Part shown: positions 1-64,000 of the stretch, piece after piece
Layout: each line of letters opens with the position of its first letter
Numbering within the stretch: the stretch's first letter is position 1
Source of the DNA: Octopus sinensis
Lineage: Eukaryota
NCBI RefSeq assembly: GCF_006345805.1
Contig: NC_043014.1
Span: 6,386,001-6,450,000 of the forward strand
Length of the DNA stretch: 64,000 nucleotides
Reading direction: 5' to 3'
Notes under the pieces: model-generated
Databases searched by the model: none
What the model was told of the DNA's origin: nothing
The model's input: only the letters and a program-made list of their open reading frames with translations
Program-made: the position numbers and the translations under genes

Positions 1-990
1 TTAAATAAGTACCAGTTACGTACTAGGGTCGATATAATCGAATTAATCCGTTTGTCTGTCCTTGTTTGTCCCCTCTGTGTTTATCCCCTTGTGGCAGTAA
101 AGAAATAGGTATTTCGTCTGTCTTTATGTTCTGAGTTGAAATTGTGCCGAGGTCGGCTTTGCCTGTCATCCTTTCGGGGTCGATTAAATAAGTACCAGTT
201 ACGTACTAGGGTCGATATAATCGAATTAATCCGTTTGTCTGTCCTTGTTTGTCCCCTCTGTGTTATCCCGTTGTGGGCAGTAAAGAAACAGGTATTTCGT
301 CTGTCTTACGTTCTGAGTTCAAATTCTGCCGAGGTTGACTTTGCCTGTCATCCTTTCGGGGTCGATTAAATAAGTACCAGTTACGTACTAGGGTCGATAT
401 AATCGAATTAATCCGTTTGTCTGTCCTTGTTTGTCCCCTCTGTGTTTATCCCCTTGTGGGCAGTAAAGAAATAGGTATTTCGTCTGTTTTTATGTTCTGA
501 GTTGAAATTGTGCCGAGGTCGGCTTTGCCTGTCATCCTTTCGGGGTCGATTAAATAAGTACCAGTTACGTACTAGGGTCGATATAATCGAATTAATCCGT
601 TTGTCTGTCCTTGTTTGTCCCCTCTGTGTTTATCCCCTTGTGGGCAGTAAAGAAATAGGTATTTCGTCTGTCTTTATGTTCTGAGTTGAAATTGTGCCGA
701 GGTCGGCTTTGCCTGTCATCCTTTCGGGGTCGATTAAATAAGTACCAGTTACGTACTAGGGTCGATATAATCGAATTAATCCGTTTGTCTGTCCTTGTTT
801 GTCCCCTCTGTGTTTATCCCATTGTGGGCAGTAAAGAAATAGGTATTTCGTCTGTCTTTACGTTCTGAGTTCAAATTCTGCCGAGGTCGGCTTTGCCTGT
901 CATCTTTTTGGGGTCGATAAATTAAGTACCAGTTGCATACTGGGGTCGATCTAATCGACTAGCTCCTTCCTCCAAAATTTCGGGCCTTGT
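1..990 (+). repeat. Tandem array of a 183-184 bp SINE 3' segment (~5 units)
   Basis: Unit junctions (aaatag|gtatttcgtc) at 109, 292, 475, 659, 843. The unit matches the body of the dispersed SINE at 12290-12522. Confidence 0.9.
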
Positions 991-1715
991 GCCTAGAGTA
1001 GAAAAGAATGATGTAAGGATGGTGGTGATGGTGACGACGATGACGACCACCACGACGGAGTTGAAATAAAATTATGAAAAAAGAACCATACTAATCGCCC
1101 CTACGGAGCAATCGTTGTGATGCTTACACTTCCCTGGCGGTGGATTTACGAGTTCGAATCTCGTAATTGAATTCTTATTCTATTTTATTTATTTACTTGT
1201 ACTTTAATTATTAGTTTCGAATTTCTGTACAAGGCCAGCAGTTTAGGGGAACGCGGTAAGTCGGTTACATTGACCCCCAGTTTCCAACTGGTATTTATTT
1301 TACCGACCACGATAGGATGAAAGGGAAGAATTTGAACTGAGACCGTAGACAGACGAAATGAGGCTAAGCATTTTAGCCGATGGACTAACGATCCTGCCGG
1401 CCTGCTGCCCTATATTCGATCTTTAATTATTGGTTCCCCATTTTAATGCCAGTCCAGCAAGTTCAAGGGAAGGGGCTATGTCGAGTGCATCGACCTCAGT
1501 GTTCAACTGGTACTTATTTCATCGACCCCGAAAGGATAAAAAGGCATCGTCGACCCCGGCGCAATTCGAACTCAGAATGTAAAGACGGACGAAAGACCGC
1601 TAAGCATTTTTCCCTGCGTGCTAACAACTCTGAAAGTGCGCCGCCTCGATTCGTCTTTGAGTCATTAAAATCAATAATTAGCTAGTCTTAATGCCGTTTT
1701 TGTCATTGTTTTCAG

Positions 1716-2097
1716 GTTAATGTATTCGATTCTGCCCCCTTCCGTTGCCAATAAACTGCGACACAACAAACCGGTAGATGCTCTGAAATACGAAGACGTT
1801 ACGATTATGTTCAGCGGAATTGATGGATTTAGTAAATTCTGCGCCGAAAACTCCGATGCGCGCGGTGCTATGAAAATTGTGAAATACCTCAACGATATCT
1901 ACACCAGGTTTGATGTCCTCCTCGATCCAAGAGTCAACCCGGACGTGTACAAAGTGGAAACGGTCGGGGAGAAGTACATGGCTGTGAGCGGTTTGCCAGA
2001 GTTGTGTGAGACCCATGCGAAGTGTATAGCCCACCTTGCGCTCGATCTCATGGACATATCACATGAACTCAGTGACCCCTGTGGCAACCCGATGGTG
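1716..2097 (+). CDS. GUCY1B1: Soluble guanylate cyclase beta-1-like, internal exon (catalytic domain N-half)
   Basis: ttcag acceptor before 1716, gtgagt donor at 2098. Encodes [16 protein letters not shown]...[11 protein letters not shown]...[17 protein letters not shown]...IAHLALDLM, matching the sGC beta-1 motifs LLYSVLPPSVANELRH, FSGIVGF and KVETVGDKYM. Confidence 0.93.
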
Positions 2098-2989
2098 GTG
2101 AGTTTGCTATTGTTGTTGTTGTTGTTGTTGATGTGGTGGTGGTGGTGGTGTTGATGATGATGTTGATAATGGTGATAATGGTGACAGTGATGACGATGAT
2201 GATGGTGATGATTATGACGACAGCGACGATGACGGTAATAATAATGATGATAGTGATGATGATGATGATGATGACCATCATCAGCATTATCATCATCATG
2301 TTTTAGTTCTATTGCAGTTATCATTCTTGCTAATGGTGGTGGTGGGGGCGGTTACAGTGGTGATGGTGGAGGCGGCGGTGGCGGTTGTAGTGGTGGTGGT
2401 GGTGGTTTTCGTGGGTGGTGGTGGTGGTCGTCGTCGTCATAGTGGTAGTGGTAGTGGTCGTCGTCGTCGTCGTCGTTACGACCAACACTGATCAAACGCG
2501 AAGCCATATTGAATTCCTTTTATCCAGGCTCTAGGATAACACAATCTTGTTTTAACGGAGAGATGAAAATGATATTTGGCTGTTATTTCTAGCTTGTTGA
2601 GTGACCAAGCCAATTGTTGCTTAATTCCAAGTCAAATTTGATCTCAATTGACCTAGGATCAAAGGCTTTACAGATAAAAATCCGCTTCCTTCCCATCCCC
2701 ATTTTTTCAGTCATTGTCAAATCTGTTCTCTTCGAAAGACCTTAGAATCCGATTTCAGCTGCGGTTTCCCGCAGGATGTACCAAAAACATTTGGCTTTGT
2801 GGGCCAGATCGAAGCGTAAACAAAAATCTCATCGATTGGATAAAAACAGTTATTCGTAAAATCCCTGTACATTAAGAAGAACGAAGTAAATGGAAAATGA
2901 GAAGGGGCGGCGCTGTGTACATTATAACAACTCTATTAAAATGATGAAAGTAGAGTGTGCGAAGTAACAGCAAATTGTATGTGGTTATG

Positions 2990-3305
2990 CCACTCTTCTA
3001 CATGTTAGTTCCTTCTCGAACCATACCTGGCTCATAAGGGCCGGTTTCCTGGTTTCCTTGGCGTATAGGTTCCCCACCTGGACGGGACGCCGGTCCGTCG
3101 CAGGTGAGCTGCAAGATGCAGGAGGAAAGAGTGAGAGAAAATTGTGACGAAAGAGTCAGCAGAGGTTCGTCATTATCTTCTGCCGGAGCCGCGTGGAGCT
3201 GAGGTGATTCGCTCATAAACACACAAATCGCCCGGTCCGAGATTCGAACCCGCGATCCCTCAACCGCGAGTCCGCTGCTCTAACCACTAGGCCGTGTGCC
3301 TCCAC
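2990..3305 (-). mobile_element. tRNA-derived SINE, related subfamily
   Basis: Minus strand gtggaggcacacggcctagtggttagagcagcggactcgcgg...gggttcgaatc. Confidence 0.75.
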
Positions 3306-3807
3306 ACTCTTCCACGTGGTTTTAACCACAGTGTTCCCAATAAGAATCCTTTGAGACAAACAAAAACTGCTGAAGCATATATTGGAATGTGCGAGGGTTA
3401 TTTCAAATCAGAAACCACAGATTTCTTCTTAGATATGTAAACCAAAAATAGCAAAGCACTATGAGTTCATATATGTTATTTGAAAGATTATAGCATTTAT
3501 GACTTAAATAATACCGAGTTTATGATGTAACTCATTAGCATATATATCCTTCCTGCAAATCACTGTGAGCTTGTTGAAGACAGGAAATATGTCTTCCGCA
3601 ATTGGACGTACATCTAAAGAAGAAAGCATATGTGTGTGTGTGCATGTTTGCCTGCGAGTTTGTGTGTATGCGTGTATATGTGTGTATGCATGTCTATGTA
3701 CGCATGTATGTGTGTGGACGTTTATACTTCTCTCGAGTGTATCCCATGTGTAATATACATTTGAGTCAAAATGTTAATGTAAGTCTGCTGTCGTCTTCCA
3801 CATTCAG

Positions 3808-3962
3808 ATTACAATCGGAATACACACCGGTGAAGTTGTGACTGGCGTCATCGGCAAAAGGATGCCCCGTTATTGTCTGTTTGGAAACACGGTGAACCTG
3901 GCCAGTCGGACTGAAACTACGGGAGTGAAAGGAAGAATCAACATTTCTAATTCAACTTACAA
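3808..3962 (+). CDS. GUCY1B1: Soluble guanylate cyclase beta-1-like, penultimate coding exon
   Basis: cattcag acceptor, phase 0. Encodes [51 protein letters not shown], with the GTP-specific RYCLFG and N...R catalytic motif. gtgagt donor at 3963 (phase 2). Confidence 0.95.
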
Positions 3963-4057
3963 GTGAGTAAACGGCATCGTTTCCTTTTTGTCAGCCTCTA
4001 TCGATTTCTGTTCATATCTCAATCTCTTCCCATCTTTTTCGTTTACGTATGAGTTAG

Positions 4058-4091
<34 letters not shown>

Positions 4092-4096
<5 letters not shown>

Positions 4097-4468
4097 AAAA
4101 AAGCAACAAGAATGGACCAATATTTCGGTACAATTGTTTCGTACGAAGACATCTTTATTAAGGCTGCAAATATTCCAGTAAATATAAGTGACCCGTACTC
4201 ATCAGCCGAAAAAACATTTTAGTTCTCCAAACATATAAGGGTGTGATGTTACACTCCTGAAACATCGGGTATAGTTCTATAAAAATAAGATTTTGGTAAC
4301 AAATGGACTTCTAAAAGTTATTTTAGTGTTGCACAGTCATATAACGGGTTTTAAAAAAGTATTTCAAAAAACTTATATTTACTGCAATATTTGCAGCCTT
4401 AATAAAGATGTCTTCGTACGAAACAATTGTACCGAAATATTGATCCATTCTTGTTGCTTTTTTCTTAT
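4092..4468. repeat. Foldback/MITE-like element with 83-bp inverted arms
   Basis: 4092-4174 vs 4386-4468, one mismatch; left side abuts (TA)n. Confidence 0.8.
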
Positions 4469-4585
4469 TTATAATCACCCCGCATTATCTTATGGTTAAC
4501 ACCATATAGATTTCTGGTGCATCTTAGTTAAGTATCGCATTCATGTGAATTCAACAGAACTCACTTGAATCTTAATTACTTTTAC

Positions 4586-4617
<32 letters not shown>

Positions 4618-5162
4618 TAGTCATGCCGAGCGTGAAGAGTAAAAGAGTAAAAAAAAGAGTAAAAAGAGTATATATATACATATATATATATATTATAAAC
4701 ATATATATTATAATATAATATATATATATATATACATAGATACATATACATATCAACATATATATAAATATATATACACATATATATATATACATATATA
4801 TATTGTTTGTCCTGTACTGTTTTTTCGTTGTTAAAAAAAGTCCGTTATCTTGTTTGATTTTATGTTTTCGTTTCTCGCTGTGTTCTACGTTTATTTGTGG
4901 TGTCCTGTACTCATATATGCATGTATATATACATATAGATGTAAGTATGTACATATATGTATGTATATATGCATATGTTTTATTTATTTATTATATTGTT
5001 ATTATATGACCGAGCGTACGCGTTGTTTGCTCTTCAAGTAAGTTTTTATTTGAATAATCATGACGCGCACTCTTACTCTTTACTTGAGCGTTCCTCCCTG
5101 CCTGTCTGTCTTCCTCTCTACCTGTCACTCTCCTTATTTTTCACCCTTTCTTGTTTCTTTTC

Positions 5163-5195
<33 letters not shown>

Positions 5196-5737
5196 CTCCT
5201 CTTCCTCCTCTCTCTGGCCGTTGACCGGAGTGCTACTAAAACTTTCTGCCCGTGCTTTCAACAAGCCATCATCGACTTCTCTGTCTTTCGCAAGCCGATT
5301 TTTCACATGCGTTCTAACTAATTTTTCCACCGTCTAGGCTTAAAAAAAGCTCTTATTGTTGGTTTTCTTGTCTGTTATTTCTTATTTGTACTGTTTGTTT
5401 TTTTCATTTGCATTGCTTTACGTCCTGTTCTTGTCACTTGTTTTACCCCTGTGCAAAAGAATTTTATTTAATTCCTTTTGCAAGAAGGATTGTTTCGGCC
5501 GGGTCGTGTTCTGCCCTTACCTTCGAAACACGCACTGAGTCGAACCAGGGGCAGCTGATGAAGGGAATTTTCAATGTATTGTTTGTCCTGTACTCTGTTT
5601 TCTCGTTGTTAAAAAAAGTCCGTTTCCTTGTTTGATTTTATGTTTTCGTTTCTCATTGTGTTCTACGTTTATTTGTGGTGTCCTGTACTCATATATGCAT
5701 GTATATATGCATATAGATGTAAGCATGTACATATATG

Positions 5738-5845
5738 TTGCTAAAAAGCATTCGTGAAGTAAAACCATGTAGCAACACCAAATGGCGGTGCCCCAGCATG
5801 GCCACAGCTCATGAGCTGAAACTAGAATCAATCAATCAATCAATC
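5738..5845 (+). mobile_element. Short 3' stub of the CR1-group LINE
   Basis: Matches the reverse complement of ~43063-43170, including the (aatc)n tail. Confidence 0.8.
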
Positions 5846-5890
5846 ATATGTATGTATATATGCATATGCTTTATTTATTTATTATATTGT

Positions 5891-5930
<40 letters not shown>

Positions 5931-6177
5931 AGAGTTTACCAAAAAAACAAAAGACGAAAACAGGTGGTGTACAAAACAAACAGATGTATTAGTATAACGC
6001 TCAGGAATAGAAAAAGTCTTATACGTTTCGAGCCTACGCTCTTCTACAGAAAGGGACACAGAAGAAAATAAGGAGAGAAAAAAATGTGTGTAGTGGCTAA
6101 CGATCTATCATGGCGCCTATATATATATATATATATATAACAATATATAATATTCCTTCAAATATTAATTAATATAT

Positions 6178-6224
<47 letters not shown>

Positions 6225-6357
6225 TATGTATGTATGTATGTATGTATGTAGTATGTATGTATGCATGCATGCATGTATGTATGTATGCATGTATGTATGC
6301 ATGTATATGTCCATATAGATATGAAACTATCAGTCTATATATTTTATCTCTCGACAG

Positions 6358-6511
6358 GTGTCTCCAGGAACCTGAATGCCTCGACGAAAGCCTAAATTTT
6401 GAGTACCGTGGTGAAGTAATGATGAAAGGAAAGAAGGAACCAATGCCTTGTTGGTTTTTGTCGCGAAGACCCCTTGGACAACTTGAGACATCGTTCGTTG
6501 TAGACCTATAA
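6358..6511 (+). CDS. GUCY1B1: Soluble guanylate cyclase beta-1-like, terminal coding exon
   Basis: tcgacag acceptor, phase 2 compatible with the previous exon. Encodes [50 protein letters not shown], matching the [14 protein letters not shown] motif. Confidence 0.92.
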
Positions 6512-6577
6512 GACATTGAATTGAACTCCATACATACATACATACATACATATACGTGTGTGTGTTATATATATATA

Positions 6578-6642
<65 letters not shown>

Positions 6643-6645
6643 CAT

Positions 6646-6677
<32 letters not shown>

Positions 6678-7119
6678 GTGTGGTGTGTGTGTGTGTTGTA
6701 CGTATGTATGTATAACATGTACATAAAAATGGCTGCCGTCAAAATATCCCGGTTTCTTGAAATTAAGACTATATTTGTGAGATCGCATACTGGTTAAGCC
6801 TGCCCCTAGTATATGGTTCCTAAGAAGAAAAAAATATATATATATATATATATATCCAAACATACACACACAAATACACACATATGTACATATGCATATC
6901 TGTGTATATATAAAGTTTAAATACACGCTTGTATTAAACGTGTGGAGAGACTTATAAATCTGACAGTGTATACATATATACATACATACACACACAAGTG
7001 CACACCCACGCATACAAGCACACACATACACATGCATATTATGTGTGTGTGTACACATATACATATATATATCTATGTATGTGTATATATATATATATAT
7101 ATTATATATATATATGTAC

Positions 7120-7197
<78 letters not shown>

Positions 7198-7354
7198 GAC
7201 TATAATTCCTTTACAGTAATATATGCACAACCTTATTATGTATATATAAGATATATCATTCAACATTGTTCACACAGGAAACACAGGTATACATATATTT
7301 GTACACACGCACCGACATTTATGTGTGTGTGTATAAATATACTTATACTTACTT

Positions 7355-7903
7355 TCATACTTTGATAGGTTTTGGCCATTATTGGCCCAGGCCATGTCTA
7401 ACTTAATAGCACCACCTGGTGAAGTCTTTCAAGTCAGAATTTGGGCACTATGGCCCACTCAAGTAGAGAGTTATTGTTTACAGAGACTATCCGGGTGTAG
7501 GGGGTTTATCCGGATTTCTTGAAGGAATCTGTCCAAAGACTTCTTGAACCCTATAGGGTCAGTTTCTGTTTTAATGTGTTTTGTGTAATGTTAAAGAGAG
7601 CGGGGCAATTGAGGTGAAATAATTGTGCCGTATTGTTGTTATGAGATGAAGTGCGATTTTTGTTTTTGGGCGGATGGCACGGGGCAAGCCTTGGATGTAC
7701 CTTGAAGGTGATGCCAACATCATTTGGGCAATGCTGATGGAATATTTTCCACATCATGCAGATGATGTAGCGCTCACGACGACGTTGGAGAGAATAAGTT
7801 TTAGCTTTTCTAGTCGACCCCAATAGTCGAAGCCTGTCATGCCATCTATCTTTTTTGTGATTGCCCTTTGAGGTGCTTCAACTTTTATGATACCTTGTAT
7901 TGT
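7355..7903 (-). mobile_element. 5'-truncated 3' fragment of the same CR1-like LINE
   Basis: Near-identical to ~20210-20770 (about 7 substitutions plus small indels by eye). Confidence 0.88.
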
Positions 7904-8259
7904 ATGTATATATATATATAATATATATATATTATATAATATATATATATATATATATATGTACGTATATATATAATATTTATGTATGTATATATGTATA
8001 TATGTATATACATGTATATGTATATGTATGTTTTATATATATGGTATATACATGTGTGTGCATATATATGTATATGTATACATATATATATATGTATATA
8101 TATTACATGTGTATATTTTATATATATATATATATATAATATATATATATATATACATATGTATTATATATATATACATATACATATATGTATATATATA
8201 TTTTATATGTATATATTTATATATACGTATTTATATATATACGTATATATAAGCGTGTA

Positions 8260-8378
8260 TGTCTCCGAAACAATAACTCTCTGCTCGAATGGGCCTTGGT
8301 GCCCAAATCCTGAACTGAAAGACTTCACCAGTGGTGCTATTAGTTAGACATGACCTGGGCCAATAGTGGCCAAAACCT
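8260..8378 (+). mobile_element. CR1-like LINE 3' end, opposite orientation
   Basis: Reverse complement of ~7367-7487. Confidence 0.8.
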
Positions 8379-8395
8379 TTCTAAGTTATTCTAAG

Positions 8396-8441
<46 letters not shown>

Positions 8442-9208
8442 ATATATTTATATATACATACACACACACAACGCACACACACACACACTACACACACACA
8501 CACACAGATATTTATATCGCAAATGTATACTGCATTTATACGGTGTGTATATTGATGCTATTTACGTTTCGTGCTGCTCATAACGTGTGTTCTTTTAAAC
8601 ACAGTATTCTTTTGGTTAATCTGATGCCATGCAATGGTTTTCAGCTTACAAGCTCGGCAGGTATTCTACCTACACCGAGACAGTCTTTTGTACGATTAAC
8701 GGGTGAGAATCAAATTTTATCTTCGAAAGGCCAACATCTGTAAGAATACGTTCGTAGTGAGACAGGCGATGTAAACTTGGAGACGAATTGGCGGTGGCGT
8801 ATTTTTGGCGCTGCAACCGTTACATTTTGCTTCAGGTAGATGTTCGAAAGGAATATTTCAAAAGGGTTTGTCGTGGTTGGCGTTCAAGATGTAAGGAGAA
8901 GACTAACAGCACTTATGCGGATTATTCGCTCCATATGCAGAGAATGCACTCGACCTTTGAACTTGTGGCTGCAAAACGATCTTCCGATCCCTTCGGGCAT
9001 ACTTCAGACACATCCATCCATAAATATATACACTCATAAACACACACATACACTCCTTCATATATATATATATATGCATGCACACACTCAGACAAACATA
9101 CATACATGGTCAAATATAGACAGACTGTATATAGTAATTACAAATTTAATATGGAAAACAGTAAACTGTGCACAATATTCATAAATATATATATATATAA
9201 TTGTATAT

Positions 9209-9438
<230 letters not shown>

Positions 9439-9851
9439 GTGTGTATATATATATAGATATATACATATAATTATATATATATATATATATATATACATAT
9501 AGATATATATATATACGGTTATATATTAGTTGTATGCCCTTTACTGTATTGTCTAACTTAGTTTCTCAGAAGAAAGACCCATTAAACTGTAGCGGTTCGC
9601 TCTGATGCCACCGTCCGAGTGATCAGTCGGGTTTTTCTCACATCTGCAAAGCTGTAAATAATGCAAATCGAAACCAAACTGTTAATACAAATAAATATAT
9701 ATTCTACGAAACGTGCTGAGTGTTCTTTTTCTTTCATTTTAAAACTTATCTGTAAATTCGTACATGCATCTGTGTTTGACATATTTATAACCGATCTTAC
9801 ACCACTGATGGCACCATGTGATCCGTCTTGAATATATGTGTGTGTGTGTTA

Positions 9852-9882
<31 letters not shown>

Positions 9883-9972
9883 CATGCGTGCGTACGTGCG
9901 TGCGTGCGTGTGTGTGCGTGTGTAAATATTATAATAAATCAAAACGACCACAAATCGAAATAGGAGACTATA

Positions 9973-10369
9973 TCTATATATATAAAAGTGAGGTTGTGTG
10001 CTGTCTGTTTCCTACGATTTAGATTCTAAACTACTCCCACATTTTGCGGTGCAGTTTAATCAAAACCAGGTATCTTATAGTCGTGATTCATATCGAGCCC
10101 TTCTGGGTATTAGCGCGCGTCTACGATGAGTCTACGATTTAAAAAAAAATTTACCATCAATTTTTCCCATTTTTTAATGCATTTTTAGCATATATAAGGG
10201 AAGTAACTCTCTAAAAATATATTATTAAATCTCAGAACGTAAAAAGCTACAGTAACCCCCCCTCCTTGTGGTTAGCCATATTGAGATGGCTATTATACTT
10301 TACATCTCTAAAAATGCTTATACAGTTATTTCCCTTACAAACCCGAGCATGGCCGGGCGATACTGCTAG
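9973..10369 (+). mobile_element. Non-autonomous Helitron-like element
   Basis: 5' TC, 3' CTAG, subterminal CCCG...CGGG hairpin, inserted between A and T with no TSD. Empty orthologous sites near 29110 and 54022. Confidence 0.85.
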
Positions 10370-10732
10370 TGATTTATAAAAGTTTAAAAAAGGCGTGCAA
10401 CAAATCAACCACCCCACCACCACACACCGCCATACACACACACACTTCTTTTTACAGATTTAATAATATTTTGGCAAAGAATCCCGCATTTTCCCGATTT
10501 CGCTGTTTTCACATTCCCAAAGCTGAATGTTTCGAATCCAGAAACGCGGTTCACTTACTTTGGAACAATTTCTCTTCTTTTATTCGAATTCCAAAGAGAT
10601 TTTCTTGAAGAATTTAGCAGCGTTTTCTAAATTCAAAATACTCAGTTTTTTGGTAACTTACTGAATTAGCAAAAGCAGAGATTCTTTGCTGAAACAATTT
10701 CATACATTTAAATACTTAAAACACAACTCCTT

Positions 10733-10792
<60 letters not shown>

Positions 10793-11296
10793 AATATATA
10801 TGTGTGTGTGTGTGTATGACGATAAAAGCATCTTCTGTGTTGCTCCCGGAATAGTGAAAGTGAAGGTAAATATATGAAATGTACTTCTCTTTTTGGTTTT
10901 TTTTTTCCTTTTTTAGGGGGCAGGGGGTTCTTACACCTTCAACTCCTTTATTTTAAATTTGCATTCTTCCGGTTTTTAATGAAATTTAATGTTAAATGTC
11001 GGTGTGTGTGTGAGAGAGAGAGTATTAGTGAATGATGATGAGAGTGTGTGTGCATGTGTGCGTGTATGTGTATGTGTTAGTGTGGGTATGTGTGTTTGTG
11101 CGTGTATGCCGGAGGTTTATAAACCCAGCGGAAGTTTTTGGAATAGCTATGCAAAAAAAAAAATGGTTAAGCAGCAAGTCGACATCCCACCTGACCGGAA
11201 GGGAGACTGGAGCAACGTGAAATGAAGTGATTTGATCAAGAGCATAAATGCATACATACATGCATGCATGCATACATACATACATACATACATACT

Positions 11297-11762
11297 AGCA
11301 GGTGTGGCTGTGTGGTAAGAAGATTGCTTCCAAACCATACGTTTCCGGGTTCATTTCCCCAGTGTGGGTACCTCGGGAGGGTGTTTTCTACTACAGCCTC
11401 AGGCCGACTAAATCCTTGTGAGTTGATGTGGTAGACGGAAATTGAATGAAGCCCGTCGTATATATATATATATAAGAATATATATGTATTTATCTATATA
11501 CGTGTGTGTGTGTGTGTGTGTGTGTGTGTCTGAGTGTGTGCATGTGTGTGTCTGAGTGTCTGTGTTTGTCCCCGACCACAGCTTGACAACTTGCGTTGGT
11601 GTGTTTACGTCCCCGTAACATAGCAACTCAGCAAAAGTGACGGATAGAATAAGTACTAGACATCCAAAGAATAAGTCCTGAGGGTCGATTTGTTCGACTG
11701 AGACCCGTCAAGGTGGTGCTCCAGCATGGCCGCAGTCAAATGACTGAATCAAGTAAAAGAAT
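11297..11762 (+). mobile_element. Second SINE family copy
   Basis: Same head, body and tail as 17011-17400. Confidence 0.8.
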
Positions 11763-12253
11763 AAAAGAATATGTAAACTTTAACAGCGTCTCCTTCGAAA
11801 GGGTCACCTTGCGCAGCAATACACTGCCCCCAGCGTCCTTGCCACCTTGCGATTGCGGCCTGGGAGTCGTTTGGCGTAAGCGAGTCGAGGACCTTACGCT
11901 CTGGATCTCGATAACCGTGTTAAAAACGGTCACCTTTCAGCTGCCTGTTCATCTTGAGGAAAGAGATGGAAGTCCGCAGGTACTGAATCTTGCGAATAGA
12001 GCAAATGCAAAAGCAATACCATGCTGAAGCTCAAGAGTGAGAAGACCTTAGTGTCAGGGTGACAGGGTGCCTTGTCGTCTGATCCTCAACATGAAGAATG
12101 GGTCATCAGCGTCACGCTGACAAAGTTCTTGACAGACTTCGATGCGATGTAATTTCTACTCAACTGACGAAAGGCAATGAAGAAAGTAGGCAGAAACACG
12201 CCGCATGTCCAATTCAGACGTTTCGATTGCCTGCGCGACAAACCAGCAACATC

Positions 12254-12640
12254 ACGTGGAGGCGCAATGGCCCAGTGGTTAGGGCAGTTTAAGGCGGCGA
12301 GCTGGCAGAAACGTTAGCATGCCGGGCGAAATGCTTAGCGGTATTTCGTCTGCGTTACGTTGTGAGTTCAAATTCCGCCGAGGTCGACTTTGCCTTTCAT
12401 CCTTTCGGGGTCGATAAATTAAGTACCAGTTACGCACTGGGGTCGATATAATCGACTTAATACCTATGTCTGTCCTTGTTTGTCTCCTCTGTGTTTAGCC
12501 CCTTGTGGGTAATAAAGAAATAGGTTAGGGCAGTTACGATTCCCAGACCGGGCCTGGTGTGTGTTTATTGAGCGAAAACACCTAAAGCTCCACGAGTCTC
12601 CGGCAGGGGGTGTTGGCGACTCCTGTTGTACTCTTTTGCC
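12254..12640 (+). mobile_element. tRNA-derived SINE (host of the nested insertion)
   Basis: cgtggaggcgcaatggcccagtggttagggc head; resumes cgattcccagaccgggc after the insert. Confidence 0.8.
12290..12522 (+). mobile_element. SINE nested in another SINE, with 13-bp TSD
   Basis: ggttagggcagtt at 12277-12289 and 12523-12535. Confidence 0.85.
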
Positions 12641-12859
12641 CCAACTTTCTCTCACTCTTTTCTTCCTGTTTCTTGTCCCCGACTTCCTACGCAACCGCTG
12701 AGCCTGGATGCGCATTCATCCATCCGTCGATGCTCTCGGTGTCGAGGGTTGACCTGCTTTCTCTTTTCTGCGGGTCTTACGAATAGCAAAGGACCACGTT
12801 TCGGACTTCTCCCATCTTGCGAGCTCTGGGACGAAGACCGCTTCGCCCAACAGCAACAG

Positions 12860-13140
12860 CAACCAGCATCATCAACCATGTCACTGATTGTCATCCGACG
12901 ATCCCCGTGCACAAGCTGATAAATTTTCTTCACATTTCCGGGGTTGACGCACGAAGCAGGTCTCCCAGATCGCTCATCCTCTCCCAGGAAAGATCTTCCG
13001 CTTTTGAAGTGACCGTACCTTTCGAAACATTGCGTGCAACCCGTTGCTTCGTGGTCCTAAGCTTGCTGAAGCAGGCTTAGAGTCTCCGTAGCAGACCTCC
13101 CGAGTTTAACGCCAAATTTTACGCTCACTCTCTGTTCCAA
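12860..13140 (-). mobile_element. Mariner transposase remnant
   Basis: Minus strand FERYGHFKSGRSFLGEDERSGRP...VKKIYQLVHGDRRMTI. Confidence 0.7.
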
Positions 13141-13384
13141 CTTCCTGTCCATCACAAAATCGCAGACTGAGCTTTCTTTTTATTTATTTCTGTTTTTTGT
13201 TTGTTGAGTACTTTTTCACTAATTAACTAATTACTTTTTTATCACTTATTAGTTTCATCATATTTCGACAGGAAGAACTATTGCCAAATTTTCTCTAATT
13301 CTTATTTGACCTGGTTCAAATATGTCACGTGGTTACAATGCTTTCGTTCGAGGCAGTCGACGCTCGTTTTCTCTAGCAACCAAC

Positions 13385-13404
13385 ATGGTGACGACGACGA
13401 CGAC

Positions 13405-13435
<31 letters not shown>

Positions 13436-13469
13436 ATATCTGTGATGATTCTTCCATGCTCGTCACTCA
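13385..13469 (+). CDS. Ig-family gene 1, exon 1 (signal peptide MVT5M9IISVMILPCSSL)
   Basis: ATG at 13385 (in-frame upstream ATG at 13322), phase-1 gtaagt donor at 13470. Conserved at the same relative position upstream of all three Ig exons. Confidence 0.75.
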
Positions 13470-13579
13470 GTAAGTTCAGATTAAAAACAACAAATTTATT
13501 TCTTCAACATTTTCTCTCCCTTCTCTCGCACTTACTCTCTCCTTTTACTGTTTCTTTCTCTGCCACGCTCTTACTCATC

Positions 13580-13616
<37 letters not shown>

Positions 13617-13696
13617 GTATGTATGTATATATATTTATATGTATATATATATATACGTAAGTATATGTATATACACCTATACGTATATATATATAT

Positions 13697-13744
<48 letters not shown>

Positions 13745-14009
13745 GTTTCTTTATTGGCCACACAGGGCTGCACACAGATGGGTTAAGTTACAAGGTAGAG
13801 GTTTTCTTTTGGGGGATGAAAAAAAAGGGGGTGGCGTAGGTTTTCGATCAAGAGGGATCGTAAAGGGGAAGAAAAGAACAAAAAAATAAATGAATAAATA
13901 AAAAAGGTAGATAGATAGATAGATAGATAGATACATAATACATGCATACATATGCATGCATGCATACATACATACATACATACATAGACATACATATATG
14001 TGTGTCTAT

Positions 14010-14049
<40 letters not shown>

Positions 14050-14411
14050 GGGGGATGGGTCATTTGTATGAATTTCATAAATGAGGCAGAACTCATCACA
14101 GAAGAACTGTACCTGGAAACAAATAAGCACAAATAATCTTCAGAAGCCTTTTAACATGACTATCCAATGAATCAGACGTTACAATCAATCGCTGCTTGAA
14201 TACCGAATCGGAAGTGTTGACAGACTCGCACCAAATGTTCTTTATTAATTTTTAATATAATGCTGGCTTTGGTGGATTTGAGATTATATGGTGTTATGGG
14301 AGTGTTCACTGACCTTTCTCTCAACTACACCCCATGCGTAATAGACGAGTGGATTGGGGCCTGGTGAGCCAAGAGTTTAGGTGTCTTGGAGAATATGATC
14401 ATGAATGCATT

Positions 14412-14960
14412 GAGCTGGCAGAAGCGTTAGCACGCCGGGCGAAATGCTTAGCGGTATTTCGTCTACCGCTATGTTGTGAGTTCAAATTCCGCCGAGCTCG
14501 ACTTTGTCTTTCATCCTTTCGGTCGATAAATTAAGTACCAGTTACGCACTGGGGTCGATATAATCGACTTAATCCGTTTGTCTGTCCTTGTTTGTCCCCT
14601 CTGTGTTTAGCCCTTTGTGGGTAGTAAAGAAATAGGTATTTCGTCTACCGCTATGTTGTGAGTTCAAATTCCGCCGAGCTCGACTTTGCCTTTCATCCTT
14701 TCGGTCGATAAATTAAGTACCAGTTACGCACTGGGGTCGATATAATCGACTTAATCCGTTTGTCTGTCCTTGTTTGTCCCCTCTGTGTGTAGCCCCTTGT
14801 GGATAGTAAAGAAATAGGTATTTCGTCTGCCGTTACATTCTGAGTTCAAATTCTGCCGAGGTCGACTTTGCCTTTCATCCTTTCGGGGTCAATTAAATAA
14901 GTACCAGTTAGGCACTTAATCCCTTTGTCCTTGTTTGTCCCCTCTATGTTTAGACCCCTG
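14412..14960 (+). repeat. SINE with tandemly triplicated 182-bp 3' segment
   Basis: Head gagctggcagaa...cttagcg followed by units starting at 14454, 14636, 14818. Confidence 0.88.
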
Positions 14961-15095
14961 TGGACTAAACATAGAGGGGCCTTATGAGATGGTGCATGGA
15001 CGTGTTTGAGGACGTACGGTCCTCCTTTGCATACCCTCTCTATTCAGGGCCTCACACGTTTCCCCAACACTTCTGTGTAGATAGCAGCATTGACT

Positions 15096-15484
15096 TTTGG
15101 AAGCACTCCGTCGGTTACGACGATGAGGGTTCCGGTTGATCCGAATCAACGGAACAGCCTGCTCGTGAAATTAACGTGTAAGTGGCTGAGCACTCCACAG
15201 ACACGTGCACCCTTAACGTAGTTCTCGGGGATATTCAGCGTGACACAGAGAGTGACAAGGCCGGCCCTTTGAAATACAGGTACAACAGAAACAGGAAGTA
15301 AGAGTGAGAGAAAGTTGTGGTGAAAGAGTACAGCAGGGATCACCACCACCCCCTGCCGGAGCCTCGTGGAGCTTTTAGGTGTTTTCGCTCAATAAACACA
15401 CACAACGCCCGGTCTGGGAATCGAAACCGCGATCCTCCAACCGCGAGTCCGCTGCCCTAACCACTGGGCCATTGCGCCTCCACG
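15096..15484 (-). mobile_element. tRNA-derived SINE, near full length
   Basis: A-box-like tggcccagtggttag and B-box-like ggtttcgattcc on the minus strand; near-identical copy at 54947-55325. Confidence 0.85.
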
Positions 15485-16249
15485 GCATTGACTTATACGC
15501 CTTGTGTAAAAAAGGAGAAAGTATAACCTCTCCCTCGTTGTTGATGGCGCCCAGAACTCCGACATTTGCCCTAGAGCTTATTATGCATGGCCATTGGAAC
15601 CTCATTTGGCTCTCTGCGTGACCATCTGTTGTTCCTTCTATTTATCGTTTTTTTTCATCGATTAAAACCAAAGCATTCCAGCCTCTTCGAGCTTTCACTT
15701 GTTTAAGAAGCACTTTGCATGGATCGAACGATTCTCTCTCGTCACAACCGACTTAAGCTGGCCTCTCCGAATCACATACGACTTGTACCGGATGTCCTCA
15801 TGCTCAACATTTTTGATGGGGTATTCTGAAACCTCGAAGTCCTTAGCAATGTATGTGATTGATTTTCAGGATTTTGACTGAATGTTTCTGCAGCTATATT
15901 TTATATAAATTATGTGTTAAGATGGCTATATGATCCAAGCATGCCTTTTGCGATTAGTTCTTTTCGAACTTTGAGAACGAAGAATCGAGCAACTTTCAGG
16001 GCGTGAGCTATCTCTGTATCATTATGCTGTGCTTTTAGGGCTACGATAACAGTGAACCTTTTTATTTTGGGGGTCAGCCTGAAATCTGATATTATTTATC
16101 TTAAAAGTAAGGTAAGCAAAAGAAGACAGAAAAAAGTTACAGCTTTTGAAAGAGGGACCTCAAAATACTAACGCATCCTGAATGTGTGTATGTATGTATG
16201 TATGTATGTATGTATGTATGTATACATGTATGTAGGCATGTATAGATAA

Positions 16250-16345
<96 letters not shown>

Positions 16346-16574
16346 ATCATCAAAGGTAGAATCAACAAAGAAGTGTCCCGTCCAGTGAGAGAAAAATATC
16401 GATTGAATACACAAACCGAAAGAGCTACTTATAGTTTCATGCTTTTATGATACTTGATCAGATAACTTTCGGGTTTCGCGTCTAAAGTAGAAGCGATAAT
16501 TAAATCTGTCTTTGAGAAATTGTTTCCGTCCCATTTTTCGTGTATTCATTCATTGATTTGTTCCTCACTCCTAG

Positions 16575-16907
16575 ATCGTGTTGAAATGACAAGCCTAAAA
16601 CCATTCGAAGGATTTGGGGAAGATGGACCAACTCAAATGAATATAACATGTCACCTTGAAGCAGAAGACTTATCATTCTTCAGACTCAGACGTAACAATG
16701 AAGTCGTTGTTGATATTGGTTTCCACGATGGTATGGGGTTTTTTGAACTTGTTCGTGCTCTGAATGGTTTCGACTGCAACTTACCGCAATCGAGAACAAT
16801 TAATGGAGTATTAAAATGCTGGAAAGAAAATCTAGATTGCGCTGATGCAGGATCCTATACGTGTGAGATATCGGATGCAAAGAGGTCCAAATCAAGGATG
16901 CTAAAAG
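16575..16907 (+). CDS. Ig-family gene 1, exon 2 (V-like Ig domain)
   Basis: ctag acceptor, gttaat donor, 333 nt, phase 1-1. B-strand Cys (NITC) and D.GSYTC F-strand motif. Confidence 0.85.
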
Positions 16908-17010
16908 GTTAATTTTGTTTCATTTTAGGGAGAAAAAAATAGTAACACTCTTACTGCTAATACTACTAACACTACTACTACTTATAATAATAATAATAAT
17001 AATAATATAG

Positions 17011-17400
17011 GCGCAGGAGTGGCTGTGTGGTAAATAGCTTGCTAACCAACCACATGGTTCCGGGTTCAGTCCCACTGCGTGGCATCTTGGGCAAGTGTCT
17101 TCTGCTATAGCCCCGGGCCGACCAATGCCTTGTGAGTGGATTTGGTAGACGGAAACTGAAAGAAGCCTGTCGTATATATGTATATATATATATGTGTTTG
17201 TTTGTGTGTCTGTGTTTGTCCCCCTAGCATTGCCTGACAACCGATGCTGGTGTGTTTACGTCCCCGTCACTTAGCGGTTCGGCAAAAAAGAGACCGATAG
17301 AATAAGTACTGGGCTTACAAAGAATAAGTCCCGGGGTCGATTTGCTCGATTAAAGGCGGTGCTCCAGCATGGCCGCAGTCAAATGACTGAAATAAGTAAA
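17011..17400 (+). mobile_element. Second SINE family (gcaggagtggctgtgtggtaa head)
   Basis: Head with ggttccgggttcagtccc, internal (TA)/(TG) tract, tail ggcggtgctccagcatggccgcagtc. Confidence 0.85.
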
Positions 17401-18085
17401 AGAGAAAGAGAAAAAAATAATAATAATAATAAAACAACAACAACAACAACAACAACAATAATAATAATAAAAATAATAATAATAATAAATGCCGTGATGC
17501 AGTACCAGGCAGTGGCTCTCATCGCTTCTGATCTTAACTGGTTGGAAGTGTTATCATGTACATTGTATTATCATGTGTTATCATGTACATTGGTATAAAA
17601 GATGGGCTACAGCAAATATTCTGCTCAATACCACAGATTTGCTTGTCAGTTTTTTTACCGTAACCAGTTGAGCATGTCCCTTAGTGGCTGACGATATGTG
17701 CATCTCTGATCACCATAGCGAGCAAAATGCTTACCGTTATTTCGATCGTTCCAACATTCTGAGTTGAAATACCGTCGAGGTAGATTTGCCTTTTTCCTAC
17801 CCAAGAATATCCGATTTATTAGCTTTGGTGGTTCGGCCAATATGCACTAGAGCGTCCAAAGAATCCCTACATTCGCTCCCCCAGTTATAGCCCTATTCTA
17901 TAGTTTTATAGCTACAAAGATTAGTTGAAGCCCTGGAAACAGTAAACATATTGCATAGTAACATGTCATCTATTTTGATTAATGTTCAAAGTTTTCGTTT
18001 TATATCAACATCGCAATTTGTGTCAAAGCATCCATCCAGTATGTTATTTTGAATCTTATTATCTTAAAATATATTTTCTCTACAG

Positions 18086-18427
18086 TGAAATCTTTTGTCA
18101 AAAGGCTTGACCATATTAATACACCTTTAGAGACGAAGGAGGAGAAGAAGGAGGAGAAGAAGGTGTCTACCTTCAGCTGTTTGGTATATGCTTCTCCAGA
18201 TGCTGACAAAACTGTCACCTTTAGATGGACTGTAAAACATAAGATTAAAAACGCTAAACCACAGATGACAGACAAGAAAATACTTCTTCCGAAAACTGAC
18301 CAACATTGCGTACCAGTACAGTCGCTATTTAAACACGCGGTAACTGATGAAGACAAAAATGGAACAAGTATCTCATGTTCGGCATTTGGGAGAACACTTT
18401 CAGAAGACGTGAATATCTACGGTGCAA
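18086..18427 (+). CDS. Ig-family gene 1, exon 3 (C-like Ig domain)
   Basis: ttttctctacag acceptor, gtaggc donor, 342 nt, phase 1-1. Cys...Trp...Cys pattern (FSC, TFRW, ISC). Confidence 0.8.
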
Positions 18428-19137
18428 GTAGGCAAATATTATTTTTCTTACATAGTTTCGTATCCTATTTATTCTTAAATAGTTTCGTATCCTTTCGTAG
18501 TTTCGTGTCCTTATTTTCTTTAAAGGCACCGGTGTTGCTCTGTGGGAATACGGTTGCTTCACGATTCAGTCCCACTGCATGGCACCTTGGACGGGTTTCT
18601 TCTATTCTATCTCCGGGTCGACCAAAACCTTATGAATAGATCTGATAGACGGAAACCGAAAGACGCCCGTCGTAAGAAGACCGACAGTGTGTGTAACAGG
18701 CTTTAAACAATAAGTATTGGAGAAGATTTCTTCGACTGAACTCCCACAAGTCGGTGTCCCACCTTGGCTGCTGTCCAATGACTGAATCAAGTAAAATCTA
18801 AAAGAAAAACAGATATAGGCAGCAATCGCTGCTACATCATCTCAAAACCACATTACAAGGCATCAGGCCAAAGAAAGAACCTCTTCAATCCACACTTCAA
18901 ACATCACATCAGACATCATATCAAACATCACTTCAAACATCATATCAAACCACACGACAAACGTATGAAACCAAACAAGATATCACATCAAACTGCATCA
19001 CGATAAAAGGTTGGGAAAGTATGAAAGCCTATTGGTGACAACAATAAAAGTGAATTCAGTTTCTTTGTCAGACACTAAATCCCATGTTTTGATGCAACAA
19101 GTATTATTCCAGCCTCCCTGATTTTTTGTCTTTACAG

Positions 19138-19257
19138 GATCTGGCAGCCCCATTTCTGCTCTACTACATACAGCATGGTTTTCTGTCTCCAGACTTTCTC
19201 TTCTCTTTCTGGCTCTTGCAAGTTGCCGCTAGCATCATCCCGTTTTTGCTCCAGTAA
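19138..19257 (+). CDS. Ig-family gene 1, exon 4 (hydrophobic/GPI-signal-like tail)
   Basis: ttttttgtctttacag acceptor, phase 1. As written it reads RSGSPISALLHTAWFSVSRLSLLFLALASCR* (stop 19230-19232). One extra T versus gene 2; removing it gives ...WFLSPDFLFSFWLLQVAASIIPFLLQ* ending 19257. Confidence 0.65.
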   Translation, partial: DLAAPFLLYYIQHGFLSPDFLFSFWLLQVAASIIPFLLQ

Positions 19258-19382
19258 TTATAAAGAAGGTTTGTTTTCCCATCTTATTCCTTCTAATCTC
19301 GCTTCTCCAATGTTGTTTTTTTTATCAGTTTACGTACGTTCAAGTATACATACATACACACACACACACATACGCACATATA

Positions 19383-19858
19383 TACGTAGTCTGATCAATG
19401 AATATCCGGACTGTTGCCATAGTGACGAAGCTAAAGCAGAAAGAGCAAAGCTTTGAACTCTGCAGTGCGCGCGCACTGAGATTTAACACACTAGTTCGCT
19501 TCTGCTGTTTGCAGCAGTGCTTGGAAGGAAGGTGTGTAGCATGTACTCTTATCATTGACCATCCATGCGAGAGTAAGTTTTTATGGCGATACATGCCCAG
19601 AGACCTACGCAAAGTTGCCGAAAGTGTATGGATAACATTGTATGAGCTGCACACAAGTGTTTGGGTGGTTCAGACATTTCTAAGAAGGGCAAAAAAATGT
19701 CGATATTGTCGAATGTTCTGGGAGACCCGGAACCAGCAGATCGTCCAATCACCACCCGTGTATTATCAGAGGATGTGCAGATTATTTACGGCTCGTTATC
19801 GCTGAATATTTGGATATGACACACGCGCATCTGCCAAGTTGGTGCCAAAACTGTATGA

Positions 19859-19860
<2 letters not shown>
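19383..19860 (+). mobile_element. Truncated orthologous copy of the same mariner element
   Basis: Near-identical to 41942-42415, ends in a (TA)n tract. Confidence 0.75.
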
Positions 19861-19914
<54 letters not shown>

Positions 19915-19933
19915 GTATGTCATATATATATAT

Positions 19934-19982
<49 letters not shown>

Positions 19983-20087
19983 TATATAGATATATATATG
20001 TATATATATATATGTATGTATATGTATATATATATATATATGTATGTATATGTATATATGTATGTATATATTATATATATATATATG

Positions 20088-20123
<36 letters not shown>

Positions 20124-20172
20124 TATTATATAATAATATATATATATGTATATATATATAATGTATAATTAA

Positions 20173-20204
<32 letters not shown>

Positions 20205-20206
20205 TA

Positions 20207-23200
20207 TTTGATACTTTGATACTTTGATAGGTTTCGGCCATTATTGGCCCAAGCCATGTCTAACTTAATAGCACAACCTGGTGAAGTCTTTCAAGTCAGA
20301 ATTTGGGCACTATGGCCCACTCAAGTAGAGAGTTATTGTTTACAGAGACATATCCGGGTGTAGGGGGTTTATCCGGGATTTCTTGAAGGAATCTGTCCAA
20401 AGACTTCTTGAACCTATAGGGTCAGTTTCTGTTTTAATGTGTTTTGGTGTAATGTTAAAGAGAGCGGGGCCAATTGAGGTGAAATAATTGTGCCGTATTG
20501 TTGTTATGAGATGAGAGTACGATTTTTGTTTTGGCGGATGGCACGGGGCCCAATCCTTGGATGTACCTTAAAGGTGATGCCAACATCATTGGGCAATGCT
20601 GATGGAATATTTTCCACATCATGCAGATGATGTAGCGCTCACGACGACGTTGGAGAGAATAAAGTTTTAGCTTTTCTAGTCGACCCCAATAGTCGAGGCC
20701 TGTCATGCCATCTATCTTTTTTGTGATTGCCCTTTGAGGTGCTTCAACTTTTATGATACCTTGTATTGTGTGGGTAGACCACAGTGGACAACAGTATTCA
20801 AGGTGGGGTCGGGCAAAAGTGGAGAAGAGAAGGATAATGGTGTGGATATCTCTCGACTGGAAAGTTCTGAGAATCCAGGAACACATTCTGCGGGCCATGT
20901 CAACTTTGGTGTTTATATGAGTGGCCCAGCTTATGTTGTTGTCCACAATTACTCCCAAGTCTCTGATGTTGTTGGACGCCGCGAGAGTTTCACCTGAAGG
21001 AAGGGAGTATGGGAGTTTCAGGGCATCCTCTTTTCCAAAGTGGATTAACTCAAATTTATCCTCGTTCAGCAGCATATTGTTTTTTTCTGCCCATTGGATA
21101 ACAGCCAGTAGATCTGACTGAAGGCATGTCCGGTCACTCGCCTCATTTATGACCTTCTGTAGCTTGGATCATCTGCAAGATTTTTATGTTGCTGTGCTTG
21201 ATGATGTCATTAATGTCATTAATGTAAATGATAAAAAGAAGTGGGCCCAGCACAGTGCCTTGCGGAACGCCACTACTGACTTTGGCTGGGCTTGATTTTA
21301 CCCCTTCAATTACAACATGTTGAGATCTGTCTGTCAGGAAACACTTGATCCATTTCAGTAACTTTCCAGAGACACCAATGTTGGATAGTTTTTTCAATAG
21401 GATCTTGTGATCGACCCTGTCGAAGGCCTTACTGAAATCAAGGTAGATGACATCGGTGTTGGAGCCCTCTCCCAAAGCTCTCAAAATGTCATCAAAGTGA
21501 TGCAGGAGCTGCGTTAGGCAGTCCCTTCCATTACGGAACCCATGTTGGTTGGAGATCAGCCGTCTGTTGCTTTCCAGAAATTGGGTTATTCGAGATCTCA
21601 CCACCCTCTCAAATACCTTGATGATATGAGAGGTGAGTGAGCTCAAACGGTAGTTCACTGCAAGGGACTTGTTTCCCTTTTTGAAAACTGGGACAACAGA
21701 CTGGGACAGAAGGTTTTTTGGAATATAGCCAGCATCCAGTGAGTTTCTCCACAGATTAGCAAGGAGAGATGCAAGTTGGTGTCGACACACCTTCAGGACA
21801 CAAGCAGGGAACCTATCGGGGCCTACTGCTGAATTGTGTTTTATTTCGGTTATCGCCGCTAAGACATCAGGGGCACTAAACGTTATGTCCGATATAGTGT
21901 GTTGGGGGTTGACATCACTGATACAGCCCAGATCGGCCATATCAGGATTGCTGAAAACAGAGCAGTATTGTTTCTGCAGTATCTCGGCCATGGATTTGGC
22001 ATTATCTTGGAGAGTGCCAGTTTCATCAATTAGAGGGCCAACAATGGAGACAGTGACCCTGCGTTTCCTCGCAAATGAAAAGAACACTTTATGGTTGAGT
22101 TTGATTTTTTCAATGGCCCACTTCTCCTCAGCCGATCATTGGTTATTGATGAGGGTCTTCATGCATTGTTGGAGGTTATATTTTTTGGATTCAAGCAGTG
22201 CGATAGCCGTCGAATGTGTGTGTTGCTGTTGGCAGTACTTTAGTTTGTTAATTTTTTTGTTTGTTCTTTTTATTTTTCTGATAATGGTTTTTCTGTTTTG
22301 GGGGATTCTGCACTTTTTGTTCACAGGTCTTGGTGGGGAGTGTTTTGCACATATGTCTGTGACGGTGTCTACAAAGATCTGCCAAGATGTTTTATGGTTG
22401 GTGGAGATGTGTGTATGTGTAAAGGACCAGTCAACATGTGATAGCTCGTTCCTGATTGCATCCCAGTTGGCATTATGGAGATCCATGTTGTCAAATTGGG
22501 GGGGAGGGAGGTCACTAGGATTAGCTTTCGGCTGGTGGAATTCATGTTACAGAGAACCATGTCATGGTCTGAAAGAAGGGTTTTTCCACTGTAACGTTAT
22601 GTATAGTGTTAGTGTCGTTACTAAACACTAGGTCCAAAATGTTCTGATGTCTGTTGGTGCAAGGACAAGTTGGGACAAGAAAAACTCATTCGTAAAGTCG
22701 AAAAGTAACTCTGCTGCTTCTTTGTCAGCGGTTGAGGCGGGAGTGCTTGGTTTCAAACAGTTTGTAGTCAGTCAACACAGGGTAGATTGAAGTCTCCCAT
22801 CATGAGTATGTTGCTAGAATGGCACTGTTGAATAAAGCACTTAATGCTGTTGAGGCATCTTTAAAGCACAGTATGGGTGTTTGGGGCGGCTATAGAGCCC
22901 AATTATGTCTGGTCATTGGCTTTGTTGTGCACGGTGACTGATTCACAGTAGCCGTTGGAGAATATACTATTTCCATCTGCCGTAAACGAATCATGCAGGA
23001 AAATGGCAGTTCCACCCTTCCTCCTGCCGATACGATCCGCGCGGATGGTTGTGAAATTCTTCACTCTCACTTCGGCTTCCAAGTGGGAGTTGTCAAGGTG
23101 GGTCTCAGTGAGAATGAAGAAAGGGATGTGGTGTGGATGGTTACCAACCCAGTCTTCAATGAATTGGACCTTCCATTTTTGTGCATTGATGGAAGGGCTG

Positions 23201-23396
23201 ACACCTTGTGCATTGAGTAGAAATGTGGAGGTTAGTGTAGTGGCTGGTTTTGACTGTTGCAGGGGGCTTGGATTTTTTGTGTGTATTAGTGGCAGCAATG
23301 TGGGGAATTGGTGCACTGGGGTAATAGCATAGGATGGTGTTGAGTGATGGCTAGAATATTTTTGTGTATCTTTTTTGCCATGTTCAACATGGCTAA
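20207..23396 (-). mobile_element. CR1/L2-group LINE ORF2 (APE endonuclease + RT), frameshifted
   Basis: APE motifs FLLNAQG and ILTETHL (22903-23406); RT motifs QHGFRNGR, VIYLDFSKAFD, GVPQGTVLGPLLF (21143-22087); HLEYCCPLW and LQRRRERY (20455-21075); (atcaaagt)n tail near 20210. Confidence 0.92.
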
Positions 23397-23449
23397 ATAT
23401 GTCCATATAGATATGAAATTGTTTGTCTATATATTTTATCTCTCGACAG

Positions 23450-23603
23450 GTGTCTCCAGCAACCTGAATGCCTCGACGAAAACCTCAATTTTGAATACCG
23501 TGGTGAAGACACGATGAAAGGAAAGAAGGAACCAATGCCTTGTTGGTTTTTGGCGCGAAGACCCGTTGGACAACTTGAGACATCGTTCGTTTCGGACCCC
23601 TAA
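23450..23603 (+). pseudogene. Duplicated copy of the sGC beta terminal exon (orphan or alternative last exon)
   Basis: Same acceptor context and same 154-nt length as 6358-6511, 14 nt differences, frame open: [50 protein letters not shown]. No upstream sGC exons were duplicated with it. Confidence 0.85.
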
Positions 23604-23659
23604 GACATTCAATTGGACTCTATACATACAACATATACGTGTATTTGTGTGTGTTGTGT

Positions 23660-23742
<83 letters not shown>

Positions 23743-23751
23743 GTGTGTATA

Positions 23752-23796
<45 letters not shown>

Positions 23797-23918
23797 AACA
23801 TGTGTGTAAATCTGGCTGCCGTCAAAATATCCCGGTTTCTTAAAATTAGGACTATATTTGTGAGATCACAGACTGGTTAAGCTGCCCCTAGTATATGGTT
23901 CCAAAAAAGAAAAAAAGA

Positions 23919-23972
<54 letters not shown>

Positions 23973-24746
23973 TTACCTAAATACACACACACATAAACAT
24001 ATATATATATATATATATATAATATATATATATATATATTACGCATATATATATATATATGTGTATACATATACACATATATATATATATATATCTAAGT
24101 ATATATATATATATATATATGACTCTATAATTCCTTTACAGTAATATATGCACAACCTTATTATGTATATATGAGATATATCATTCAACATTTTCACACA
24201 GATATACATATATATATACATATAACACAGATATAAATATATCTATACACTCATACACATTTACGTGTGTGTGTGCGCGTGGGGGTGGGGGTGAGTGAAG
24301 AAATTGGCGTCAGCAAGAAGCCGTACGGTTGGACAGCGCAAACCCGGAAGTACGTATAATACCTGTACTGGATAGCACAGGAGAGCAGAGGGTGAAATCT
24401 GAAGGTGGACGAGATCCATACAGGACTCTACTACGTTCTTCTCAGAATATACCATAACTATAAGTGTGTGAATAAATAAATGAATATATATATATATATA
24501 AATGTGACCGCGTGTGTGTACCGTTGGCGATTTTTTTCCTCTGTCTTCCCTTCTCTGGATCTTTCCTTTTCCTATGTTTCTAACGAAGAACCCCGCTCGA
24601 AACGTTAAATCCTCCTTCTTTCTTTCCTTTCCTGAGCGTCCAATAATACTATATTTGTTCCACGTCCTCGCGTTTGTTGTTTTTTTTGGGGCTTTCTTGT
24701 TTGGATTAACTTTATATATATATATATATATAATATATAATATATA

Positions 24747-24789
<43 letters not shown>

Positions 24790-24957
24790 TGCACACACAC
24801 TCAGACAAACATACATACGTGGTCATATATATATATATAATATGTATATATATATATATTATATATACCATATATACATAATAATTATATACAATTATAT
24901 TATATATACATATATGATATATATATATATATCTATATTATATATACACATATATAT

Positions 24958-24988
<31 letters not shown>

Positions 24989-25020
24989 GTATGTATATAT
25001 TATATAAATATATATACCCC

Positions 25021-25071
<51 letters not shown>

Positions 25072-26008
25072 ATAATATATATATTATATATATATATATA
25101 TGAAAAAACAAGTCAAAAATAGAAAATGCTAAGATAATTTTATAAGTGAATCTCTCAGTACGGTTTTCGGTCATTTTGAGACCTTTTCAACTGTACGATT
25201 AAATAATTAAATTTAGAAAATTAGAAGAAAAGTTTTTTTAAAAGAATATTTCTATAGTAGTGTTCAGATATAAGTAGCATCTGCCTTTCTCTGACTCCCT
25301 TGTTTGCCACTTGTGTGTTCGAGGTCGTTGTGAGTTCTTGGTAGGGTAGGTGAAGAATAAGGATGCTGATGTGGAGAGGGTGGGGAAATCTGGGATGCCT
25401 TGATGGTCGTATTTTGAATGGTCAGTGGCTGACAGCAGTCGCAGTTCAATTCAGGAATTGTTTATGGAATTTTGCGTAGGCGTTATACTGAAAGACATTA
25501 GTGACAAAGTTAAGGGGTAGAAGGTGGAGAAGTAGAAGAAGAAGATGACGATGTTGATGATGATATGATGAAGAAGAAGAAAAGAAGAAGAAGAAGAAGG
25601 AGAAGGAGAAGATGATGGTGATGATGGTGGTGATGATGATGACCGATGATGATGATAATGATGATGATGAAGAGAAGAGGAAGAAAAAGAAAAAAAACAG
25701 AGAAGGGAGAATATGATTGGGTGAAAGTATAGCTGTGATGGGGCTGATTAGTAATGGATTTATGGAGTGTAATGTTTGTGTGTGTATATATTTCTTTTAT
25801 TCTAAAGAAAATCTCTTTATTACAAAATACAGGCCACTTCTTAACGGGTCTACGACAAACAATTAATATACCTCACTTTAGAATAAAGAAATTATACACA
25901 TATAAAATTATCTTAGCATTTTCTATTTTTGACTTTTTTTTTATATATATCAACTCGTGTGTTCCTTTCCACCCTCATATATATATATATATATTATATA
26001 GATATAGA

Positions 26009-26156
<148 letters not shown>

Positions 26157-26569
26157 ATATATATATATTTACGGTTATATTTAGTTGTATGCCCTTTACT
26201 GTATTGTCTAACTTAGTTCTCAGGAGAAAGACCGATTAAACTGATGCCACCGTCCGAGTGATCAGTCGGGTTTTTCTCACATCTGCAAAGCTGTAAATAA
26301 TGCAAATCGAAACCAAACTGTTAATACAAATAAATATATATTCTACGAACGTGCTGAGTGTTCATTTTCTTTCATTTTTAAAACTTATCTGTAAATTCGT
26401 ACATGCATCTGTGTTTGACATATTTATAACAGATCCTACACCACTGACGGCAACATGTGATACGCCTTGGAAGTCCGAAATCTGGTGATTCTCAGACAAT
26501 TCTAAACGAGTAGCTTTGTGGCGTAGAAGAAAGCTGGGCTTCTGAAGACGTCTAAGATTCTCCCCATCT

Positions 26570-27311
26570 CTCTCTCTCACGCTCTCTCTCTCTCTCTCTC
26601 TCATGGTCTCTCTCACGCTCTCTCTCTCTCACGTTCTCTCTCTCTCTCACGCTCTCCTCTCTCTCTCTCTCTCACGCTCTCTCTCTCACTCTCTCTCTCT
26701 CACGCTCTCTCTCTCTCTCACGCTCTCTCTCTCACGCTCTCTCTCTCTCTCACGCTCTCTCTCTCTCTTACGGTCTCTCTCACGCTCTCTCTCTCTCATG
26801 CTCTCTCTCTCTCACGCTCTCTCTCTATCTCTCTCTCATGGTCTCTCTCACGCTCTCTCTCTCTCACGCTCTCTCTCTCTCAGGCTCTCTCTCTCACGCT
26901 CTCTTTCTCTCTTTCTCTCTCTCTCTCTCTCTCACACGCTCTCTCTCTCACTCTCTCTCTCTCACGCTCTCTCTTACGCTCTCTCTCTCACGCTCGCTCT
27001 CTCTCACGCTCGCTCTCTCTCACGCTCGCTCTCTCTCACGCTCTCTCTCTCACGCTCTCTCTCTCACGCTCTCTCTCTCACGCTCTCTCTCACGCTCTCT
27101 CTCTCACGCTCTATCTCTCTCTCCGCTCTCTCTCTCACCGCTCTCTCTCTCACGCCCTCTCTCTCTTCACGTTTCTAGCTCTCTCTCTCTCACGCTCTCT
27201 CTCACGCCGCTCTCATCTCACGCCCTCTCTCTCTCTCTCACGTTCTCTCTCTCTCTCTCTCTCACGCTCTCTCTCTCTCTCATGCTCTCTCTCTCTCTCA
27301 CGCACTCTCTC

Positions 27312-27365
<54 letters not shown>

Positions 27366-27368
27366 CTC
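26570..27368. repeat. Compound (CT)n microsatellite periodically interrupted by CACG
   Basis: Repeating ctctctctcacg units. Confidence 0.9.
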
Positions 27369-27369
27369 A

Positions 27370-27674
27370 GAAATGTCATCTTATCTTCATTGATCTTAAT
27401 TCCGCGTCCGTAACCGCTTTAATCCGGTTTGATGATTTACTAGTGTATTTCTTAACTCTCCGGGCGAATCCTTCGGCTCAACGCTGGTGAAGTTTTCTGT
27501 GGCCGGGCGATCGATTTTTTGCGATCCTTACGCCTCAGGGTCGTTTAAGAAGTTCTCAATGTCAGTTTTCCTGCCATCAGTTTAACTGAATATGGCAACT
27601 CCAGATTGACCCTGCTTCTGGAGCTCTACAATTCTGCTATGTTCAAAATTCGTCAACACTTTAGTTTTACTCAT
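27370..27674 (-). mobile_element. Tc3/Tc1-like transposase N-terminal remnant
   Basis: Minus strand MSKTKVLTNFEHSRIVELQKQG...NFLNDPEA*G, resembling the Tc3 DNA-binding domain; contains stops. Confidence 0.5.
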
Positions 27675-30029
27675 TGCTATTCTTGTGGAAATAGACAGGG
27701 AGTGACCGCAGTTGCTAACACAGAGAAAGTCTAAACAGAAATGCCAGAATAGTTTATGCCAGATTTAAACTTTTTATTTGTCATGGTCTTGAAGTTTTGA
27801 GCAGTCAAAATATTCTTCGGGATCTTTTCGGTTTGAACGGCAGTTTTTTCTAACGGTGTCATATGAAATTGTCACCCATGATTATGACCTTAGTATCGAT
27901 CTAATGCATTTCAATCTGTTTTAGGGTTAGGGTTAGTTAGGGTTACGGTTGAGGTTAGGGTTAGGGGTGGGGGGAAAGGTACCTTTTTTCTTCAGAAATG
28001 TAAATAAATCCAATCTGTTTCATAAACGAGGGACATTTTCATACGGCAGAGAATGTTTTCATTTCAATAGACGTCATTGATTGGTTGAAATTGCAGAAAT
28101 TGAAGAAAAAGAACAACAAATATTTTACAGACTATAGAATTTTCTCAATAAAGCCAGGAGAAAAAGTTGTTTTATAAACACATTCTACCAGTATACGAAG
28201 TTTAAAAGTGTTTAGTTACGTGGAAATTATTTTTAAAAACTGCCGTTCAAACCGAAAAGGTCCATTGTTCGCTTTCATACAATATATATTTTCCGTTAGG
28301 TTTTCGTATCTTCTTTTTCTAATAGCCAATAATGAAAAATAGTTGAATATTTCGGTCTGTAAGGAATTCATTTCGGAAGTTTTTTCCTTGGTCTTATGAT
28401 TTTGTGCAGAAGTGTAGGTAATATCCATAATCGGTTTGAAATGAGAAAATTCGATCATAATCCATGGCATGGAATTTTGGACGTTACCAGTTCCAGTTTT
28501 GAACAGAGAAGGAATGAGGGTTGCATAGGGATATTAAACACTAGTCAGAAAGAAAGACAGACAAGAGTAGATATATACCAGTCATTACAATGGGGGTATG
28601 CTTATTGAAAAAGGTTGAGGGATGCATCTATATAGACAGATAGATAAGGAGATGAAAAATAGCAACGTCAGATATTGTCGTCCTTTAAGTGACCACCAAA
28701 GCTGGCCAGAGTTGGCAAAAGTGAGAGGGAAGAATATCCTCGATAACTGTATTATATATCTATATATGACGGGTTTCCGCACAGTTTCTGTCGAGCAAAT
28801 TCACTGAGAAGTCGGGTGGGCCAGGTCTATCGTGGAATACGCTCATCCAAAGTGCTGCATGGTGATACTGGACCAGAAAACACGTGTTTTCAAATTGAGC
28901 ATCTTAAGAACATATCTATTCCTGCGTGTTAGCCAAACTTGTGCGTGCGTGCGTATGCATGCGTGTGTGTGTGTGTGTGTGTGCGTGCGTGCGTATGCAT
29001 GCGTGTGTGTGTGTGTATGTGTTTGTGTGTGTGCGCACGCACATAACAGTGTGATTGTGTGTGTAAATATTATAATAAATCAAATGACCGCAAATCGAAA
29101 TAGGAGACGATATGATTTATAAGTTTTAAAAAAGCGTGCAACAAATCAACCACCCCACCCCCACACACCACCATACACACACACACTTCTTTTTACAGAT
29201 TTAATGATATATTTGCAAAGAATCCCGCATTTTCACGGTTTCGCTGTTTTCACATTCCCAAAGCTGAATGTTTCGAATCCAGAAACGCGGTTCACTTACT
29301 TTGGAACAATTTCTCTTCTCTTATTCGAATTCCAAAGAGATTTTCTTGAAGAATTTAGCAGCGTTTTCTAAATTCAAAATACTCAGTTTTTTTGGTAACT
29401 TACTGAATTAGCAAAAGCAGAGATACTTTGCTGAAACAATTTCATACATTTAAATACTTAAAACACAACTCCTTGGTTTATATATATATATATAAGAATA
29501 TTTATGTGTGTGTGTGTGTATGACGATAAAAGCATCTTCTGTGTTGCTCCCGGAATAGTGAAAGTGAAGGTAAATATATGAAATGTACTTCTCTTTTTTC
29601 GTTTTTTTTCATTTTTGTGGGGCAGGGTGTTCTTACACCTTCAACTCCTTTATTTTAAATTTGCATTCTTCCGGTTTTTAATTTAATGTTAAATGTCTGT
29701 GTGTGAGTTTTTGTAAATGGGGGTGAGAGTGTTAGTGCACGTGTGCATGTATGTGTATGTATTAGTGTGTGTATGAGTCTGTGTGTGTGTGTATGTGTGT
29801 TTGCGCGTGTATGCGGGAGGTTTATAAACCCAGCGGAAGTTTTTGGAATAGCTATGCAAAAAATAATTGGATGAGGATTTTTTCTCCTTGGATCTTTTGT
29901 TTCTTTTTCGTTTATTTTAGCCTCTTTTGTGTTTCACAAAACAGGAATTAAGATTCTGCAAGAATTTCTCTTCTTCAAAAATGTCAATACTTTTAAATTT
30001 TCTCTTCACTGCTCCAGTTCAGCATTCAA

Positions 30030-30310
30030 GGAGATTGAACCGGAAACCATGTGGTTTCAAAGCAAGATTTTACCACACAGCCACACCTGCACCTACACCA
30101 CACCCACCCACACATATATATACATATATATATATATATACATATATACAACGGGCTTCTTTCAGTTTCCGTCTACCAAATCCACTCACAAGGCATTGGT
30201 CGGCCCGAGGCTATAGCAGAAGACAGTTGCCCAAGATGCCACGCAGTGGACTGAACCCGGAACCATGTGGTTGGTAAACAAGCTACTTACCACACAGCCA
30301 CTCCTGCGTC
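30030..30310 (-). mobile_element. Second SINE family, partial copies
   Basis: Reverse complement of the head segment. Confidence 0.75.
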
Positions 30311-30459
<149 letters not shown>

Positions 30460-30495
30460 TATATATATATTAATATATATATATATATATATATA

Positions 30496-30542
<47 letters not shown>

Positions 30543-30544
30543 TA

Positions 30545-30594
<50 letters not shown>

Positions 30595-30739
30595 AAAAAA
30601 TGAAGTTCGAAAATGCTGCTATATTATACAATTTTTAATTTTTATATATACATTATAACATGTTTCGGTTCCTGAAATGAACCTTATCAAAATTTACCTT
30701 ATATATGTATATATATGTATATATATGTGTATATATATG

Positions 30740-30793
<54 letters not shown>

Positions 30794-32293
30794 AATGTAT
30801 GTATATATATATATATATATATGTGTATATATATATATATACACGGCGAATGTAGAGACGGACATCTCTACGGTAATGGAGAGCCATCATGTTTGAAAGC
30901 TTTAATTCGTCATTGTTAACTTCATTTGATATTTCCCTAGTCGAAGAAGAGGTTTTGTTCCTGCTTTTGCAGCCGGAGGGTTTCTACAAAAAGCCCTTAA
31001 TATTGGATCAGAAGGCAACTGTACCCAGCCTTTATTTTTGTTTACCCCCATTTTTCCCAGTTATGTATTCCCCAGAATCCCGATTATTCTCTAATTCTGT
31101 CCGTTCCTCTTATACTTTTTCTTGTCCTTCATTCATTTATTCACACTCAAACTGTCACAATTTCTTATTTAACTGCCCCTGACTTAAACAGTCTTCGCTT
31201 TTGTTAATTTCTAACCCTAACCCTTTGCCCTGAGACAATTGGCTTCATTTTCCTCTCCTTCTCTCACTCACACTTGATCCGAACTATTTAATTTCCGACT
31301 CTAAGTCACTCAGCCCAATTTTTCTCACACACTAACTCATCATTTCTTAGCCTCTATCTTCTACGTATTGTGTTTCTCCTCTCAAATCTAGGTCCTCCTT
31401 CTCTTCTTGCGTGATATCTGAATATTCACATAAATAAAAGTTGATATTCTGGATAAATGCATTTAAAATATCAACTTTCGATGCTGCAATTATTCCGATA
31501 TTATTCGTGTTCGTCGTACCTTTATTCAGATTTTTGTACAATATCAGAACAGTCAGATTAGAACAAGGAAACAATTTGTTTCTTTATAGCTTGATGTATC
31601 ACCCTCGTTATTCTCATCCACTCCCCCTATCCTCATCACCATTTGATGTCCCTTTTTATATGATGGCATGGATTGGACGGTTTATCAGGGGCTGGTAAGT
31701 CAGAGGAGTGTGTCATACACCAATGTCTACATTACAATAGTTTCTACAAGTGGATGCTCTGCCTTACTCCAACCACTTTACAAAGTATATTGACGTATTT
31801 GTTGTGGCACCATCTCTAGTGGGGTCACCAATTCTCTGCAAGACAAGGTCCCTCAACGGATTGTCGTAAACCATACATCACTTTCTTAATTATTCTTTAT
31901 AAAAGCAATAATAAAACTTAATACTGATAGGGCACAGAAAGTTTGTCTAAAGCCAGCTGGAGGCGGTGTCCTCCTGGAGCTACAAACTACAGTAGCATCC
32001 CCCCTTAGGGGTTAGCCATATTTAAATGGCAAATATACGTCTTTATAAAATGTAATTTTGAAATAATTTTCTCATTTCACATGAGCTTTCATTTAATTCT
32101 TTCTGTTTTATTTGTTGAGTACTTTTTCATTAATTAACTAATTAATTTTATCACTTATTAGTTTCATCATATTTAGACAGGAAGAACTATTGCCAAATTT
32201 TTTCTAATTCTTATTTGACCTGGCTCAAATATGTCACGTGGTTACAATGCTTTCGTTCGAGGCAGTCGGAGCTCGTTTTCTCTACCAACCAAC

Positions 32294-32323
32294 ATGGTGA
32301 CGACGACGACGACGACGACGATG

Positions 32324-32355
<32 letters not shown>

Positions 32356-32396
32356 GATGATTATATCTGTGATGATACTTCCATGCTCGTCACTCA
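32294..32396 (+). CDS. Ig-family gene 2, exon 1 (signal peptide MVT7M7VM5IISVMILPCSSL)
   Basis: Paralog of 13385-13469, phase-1 gtaagt donor at 32397, upstream in-frame ATG at 32231. Confidence 0.75.
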
Positions 32397-32504
32397 GTAA
32401 GTTTAGATTAAAAACAATAAATTTATCTCTTCAACATTTTCTCTCCCTTCTCTCGCACTTACTCTCTCTTTTTACTGTTTCTTTCTCTGCCATGCTCTTA
32501 CTCG

Positions 32505-32649
<145 letters not shown>

Positions 32650-33158
32650 ATAAGAAAAGTTAAGTTTGTAATGTTTTTAATTCTCATCTCACTAAATTTA
32701 TCCAGCTATTGTGTATCTAGTACACTCTTCGCCTTGAATGTAATGATATATGTATAATATATGGCGTGTACTGGTACACCGGCGATTATAATTAATTTTA
32801 TTGTATCGCATTTATCTTTGTTTATATATATATATATATATATATATGCATATGTGGGCACAGGACGTCATGACACGTGTACAACAAAGAAATACGAAGT
32901 ATGAGTATATGGAATATGAAATATTTTTTCGAACAACAAAAGATACAAAGGGAAAACAAGACAAGCAACATAAAGAACGATTTTGCGGTACTTCGTATTT
33001 TTTTTTATACACGTTTCATGACGTCCTGTTTCCACATATGCATATATATATATATACGTATAGATGTATGTACATATACGTATGTATATATGTAGACATA
33101 TATATATATGTGTGTGTATATATATATATTATACATATTATATATATATATATATAAT

Positions 33159-33191
<33 letters not shown>

Positions 33192-33231
33192 ATATATATA
33201 TATATATTATATATATATATATATATATATT

Positions 33232-35111
33232 GATAAAACGGTAAGATAACAAAGGAAAGAAAGAGACCTCAATATTATGTAAATAGAGGAAATTTATCTA
33301 TACAATATGTTACATTACTCGGTAGTCAAGATAAAACTCTGAGTTTCAGATGCCGAAGTGGAAATCCACAACCCCATCTCTTCGGTTATCTGGCTATTTG
33401 AAAACGTTATGAAAAAATACCGTTAAATAAAGGGAAATTACTCTGTTATTACTCTGCTTGCCTGCGTACTTACACATCGCTCGCATTTTTCGTCATAAAA
33501 ATTATGTAAAAATTATATAAAAATACATAAAAAATATATATAAAAAATATATAAAAATATATAAAAATATATAAATTCTTCTTGTTCTATCTGTTTTCTT
33601 TAGGGGACCAAAAACGTAACAGAAATTTAGTCACATGTGGGCATGATCCGAAAAGCTCTGTCCTTGTATTTAGACATGTAGTAGGGTCTAAGCTGCTTTT
33701 CCAGATAAGCCATCTCTCCATGTCGCATAGACCGCACCTTCCGCTGCCGTTAGTATAGGGCTTACATCTGGCCAAAATCTTCCATTGTATGTTATAATCG
33801 ACACCTTTATCTCTTAAAGACCAAATATGATTAGATAATTGTGTCGCTTTTCTTTTGTTTACGGTAGCTTCATATATGATGGTCTTGGACATGCAAGCTC
33901 CATTTAGCGGGCACAATTCTTTATTCCTGCATGAACAGCTGTTTTCTTCTTGTGTTTTTTGTATGTTATGTTTGATTATGTTTTTAAAATTGGTAGTTGA
34001 ACTAAAACTAATTTTTAAATTGTGTCTATTGAAGAGTTTCCCTATAAGTATAGTTAACTGGAAAATGTCTATCTATCAGTGCTAGGAAATATTTACCTAT
34101 ATTGAAGGCCACCTCGGGTGAGTAAGGGGGCGTAAACCAGATGACCTTCCTTTTTCTATTATTCCTTTTTCCTTACTGTTGGGCTAGTGATAGGTGTATA
34201 TTTTATTTTTTCGCTAAAACCACTATCTTTTAAAGCCTTATTATAAACTGGGGCAACGCTATTGAAGATGTCCTCATCAGATGAGAGGCTAGAAATCCTC
34301 TTACTAATATTTTTAACTAAATTTTTGAATACTATAGGGGGATGGCATGAACCTACATTAATATAACTTAGTCTATCATTGGGCTTCCTATAAGGCTTAT
34401 AAATATTCTTATTAAGATCTAAGGAAACGTCTAAGAAATTGACAACCGTCAGGTTAGTATCTATAGTTATACTAAGTCCGAAGTGTTTCATTAACTGGAT
34501 AATATCCTTCCTAAAACGATCTTGTGCTGGTCCATTTGTATTAGCTGTTAAGGCGAGGGTATCATCTTTGTAGATGGTGAAATGTACGTTAGGGAATGTC
34601 TTACCTAAGGTATCTAGGAGAAAAGGTCCAATTAGATCACAGATGCCTGCCCCATCATATGAACCCATGCTCACATCGAAAGCGCCCTCTGTGTCGGTGT
34701 TTTTTACCCACTTTGCGTTCTCACTGAAAAGTAATGTCTTTCTAGCATGGAAGATTATGTCCTTATCATTGGTACTAATTTCTATGAAGTCACTAGCGAA
34801 GATGAGGGCTTTATCTAGCAGTTCTTTAGAGATAGAGGCATAAAAATCAACAATATCGAATTGTGTAAACCTCGCTTTTTTCTTATTCTTAATAGCATTA
34901 AACCAGTCTACGACTAAATTTCCTCTATTTACATAATATTGAGGTCTCTTTCTTTCCTTTGTTATCTTACCGTTTTATCAATAAATCACCTCCCGGACGA
35001 CGTTATTTTCAACTAAGAGCAGATAACCGAAGAGATGGTGTTGTGGATTTCCACTTCGGCATCTGAAACTCAGAGTTTTATCTTGACTACCGAGTAATGT
35101 TACATATTGTA
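33232..35111 (-). mobile_element. Penelope-like element fragment (RT + GIY-YIG) with terminal inverted segments
   Basis: RT MGSYDGAGICDLIG...YKDD (34159-34674); nuclease region CPLNGAC...IIYEATV...LSNHIWSL...CGLC (33587-33916). Confidence 0.82.
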
Positions 35112-35427
35112 TATATATATATATATATATATACAATATGTTACATACACTTGTATGCATATATATACATATATCATTTATATTACCATATAATTGAACG
35201 CCACGCATCCTCTTCCAACTAAGTATTTTTCTTGCAAATACATATATACGAGAGTGAGTCGAAAAGAAATGCCATTTTGTTTAGGACAGGTAGAATCATC
35301 AACAAAGGAACATGTATCATACATCGAAATGAAGCTGGTCCTCTGCGTATCACATCCCTACTCCTCAACATAGTCACCGTTTCTCTCAATAGCAATATTC
35401 CACCAACGAATGAGAGCATATAAACCC

Positions 35428-35482
<55 letters not shown>

Positions 35483-35483
35483 T

Positions 35484-35579
<96 letters not shown>

Positions 35580-35754
35580 ATAGGCAGACAGACACAACCG
35601 AAAGAGCTACTTATAGTTTCATGTTTTTATGATACTTGATCAGATAACATTCTGGTTTCGCGTCTTAAGTAGAAGCGATAATTAAATCTCTTTGAGTAAT
35701 TTTTTCCGTCCCATTTTTCGTGTATTCAATCATTGATTTGTTCCTCACCCATAG

Positions 35755-36087
35755 ATCATGTTGAAATGACAAGCCTAAAACCATTCGAAGGATTTGGGAT
35801 CAATGGACCAACTCAAATGGATATAACATGTCGTGTTCAAGCAGAAGACTTATTATTCTTCAGACTCAGGCGTAACAATGAAGTCGTTGTTGATATTGGT
35901 TTCAACGATGGTGAAGGAGTCTTTGAAGTAATTCATGACCTGAAAGGTTACTACTGCAACATGCCGCAATCGAGAAAGATTAATGCAGTATTAAAATGCT
36001 GGAAACCAAATCTAGATTGCGGTGATGTAGGATCTTATACGTGTGAGATATCGGATGCAAAGTGGTCCAATTCAAGGAGGCTAAAAG
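35755..36087 (+). CDS. Ig-family gene 2, exon 2 (V-like Ig domain)
   Basis: atag acceptor, gttaat donor, 333 nt, phase 1-1. DITC...DVGSYTC; about 76% aa identity to the gene 1 exon. Confidence 0.85.
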
Positions 36088-36129
36088 GTTAATTTTGTTT
36101 CATCTTATGAAAAAAAAAAGTAACACTAT

Positions 36130-36147
36130 TACTACTAATACAAGTAA

Positions 36148-36188
<41 letters not shown>

Positions 36189-36396
36189 TACTACTACTAC
36201 TACTATACTACTACCAATACTGAAAATAATAATAACAACAATAATAATAATAACAACAACAATAATAATAAATAATAACAATAATAATAATAATAATAAC
36301 AACAAAAATAATAATAATAATAATAATAAATAATAATGATAATGATAATAATAACAACAACAACAACAACAACGACAACGACGACGAAATCAACAA

Positions 36397-36451
<55 letters not shown>

Positions 36452-36479
36452 GTAATAATAATAATAATAATAAATAATA

Positions 36480-36516
<37 letters not shown>

Positions 36517-36631
36517 TATAATAATAATCATCCGGAAGGTGCTTGAAAAATTAGGGGTGTTACCTTAGTTCACTGGTAGTGAACAGCTGACACCGTAGTA
36601 ACATCTCCAGCGTCAGAAGCTGTGCAAAGGC

Positions 36632-36686
<55 letters not shown>

Positions 36687-36727
36687 TAATAATAATAATA
36701 ATAATAATTAATAATAATAATAATAAC

Positions 36728-36823
<96 letters not shown>

Positions 36824-36865
36824 TTAATAATAATGATGATGATGGTGATGATGATATTGATAATG

Positions 36866-36909
<44 letters not shown>

Positions 36910-37017
36910 TAATAATAATTAATAATAATGAAAAAAAATAATAATAATAATAATAATAAATAATAATGATAATAATAATAAAACAATAACAACAACAACA
37001 ACGACGACGAAATCAAC

Positions 37018-37048
<31 letters not shown>

Positions 37049-37090
37049 TTAATAATAATGATGATGATGGTGATGATGATATTGATAATG

Positions 37091-37155
<65 letters not shown>

Positions 37156-37273
37156 CCGGAAGGTGCTTGAAAAATAAGGGATGTTACCTTAGTTCACTGG
37201 TAGTGAACAGCTGACACCGTAGTACATCTCCAGCGTCAGAAGCTGTGCAAAGGCAATAATAATAATAATAATA

Positions 37274-37340
<67 letters not shown>
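36130..37340. repeat. (CTA)n/(TAA)n tract with internal ~624-bp duplication
   Basis: The same ~100-bp LINE 3' stub at 36530-36631 and 37154-37254. Confidence 0.85.
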
Positions 37341-39398
37341 TAAACTTTTGGAAAAGGATTTGGAGTGACAAGAAGACGTACAACATAAATGCAGACTGGA
37401 TTATACAAACTGAAGGATCCTACCAAAATTTACAACAACAAGCATGGGAAGACATCACAATAGCAGACCTAAGAAAGGCACTCACGAAGGCCCATAATTG
37501 GAAACCCCCCGGTAAAGATAGGGTGCCGAATTTCTGGCTCGCATCGCTCCCATGCGCACACGGTAAGCTAGTTCAGCTGCTCAATGGAATTATGAGAGAC
37601 CCAAAGAAAACACCTGAATGGTTAGCAAGTGGCATTACTCACCTACTCTCAAAGAATAACGAAACCAACCTTCCAAAAAACTATCGGCCTATAACCTGTC
37701 TATCCACCACGTATAAAATCCTAACATCTATCCTGGCGGAGAAAACATATGCATTCATGGAGAAGAACGATATTTTCCCCATTGAACAAAAAGGGTGCCG
37801 CCGAGGCTCTTACGGATGCAAAGATCAACTGCTAATTAATCGTATGATCCTTGAAAACTGTCACAACAAGTGCAGAAATCTCAGCACCGCATGGATTGAC
37901 TATAAAAAGGCCTTCGACAGTATACCGCATCCTGGATCTTGAGATCGCTGGACATCTTCAAAATTTCCCCTGTGATTTCAAACTTCCTGAAGCACAAATG
38001 TCGTTGTGGAATACGAATCTCCAATTATACCACTCTAATGGAGTACTTGCCTCAGAAAATATAAACATCAACTGTGCAATTTTTCAAGGTGACTCACTTT
38101 CACCTTTAATATTCTGCATAGCCCTAATACCCCTTACAAGTGAATTAAACAGAACAGGGTATGGGTATAAAATTGCCAATAAAAAATAAGCCATCTATTT
38201 TATAGGATGACTTAAAACTTTATGGTAAAGACAATAATGAACTTGAAGGCCTATTGCGCACCGTGAAAGCATTCAGCGATGACATCGGGATGGAGTTTGG
38301 ACTTGAGAAGTGTGCCAAGGCCACTTTCCAGAAAGGGAAAGTGAAGACCACAAATTCAGTCGTGTTAGATGTTGACACAGTCATAAGAGAGCTTGAGCAA
38401 GAACAAACATACAAATATTTAGGGATAAATGAAGGCTCTGGTATTCAGCATGCAAGCATGAAAGAGAAGATCAGGAAGGAATGTTATAGGAGAGTTCGTG
38501 CAGTCCTGAAATCTGAACTAAATGCACGTAACAAGGTGTTAGCTATAAATTCATTAGCAGTTCCAGTTGTTACTTATAGCTACACTGTGTTGAACTGGAA
38601 TATGAGTGAAGTAAAGAATATAGATAGGAAAGTACGCAAGCTGCTGAGTTGTAATAGGATGCACCACCCAAAGGCAGACGTAGATCGCCTTTACCTTCCC
38701 AGAGCCCAAGGAGGTCGAGGCCTGATCCAATTTGAACTAGCTTACAAAACAACCACAATTGGACTGGCCAAATATCTCGAAATATCGAATGACTGGATGC
38801 TAAAGCTCGTGGAAAATCACGAGAGACGAAAGAAGCTTCATTCTATCATAAAGGAAAGCAAAATATTTGCTATTGATCTCGTACAGGATACCCAAACTGA
38901 ACAACCCGAGGGAAGTACGGCAACTATTGTTGCAAAGAAGGTGAAAATGATGGCAACGAATAAAGCGCACGAGCAATTGGCTGATAGGTAGGAGGAGAAA
39001 CCTCTGCACGGCAAATATGTGACCCGCAGCAAACAAGCTGATGTTGACCAGAAGCAAACCCATCAGTGGCTACGGAGCTCAGGGCTAAAAGCAGAGAGCG
39101 AAGGTTTCATCCTGGCTGCTCAAGATCAAAGCCTATTAACCCGGAACTACCAGGCCACTGTGATGAAAAATGGAGCAGATCCAAAATGCCGATTCTGCAA
39201 CGACATGATTGAAACAGTGGACCACCTAATCTCTGACATCATCCTGACATCATCGTTGCCATCCTGAGCCAATCGTTGAAGGTAAAAATGTCAGGATCCT
39301 CTGAGATTTTCCAGTCAACACCGACAGAACGATCCAGGCTAATCGACCAGACATAGTCAATAAAGACAGGGGAGAAAATACTTGTAGACTAATTGACG
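37341..39398 (+). mobile_element. R4/Dong-like REL-endonuclease LINE, truncated and frameshifted, starting at a (TAA)n tract
   Basis: RT motifs NYRPITCL, EQKGCRRGSYGCKDQL, WIDYKKAFDS, FQGDSLSPL; zinc knuckle CRFC...ETVDHL; REL motif TD..IQANRPDIV. Confidence 0.85.
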
Positions 39399-39765
39399 GG
39401 AGAGGTATGCTGTAATATATAGCTGGAAGATCCTGGAAGGAATTGTGCCAAATTTTGGTTTGAAAGCTACACCAATGCCAGAACGGCACGACACGGCATA
39501 GTGCCAAAGATCCCAGCAATGTCATCACGCTTCAGGACCAATTACTGCAACGGCCTGGGTTTCAGGGGCCCACAGCTATTTAATATTCTCCCAAAGAGTC
39601 TGAGGAACTTGCACAAAGTAGATGTTGCGGTTTTTAAATCAAAGCTGGACATCTTCCTGTCGAGAGTCCCAGATGAACCTACCTCACGGCAAGAGGTGCA
39701 AATGAGGGTAGCTATATCAAACTCCATTCTTCACCAAGTGCCACATCTAAGAGAAGGCTCTTAGT
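39399..39765 (+). mobile_element. CR1-group LINE 3' fragment
   Basis: ERYAVIYSWKILEG...GLGFRGPQLFNILP, homologous to the 43280-43510 region. Confidence 0.8.
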
Positions 39766-40788
39766 AATATCAGTGTAGCAAAACGGCGGTGCATCAGCAT
39801 TGCCGCAGCTTTGAGCAGAAACTAAAAAAGATGTATTCTCATCGATTTTACCAAATCGTAAAATTTCGGTAATTTTCGCACTAGTCATCGTGATATCAAT
39901 TTGACGAGAAATGCCGAAATTTGACGAAAAATGTTTCATGAATACAAACAGACAGCGTATTAACGGTAATCTAAGTAGCATTTGCTAATTCTTCATTCCA
40001 ATGCGAATTGTTTTGATTTGCTAAAACTTATTTCAATTCGTTCTTTTAATTCCCCAGCCCTTCAGGTTTTGATTTGATAAAGCGATTTTATTTCTCAAGC
40101 AAAATTCAGGCATTTTGCGTCGTGATATCAATTTGACGAAATCTGCCCCAAAGCGGAAAATTTCGCCATTTTATGCACACGGGTTCGCTACCGGATTCTG
40201 CTCATGTTTTCGTGAAATTGGTCCAAACCCATTAATATAAATTTATTGAATATATCCATGCAATTGTTAGACATTTTCCATTCTTGCATGGATGGTAAGC
40301 CAGGAGTCATTCGCAAATAGTTTTGAGTTCCTTTTTTGACCATTTCTAGTTCTCCCACAATCCCTGTTATTGTAGCTGCATTGAGATTCCACATTATTTT
40401 CGATTTCAATGAGCTTCTCTAATTCATTTGCCCGAATATAAGATCAAAAGGGATATTCATGTCGATCAATGAACAGTGCTTATCCCTTTGGTCTACCCAA
40501 GAATATCCGATTTATTAGCTTTGGTGGATCGGTCAATATGCACTAGAGCGTCCAAAGAATCCCTACATTCGCTCCCCCAGTTACACCCCTATTCTAGTGT
40601 TGCTATAGCTATAACAAAGATTAGTTGAAGCCCTGGAAACCGTAAACATATTGCATAGTAACATGTCATCTATTTTGATTAATGTTCAAATTTTTCGTTT
40701 TATATCAACATCGCAATTTGTGTCAAAGCATCCATCTAGTATGTTATTTTGAATCTTATTCACAATAAAATATATATTTTCTCTACAG

Positions 40789-41103
40789 TGAAATCTTTTG
40801 TCAAAAGTCTTGATCTTATTAATCCAACTCAGAAGGAGGAGAATGAGACTACCCTCAGATGTTTGGCATATGCTTCATCACATGCTAACAAAACTGTCAC
40901 CTTTAGATGGACTGTAGCAAATAAAAACGCTAAACCACAGATAACAGACAAGAAAGTACCACTTCCGAAAACTGACGATCAGTGCATTCCAGTACAGTCG
41001 CTATATCAACACACGGTAACTGACAAAGACAGCGGTGAAACGATTATTGCATGTTCGGCATTTGGCACCATAATTGCAAAAGAAATGAACGACATTGGTG
41101 CAA
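40789..41103 (+). CDS. Ig-family gene 2, exon 3 (C-like Ig domain)
   Basis: ttttctctacag acceptor, gtaagc donor, 315 nt, phase 1-1. LRC...TFRW...IAC. Confidence 0.8.
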
Positions 41104-41697
41104 GTAAGCAAATATTCTTTTTCTTACATTGTTTAGTGTCCATATTTTCTTTAAAGACATTGGTGTCCCACCTTGGCTGCTGTCCAATAACTGTATCAAG
41201 TAAAATCTAAAAGAAAAACAGATATAGGCAGCAATCGCTGCTACATCGTCTCAAAACCACATTACAAGGCATCAGGCCAAAGAAAGAAACTCATCAATCC
41301 ACACTTCAAACATCACATCAGACATCATATCAAACATCACATCAAACACCACATCAAACTACACCTCAGGCATCACATAAATCAACGCATTGTACATCAC
41401 ATCAAACAACGCAACATACACCGTATCAAACAACGTATCAAACATCACGACAAAACACACCAAACATCACATCAAACTTCATATTATACATCATACCGAA
41501 CATCGCATCAAACCACACGACAAATGTATGAAACCAAACAAGACATCACATCAAACTGCACCACGGTGAATGTTTCGGAAAATATGAAAGCCTCTTAGTG
41601 ACAATAAATGTGAATTCAGTTTCTTTGTCAGACACTAAATCCCATGCTTTGATGCACCAAATATTATTCCAGCCTCCCTGATTTTTTGTCTTTACAG

Positions 41698-41816
41698 TAT
41701 CTGGCAGCACCACTTCTTCTCTACCAGATACAGCATGCTTTCTGTCTCCAAAATTTCCCTTCTCTTTCTGGTTCTTGCAAGTTGCCGCTAGCACCATCCC
41801 GTTTTTGCTCCAGTAA
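41698..41816 (+). CDS. Ig-family gene 2, exon 4 (GPI-anchor-signal-like tail)
   Basis: Phase 1. Reads ISGSTTSSLPDTACFLSPKFPFSFWFLQVAASTIPFLLQ*. Exons sum to 103+333+315+119 = 870 nt, a 289-aa open frame. Confidence 0.72.
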
Positions 41817-41941
41817 TTATAAAGAAGGTTTGTTTTCCCATCTTATTCCTTCTAATCTCGCTTCTCCAATGTTGTTTTTTTTATCAGTTTACGTACGTTC
41901 AAGTATACATACATACACACACACACACATACGCACATATA

Positions 41942-42763
41942 TACGTAGTCTGATCAATGAATATCCGGACTGTTGCCATAGTGACGAAGCTTAAGCAGAA
42001 AGAGCAAAGCTTGGAACTCTGCAGTGCGCGCGCACTGAGATTTAACACACTAGTTCGCTTCTGCTGTTTGCAGCAGTGCTTGGAAGGAAGGTGTGTAGCA
42101 TGTACTCTTATCATTGACCATCCATGCGAGAGTAAGTTTTTATGGCGATACATGCCCAGAGACCTACGCAAAGTTGCCGAAAGTGTATGGATAACATTGT
42201 ATGAGCTGCACACAAGTGTTTGGGTGGTTCAGACATTTCCAAGAAGGGCAAAAAAATGTCGATATTGCCGAATGTTCTGGGAGACCCGCAACCAGCAGAT
42301 CGTCCAATCACCATCCGTGTATTATCAGAGGATGTGCAGATTATTTACGGCTCAGCTCATTTCATTATCGCTGAATATTTGGACATGATACGCGCGTCTG
42401 CCAAGTTGGTGCTAAAACTGCTTTCAGCTAACCAAAAGACTTTCGGTTTTCATTTGCACAAGATGTCCTTGATTGTGTCGAGAACGATGAAAACTTTTTG
42501 GAAACTTTGCGTAAGCCCCTGAGCAAGTATCGTCAAGCATTCCGCAAAATTTGATGCAAACTCTCTGCTCAACTTCGTCATGCTTAATGCGACGATCACA
42601 CGCTACACACCTTGCTTCCAAGCACTGCTGTAAACAGCGGAAGTGAGCTAGAAAGTTGAAAGAGCAGAGTCCAAGAACAATATGTGCCAAGCGGTTTCAT
42701 CGTCCGTGCTTTAATTTTGTAGCTATAGCAACAGTCCGGATACTTACTGATCAGACTTACATA
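41942..42763. mobile_element. Defective mariner-type element with TIRs
   Basis: TIR gtctgatcaatgaatatccggactgttgc pairs with gcaacagtccggatacttactgatcagac in TA context; transposase remnants DRPITIR...AKLV and EQRVCIKFC. Confidence 0.75.
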
Positions 42764-42770
42764 TATATTC

Positions 42771-42884
<114 letters not shown>

Positions 42885-43062
42885 CGTTTAAATATTTTGC
42901 CAGTTTAGCCAATAAAAACACACGCACTATATATAGATTAATGTAAAAAATAAATAACACTGAAGCAAAGTAACACCAATATATAGTGCGTGTGTTTTTA
43001 TGGCTAAACTGGCAAAATGACCATTCCGAAATATAACAATATATATATATATATATATATAT

Positions 43063-45440
43063 GATTCATTGATTGATTGATTCTAGTTTCAGCTCACGAG
43101 CTGTGGCCATGCTGGGCACCGCCATTTGGTGTTGCTACATGGTTTTACTTCACGAATGCTTTTTAGCAACTGCCATTTGGTGCATGAGAGAGTTCGATGC
43201 AGCTGCCCTCATCTGAACCTCCTGCCGTGAAGTTGGTTCATCTGGGACACCTGACAGGAAGAGATCCAGTTCATTTTAAGACATCTGCATCCACCCCATG
43301 CAGCTCTTAGGTTCTCGGGAGGATATTGAGAGCTGTGGGCCTCGGAAGCCCAGGCTATCACAGTATCTTGTCCTACATCTTGATGGCAAATTTGAGTTAT
43401 TGGCCCACGCAGTGGCGCCCAGTTCTGGCATGTGTGTAACTCTCGATGCCAAAGTTGGGACAAGTCCTTCCAGGATCTTCCAGATGTATATTATGGCATA
43501 TCTTTCTCGCCTGCGCTCCAAGGAATAGAGTTTTAATCTCTTGAGTCTTTCCCAGTAGCTTATATGCTGCACAGAGGCTATCTTCTTCGTGTAGCTACGT
43601 TGGATCGCTTCAAGGTCTGTGATCAGCTTGGCACTGGATGGTGACCATAGCTGAGAGCAATAGTCAAAATGGCTTAGGGCAAGTGTCCTCCAGAGGACCA
43701 TCATGGTTTCTTGTTCTCTTCTTCTAAAGGTTCTGAGAATCCATCCGGCCAGTCGTCTACATTTCATTGCCAATTTAGCAACATGAACACGAAAGGTTGC
43801 GTCATCACTCATGTAAATACCCAGGTCACGCATTGATTGTGCCTCTGGGATTGCAATTCCTCCAGGTCCAGTGTATTCATTGGGTATTGCATTTAGTTTT
43901 GCATGCTGATAGCATAAAGCTTGAAACTTTTCAGCATTGAACTGCATGCTATTCTTTTCAGCCCACTTGTATATTTTGTCCAGCTCACATTGCAGGCGTT
44001 TAGTGTCCTCAGGGTTCTGTATTGCCTGTGAAACTTTTGTATCATCTGCATAACTTGTGATCGTGGCTCTCTGCGTGGCTGAGGGCATGTCTGAGAGGGC
44101 CATTATGAACAGCAGTGGTCCCAAAACAGTGCCCTGCGGAACACCGCTCACTATTTGCGTGTTAATGAAAGTGGCTCCATTGGCTACTACCAGCTGACTT
44201 CTATCTTTCAGAAAGTCATGAAGCCATCCTCCCCGTTTTCCAACTATGCTAAGATCACGCAGTTTGTGACATATCATTCCATGATCGACTTTATCAAAGG
44301 CCTTTGCAAAGTCGAGATATATCACTTCCACATTTGAGTGGTTGAGCAGTCGTTTCAGCACCCAGTCATAGTGTTGTAGGAGCTGAGTTAAGCAGCTTCT
44401 TCCTGGTCGGAAACCATGTTGGGTGTCAGGCAGCAAGTCATTTTCTTCAAGGAAGGTGATTAGTTTCCTTCTGACTATTCGTTCCATGACTTTGCTGATG
44501 TGTGAGGTCAGAGAGATAGGTCTGTAGTTCTTGGCCTCCGCTCTGCTACCTCCTTTATGAATAGGGCATATTTTACCTTCCTTCAGTTTTCTTGGAAGTT
44601 TGCCAGCTGCAAGGAAGCTCTGAACGGGGAACTGCAGTGGTCTTGCTAGGACTCTCTTACATACTTTTAGAAGGATTGCCGGGAATCCATCGGGGCCAGT
44701 AGCTGAGTCTGTTTTCATTTCATCTATAGCCTTTATTACATCGTCTTCCTTTATATCGATGTAATCTATCGTCGCCGCCTCTGATTTTATATCTGCAGTG
44801 GTAGAGAAGTCAGTTGGATTGGTGATTTGGAAATGCCCAAGGGGTGGAGTGAAAACACTCTTGAATTGCTCATTCAGTATTTCACTTACCCTCATTGGTT
44901 TTCCTGTGAGTGTGCCATCCTTTTCAAGGAGTGGGCCTATCCTACAGTGCACCGTAGCTGTTTCTTTGGCATACCTGTAGAAAGCTCTGGGGTTATAATT
45001 TTATGTTGTCTATAGCCCAGGCTTCTTGTCTGCTCTTTTCCTTTTCATGGGAGAGTTGCAGACATTTTTCAATTTCCAACAGTTTTATTTTCAGGTGGGA
45101 CTTTTCAACAGCTTTCCAATTTGTTTGTTTAGGCGATTGAAATTTTTGTACGCCGTCTCATTAAAATTTTCCTCTCTCTCTGGGGATTTTGTTCTTGGTG
45201 TACAGTGTCCTTTCTCTCTGGGACACATTTGTAGCATATGGCTTGCATTACAGACATGAATTGTTGAAGTTTCACGTCGATGTCTGGCGAGGAGAGACAT
45301 TCAGCAGCCAGTTTTGTTTGAGGATCTCTTTCTCAATTTGTTTCCAGTTTGCCTTATGGAAGTTCAAGCTGGAAAGATTCTGAGGGTTTCTTGTAGGCTG
45401 CATGTCCATGCTTTCCTTTGCCCGTACATGGTCAGCTCTA
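43063..45440 (-). mobile_element. CR1-group LINE with long RT ORF
   Basis: 558-aa ORF 43276-44952 (ATGPDGFPAILLK, NYRPISLTS, YLDFAKAFDKV, GVPQGTVLGPLLF, YADD); (aatc)n tail at ~43063. Confidence 0.93.
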
Positions 45441-45442
45441 CC

Positions 45443-45482
<40 letters not shown>

Positions 45483-45503
45483 TGTGTTGTGTGTGTGTGT
45501 GTG

Positions 45504-45557
<54 letters not shown>

Positions 45558-45820
45558 TACGTTTAAATATTTGTTGTGCAAGATTTTTTTGTGAAGCCGG
45601 TGTGTGTGAAACAGATATTGTTATATTTCGGAATGGTCATTTTGCCAGTTTAGCCAATAAAAACACACGCACTATATATAGATTAATGTAAAAAATAAAT
45701 AACACTGAAGCAAAGTAACACCAAATATATAGTGCCTGTGTTTTTTATTGGCTAAACTGGCAAAATGACCATTCCGAAATATAACACTATATATATATAT
45801 ATATAATATATATATATCAT

Positions 45821-45879
<59 letters not shown>

Positions 45880-45885
<6 letters not shown>

Positions 45886-45963
45886 ATTGAAGAAATGGAG
45901 TTGAACGAAGATTGAACAGATTTCTGTTCAATCTTCGTTCAACTCCATTTCTTCAATTCACTA
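45880..45963. repeat. Perfect 41-bp-arm palindrome
   Basis: 45880-45920 and 45923-45963, 2-nt loop. Confidence 0.9.
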
Positions 45964-46115
45964 ATAATATTAAAATTCAATTATCCGCCCAACGCACGGT
46001 TGCAACACCATATGGTTGTACCTCCAACCGTGCTGTCTTCTGCTGTGATTTTTGCTACCAAGGTATCGGTTAAACTTTTGATTAATCTGCAACAAGATTA
46101 TTCATCTTTCTATTT

Positions 46116-46161
<46 letters not shown>

Positions 46162-46173
46162 TTATATATATAC

Positions 46174-46244
<71 letters not shown>

Positions 46245-46270
46245 AAATATTATATATATATAATATATAT

Positions 46271-46323
<53 letters not shown>

Positions 46324-46351
46324 AAGTTTGTTTGTGAAAGCACGTGGGTGA

Positions 46352-48272
46352 TATATAAGAAAATAATAAAGAGTGAAAAAACGATAGAAGGCTTAAATAA
46401 ATGTTAAAAATATATATATTTGCGTCAATATGTCTGGAGAATATTGGAAATTTTTTTCTCTTCTTATAATGACATAATTTTAATAATTTTTAAAGAAAGA
46501 CCGGTTTCGCATTTAGCTCTTCAAATTTCTTGCGACGTAATGTTTATCTTTAATAGCGTTATCCTTGTTTTTTTGCTACGGAGAGTTCTAAATAAGGGAG
46601 GGTAGTGCGTGATTTCTTCCGGTGTAAGGGAGATAATCGCTTAAAAAATTTTTTTTTCCATTTTCTCTTAGTGTGAACTTCTCTGTATTATTATGTTTGG
46701 ATAGTTGAGTCTGGGTTTGTACTTATCAATGAAGAATGTTTCCTTGTTTTGATGATCCGAAAGCACATTGGTAAAATGGAAAGATTAAAAATTGTGGTTG
46801 TAGTTGCTTTGCGCATTTCTCAATGTGCTCACTAAAAGGTATCATTCTATATTCTGGGAATGCAATCTGTTGTCGATGCAGTGTGCATCTACGTCTGAGT
46901 GATAGTCCCGTGGACCCCACGTAGTCTTGGTGGCAGCCCGAGCATTTTAAAAACCTATTGAACAGCATAAACCCAAATATACAGTTCACAATGGAATACA
47001 ACCAAAAGGAGCTCCCGTTCTTGGATATACTAATTAAAAAAATTAACCTTAAAATAGAAACAGACATTTTCTACAAAGCCACAGACGCCAAACAATACCT
47101 TCTCTTTAATTCATGCCACCCAAGACACACTAAAACAAACATCCCCTTCAACCTTGCAAGAAAGATATGCACAATAGTGTCAGAACAAAATACCAGAACT
47201 TCAGACGCAAGAACTCAAAAACACCTTAATTGACAGACATTACCCAGCTCAACTCATAGAGGATGGGATCAGACGTGCAACAGAATCAACATAGAAACTT
47301 TAAGAAAAGTTCCACAAAACACACCTTCCCCCGACAATACTACCTTACATATCTACATACACCCCAGAAACAAAGAAGCTTTCACCATCATCACACAGAA
47401 TTTACCAATACTTCATAAAACCCCCAAATTAAAGGAAATTCTAAACATACACCAAATCATTAAAACTACAAACAGCCTAAATCACTTAAAAAGATTCTCA
47501 CAAAGGCAAAATTATCTTCTGAAATTACGGATGCAAAAGTAAAAAAATGTGGTAGATCGAACTGTGCAACATGCCTAACCTACTAGAAGGATCAGAATTC
47601 TTCTTTAAAGAGGGACAGAAATTCAAGATCAAATCTAACTTTACTTGTGCCTCTGAAAACATAATTTATGTCATAAAATGCTCGGGCTGCCACCAAGACT
47701 ACGTGGGGTCCACGGGACTATCACTCATACGTAGATGCACACTGCATCGAACAACAGATTGCATTCCCAGAATATAGAATGATACCTTTTAGTGAGCACA
47801 TTGAGAAGCGCAAAGCAACTACAACCACAATTTTTAATCTTTCCATTTTACCAATGTGCTTTCGGATCATCAACACAAATTAGACTAAACAAGGAAACAT
47901 TCTTCATTGAAAAGTACAAACCCAGACTCAACTATCCAACATAATACAGAGAAGTTCACACTAAGAGAAAAAGGAAAAAAAAAATTTTTAAGCGATTATC
48001 TCCCTTACACCGAAGAAATCACGCACTACCTTCCCTTATTTAGAACTCTCCGTAGCAAAAAAACAAGGATAACGCTATTAAAGATAAACATTACGTCGCA
48101 AGAAATTTGAAGAGCTAAATGCGAAACCGGTCTTTCTTAAAATTTAAAATTATGTCATTATAGAAGGGAAAAAAATTTTCCCAATATTCTCCAGACATAT
48201 TGACGCAAATATATATATTCTTTAACATTTAAGCCTTCTATCGTTTTTTCACTCTTTACTATTTCTTATATA
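46352..48272 (+). mobile_element. Penelope-like element 3' part with ~600-bp inverted repeat
   Basis: RT C-terminus NSINPNIQFTME...LPFLD; GIY-YIG NIIYVIKCSGCHQDYVGST; 46352-46949 is the reverse complement of 47674-48272. Confidence 0.88.
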
Positions 48273-48311
48273 CATATATATTATATATATATATATATAT
48301 TATATTATATA

Positions 48312-48342
<31 letters not shown>

Positions 48343-48462
48343 AATATATATATATATATATTATATATATATATAATATATATATATATAGTATATATAT
48401 ATATATCTATATATATATATGTATATATATGTATATATATATTATATATAATATATATATTA

Positions 48463-48614
<152 letters not shown>

Positions 48615-48630
48615 AATATAATATTATATC

Positions 48631-48662
<32 letters not shown>

Positions 48663-48667
48663 ATATA

Positions 48668-48850
48668 GTGGAAGCTCCAACGGCCCAGTGGTTAGGGCGT
48701 GGACTAGCAGACGTAGGATCGCGGTTTCAATTACCAGACCGGGGCGTTGTGTGTGTTTATTGAGCGAAAACACCTAAAAAGCTCCATGAGACTCCGGCAG
48801 TGGGTGGCGATACCTGCTGTACTCTTTCACCACTCTTTCTCTCTTCTGTT
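48668..48850 (+). mobile_element. tRNA-derived SINE, 5' part
   Basis: ggcccagtggttagggc...ggtttcaattaccagaccggg...aaaacacctaaaaagctcc. Confidence 0.7.
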
Positions 48851-48984
48851 GGCCTGCTCGCTTCGCCAGCGGGATGGCGTCGTTCGAAAGCTAAAACAAT
48901 GGGAAGCGCGATGTGTAGCAACATCTGATGGTCTGGTCGATCATGTGATCACGTGATATATATATATATTCTCTCTCTTTCACT

Positions 48985-49412
48985 CTATTACTTGTTTGAG
49001 TCATGTGACTGTGGTCATGCTGGAGAAACGCCTTTAGTCGAGCAAATCGATCCCAGGACTTATTCTTTGTAAGCCTAGTACTTATTCTATCGTTCTCTTT
49101 TACGGAACCGCTATGTTGTGGGGACGTAAACACAACAGCATCGGTTGCCAAACGATGTTGGGGAGACAAACACAGACATACAAACATATACACACAAACA
49201 CACACACACACAAACACGCACACATATATATATATATGTATATACATATATACGACGGCTTTTTTTCAGTTTCCGTCTACCAAATCCACTCACAAGACTT
49301 TGGTCGGCCCCAGGCTATAGTAGAAGACACTTGCCCAAGGACCCACGCTGTGGGACTGAACCCGGAACCATGCGGTTCGTAAGCAAGCTACTTACCACAC
49401 AGCCACTCCTAC
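48985..49412 (-). mobile_element. Second SINE family copy
   Basis: Reverse complement of the 17011-17400 family. Confidence 0.8.
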
Positions 49413-49963
49413 ATATATATATGTATATATGTATGTATTATGTATGTATGTATGTATATATGTATGTATGTATCGGTATAGAATGGCATTGTCAAACAAG
49501 GCAGGGTACTTATTAATGTCTTTTAAAACGTATACAGAAGTCTAGCAAAAATATCTGGCGGGTTGATATCTCTCCAGATAATCCTAATGTGAGAGTAGTT
49601 ATAGTTGTAGCGGTTCTTCATCTCCTTATTCCTTTTCCAATGTCCTCTGTTTCCTTTCATTAATCAATACCTTTCTCATTTTCCCTATTTGTCTCTGATG
49701 ACGGAATATCTCATACACTGGGATATCCCCCGAAACAGCTGTAAAACTTTGATTTTTTTTCAATAGTGTTGCCTTAACGGTTGTTATCCTTTTTAACAAT
49801 TACATATCCACTATATCGGAAATCTACGATGGCCCCATAACTACCGTCTCTGCTATAAACTTGGAGCACTAGTAATCCCTTACAGCACTTACCTAGCCTA
49901 CCTAGTACCTAGTCGTTGAGATCACCTTTGAACTATACCCCCATACGTTGTATATATATATAT

Positions 49964-50570
49964 AAACATGTCTGCAGATGTCTGACCAGCAAGGTGAAGC
50001 AGCTGACCTCCCCTGTTCGAAGGTTGTAATGGACGCAGGTTCGTGTGTCATATAGCTAGCTTGAGGCGATGGCCTCTTGGAGCTAATCAGCGACAGCTTT
50101 AGTCTTATATTTATGGACTGCCATATTAGTTTGGCGATAACTATTAATATCCAGTAACACTGCCGTGATCTCCTTTAGAGAGACTTAGTAATTTTAATAT
50201 TTCTATTATTGAAAACAAGTGGATGTATTCCACTGTAACTAGATAAATAAAATCTTCGAACAGACGGTCGGTAGCGACACCTGCTGGGTCTGACTACGCT
50301 GCATTGATAAAGGGCAACAACCCTGAAACATGACTGCAGATGACTGACCAGCAAGGTGAAGCGGCTGACCTCCCCTGTTCGAAGGTTGTAAAGGACGCAG
50401 GTTCGTGTGTCATATAGCTAGCTAGAGGCGATGGCCTCTTGGAGCTAATCAGCGACAGCTTTAGACTTATATTTATGGACTGCCATATTAGTTTGGCGAT
50501 AACTATTAATATTCAGTAACGCTGCCGTAATCTCCTTTAGAGAGACTTAGTAATTTTAATATTTCTATTA
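49964..50570 (+). repeat. 362-bp-period direct repeat carrying a minimal hammerhead-like motif
   Basis: 49964-50209 repeated at 50326-50570; motif CTGCA-TTGATAA-AGGG..CCCT-GAAA-CATG-AC-TGCAG at 50299-50339. Confidence 0.75.
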
Positions 50571-50578
50571 TATATATA

Positions 50579-51089
50579 TCTATATATATAAAACTGTAGT
50601 TGTGTGAGTGTCTGTCCCCTTCGATTTAGATTCCTAACTACTCCCACATTTTGGGGTGCAGTTTAACCAAATTCGGGTATCTTATAGTCGTGATTCATAT
50701 CGAGCCCGTCTGAGTATTAGCGCGCGTCTACGATGAGTCTACGATTTTAAAAATAATTTAACATCATTTTTATTCCATTTTAATGCATAATTTTTCGTGT
50801 GTCGATGGCGGTGGAGTTGGCGTCCATCGTCACACCTGCACCTGTTTGCTTCTCCCCCTTCTTCCATCCCTCGTGAAGCTGTGGGGAAGGAAATGTAAGG
50901 AAATCAACGTCGTAAAGCGTTGTCAAGGAGACCAGCGTTCTTTTAGAACAACGACTTCATGGCTTGAAGACACCAAAACAGAAATAGCTAAGAAAGCCCG
51001 AATTGGCATCTGTAAGGGAAGTAACTCTCTAAAAATGCTTATATAGTTATTTCCCTTACAAACCCGAGCAACACCGGGCGATACTGCTA

Positions 51090-51090
<1 letters not shown>
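50579..51090 (+). mobile_element. Helitron-like copy 2
   Basis: a|TCTATATATAT...GCGATACTGCTAG|t; different internal segment at ~50780-51010. Confidence 0.8.
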
Positions 51091-51140
<50 letters not shown>

Positions 51141-52239
51141 ATATATATATATGAGTGTGTGTGTCTGTGTCTGTGTCTGTGTGTATGACTACTTTCAGTT
51201 TCTGTTTCCTTAATTATCATTGATAAGGTTTTGGTCAGCCCGAGACTAGAATAGCAGGAATTTGCTCAATAAGAATGATCAAAATGGCGTTCGTTTTCCT
51301 CTAATTTCTTCGTATATATTTCTATGGTTACAGGTGTATTCGTTGTTTAGTGCTCGAACGATTTGGACAATGGGATGTGGATAAGATTCATCCAATCGCA
51401 AAAAAAAGGTCGAGAAAATATTTAGGAAAGTAAGTAAATGATAATAATAGAAATGGAAAACTCAATTTATTACAAAATTTGAAATAAAGAAATTGGAAAA
51501 CTGGAACGTTGTCTCCTTAAATAAAATGTTTTATTGTATTAAAATTTATCCCGTTTCTCACGTACATAAATGTATGCATATATATATATGTATATATGTG
51601 TTCGTATAAATGTGAGTTTATGTAGGTGTTTATGCCTGTATATATATATATATATATAGATATATATATATATATTAATAAATTTTAGGGTAGAAAAATT
51701 TTCCGCTACCAGCGGTCCAGTGAGAAGGAAAAAAATAGTCAATAGACTATATATATACATTCAAACATATAAGGGATGGCTATAATGGGACATCCGACTC
51801 ACTAGAAAGAGCAGCTAAACTCCAAACCACTAATAGTTGTAATTCTGAAATGGAAAGAGAAATAAAAACGTTTAACCTTTCCTTTCTGGACTATGCATAG
51901 TTTCGGCAATCTTTTGTAAATAAAATAAATTTATTTACCACTGGCGTTGCACTCTTATTTGTAATGTTGGCAAATGAAATAAGGATAAGAATGAGCATTG
52001 TCAGTTTAATTGGAAGATTCTATATGTGGCTGAAGATTGCTCGACATTTTAAAACTGATGTAATACAGTGTTTAATAAAATGAAGTAGCATGAAACAATT
52101 GTACTACTCTACCTTGGATATCCTTGTTGCTTATTTTGATTATAATCAACCCATTTGATTTATATGGATAATACCATACAAAATTCTGGTGCCTGTAATT
52201 TAAGACCCATATACATCTGAATCTAAATTTTGCTGAACT

Positions 52240-52269
<30 letters not shown>

Positions 52270-52277
<8 letters not shown>

Positions 52278-52990
52278 CTTCTTCATAGAAGGTGTATCGT
52301 TCATGGAAGGTGAACGATGCGCCTTCCATTGAAGAAATAAATCTGGCATTATGTAAACTGGGATCAGGTAAAGCACCTGGATTGGATGGTATTCCAGGTG
52401 AAATTCTGAAAGCAGGTGGAGATCATATTTCATCTGAAATTCATAAACTGGTAACTCGAGTTTGGAATGAATCCTTCTGTGCCACAAGAATGGATAAATG
52501 GCATTCGAATCTCTGTATACAAGTGTAAGAGGCCGAAAGCAGTGCGCGGTAATTCTAGAATGATAACTCTCGTGCTACGTACGGGGAAGATACTTTCAAG
52601 GATCATGTTAGATCGTCTCGTTGAGAATGTCTCCACATGTGATTCCTGAAGAACAGTGTGGTTTCAGACCTGAGCGAGGAACAATGGACGGGATATTTTC
52701 TGAGGCAGGTTCGAGAGAAATGCTTAGAGGAACAAATGCCTCCATACCAGGTCTTCATAGATTTAACTAAGGCATTTGGCACGGTAAACAGGGAGGTACT
52801 GTGGATTGTTTTGTGTAAACTTGGTTGTCCAACACATTTTGTGGGCATTTTTAAGGAACTATTCAGAAGCATGAGAGCTCGGGTAGTCTTTAATGGTAAG
52901 CTGTCTCATGACTTTTCGGTGGACAACGGTGTCAAACAGGGAGATATTCCTGACCCCACACTTTTCGCCATTTTGCTGCATTACTTTGGT
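52270..52990 (+). mobile_element. RTE-clade LINE RT fragment
   Basis: KAPGLDGIPGEILK, QVREKCLE, FIDLTKAF, GVKQG. Confidence 0.8.
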
Positions 52991-54946
52991 ATGTGTGTAT
53001 GTGTGTGTGTGAAGAGAGAGACAGGGGGTGAGAGAGAAAAAGGGAGAGAGATGAAAGTAAACATGGAAAAGCAGAACTTTTGGAATCACTTGAAAATCAT
53101 TTATTTTAGAGGAATATAAACTTACAGAGTCTCTTACAGCTGTTTCTAGAATAGCCAAGCATATGGATTTCATAGGCTGAGTATTCCGTCATCAGAGAGG
53201 AAAATGTGAGAGATGTCTAAAATGGGTATTAGTATATTCCAGTTTGTCAAAAGTGAAGGGTGGATCAGAATAAAATAGGTAAAATCCATTAACAGTTTCA
53301 AATGAGAATGCTCGATGATAATCCATGGCGCGGAATGGTGGGTGTTCGAATTCCAATTTTGAACAGGGAAGGAACGAGGGTTGAACAGGGATATTATTCT
53401 CTAGTCAGGAGGAAAGACAGACGGGTGGATGTAGTAGAGTAGATATAAACTAGTTAGTATAGTGGGGGGGGTGCTTATCGAAAGATTTTAAGGGGTGCAT
53501 GTATTAATTTATATATAGACAGATAGATAAAGGGATGAAGAATTGCAGATGTCAGATGCTGTCATTCGTTAAGTGACCACCAACGCTGGCCAGAGTTGGC
53601 TAAAGTGAAAGGGCAGAAAATCCTCTCTATAACTGTATAATTTATTCGGTCATGGAACTACGTAACGTATACAGATATATATGAGGGATTTTCACTCTGT
53701 TTCCGTCGAGAAGGATTTAGTAGGGCGCAGGTCTATAATGGAAGACTCGTGGCCAAAGTGCTGCAAGGTGAAACTGAACCTGAAACACCCGGTTGCAAAC
53801 TGGATCTCTTAAGATTACATCTATGCCTACGCGTTACCCAAGCATCTGTGTTTTGTGTGAGTTTGTGTGTGTGTGCATGTGTGTGCGTGTGTGTGTGTGT
53901 GCGTGTGTGTGCGTGTGTGTGCGTGTGTGTGTGTGTGTGTGTGTTGTGTGTGTGGTGTGTGTGTGTGTGTGAATGTTATTGACTGATAGATCAAAGCGAC
54001 CACAAATCGAAATAGAACACGATATGATTTATAAAAATTGAAGAAAAGTGCACAACAAATACACACCTAACACACACCACCACCCACATATACATAAACA
54101 AACACACACACACACATACACACTCGCACACTCACATTCACACACACACAAACAGAGACACACACACACACACACACAAGCACTTTTATTTACAGATTTA
54201 ATAACATTTTGGCAAAGAATCTCCGTTGACACGATCTCACTGTTTCACTTTCCCGAAGCTAAATCTTTCGAATCCAGACACGCGGTGAACTTTGGAATAC
54301 TTTTCAGAATAGTTCTTTCCAATCTTGTCAATTCCAAAGAGATTTTCTTGAAGAATTTAGCAGCGTTTTCTAAATTCAAAATACTCAGTTTTCGTAAATA
54401 GTGCCAGTGAAGGTAAATATATAAACTGTGTTTTTTTGGGGGGTTTTTTGTTTTGTTTTGTTTCTTAGGCCTTCAAAACCTTTATTACCTCCACCTTCGC
54501 TAAGGCGGAGGTACTGCTTAGAGACGTGTTTGTTTGTTTGTTTATCTGTGGACAAGATATATCAAGAACCGATGGATGGATTCGGATGAAAATTTCAGGA
54601 ATGTTTGACCTCGCGACTGGCACGAACTGATTAAATTTTGGGATCGATTCGGTGCCGGTCAAGGATTCTGGATTATTTACCCTATTTTTTTTTACCTAAT
54701 TTTTGAGAGCGGTCGGGTTCATTTTTAGTATTCTCATTTTAAAAATCATCTCCGGTTAATCGTTGACAGGACGTTGGTGTTGCCTTGGCGGGGTCTGCTC
54801 TCTCAAAGTGCTCTTGTTTTAAATTCACGTCCTTCCAATTTTTAATGAAAGCGCTAAATGTGTCTGAGTGAGTGTGCGCGATCGCGCATTTCCTGGTGTT
54901 TGTGTTGTTTCCCCACTGTCTCTTGGCAACCTTTTTTTTTTTTTTT

Positions 54947-55325
54947 TAGAAGCACTCCGTCGGTTACGACGACGAGAGTTCCGGTTGATCCGAATCAACG
55001 GAACAGCCTGCTCGTGAAATTAACGTGTAAGTGGCTGAGCACTCCACAGACACGTGTACCCTTAACGTAGTTCTCGGGGATATTCAGCGTGACACAGAGA
55101 GGGACAAGGCCGGCCCTTTGAAATACAGGTACAACAGAAACAGGAAGTAAGAGTGAGAGAAAGTTGTGGTGAAAGAGTACAGCAGGGATCGCCACCATCC
55201 CCTGCCGGAGCTTCGTGGAGCTTTAGGTGTTTTCGCTCAATAAACACTCACAACGCCCGGTCTGAGAATCGAAACCGCGATCCTATGACCGCGAGTCCGC
55301 TGCCCTAACCACTGGGCCATTGCAC
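54947..55325 (-). mobile_element. tRNA-derived SINE
   Basis: Homologous to 15096-15484. Confidence 0.85.
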
Positions 55326-56522
55326 CCCTTGGCAACCAATGCTGGCATATTTACGTCCTTGTAACTTAGCGTGCAGTAAAAAGACTGATAACAATAAGTA
55401 CTAGGTTTGAAACAATAAGTACTGGAGTAGTAGAGACTTCTCTGACTCACACTTGATCCGAACTATTTAATTTCCGACTCTAAGTCACTCACCCCAATTT
55501 TTCTCACACACTAACTCATCATTTCTTAGCCTCTATCTTCTACGTATTGTGTTTCTCCTCTCAAATCTAGGTCCTCCTTCTCTTCTTGCGTGATATCGGA
55601 ATATTCACATAAATAAAAGTTGATATTCTGGATAAATGCATTTAAAATATCAACTTTCGATGCTGCAATTATTCCGATATTATTCGTGTTCGTCGTACCT
55701 TTATTCAGACTTTTGTACAAAATCAGAACAGTCAGATTAGAACAAGGAAACAATTTGTTTCTTTATAGCTTGATGTATCACCCTCGTTATTCTCATCCAC
55801 TCCCCCCATCCTCATCACCATTTGATGTCCCTTTTTCCATGATGACATGGATTGGACGGTTCATCAGGGGCTGGTAAGTCAGAGGAGTGAGTCATGCACC
55901 AATGTCTACATTACAATAGTTTCTACAGATGGGTGCTCTGCCTCACTCCAACAACTTTACAGAGTGTATTGATGTATTTTTTTTGGCACCATCTCTAATG
56001 GGGTCACCAATTCTCTGCAAGACAAGGTCCCTCAACGGACTGTCGTAAGCCATACCTCACTTTCATAATTATCTAGTATATATATAAATCACAGTATGCG
56101 TGTGTATATTGACAAACGCATACATTTCCACAATTCTCAACCGATATTCACCAAACTTTACACGCACATTACCTATGTCCAAAAGATGGCCATGCACGGA
56201 AACATTTTGCCAAGAGCTGCTGCGCAAATGGACAAACAAGGAAAAAAACTGTGGTTTACGCGGGGTTTTCTCTAACTCTTTTTATGTACAAATTTCTTTT
56301 TCTTTTTTTGTATGTAGGATCTTCCATACTTTTTTAATCTATATATGGCCGTATATTGGCATTAGAGAATAGTTTTTAGTGATTTTCAATTTTTTTTATT
56401 CATTATTTATTCATATGTTGTAATTGTATATTATTACTTTCCATATTGTTTTTATATGTGTATTGGTGTGTATTGGGCGTTTTGGTTAGAGAATATAAAA
56501 GTGAAAGGATTTCATCTATCTA

Positions 56523-56916
56523 CTAGCAGTATCGCCCGGCGTTGCTCGGGTTTGGAAGGGAAATAACTATATAAGCATTTTTAGAGATGTAAAGTATAAT
56601 AGCCATCTCAATATGACTAACCACAAAGGGGGGGGTTACTGTAGATTTTTACGTTCTGAAATTTAATAATAAATGTTTAGAGAGCTACTTCCCTTATATA
56701 TACCAAAAATGCATTAAAAAATGGGAAATATTGATGGTAAATATGTTTTTTAATCGTAGACTCATCGTAGACGCGCGCTAATACCCAGAAGGGCTTGATA
56801 TGAATCACGACTATAAGATACCAGGTTTTGGTTAAACTGCACCGCAAAATGTGGGAGTAGTTAGGAATCTAAATCGTAGGAGACAGACAGCACACAACCT
56901 CTCTTTTATATATAAA
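56523..56916 (-). mobile_element. Helitron-like copy 3
   Basis: Reverse complement of the 9973-10369 family. Confidence 0.8.
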
Positions 56917-57224
56917 TATTTTGTGTGCTTTTCCTACTTTTTTAATCGATAGGAGCCGTATATTTGCATTACAGTATATTTTTTAGTTGTTTTTACATTT
57001 TTTTAATTATTTATTTAGATGTTGTTATGGTGCATTAATACTTTCTATATTCTTATTTGTATGTGCATTGGTCTGTATCGTTTGAGCCTTTCGGTTAAAG
57101 AATATTACAAAAGTGAGAGGATTTTGTCTATTTATTTCGACTGTCCACCTGCGACGATCATTAAATTGACTAGGAACACTGTACGCGATGGATATCCAAC
57201 ACCAAACGATCTTAATCTCTTTAC

Positions 57225-57635
57225 TCTTTACTCTTTTACTTGTTTCAGTCATTTGACTGCGGCCATGCTGGAGCACCACCTTTAGTCGAGCAATTCGACC
57301 CCGGGACTTATTCATTGTAAGCCCAGTACTTATTCTATCGGATTCCCATTTGCCGAACCGCTATGTGACAGGGACGTAAACACACCAGCATCGGTTGTCA
57401 AGCAGTGCTAGGGGGACAAACACAGACACACAAACATACACACAAACACACACATATTTATACATATATACGATGGGCTTCTTTCAGTTTCCGTCTACCA
57501 AATCCACTCACAAGGCATTGGTCGGCCCCAGGCTATAGCAGAAGACACTTGCCCAAGGTGCCACGCAGTGGGACTGAACCCGGAACCATGTGGCTGGTTA
57601 GCAAGCTACTTACCACACAGCCACTCCTGCGCCTA
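57225..57635 (-). mobile_element. Second SINE family copy
   Basis: Reverse complement of the 17011-17400 family, full length. Confidence 0.85.
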
Positions 57636-58449
57636 TATCTCCGGCGCCTAAATCTCCATATTTAATTTGCATTAAATTTTGGCAAGCTTACCTTTACCTA
57701 TTCTGAGTTACTTAAAAGGTGATGTTTCCTTCCATCTTTTCTATTTGGTGATACCTTTGTTTACCAGCCAAAGCGTTGTCACACTTTAAGGATTCTTATT
57801 TACCCATCCGTTATGATATTTCGATTGTTGTCCGTTGTTTCAAATACGTTTTAGCATTGTGGTATTAACCTTTTTTTAAACAATCACAAGAAATTTCGCT
57901 TTCACGTAAAACAACAATATTTTGTAGCCATTACCTATAATCTACTTCTAAAACACTTTAGTAGCTCTACTTAGCATCGTTTGCAAACTTATATATGTTC
58001 TATGATCGTTAAAATGCAACAACCTCCACAATAACCAGCCCTCAATTTGGTGTTCCGTTCCTAGGTTAATCGGAATCATAGATTTCCCTGCTACTCATAA
58101 ACCATCTCGCTTGTTCAATTCTTTGGTGAAAAAATACCACCAAAGCAACTTAAACCTTCCAAAAGGACGGGTTCACCTGCTAGTCCTTCATAAAAGCTAA
58201 TTTTAAAATATTTTTCTCATTTCCGATGAGACTATTTTTTATGATTATTATTATTTTTCTGTTTTGCTTATTTTGCACTTTTTCATTAATTAACTAATTC
58301 ATTTTATCATTAATTAGTTTCATCACATTTCGACACGAAAAACTATTGCCAAATTTTCTCTAATTCTTATTTGACCTCGATCAAATATGTCACGTGGTTA
58401 CAATGCTTCTGTTCGAAGCAGTCGGCGCTCGTTTTCTCTACCAACCAAC

Positions 58450-58531
58450 ATGGTGACGACGACGACGACGATGATGATGATGATGATGATGATGATTATA
58501 TCCGTGATGATTCTTCCATGCATGTCAGTCA
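58450..58531 (+). CDS. Ig-family gene 3, exon 1 (signal peptide MVT5M8IISVMILPCMSV)
   Basis: Third paralog, phase-1 gtaagt donor at 58532, upstream in-frame ATG at 58387. Confidence 0.75.
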
Positions 58532-58601
58532 GTAAGTTCAGATTAAAAACAACAAATATATTTCTTCAAGCTTTTCATTCCTTTCTCTCACCTCTTTCAA
58601 C

Positions 58602-58649
<48 letters not shown>

Positions 58650-59829
58650 CGTATACTCTCTTTTCTTTGTTCTTTCTATGTCACTCTCTTACTCTTACTA
58701 TATGGGGGAGTGCATGTGTGTGTGGGTGTGTAACTTAAACCCCTTGGAAGCAAGTGAGGGTGACGGTTTTCTGACATTTCACTGTTCAAATCTCACCGAA
58801 ATTAAATTTGCCTAGCAAGAGTATCGGTGGTAATAATCAACCACCTCCTCTAAAGATTCTTTCCCGTTTACTGAAATCAGAAACCATGTTTCAATAGCAA
58901 TCTGTATATCATACTTAATGCAGATATGTCGTTCAAAGACTGTAGTATTCGTCTCCAGAAAAATTATCTGATGGACGTATGACGTATTCCTCTTTAGACG
59001 CCATGTTCATAAGCGGTCACTTCTTGACGTCATTTTCTGTTCTTTGTTTTCTGTAACATTTTCACTTCCTGATGTTTAATGCCTCTTTCTTCCAACCAGG
59101 AAGTCAAGCTCGACATCCATGTCATCCTAAGTCTTCCGCTGCTTCATTTCCCTTCAGTCTTTCAAGTTCACCTCCTAATTTTTCAGGCCTTCTTTCTTCA
59201 TTACGTAACGAAGGAACTACTGCATGACGCAGAAATCTCAGTTTCTTGGTTTATCTCACGAAGTTACTTCCTATTTACCGCAGCAGCCCTAGCCGTCACT
59301 TCTTCCCTAGATACTCTGTCTCATTTGCAGTGCTAAAATTATACTGAAATAAAACCAGGAGCAGACGAACATCGTCCAGAAGAAGATGTAACATTGCTAA
59401 ATGCTCCGTTTCGCTTCCTTGAGAGTCGTCAGTAGGAAGGATTCACTGAGCAACTGCTTGCTAAAGCGATTTAGCCCCTTATGATGCAGAAAAACAGTGA
59501 TTTTTCAGTCACTTGTGTCCCAAATAGCCGGAATGCTGAATAGTAATTTGTTGTAAGCGACGGAAGCAGGATTATTTCAATAAGGCAATCTATAAATCAT
59601 ACTTAAAGCCACATTGTATGCCACGTTGTACAACGATTACTGATTGGCTAGTTAAAAACCAATTGAAACAGCGTAAAGTTGGGTGAACATTTTGACGGAA
59701 ATCACAATTTGGTCGACAAATGGCGACGCCCGCAGATGACGTCATATGTGCAAAGAGTTCGTTGTTACTCACCCTCTACAAATTATATAAGTCTATATTG
59801 TACCAAGATCAAATATGGGATATATATAC

Positions 59830-59879
59830 ATATAGATAGTTAGATAGACAGACAGACAGATAGATAGATAGATAGATAT

Positions 59880-59965
<86 letters not shown>

Positions 59966-59966
59966 T

Positions 59967-60047
<81 letters not shown>

Positions 60048-60064
60048 TGACTGACAGACAGACT

Positions 60065-60163
<99 letters not shown>

Positions 60164-60164
60164 T

Positions 60165-60248
<84 letters not shown>
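59830..60248. repeat. (GATA)n/(GACA)n microsatellite
   Basis: Direct reading. Confidence 0.95.
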
Positions 60249-60249
<1 letters not shown>

Positions 60250-60628
60250 GTTTCTTTATTGGCCACACAGGGCTGCACACAAATGGGACAAATTACAAGG
60301 TAGAACTTTTCTTTTGGGGGATGAAAAAAACAAAAAACAAAAGAAACAAAAAAAAGTGGCTTAGGTTTTCGATCAAAAGGGATCGTAAAAGGGAAAAAAG
60401 AAAAAAAAACGAAAAAAAAGGGAAAAAAGGGAAAGAAACAAAAGAAAAGAAAAAGGAAAATAGAAGAAAAAAGAGGAAAAAGGGGAAGAGGAAAAAAACG
60501 ATCAATAGAGATCGTGTATCACAGTGTCATGATGTACGGTGTAAAGGGGGAAGCAGATAAGGTTTATCCGTGGGAAGAAAAGCCTACGAAAAAGACCACG
60601 GTAACCTCGATCAATATTGTTATATTAA

Positions 60629-60717
<89 letters not shown>

Positions 60718-60950
60718 AAGACTCATTCGAGGTAGAATCAACAAAGAAGTGTTCCGTCCAGTGAGAGAAAAATATCGATTTAATACACAAACCGAAAGAG
60801 CTACTTATAGTTTCATGCTTTTATGATACTTGATCAGATAACTTTCGGGTTTCGCGTCTAAAGTAGAAGCGATAATTAAATCTGTCTTTGAGAAATTGTT
60901 TCCGTCCCATTTTTCGTGTATTCATTCATTGATTTGTTCCTCACTCATAG

Positions 60951-61283
60951 ATCGTGTTGAAATGACAAGCCTAACGCCTTTCGATGGATTTGGGGACGAA
61001 GAACTAACCAGAATGGAAATTACATGTAACTTTGTAGCCAACAACTTAGGTTTCTTCAGACTCAGACGAAACGATGAAGTCGTTGTTGATATTGGTTTCC
61101 ACGAAGTTGTGGGAGTTTTTGAAGTCATCTATGCCGCGAAAGATTTCGGTTGCATCTTACCGCGAGTTGCAGCGACTAGAGGTGAATTGCATTGTTGGAA
61201 AAATAACTTGGATTGCAGAGATGTAGCATCTTATACATGTGAGATATCGAATGCAATCGAGTCGAATTCAAGGTTTCTCAAAG
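60951..61283 (+). CDS. Ig-family gene 3, exon 2 (V-like Ig domain)
   Basis: catag acceptor, gttaat donor, 333 nt, phase 1-1. EITC...DVASYTC; about 60% aa identity to gene 1. Downstream exons not found in the window. Confidence 0.85.
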
Positions 61284-61789
61284 GTTAATTTTGTTTCTTC
61301 TAAGGGAAAAATAGCACTACTACTACTACTACTACTACCACCCCAACAACAACTACAAACGCAATAAAATCTAATACAAACTACTAATACTAAAACATCA
61401 AATAATAATAATAATAATAATGATGATGATGATGATGATAATAATAATAATAAGTGGGGGAGCATCACAGCCATGTGTTGAGAGGGATTCTTTGGGGTTT
61501 GAATAATTCACCTCTGGAAACATGGGTGGTTCGTTCAACATCCTTAAACAACCCTTATTCAGGGACCCTTTCAGCGGAATGGGGTACTCGACCAGAAGAA
61601 AATTCTAACTGGGCCCCACCTGCAAGGTCATGTGCTGTTTATCTTGATATGAGATCACCATGTCACGCACATATGATCGTGATGCATGTGCCTAGTGCAC
61701 CCTTATCAGACGAGTAGTCATGATGGGTATACTGGGCTTCGTATATTTTACCCCAGTATCACTTTGAGGGCATGCACTGTTCTCTCACT

Positions 61790-62202
61790 CAATAATTATA
61801 AGAATAAAGAATCATTATTCATATACACACACAACAGATTAGACTGTTGGAAATGAAAAATCCCTGACATCGGGCTATAAGTAACTGTGGATGCGATAAA
61901 CCCTCCCAAGTATCCCTACTGTCCCCTGTTTTAAGAAGCTGCAGTAAACTGTGTTTTATGCCTATTTCTTCCCACCATCTATTCAAATCTTTAGGGGTAG
62001 TTCCTAATGTATCTACAACTACAGGGATACATTTTACTTTCCATAGTTTCTGTAATTCAGTCACTAGGTCCTAGTACTTCGCTATATTTTCTATTCCTCT
62101 CATATTGACATTTTTATCATTTAAGACTGTAAAGTCAATTATTTGGCACTTTCTATTCCCTTTATCTACTACTACTACTATACTACTACTACTACTACTA
62201 CT

Positions 62203-62239
<37 letters not shown>

Positions 62240-63330
62240 CAAATCAGGCCTTCTAGCTGGTATTAGTCTGTCAGTCTGAATGTTAAAGTCCCACAACATC
62301 TTATATTTCTTACATTCTAGTTCATACCATTCATCAGTAGGGTTAAAACCTAGCTTTCTACATAACTCCCAATCGATTACTCTAGGTTGTCATGTCTTTT
62401 CTTTATGTACCAGCATGCTACATTCACTTGCTATAAGAGTAACACTTTTCTCCTTTGATTTGCATAACTTACACGCATAATCTACTTGGTTTTATCCATC
62501 TTGTCTTTCATCAAGTTAGTCCTTAACGCTTGATCTTGTGCAGCTACTAACAAACTTTCTGTCTATCTTTTCAGCCTCCTCTTTTGCAGTAATAACCATG
62601 TTTTACTACTATTATTTGGTGCAATTATCTTTGGGAATCTGCCATGCTGGTTTTAACTTCATTTGACTTTTTAGTTTCCTTATATATGCTGCGACTCTAG
62701 CAGTTTTAATAAACTTTCTTCACTATTACCGACATAGGAGTCTATATCTACTCCAGCTAACTCCACACAGTCTTGTACTGATATTAATGCTCTTCTGCCT
62801 TCCTTCCTAGATAAGTATAATCGTGCTACTCATGCCCTTGGATGAAGGCCCTCATTCATATTGAATTCCTTCCTAGTTCTTCTGTCTAGCTTTGCTAATT
62901 CAGTTTTTGTCCAATCCACAAAAGCTGCTGAGTATCTAAGTAATGACACTGCACAAGTATTTACAGCCTTCGCTTTGATTTCATTAGCTTCCTCACCTTT
63001 CCGATGTACTCCTTCTCAATTTTCGTTTTCATTTCTTCAGTTAGTATTCTGTCAGATTATGATAATCCTAGAAACGTATAACTCATCCATTCAATGATCT
63101 CAAAGTCTGGTCGTCAGGTAATTGGATGCCTTCGTTGTTGCCTACCTGTCCCCTTCTCATGTCTAATATTGCGCACTAATCTATGCCAAATTCCATGCCT
63201 ATATCTTTACTTAAAAGTTTTACACTCAGTTTTAAAGAATATCTCTCTTTTTCATTCCAACTAAAAGGCTTCAGATCTTCCATCTTGTTTCGTTAAATAT
63301 GTCGCCGTACCTGCATTAGGGTCAGAACTG
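61790..63330 (-). mobile_element. Degenerate REL-type LINE 3' portion
   Basis: Minus-strand peptide ELQKLWKVKCIPVVVDTLG resembles the C-terminus of R4/Dong-type ORFs; flanked by (TAA)/(CTA) repeats. Confidence 0.6.
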
Positions 63331-63522
63331 TTTCATTATCATTACTATTATTATTATTATTGTTGTTGTTGTTGTTGTTTTTTGTTGTTGTTGTTGTTGT
63401 TGTTGTTGTTATTCTATGTTTGACTTTTGCTTTACCTTTGTGTAAGTTGGCTCCAAGTCTCACCCAGAGACCTCAAGAGACAAGTTGGAAGTTCATGTTG
63501 GTGTTATGCCTAGGGTGCCATA

Positions 63523-63585
<63 letters not shown>

Positions 63586-63596
63586 CAATATTATTA

Positions 63597-63676
<80 letters not shown>

Positions 63677-64000
63677 ATTAAGGCGGTGAGCTTGTACACT
63701 CTTTACTGCGCCGAGTAAAATGCTTACCGGTATTTCGATCGTCCGTACATTTTGGGTAGAACTACCGTCGAGGTAGATTTCTCCTTTTCCTATCGGGGTT
63801 GATAAAATGAGTACCACTTGAGTACTGGGGTCGATGTTATCGAGTATCGCCCTCCCCCACTATAAATTTTAGGCCTTGTACCTTTAGTAGAAAGGATTGT
63901 TATCATTATTATTAGTGTAGTGAGATGGCAGAATCGTTAGCGAGTCGATAATAATGCTTAACAGCATTTCGTCCATCCTTACGTTCTGAGTTCAAATTCC

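What the first reader, a model, noticed from the sequence alone, without database searches (positions are those of the whole stretch)
13322..13469. Signal peptide made from a microsatellite: poly-Met hydrophobic core
Seen: exon 1 is an (ACG)n(ATG)n repeat read as MVT5M9IISVMILPCSSL, MVT7M7VM5IISV... (32294) and MVT5M8IISV... (58450). Length differences are always whole codons and a phase-1 donor follows. Inference: a GAT/GAC microsatellite was exapted as the h-region, so slippage tunes its length and each ATG is a potential alternative start. A 21-codon in-frame upstream extension (MSRGYNAFVRGSRRSFSLATN) is also open in all three copies.
Basis: partly seen in the sequence, partly recalled or inferred. 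Interest (0 to 1): 0.72.

Follow-up and report, generated by a model that had tools for sequence, protein, structure and literature searches.

The report
Poly-methionine microsatellite inside octopus signal peptide
Three tandem octopus genes for small antibody-like surface proteins begin with a secretion signal whose water-repelling core is partly a pure ATG (methionine) DNA repeat; this is a rare variant of the known "amino-acid repeat in a signal peptide", not a new kind of system.

Summary
The window is Octopus sinensis chromosome CM016876.1. Exon 1 of three tandem paralogues (13322, 32231, 58387) carries a compound coding microsatellite, (ACG)n(ATG)n. It reads T5M9, T7M7VM5 and T5M8, and a phase-1 donor follows. 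Five more copies were found outside the window and in O. bimaculoides. They differ only by whole codons.

The genes encode proteins with two Ig-like domains (AlphaFold pLDDT above 90; Foldseek hits butyrophilin and Fab chains) and a GPI-like tail, so an N-terminal ER signal peptide is expected. The Met run plus the fixed IIS/TVMIL/F segment gives an h-region of 13-16 residues, followed by P-C-S/T-S.

- **Origin.** Distant paralogues (about 30% identity) already have Met-rich cores such as LLMSMMVMTVMM, whose codons look like a decayed ATG repeat. The pure tract is an insert specific to this subfamily. It expanded inside an existing signal peptide; a foreign repeat was not recruited.
- **Start codon.** The 21-codon extension and its ATG are conserved across the family and are probably the real start. 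The "MV" ATG is absent in O. bimaculoides.
- **Concerted evolution.** Exon 1 groups by species, whereas the Ig exons group by orthology.
- **Untested.** "Tuning" by slippage and alternative starts remain untested.

Closest precedents are the CNDP1 (CTG)n leucine repeat and the CaV1.3 N-terminal poly-Met stretch.

The parts
13189..13321 (+). Conserved block of about 133 nt upstream of exon 1 (putative promoter and 5' UTR). It contains TTAATTAACTAATTA, TTATCAC and CAGGAAG. The last 113 nt are ATG-free in all 8 copies.
   Evidence: Alignment A1; pairwise differences of 6-18 per 129 nt across paralogues and species; ATG positions.
13322..13469 (+). Exon 1 (coding part) of copy 1, which is LOC118766831 / XP_036366553. 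It is 148 nt with a phase-1 donor A|GTAAGT at 13470.
   Evidence: The NCBI model P0001 is 100% identical across the exon 1-2-3 junctions.
13322..13384 (+). 21-codon N-terminal extension MSRGYNAFVRGSRRSFSLATN. It is the probable n-region, with net charge +4.
   Evidence: The ATG and frame are kept in 8 of 8 copies. A homologous M(M)SRGY..W.S..LP..LL extension is present in distant paralogues. pN/pS is 0.34-0.81.
13385..13390 (+). ATG GTG ('MV'), the second in-frame start in a strong context (CAACATGG). It corresponds to the MLL start of the short-signal relatives.
   Evidence: Present in 5 of 5 O. sinensis copies and replaced by CAG/TTG/CTG TTG in 3 of 3 O. bimaculoides copies.
13391..13405 (+). 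(ACG)5, the Thr run; a CpG-containing repeat at the n/h boundary.
   Evidence: ACG accounts for 43 of 48 run codons against 25 of 142 in the background. The five ACA and one ATG interruptions are CpG transitions; the ATA next to the Thr run in Obim_c needs two.
13406..13432 (+). (ATG)9, the Met run; the N-terminal part of the h-region.
   Evidence: h-region table.
13433..13469 (+). The non-repeat part of the h-region (IISVMIL), a helix-breaking P, and a c-region C-S-S with small residues at -3 and -1. The last base is the first base of the split Asn codon.
   Evidence: Aligns with ..TVMM / SPYTSA of distant paralogues.
16575..16907 (+). Exon 2 of copy 1: Ig-like domain 1, with C..CWK..DxxxYxC and phase 1-1.
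   Evidence: AlphaFold residues 51-160 form a beta-sandwich with pLDDT above 90.
18086..18427 (+). Exon 3 of copy 1: a KEEKKEEKK linker encoded by a 12-nt repeat at 18130-18163, plus Ig-like domain 2. The donor A|GTAGGC is at 18428.
19138..19232 (+). Exon 4 of copy 1: small residues (GARSGS), a spacer and the hydrophobic tail LSLLFLALASCR, then the stop codon. This is a GPI-attachment-like signal.
   Evidence: C-terminal helix 286-304 in the model.
32231..32396 (+). Exon 1 of copy 2. The tract at 32300-32359 is (ACG)7 (ATG)7 GTG (ATG)5, giving an h-region of 20 residues.
35755..36087 (+). Exon 2 of copy 2 (Ig-like domain 1), about 75-76% amino-acid identity to copy 1.
40789..41103 (+). Exon 3 of copy 2 (Ig-like domain 2).
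41698..41791 (+). Exon 4 of copy 2. It has a 1-nt deletion relative to the other four copies aligned, which shifts the frame of the hydrophobic tail. Either a likely pseudogene or an assembly error.
   Evidence: Alignment A3, column 103.
58387..58531 (+). Exon 1 of copy 3. The tract at 58456-58494 is (ACG)5 (ATG)8.
60951..61283 (+). Exon 2 of copy 3 (Ig-like domain 1). Exons 3-4 lie beyond the window end, at L002:42013 and L002:43158.

Best explanation
The tract is part of the ER signal-peptide exon of tandemly duplicated genes from an octopus-restricted family. The family encodes small cell-surface proteins with two Ig-like domains and either a GPI-type tail or a TM segment plus cytoplasmic tail.

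How it most likely works (inferred):
1. Translation starts at the conserved upstream AUG (Met1).
2. The 21-residue basic extension plus the polar Thr run forms an unusually long n-region.
3. The Met run plus the invariant IIS/TVMIL/F heptad forms a 13-16-residue h-region that engages SRP and Sec61.
4. P-C-S/T-S supplies the -3/-1 site for signal peptidase, so the whole repeat is removed from the mature protein.

Because the segment is discarded and only needs bulk hydrophobicity, it tolerates triplet slippage. A Met-rich core that already existed in the family, and is itself a decayed ATG-type repeat, became a pure compound microsatellite (ACG)n(ATG)n in this subfamily. ACG to ATG and ACG to ACA are the two CpG-deamination products, so the Thr run can feed the Met run.

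Tract length now changes faster than the flanks. The exon-1 module is kept alike among paralogues within each species by gene conversion, while the Ig exons diverge quickly.

Shown here: the sequence, the codon signatures, the family comparison, the folds and the trees. Inferred: which start is used, cleavage, and that length variation is nearly neutral within a permitted range.
For: **Sequence and copies.**

**Gene model.** The NCBI protein P0001 is 100% identical across the exon 1/2/3 junctions. All exons are phase 1.

**Extracellular product.**
- AlphaFold2 mean pLDDT is 81.8, with two beta-sandwiches (51-160 and 164-275) above 90. The N-terminal 49 residues are unstructured and there is a C-terminal helix at 286-304.
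- Foldseek top PDB hits are butyrophilin ectodomains, Fab chains and TCR (E about 2e-6).
- Relatives carry TM and cytoplasmic tails or GPI-like tails.

**Signal-peptide anatomy.** n-region charge is +3 or +4, h-region is 13-16 residues (20 in copy 2), followed by PCSS/PCTS.

**Family comparison.** 37 representatives were found. Distant members have LLMSMMVMTVMM-type cores and the MSRGY extension, or start directly at MLL. The T/M tract is an insert relative to them.

**Codon signatures.**
- ACG accounts for 43 of 48 codons in the Thr runs, against 25 of 142 in the background.
- 24 of 32 non-Met codons in distant h-regions are one step from ATG, against 176 of 753.
- Leu is CTG in 9 of 12 cases, against 8.5% in the background.

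**Concerted evolution.** The exon-1 module splits by species (95/93 support). Exons 2 and 3 split by orthology (100/99).

**Fast slippage.** c4 and the unplaced copy have 0/63 and 0/37 flank differences but carry M6 and M8.

**Extension coding-like.** pN/pS is 0.34-0.81, and conserved Arg is encoded by both CGT and AGA.

Against: - No signal-peptide or GPI predictor and no transcript or protein data were available. The n/h/c assignment and the cleavage site come from inspection.
- Pfam does not recognise the Ig domains at threshold (Ig_3, E=0.23).
- Met is only marginally hydrophobic on the translocon scale (values recalled from memory, used). The run may therefore contribute little beyond length.
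- The start codon is unresolved. The upstream non-coding block is as conserved as the extension. Relatives with short signals show the core works without the extension.
- All protein models are computational predictions that take the longest ORF.
- The copies are related and partly homogenised, so the p-values overstate significance.
- Only eight copies from two species were seen, and none are alleles.
Confidence: 0.7

Rival explanations
1. Short-signal reading. The transcript starts downstream of, or ribosomes skip, the upstream AUG. Translation begins at the 'MV' AUG (O. sinensis) or at the first AUGs of the Met run (O. bimaculoides). This gives an ordinary signal of about 18-27 residues, and the 21-codon 'extension' is a conserved 5' UTR.
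For: - Relatives with MLLAMMILMMASYTLA-type signals start exactly at the position of 'MV', with a homologous upstream frame that is open but has no ATG.
- The non-coding 133 nt upstream are as conserved as the extension.
- The MV AUG has the better context, CAACATGG.
- Every AUG inside the run has A at -3.
Against: - The upstream ATG is kept in 8 of 8 copies and in most distant paralogues, in frame, across codon-sized indels.
- pN/pS is below 1, with synonymous replacements at conserved residues.
- The MV ATG is absent in O. bimaculoides.
- The 113 nt before the upstream ATG are ATG-free in all copies, as expected of a 5' UTR that ends at the true start. This is weak evidence, P about 0.14 per copy.
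Confidence: 0.28
2. Adaptive tuning device. Slippage of the Met run is used to adjust h-region length. It could set secretion efficiency or switch between a cleaved signal and an uncleaved anchor. The array of AUGs provides regulated alternative starts.
For: - h-region lengths span 13 to 20 residues.
- In CNDP1 the number of leucines determines secretion efficiency.
- The annotated product of LOC118766832 carries T4M6 where the genome has T7M7VM5. This hints at length polymorphism.
Against: - No functional or population data are available.
- The seven copies other than c2 cluster at 13-16 residues, like relatives without a pure repeat (11-15).
- The only long outlier has a frameshifted last exon.
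- The signal is discarded, so near-neutral drift within limits explains the data equally well.
Confidence: 0.12
3. Literal exaptation. A pre-existing non-coding GAT/GAC microsatellite was captured into the first exon and became the hydrophobic core de novo.
For: - (GAT/TGA)n tracts are common nearby: 2152-2274, 25611-25670 and 61411-61452.
- The family-wide core has a degenerate ATG-repeat codon signature. An ancient capture at the origin of the family therefore cannot be excluded.
Against: - Distant paralogues have a complete Met-rich signal at the homologous position without a pure repeat.
- The pure tract sits as an insert between the conserved 'LL' position and the conserved ..(S/T)VM(I/M) segment.
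- This is in-situ expansion within this subfamily.
Confidence: 0.1
4. The hydrophobic segment is an uncleaved signal anchor, or exon 1 is an annotation or assembly artefact that is not used by the gene.
For: - The n-region is long and positively charged, and the hydrophobic run reaches 20 residues in copy 2.
- All models are predictions.
- One model is chimeric between copies and differs from the genome in the tract.
Against: - A helix-breaking P with small residues at -3 and -1 follows in every copy, and relatives have YTSA.
- The C-terminal GPI-like signal implies a luminal, processed ectodomain.
- The exon-1/exon-2 phase-1 architecture is conserved in every family member examined, across three species.
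Confidence: 0.05

Closest known systems
CNDP1 (carnosinase-1) signal-peptide leucine repeat encoded by a (CTG)n microsatellite
   Same: A pure trinucleotide repeat encodes a homopolymer inside the hydrophobic core of an ER signal peptide. Length changes in whole codons, and in CNDP1 the number of residues determines secretion efficiency (PMC5116900).
   Different: The residue here is Met (ATG, a single codon that is also the start codon), preceded by a Thr (ACG) run. Runs are longer (6-13 against 4-8). Variation is seen here between paralogues and species, not yet between alleles, and no functional data exist.
Leucine repeats in eukaryotic signal peptides (Labaj et al., FEBS J 2010; BMC Bioinformatics 2011)
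   Same: Single-amino-acid repeats located in signal peptides and conserved there.
   Different: That survey found enrichment for Leu only, with no trend for any other amino acid (PMC3124433). A Met run is therefore outside the described pattern.
CaV1.3 (CACNA1D) N-terminal poly-methionine stretch
   Same: A run of consecutive ATG codons at the 5' end of a coding region, conserved across species, which raises the question of which Met starts the protein (PMC3431584).
   Different: That stretch is at the cytoplasmic N-terminus of an ion channel and is not a targeting signal. Here the run is internal to a longer ORF and forms part of a hydrophobic core.
Gene families with a conserved signal exon and a fast-evolving mature region (e.g. 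conopeptide superfamilies; recalled from memory, not tested here)
   Same: The signal-peptide exon is far more alike among paralogues than the mature-protein exons, whose omega is 0.46-0.91.
   Different: Here the similarity follows species, which indicates concerted evolution. The products are IgSF surface proteins, not secreted peptides.
Butyrophilin-type IgV-IgC ectodomains (fold of the mature protein)
   Same: The best Foldseek matches cover both domains (8zjy_E, 9iik_C; E about 2e-6).
   Different: Sequence identity is 9-18% and TM-scores are 0.25-0.38 for the two-domain alignment. Pfam Ig models do not reach threshold. This is a resemblance of fold only.

Membership tests
ER (Sec/SRP-type) cleavable signal peptide | N-terminal position on a protein whose mature part is extracellular or luminal | tested here: met
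   The tract is in the first coding exon. The mature part is two Ig-like beta-sandwiches with N-glycosylation sequons and a GPI-like tail, and relatives have TM tails.
ER (Sec/SRP-type) cleavable signal peptide | Tripartite n (basic) / h (7-15 hydrophobic residues) / c (small residues at -3 and -1) organisation | tested here: met
   By inspection and simple scoring. n-region charge is +3 or +4 from Met1. The h-region is 13-16 residues (20 in copy 2), followed by P then C-S-S or C-T-S. No dedicated predictor was available.
ER (Sec/SRP-type) cleavable signal peptide | Demonstrated ER targeting and cleavage | not testable with these tools
   Needs a reporter assay or N-terminal sequencing.
Coding trinucleotide microsatellite (slippage-generated homopolymer) | A pure tandem run of one codon when synonymous codons exist | tested here: met
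   ACG accounts for 43 of 48 codons in the Thr runs, against 25 of 142 Thr codons in the Ig exons. Met has only one codon, so the Met run is uninformative on this point. TRF gives 100% matches.
Coding trinucleotide microsatellite (slippage-generated homopolymer) | Length variation in unit steps that outpaces point substitution in the flanks | tested here: met
   Eight copies have eight different tract compositions, all in frame. c4 and the unplaced copy have identical flanks but carry M6 and M8.
Coding trinucleotide microsatellite (slippage-generated homopolymer) | Allelic length polymorphism within a population | not testable with these tools
   The only hint is that XP_036366562 carries T4M6 where the assembly has T7M7VM5. 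The metagenome scan for other individuals found nothing.
Signal-peptide repeat polymorphism of the CNDP1 type | Repeat length alters secretion efficiency | not tested
Immunoglobulin superfamily | Ig beta-sandwich fold with a conserved Cys pair and core Trp | tested here: met
   AlphaFold domains have pLDDT above 90. Foldseek gives probability 1.00 to Ig-domain chains. C117, C131, C138, C146, Y144 and D140 are invariant, and C75 is nearly invariant.
Immunoglobulin superfamily | Match to a curated Ig sequence profile | tested here: not met
   Pfam Ig_3 gives E=0.23 and 12.4 bits against a cut-off of 30. Membership rests on fold only.
GPI-anchored protein | C-terminal small-residue omega region, a spacer, and a hydrophobic tail of about 12-20 residues at the very C-terminus | tested here: inconclusive
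   The pattern GARSGS..SVSRLSLLFLALASCR is present and is predicted helical. No GPI predictor was run.

The most novel reading that the evidence does not exclude
The ATG repeat is a maintained evolvability device. It would be both a slippage-adjustable hydrophobic core and an array of in-frame start codons. One promoter could then give long-n-region and short signal peptides, with different targeting efficiency or a cleaved-versus-anchored fate. Gene conversion of the signal exon would spread favourable lengths among fast-evolving Ig-type receptor paralogues.
Probability: 0.1. Interest if true: 0.7.

Novelty: new variant of a known kind. Interest (0 to 1): 0.42.

Why it matters
Signal peptides that contain amino-acid repeats are known, but the one systematic survey read here (PMC3124433) found enrichment for leucine only. 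A natural core built from 6-13 consecutive methionines has three useful properties:

1. It is a test case for how little hydrophobicity and how much length SRP and Sec61 and signal peptidase will accept.
2. Because Met has one codon, it is a coding repeat that cannot be "scrambled" by synonymous changes. It stays mutable as long as it stays Met.
3. Every repeat unit is also a potential start codon.

The family comparison gives a concrete picture of how such a tract arises. A Met-rich core seeds a microsatellite, and CpG decay converts ACG (Thr) units into ATG (Met). The comparison also shows the signal exon evolving in concert while the Ig exons diverge, which is of some interest for how lineage-specific receptor families evolve in cephalopods. 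None of this changes a general principle, so it is a well-documented curiosity.

Tried and rejected
1. **Transcript-derived fragments.** A search with the first 115 residues, meant to find fragments showing the 5' end or other tract lengths, gave 1 candidate and no hit.
2. **Other individuals.** An exact-pattern scan of metagenome contigs for the exon-1 start gave 0 hits.
3. **c4 exon contrast, withdrawn.** I first treated the O. sinensis copy c4 (L002:48918) and the very divergent exon 2 at L002:53537 as one gene. That would have given a dramatic contrast between exon 1 and exon 2. I rejected it because a 100-N assembly gap lies between them (L002:50988-51087). In O. vulgaris the orthologous exon 2 also has its own exon 1, MMSRGYVV.. 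(L006:10001).
4. **Haplotig test.** I asked whether the unplaced scaffold (L004) is a haplotig of c4, which would have made M6 and M8 alleles. Patchy identity of only 79-97% means this is not shown.
5. **GT-AG mini-intron.** I looked for one that could explain T4M6 in XP_036366562. There is no AG in the tract, and the only fitting deletion is bounded by CG..GG (reasoned).
6. **Conservation rate as a coding test.** The extension has 0-10 differences per 63 nt. This matches the non-coding block upstream, so it is uninformative.
7. **Literature.** Searches for poly-Met signal peptides and for the locus names found nothing specific.
8. **O. vulgaris orthologues of copies 1-3.** They are not in the protein collection, and the tools cannot fetch arbitrary coordinates of that assembly.

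Full report
**1. What is in the sequence**

The described sequence is present at the stated coordinates.
- Copy 1 has an ATG at 13322, 21 codons, then ATG GTG at 13385. It continues with (ACG)5 at 13391-13405, (ATG)9 at 13406-13432, then ATT ATA TCT GTG ATG ATT CTT CCA TGC TCG TCA CTC A|GTAAGT.
- Copy 2 (32231) reads T7 M7 V M5.
- Copy 3 (58387) reads T5 M8.

TRF calls (GAC)5.7 and (GAT)10, both 100% pure. The junction motif occurs three times, against 0.00 expected from shuffles. The window is very rich in microsatellites in general, and other (GAT/TGA)n tracts lie at 2152-2274, 25611-25670 and 61411-61452.

**2. Where it comes from and what the gene is**

The predicted product of exons 1-3 is 100% identical to XP_036366553 (LOC118766831, Octopus sinensis). 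The locus look-up places the window at CM016876.1:6386001-6450000 of GCA_006345805.1.

Copy 1 has four coding exons, all joined in phase 1: 13322-13469, 16575-16907, 18086-18427 and 19138-19232.

Pfam sees only sub-threshold Ig signals. An AlphaFold2 model built on a 23-sequence family alignment gives two confident beta-sandwich domains at residues 51-160 and 164-275, with pLDDT above 90. It also gives an unstructured N-terminal 49 residues and a C-terminal helix at 286-304. Foldseek against the PDB returns butyrophilin ectodomains, Fab chains and TCR chains at E about 2e-6.

The C-terminus (GARSGS...SVSRLSLLFLALASCR) has the form of a GPI-attachment signal. Some relatives instead carry a TM segment and cytoplasmic tail. 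The mature protein is therefore extracellular and must have an N-terminal ER signal.

**3. More copies**

Five further exon-1 copies were recovered:
- O. sinensis L002:48918, which is window coordinate 71148 (T8 M6).
- O. sinensis unplaced scaffold L004:899 (T8 M8).
- O. bimaculoides L005:10001 (T4 M4 I M).
- O. bimaculoides L005:20658 (T5 M T2 M8).
- O. bimaculoides L005:27594 (T4 I M4 I M).

All eight keep the upstream ATG TCA CGT GGT TAC..., an indel-free 21-codon frame and the phase-1 donor A|GTAAGT. All length differences are whole codons. That is what triplet slippage gives by itself, so it is compatible with coding constraint but does not prove it.

**4. It is a real microsatellite**

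Within the Thr runs, 43 of 48 codons are ACG. Only 25 of 142 Thr codons in the Ig exons of the same genes are ACG.

The five ACA interruptions and the one ATG interruption of the Thr runs are the two products of CpG deamination of ACG. The ATA at the Thr/Met boundary of Obim_c needs two such steps. This suggests, as an inference, that the CpG-rich Thr repeat decays into Met units that slippage can then amplify.

Interruptions of the Met runs are ATA (I), GTG (V) and ACG (T). None is AAG or AGG (K or R). The numbers are too small for a test.

**5. Signal-peptide anatomy**

Read from Met1, the peptide has these parts:
- An n-region of 27-31 residues with net charge +3 or +4.
- An h-region made of the Met run plus IIS/TVMIL/F. 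It is 13-16 residues long in seven copies and 20 in copy 2.
- A helix-breaking Pro.
- C-S-S or C-T-S, with small residues at -3 and -1.

On the Kyte-Doolittle scale the core is clearly hydrophobic (mean about 2.5). On the translocon scale, whose values I recalled from memory, Met is nearly neutral. The run therefore adds length more than driving force.

Copy 2, the outlier, has a 1-nt deletion in its last exon relative to the other four copies aligned. NCBI does not annotate it as a gene of its own. It may be decaying, or the assembly may be wrong there.

**6. The family comparison changes the interpretation**

A full HMMER scan found 37 representatives. Members at about 30% identity have, at the homologous position, Met-rich but non-repetitive cores:
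- LLMSMMVMTVMM
- LLMSMMMIAMM
- LLMTMMTIMLMIVMM
- LLIMMMIMIVTIMM
- MLLAMMILMMA
- LLLLLTMMMMMMK

In the family alignment the pure T/M tract is an insert specific to the subfamily of the window. The hydrophobic core was therefore not created by capturing a repeat. A repeat expanded inside an existing, already Met-rich signal.

The old cores also carry a triplet-repeat signature:
- 24 of 32 non-Met codons are one step from ATG (CTG, TTG, GTG, ATA, ATC, ACG), against 176 of 753 for the same amino acids in the Ig exons.
- Leu is CTG in 9 of 12 cases, against 8.5% in the background.
- 19 of 32 non-Met codons end in G, against 15% in the background.

These sequences share ancestry, so the nominal p-values (about 1e-9) are overstated. 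The pattern still describes a degenerate (ATG)n-like ancestral core.

**7. Which start codon**

It is more than that. An M(M)SRGY..G..W.S..LP..LL extension is present, in frame, in most distant paralogues despite codon-sized indels. pN/pS in the extension is 0.34-0.81, with synonymous replacements at conserved residues such as Arg CGT against AGA.

The "MV" ATG exists only in O. sinensis. The three O. bimaculoides copies have CAG TTG, TTG TTG and CTG TTG. This favours Met1.

Three points count against that reading:
- The 133 nt of non-coding sequence upstream are just as conserved as the extension.
- A second class of relatives starts directly at MLL, the position of "MV". Their upstream frame is recognisably homologous and open, but it lacks an ATG. 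The core therefore works without the extension.
- All models are longest-ORF predictions.

I put Met1 at roughly 0.65-0.7. Initiation at MV or in the run remains a live alternative or a minor route.

**8. Concerted evolution of the signal exon**

Exons 2 and 3 group by orthology across the two species:
- c3 with Obim_b.
- c1 and c2 with Obim_a.
- The unplaced copy with Obim_c.

Support is 100/99. Synonymous divergence is about 0.2 for orthologues and 0.3-0.5 for paralogues.

The exon-1 module, with the tract columns removed, splits cleanly by species (95/93; 92% of bootstrap trees). Species-specific states such as MV against xL and IISV against IITV are shared by all paralogues, and CSS against CTS by all but c3 (CMS). 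This points to gene conversion of the signal exon within each genome.

The Ig exons meanwhile evolve fast, with omega 0.46-0.91. The tracts still differ between copies whose flanks are identical. c4 and the unplaced copy have 0 of 100 flank differences but carry M6 and M8. Slippage therefore outruns both substitution and conversion.

**9. An unexplained hint of polymorphism**

XP_036366562 and XP_036366563 (LOC118766832 X1 and X2) begin at copy-2 exon 1, identified by its private Ser14, and continue with copy-3 exons 2-4. They carry T4M6 where the same assembly encodes T7M7VM5.

No canonical intron can be placed in the tract. The 30-nt difference may come from transcript evidence of another allele, or it may be a modelling artefact. 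I could not resolve this.

**10. Comparison with what is known**

- Single-residue repeats in signal peptides are documented, but a proteome-wide survey found enrichment for leucine only (PMC3124433).
- The best functional precedent is the CNDP1 (CTG)n leucine repeat, whose length determines secretion efficiency (PMC5116900).
- A conserved run of ATG codons at the start of a protein is known in CaV1.3 (PMC3431584), but it is not a targeting signal.
- I found no description of a poly-Met signal core or of this octopus family.

**11. Verdict**

This is a new variant of a known kind: an amino-acid repeat inside a signal peptide, here Met/ATG preceded by Thr/ACG. It arose by in-situ expansion in a family with ancestrally Met-rich signals and sits in an exon that evolves in concert. 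Functional "tuning" and alternative starts are untested. Interest is moderate.

Noticed in passing
window 32231-32396 joined to 60951 onward (NCBI LOC118766832; P0006/P0004): The annotated proteins join copy-2 exon 1 to copy-3 exons 2-4. They carry T4M6 where the same assembly encodes T7M7VM5, which is 30 nt fewer, and no canonical splice is possible inside the tract. This may reflect a shorter allele in the transcript evidence, or a model artefact.
   Followed up: partly
window ~41698-41791 (copy 2, exon 4): There is a 1-nt deletion relative to copies 1 and 3, the unplaced copy and an O. bimaculoides copy. It shifts the frame of the hydrophobic C-terminal tail. Copy 2 may be a pseudogene, or the assembly may be wrong there. 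It is also the copy with the longest, interrupted tract.
   Followed up: partly
window 13189-13530, 32100-32457, 58250-58589 and five loci outside the window: The exon-1 module (about 133 nt upstream, the exon and the start of the intron) groups by species, while exons 2 and 3 group by orthology. This indicates concerted evolution (gene conversion) of the signal exon. The Ig exons evolve fast (omega 0.46-0.91).
   Followed up: yes
window 13189-13321 and the same block before each copy: The upstream block is highly conserved and contains TTAATTAACTAATTA (homeodomain-type), TTATCAC (GATA-type) and CAGGAAG (ETS-type) motifs. The motif assignments were made by eye only.
   Followed up: no
window 1720-2100 (+), and up to ~23603: This is an exon of a soluble guanylate cyclase (Pfam Guanylate_cyc, 4e-26). 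According to the NCBI gene calls its CDS runs to about 23603. Copy 1 of the Ig gene therefore sits inside an intron of the cyclase gene on the same strand. The same neighbourhood is seen in O. bimaculoides (L005).
   Followed up: partly
window 18130-18163 (exon 3 of copy 1): A second coding repeat, (GAGAAGAAGGAG)2.8, encodes the KEEKKEEKK linker between the two Ig-like domains. The linker is shorter or different in the other copies.
   Followed up: no
L002:50988-51087 (window coordinate ~73218) and scaffold VCDQ01003523.1 (L004): A 100-N assembly gap follows the fourth exon-1 copy. Homology to O. vulgaris resumes exactly after the gap. The unplaced 33-kb scaffold carries a complete family member and may belong in or near this gap.
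   Followed up: partly
window 1-958, 12299-12525, 14453-14916: A 182-184-bp tandem satellite is present, with 5.2 copies at the window start and further arrays elsewhere. ARAGORN finds no tRNA in the window.
   Followed up: no
window 43276-44952 (-), 20455-22087 (-), 37523-38991 (+), 34159-34674 (-): These are retrotransposon reverse-transcriptase ORFs. The 558-aa ORF at 43276-44952 matches Pfam RVT_1 at 7e-31. They lie between and within the Ig-gene copies.
   Followed up: partly
window 27921-27966 and 26567-27368: An interstitial telomere-type repeat, (TTAGGG)8, lies near an 800-bp (TC)n tract.
   Followed up: no

What the first reader, a model, noticed from the sequence alone, without database searches (positions are those of the whole stretch)
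60730..61283. Mosaic exon: near-identical intron abutting a deeply diverged Ig exon
About 220 bp upstream of exon 2 differ at only 3 positions between gene 1 (~16345-16574) and gene 3 (~60730-60950), and identity continues through the first 8 codons. After that the exons differ at 44 amino acids and 16 further synonymous codons. Gene 2 has the more diverged intron but the more similar exon. Inference: gene conversion or unequal crossover with a breakpoint near codon 9 shuffles V domains among paralogs, possibly aided by the (GATA)n tract upstream of every V exon.
Basis: partly seen in the sequence, partly recalled or inferred. Interest (0 to 1): 0.75.

Follow-up and report, generated by a model that had tools for sequence, protein, structure and literature searches.

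The report
Intron gene-conversion tract beside octopus Ig exon
In a tandem cluster of fast-evolving octopus Ig-domain surface-protein genes, about 250 bp of intron next to one exon was recently copied from a neighbouring paralog while the exon kept its old, diverged sequence; this is a real but well-known kind of evolutionary mosaic, not shuffling of the Ig domain.

Summary
Between g1 and g3 there are 3 differences in 221 bp of intron, identity through the first 24 nt of exon 2, then 44 replacement and 16 synonymous-only codon differences.

The window is Octopus sinensis, in a tandem cluster of uncharacterised two-Ig-domain, probably GPI-anchored proteins beside a soluble guanylate cyclase gene. 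The syntenic O. bimaculoides locus shows that g3's exon 2, exon 3 and intron 2 are orthologous to unit B there. g1 and g2 correspond to unit A.

The intron-1 tract of g3 differs from g1 by 1.4%. The same tract differs by about 10% between species, and g1 and g3 differ by 21-26% in an unconverted control intron. Tree incongruence, an AU test, a GENECONV-style permutation and Fisher tests are all significant.

The best explanation is a recent short ectopic gene conversion, g1-type into g3. Its 5' end lies within about 10 nt of a (GATA)n array, and its 3' end lies between the splice acceptor and codon 9. The V exon itself was not exchanged, so "V-domain shuffling" is not supported.

This pattern, introns homogenised while exons stay distinct, is known from opsin and MHC genes. 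Raw reads and the rest of the genome could not be checked.

The parts
60629..60721 (+). (GATA)n / ATAG microsatellite of 23 copies in g3 intron 1. The 5' limit of the near-identical tract lies within about 10 nt of its end.
   Evidence: Tandem Repeats Finder. g1 and g3 are unalignable upstream of the array. Seven differences cluster in the 12 nt just after it.
60730..60950 (+). Converted tract: the 3' end of intron 1 of g3, which is g1-type sequence.
   Evidence: 3/221 differences from g1 16354-16574, against 22/218 for g1 vs O. bimaculoides unit A and 53/203 for g1 vs g3 in the intron-2 control. The GENECONV-style run test gives p ~5e-5.
60943..60975 (+). Bracket for the 3' end of the conversion tract, from the splice acceptor region to codon 9 of exon 2.
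   Evidence: The last site supporting g1 parentage is 60943, and the first sites supporting unit-B parentage are 60947 and 60975. The maximum chi-square breakpoint falls after 60974.
60951..61283 (+). g3 exon 2: 333 nt, phase 1-1, the first V-like Ig domain. It is part of NCBI LOC118766832 and was not converted.
   Evidence: Translation. It matches P0004/P0006. It differs from O. bimaculoides unit B at 36/309 sites and from g1 at 84/309. Tree support for (g3, unit B) is 100/100, and the AU test rejects a g1+g3 clade at p = 1.8e-6.
16242..16344 (+). (GATA)n array of g1, 26 copies.
16354..16574 (+). g1 intron-1 3' segment, the probable donor-type sequence.
   Evidence: The segment is A-type: it is 10% from O. 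bimaculoides unit A and 6.8% from g2.
16575..16907 (+). g1 exon 2 (LOC118766831), Ig domain 1.
35428..35583 (+). (GATA)n array of g2, 39 copies.
35592..35754 (+). g2 copy of the intron segment, 6-7% diverged from g1 and g3.
35755..36087 (+). g2 exon 2.
58387..58531 (+). g3 exon 1: signal peptide with a poly-Thr/poly-Met run and an intact GTAAGT donor.
13322..13469 (+). g1 exon 1.
18086..18421 (+). g1 exon 3 (Ig domain 2). Together with its upstream intron (about 17860-18085) it serves as the unconverted control.
40789..41097 (+). g2 exon 3.
19138..19232 (+). g1 exon 4: a hydrophobic C-terminal tail that looks like a GPI-anchor signal.

Best explanation
The region is the 3' end of intron 1 and exon 2 of g3. 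g3 is the third unit in a tandem cluster of octopod-restricted genes in Octopus sinensis. Each unit has four exons: a signal peptide, Ig-like domain 1, Ig-like domain 2, and a hydrophobic tail that looks like a GPI-anchor signal. The g1-type and g3-type units split before O. sinensis and O. bimaculoides diverged. A recent short ectopic (interlocus) gene conversion then copied g1-type sequence into g3. The tract is at least 214 bp (60730-60943) and at most about 346 bp (60629-60974). It replaced g3's own intron sequence from next to the (GATA)n array to the start of exon 2, and it left the Ig exon untouched. Shown here: the tract, its bounds, the incongruence with the exon, the orthology of the exon, and the donor type. 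Inferred: the mechanism. A plausible route is a break at or near the fragile microsatellite, followed by invasion of the paralog using the near-perfect GATA array as homology. Synthesis would then run through the intron, and the strand would re-anneal at the conserved acceptor-proximal 49 nt plus the invariant first 24 nt of the exon. Either the 27% divergence further into the exon stopped the tract, or selection removed tracts that homogenised the Ig domain. Exon-1 and exon-4 regions give moderate evidence of similar homogenisation across the cluster, whereas exon 2, intron 2 and exon 3 keep orthology.
For: Identity of the locus: g1 matches O. sinensis LOC118766831 at 100%. The O. bimaculoides locus is syntenic, with the same upstream guanylate cyclase gene and collinear flanks tying g3 to unit B and g1/g2 to unit A. 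Intron tract divergences: g1-g3 3/219, g1-unit A 22/218, g3-unit A 19/218, g1-g2 11/161. Exon divergences: g3-unit B 36/309, g1-g3 84/309. dS is about 0.5 for g1-g3 and about 0.2 for orthologs. The exon tree is ((g3,B)100,(A,(g1,g2))100), and the AU test rejects g1+g3 at p = 1.8e-6. Control: in intron 2 next to exon 3, g1 and g3 differ at 34/165 to 53/203 sites and g3 groups with unit B at 98/98. Fisher's test against this control gives p = 1.6e-15. The relative-divergence Fisher test gives p = 3.5e-6. In the GENECONV-style permutation only the g1-g3 pair is significant, at p ~5e-5. Direction: the shared sequence is close to unit A and to g2. The only B-type intron sequence available, the last 40 nt, differs from g3 at 11/40 sites, whereas g3 differs from unit A at 2/40. 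The segment occurs only at exon-2 acceptors, so it is not a dispersed repeat within the roughly 200 kb examined. The exon-1 region groups by species at 91-94% support, and the exon-4 region rejects g3+B orthology at p = 0.04.
Against: Only one assembly of one individual was available, and no raw reads, second individual or sister-species locus could be examined. O. bimaculoides unit B has lost most of intron 1, so the original B-type version of the tract is known only for its last 40 nt or so. The intron four-taxon tree is a star with no resolved internal branch, so the case rests on distances and run tests, not on a supported intron clade. The break-repair mechanism and the role of the microsatellite are inferred from where the boundaries lie. 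Evidence for homogenisation of the exon-1 region is only moderate (AU p = 0.09).
Confidence: 0.8

Rival explanations
1. There was no exchange. The intron segment is a functional element, such as a splicing or regulatory element or an intronic RNA, held nearly constant by purifying selection while the exon diverges fast.
For: The last 49 nt or so of the intron and the first 24 nt of the exon are conserved in all unit types in both species. Intron 3' ends are about half as diverged as synonymous sites.
Against: The same segment differs by 9-10% between species and by 6-7% from g2. Unit B, g4 and g5 lack it apart from the last 40-49 nt. There is no Rfam match, and its RNA fold is ordinary at z = -0.8. 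Constraint cannot make g3 carry A-type sequence.
Confidence: 0.03
2. It is an assembly or polishing artefact: the g3 intron was overwritten or chimerically joined with g1 sequence.
For: The tract is flanked by microsatellites, which are hard to assemble. The cluster assembly is imperfect: a C-type unit sits on an unplaced scaffold, and g2 exon 4 has a 1-nt indel in a T run.
Against: Both copies are present with different flanks and still differ at 3 sites. An artefact would need two switches within about 350 bp. Short-read polishing could not cross-map between sequences about 20% apart. The window and the independently fetched GenBank record are identical.
Confidence: 0.04
3. An unequal crossover in intron 1 made g3 a hybrid gene, with the g1 5' half joined to the B-type 3' half.
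For: Tandem arrays undergo unequal crossover. g2 looks partly hybrid, since its promoter block is 95.8% identical to g3's while its exons 2-4 are A-type.
Against: Upstream of the array g1 and g3 do not align, and their exon-1 regions differ by 9.7%. The identity is an island, not a half-gene.
Confidence: 0.03
4. The copying was replication-based template switching at the microsatellite (FoSTeS/MMBIR type), not break-repair gene conversion. The outcome is the same but the mechanism differs.
For: The 5' junction is next to a microsatellite, and a cluster of 7 changes lies in the 12 nt at the junction.
Against: Nothing distinguishes the two here. There are no templated insertions or microhomology scars beyond the junction cluster, and array-flank slippage could also explain that cluster.
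Confidence: 0.08
5. The exon is the part that moved. On this view g3 was a young copy of g1 whose exon 2 was replaced by a diverged V exon, which would be true V shuffling.
For: In principle this would give the same two-segment pattern.
Against: Collinear intergenic flanks on both sides, intron 2 and exon 3 of g3 are all orthologous to unit B. Only the 245-nt island is g1-like.
Confidence: 0.02

Closest known systems
Intron homogenisation by gene conversion between primate L and M opsin genes
   Same: In tandem paralogs, introns are much more similar than exons. Exon trees keep the old duplication while intron trees look recent. GENECONV tracts fall mostly in introns, and selection is thought to remove tracts that would homogenise functional exons (PMC3213168).
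   Different: Here the evidence is one sharp young tract in one genome, not population data. The exon is a fast-evolving Ig domain (dN/dS 0.5-1.3), not a domain held by purifying selection on a few tuning sites. One tract boundary lies at a microsatellite.
MHC class I/II genes: young or homogenised introns beside old, diversified exon 2 (from general knowledge, not tested here)
   Same: Recombination or conversion in the flanking introns is decoupled from an Ig-fold-related exon that retains deep lineages.
   Different: In MHC the contrast is mostly between alleles under balancing selection. Here it is between paralogs, and no polymorphism data exist.
Biomphalaria FREPs and chicken Ig pseudo-V gene conversion (from general knowledge)
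   Same: These are Ig-superfamily genes in tandem families, with gene conversion invoked.
   Different: In those systems the tracts fall inside the V coding sequence and create diversity, somatically in both cases. Here the coding V sequence was not exchanged, and nothing is known about somatic variation.
Two-Ig-domain (V-like plus C-like) cell-surface proteins such as butyrophilin ectodomains, neurotrimin and antibody light chains
   Same: The predicted fold has two all-beta Ig-like domains, and Foldseek top hits reach E 1e-6 to 1e-4. The family has conserved Cys...Trp...D-x-x-x-Y-x-C motifs and phase 1-1 domain exons.
   Different: Sequence similarity is negligible: Pfam Ig_2 E 0.1-0.2, below threshold, and PDB titin Ig E 0.002. 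The family is restricted to octopods (Octopus, Argonauta), with only 38 representative clusters among 1.84 billion proteins.

Membership tests
Interlocus (ectopic) gene conversion tract | A discrete island of raised identity between paralogs, with lower identity on both sides | tested here: met
   245 nt with 3 differences. Upstream of the array the copies are unalignable, and 27% of sites differ downstream.
Interlocus (ectopic) gene conversion tract | The tract and its flanks give incongruent histories when orthologs from another species are included | tested here: met
   Exon 2, intron 2 and exon 3 group g3 with O. bimaculoides unit B. In the tract g3 is 1.4% from g1, against 9-10% between species.
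Interlocus (ectopic) gene conversion tract | Statistical support from a run or permutation test conditioned on variable sites | tested here: met
   A run of 18 concordant variable sites, p ~5e-5, and no other pair is significant.
Interlocus (ectopic) gene conversion tract | Confirmed in raw reads or independent individuals, so not an assembly artefact | not testable with these tools
Immunoglobulin-superfamily domain | Passes a curated Ig profile threshold | tested here: not met
   Pfam Ig_2 scores 12-13 bits against a cut-off of 27.
Immunoglobulin-superfamily domain | Ig-like beta-sandwich fold with the conserved Cys pair, Trp and Y-x-C motif | tested here: met
   Invariant C75, W132, D140, Y144 and C146 in domain 1, and the equivalent residues in domain 2. 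The AF2 domain cores have pLDDT 65-81, and Foldseek hits are Ig V+C chains. Confidence is moderate.
V-region diversification by gene conversion (FREP-like or chicken-Ig-like) | Conversion tracts inside the V coding sequence | tested here: not met
   The informative-site scan and run test show no exchanged segment within any exon 2. The exon trees follow orthology.
V-region diversification by gene conversion (FREP-like or chicken-Ig-like) | Somatic or individual-level variation of V sequences | not testable with these tools
   Only a single assembly was available.
Dscam-like mutually exclusive splicing with docking and selector RNA pairing | A conserved intronic selector upstream of each variable exon that is complementary to a docking site | tested here: not met
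   Only short, imperfect inverted matches of 14-22 nt at 75-88% between the exon-1 downstream intron and the segment. The segment is absent from several units.
Variable-cassette plus shared constant exon cluster (protocadherin/UGT1-like) | Several variable units spliced to one shared 3' exon | tested here: inconclusive
   O. bimaculoides isoforms X1 and X2 share unit B's exon 4. The O. sinensis model joins g2 exon 1 to g3 exons 2-4. However, g1, g2, g3 and g5 each have their own exon 4. No transcript data were available.

The most novel reading that the evidence does not exclude
The cluster may be an octopod-specific, rapidly diversifying surface-recognition repertoire. On this reading, recurrent conversion keeps promoter, signal-peptide, acceptor-proximal intron and anchor parts interchangeable, while selection keeps the Ig exons distinct. 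Transcripts could then splice exon 1 of one unit to the V exon of another, as two RefSeq models suggest. The homogenised acceptor-proximal intron would be a shared splice-choice element, and the locus would generate combinatorial receptor isoforms.
Probability: 0.07. Interest if true: 0.7.

Novelty: new member of a known kind. Interest (0 to 1): 0.3.

Why it matters
This is a clean, datable example of short-tract ectopic gene conversion in a cephalopod genome, with one boundary at a microsatellite and the other at an exon edge. It also shows that tandem Ig-domain genes in octopus evolve as mosaics: the Ig exons keep deep orthologous lineages and evolve fast, with dN/dS up to about 1.3, while the surrounding parts are exchanged. 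In practice, intron or flank similarity would mislead orthology calls and duplication dating in this cluster. The finding also flags an uncharacterised octopod-restricted Ig family as a candidate recognition-molecule family. It does not reveal a new diversification mechanism.

Tried and rejected
- A protein search with the 108-aa exon ORF, meant to find the exon in independent assemblies, found nothing.
- A two-unit concatenated query, meant to catch fused O. vulgaris models, found only a distant O. sinensis paralog.
- The O. vulgaris locus L003 turned out to be a distant paralog cluster that does not overlap this one.
- The O. vulgaris models P0009 and P0010 are distant multi-repeat relatives, and the gene range of P0009 was too long for DNA to be returned.
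- L005 was first hoped to be an alternative haplotype, but it is a further paralog of the C type.
- I considered whether the g1-g2 intron 2 had been homogenised. A post-speciation duplication with an accelerated g2 explains it without any exchange.
- The near-zero g1/g3 branch in the intron star tree looked odd. It is explained once the O. sinensis stem is seen to be folded into the unit A branch.
- The structured-RNA and Dscam-like pairing ideas found no support.
- The 96% block 15095-15478 ~ 54944-55326 is a dispersed SINE-like repeat, not a conversion.

Full report
**What is there.** The window is eukaryotic DNA rich in microsatellites, SINE-like repeats and LINE reverse-transcriptase ORFs. 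A self-comparison shows three tandem paralogous units. Each unit contains a 333-nt, phase 1-1 exon:

| Unit | Exon 2 coordinates |
|---|---|
| g1 | 16575-16907 |
| g2 | 35755-36087 |
| g3 | 60951-61283 |

The exon encodes a domain with Ig hallmarks (Cys...Trp...D-x-x-x-Y-x-C).

A protein search identifies g1 as Octopus sinensis LOC118766831 at 100% identity, and g3's exon as part of LOC118766832. The gene model has four exons:
- a signal peptide with a poly-Thr/poly-Met run
- Ig-like domain 1
- Ig-like domain 2
- a short hydrophobic C-terminal tail typical of a GPI-anchor signal

Pfam Ig models match only below threshold, and PDB sequences match only weakly (titin Ig, E = 0.002). An AlphaFold model gives two all-beta domains with core pLDDT 65-81 and mean pLDDT 52. 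Its Foldseek hits are two-domain Ig chains: antibody light chains, butyrophilins, TCR chains and neurotrimin. The family has only 38 representative clusters among 1.84 billion proteins. The named clusters I looked up come from Octopus and Argonauta, with one weak match in a bivalve. I found no paper describing the family.

**Checking the observation.** g1 16354-16574 and g3 60730-60950 differ at 3 of 221 positions. Identity continues through the first 24 nt of the exon. g2 is intermediate in the intron (11/161 vs g1) and closer in the exon (40/309). Fisher's test of 3/243 against 84/309 gives p = 4e-20.

**Bringing in another species.** The orthologous O. bimaculoides locus (L002) has the same upstream soluble guanylate cyclase gene and three units, A, B and C. 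Collinear intergenic matches tie g3 to unit B and g1/g2 to unit A. L004 extends the O. sinensis sequence 14.7 kb beyond the window. It supplies g3's exons 3 and 4 and a diverged fourth unit, g4. A fifth unit, g5, of the C type, lies on an unplaced scaffold.

*The exon follows orthology.* The exon 2 tree is ((g3,B) 100/100, (A,(g1,g2) 98/96) 100/100). The AU test rejects a g1+g3 clade at p = 1.8e-6. With g5 and the partial unit C sequence added, the A-type and C-type groups hold at 100/99, while (g3,B) drops to 58/40. Synonymous divergence is about 0.5 for g1-g3 and about 0.2 for orthologs. The two exon types therefore predate the species split.

*The intron tract does not.* The relevant divergences are:

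| Comparison | Intron-1 tract | Rest of exon 2 | Intron-2 control (3' end) |
|---|---|---|---|
| g1 vs g3 | 3/219 (1.4%) | 84/309 (27%) | 34/165 to 53/203 (21-26%) |
| g1 vs unit A | 22/218 (10%) | 50/309 (16%) | 13/167 |
| g3 vs unit A | 19/218 (8.7%) | 78/309 (25%) | not extracted |
| g3 vs unit B | not alignable | 36/309 (11.7%) | 14/165 |

*The control.* The 3' end of intron 2, next to exon 3, shows what an unexchanged intron looks like for these genes. Its tree groups g3 with unit B at 98/98. Against this control the intron-1 tract is anomalous at p = 1.6e-15. A relative-divergence Fisher test gives p = 3.5e-6. A GENECONV-style permutation over variable sites singles out g1-g3, with a run of 18 concordant sites at p ~5e-5, and no other pair is significant.

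**Boundaries and direction.**
- *5' end:* identity starts at 60730. That is about 10 nt after a 23-copy (GATA)n array (60629-60721), and upstream of the array g1 and g3 do not align.
- *3' end:* informative sites switch from g1-type to B-type between 60943 and 60975, and the maximum chi-square breakpoint falls after 60974. The switch cannot be placed more finely, because the first 24 nt of the exon are the same in g1, g3 and unit B and nearly so in the other copies.
- *Direction:* the shared sequence is A-type, close to unit A and to g2. The only surviving B-type intron sequence, the last 40 nt in unit B, differs from g3 at 11/40 sites. So a g1-type donor converted g3.
- *Unit B's short intron:* a g1 segment (13685-13885) has a g3 homolog (60190-60409) at 83% in the same relative position. 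This shows that g3's long intron 1 is ancestral and that unit B's 125-bp intron is a deletion.
- *Age:* the tract's divergence is about 12% of the interspecies value for the same segment, so the event is recent relative to the species split.

**Wider pattern.** The exon-1 region groups all O. sinensis units apart from all O. bimaculoides units at 91-94% support. That includes g4, whose V exon is only 36-40% identical to the others at the protein level. The AU test does not reject g3+B there (p = 0.09). In the exon-4 region units B and C group together at 100/99, g2-g3 differ by only 4.8%, and g3+B orthology is marginally rejected (p = 0.04). A promoter-proximal block is 95.8% identical between g2 and g3, against 90% for g3 vs unit C. 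The cluster is therefore a patchwork. The Ig-exon core (exon 2, intron 2, exon 3) keeps orthology while the unit ends are exchanged. The Ig exons evolve fast, with dN/dS of 0.45-0.9 in exon 2 and up to 1.35 in exon 3.

**Mechanism.** Shown here: a short non-reciprocal copy of g1-type intron sequence into g3.

Inferred: the event was break repair, or template switching, that started at the microsatellite. The near-perfect arrays would have provided homology for invasion. The copy would have resolved at the conserved acceptor-proximal 49 nt plus the invariant 24 nt of the exon. Further extension was either blocked by the 27% divergence or removed by selection against homogenising the Ig domain. 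One event cannot separate these two possibilities.

**Rivals.**
- *Pure constraint on an intronic element* fails. The segment varies by 6-10% in other comparisons, is missing from units B, g4 and g5 apart from the last 40-49 nt, and shows no RNA-family match or unusual fold.
- *A single unequal crossover* fails because the identity is an island.
- *Movement of the V exon* fails on synteny and on the intron-2 control.
- *A dispersed repeat* is unlikely, since the segment occurs only at exon-2 acceptors in the roughly 200 kb examined.
- *An assembly artefact* is unlikely. The two copies have different flanks and three differences, and an artefact would need two switches within 350 bp. It could not be excluded without reads.

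**Comparison with known systems.** The pattern closely matches intron homogenisation by gene conversion between primate L and M opsin genes. There exon trees keep the old duplication, intron trees look recent, and GENECONV tracts lie mostly in introns (PMC3213168). From general knowledge it also matches the young introns beside old exon 2 lineages in MHC genes. It does not match V-region diversification by conversion, as in FREPs or chicken Ig, because no tract lies within the V coding sequence. No Dscam-like docking or selector pairing was found.

**Verdict.** It is wrong on the main biological claim, because V domains are not being shuffled. This is a new example of a known phenomenon, in an uncharacterised octopod-restricted Ig gene family.

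Noticed in passing
window 32231 (g2 exon 1) to L004 46480 (window-equivalent 68710); L002 10001-23300: The RefSeq model LOC118766832 joins g2's exon 1 to g3's exons 2-4, skipping g2's exons 2-4 and g3's own intact exon 1. O. bimaculoides LOC106878953 isoform X2 joins unit A's exons 1-3 to unit B's exon 4. This is either cross-unit splicing or an annotation artefact.
   Followed up: partly
window about 41697-41790 (g2 exon 4): g2's exon 4 has a 1-nt deletion in a T run relative to g1 and g3, which shifts the frame of the hydrophobic tail. g2 may be a decaying copy, or this may be an assembly indel. g2 also has much longer branches than g1 in introns (0.044-0.066 vs 0.006-0.008).
   Followed up: partly
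window 31258-31893 and 55437-56072: A promoter-proximal block is 95.8% identical between g2 and g3, more similar than g3 is to its best O. bimaculoides match (90%). It is found only upstream of exon 1 copies. It may be a second exchange tract, and g1 lacks the block.
   Followed up: partly
window 18086-18421 and 40789-41097 (exon 3): Ig domain 2 has pairwise dN/dS of 1.2-1.35 in several comparisons. g1 and g2 differ by 19% in this exon but by only 5% in the adjacent intron, which suggests positive selection or loss of constraint.
   Followed up: partly
window 6305-6893 and 23397-23972; guanylate cyclase exon ORF 1678-2154: The 3' end region of the neighbouring soluble guanylate cyclase gene is duplicated along with the unit (79% identity, period about 17 kb). 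The recorded gene range for the cyclase runs to about window 23603, which would nest g1 inside it.
   Followed up: no
L005 (O. sinensis unplaced scaffold VCDQ01003523.1) 899-14402: A fifth unit, LOC118761863, is the ortholog of O. bimaculoides unit C. It sits on an unplaced 33-kb scaffold, so the chromosome-level assembly of this cluster is incomplete or the unit varies between haplotypes.
   Followed up: partly
window 13385-13440, 32290-32370, 58450-58500 (within the exon 1 copies): The signal peptide contains a poly-Thr then poly-Met run encoded by trinucleotide repeats, and its length differs among all units and both species.
   Followed up: no
window 60902-60974 and equivalents in g1, g2, g5 and units A and B: The last 49 nt or so of intron 1 and the first 24 nt of exon 2, including their synonymous positions, are conserved across all unit types in both species. 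This may be a splice-related element.
   Followed up: partly
window 59832-60248: A very large ATAG/GATA-type array of about 105 copies lies in g3 intron 1, about 400 bp upstream of the smaller array that bounds the tract. g1 has an (ATGT)n array (16182-16243) abutting its GATA array, and g5 has a long (ATGT)n array at the equivalent place.
   Followed up: no
window 20455-22135 (-), 37223-39267 (+), 43276-45000 (-), 34159-34974 (-): LINE-type reverse-transcriptase ORFs are inserted between and within units. SINE-like repeats (for example 17005-17414, 57220-57638, 15095-15478 and 54944-55326) account for several high-identity blocks that are not paralogous.
   Followed up: no
O. vulgaris proteins P0009 and P0010 (no DNA fetched): Distant family members in O. 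vulgaris are long proteins made of repeated V-like plus C-like Ig pairs separated by Thr/Pro-rich mucin-like linkers. The family therefore also exists in a multi-repeat form, or these are fused gene models spanning up to 173 kb.
   Followed up: no
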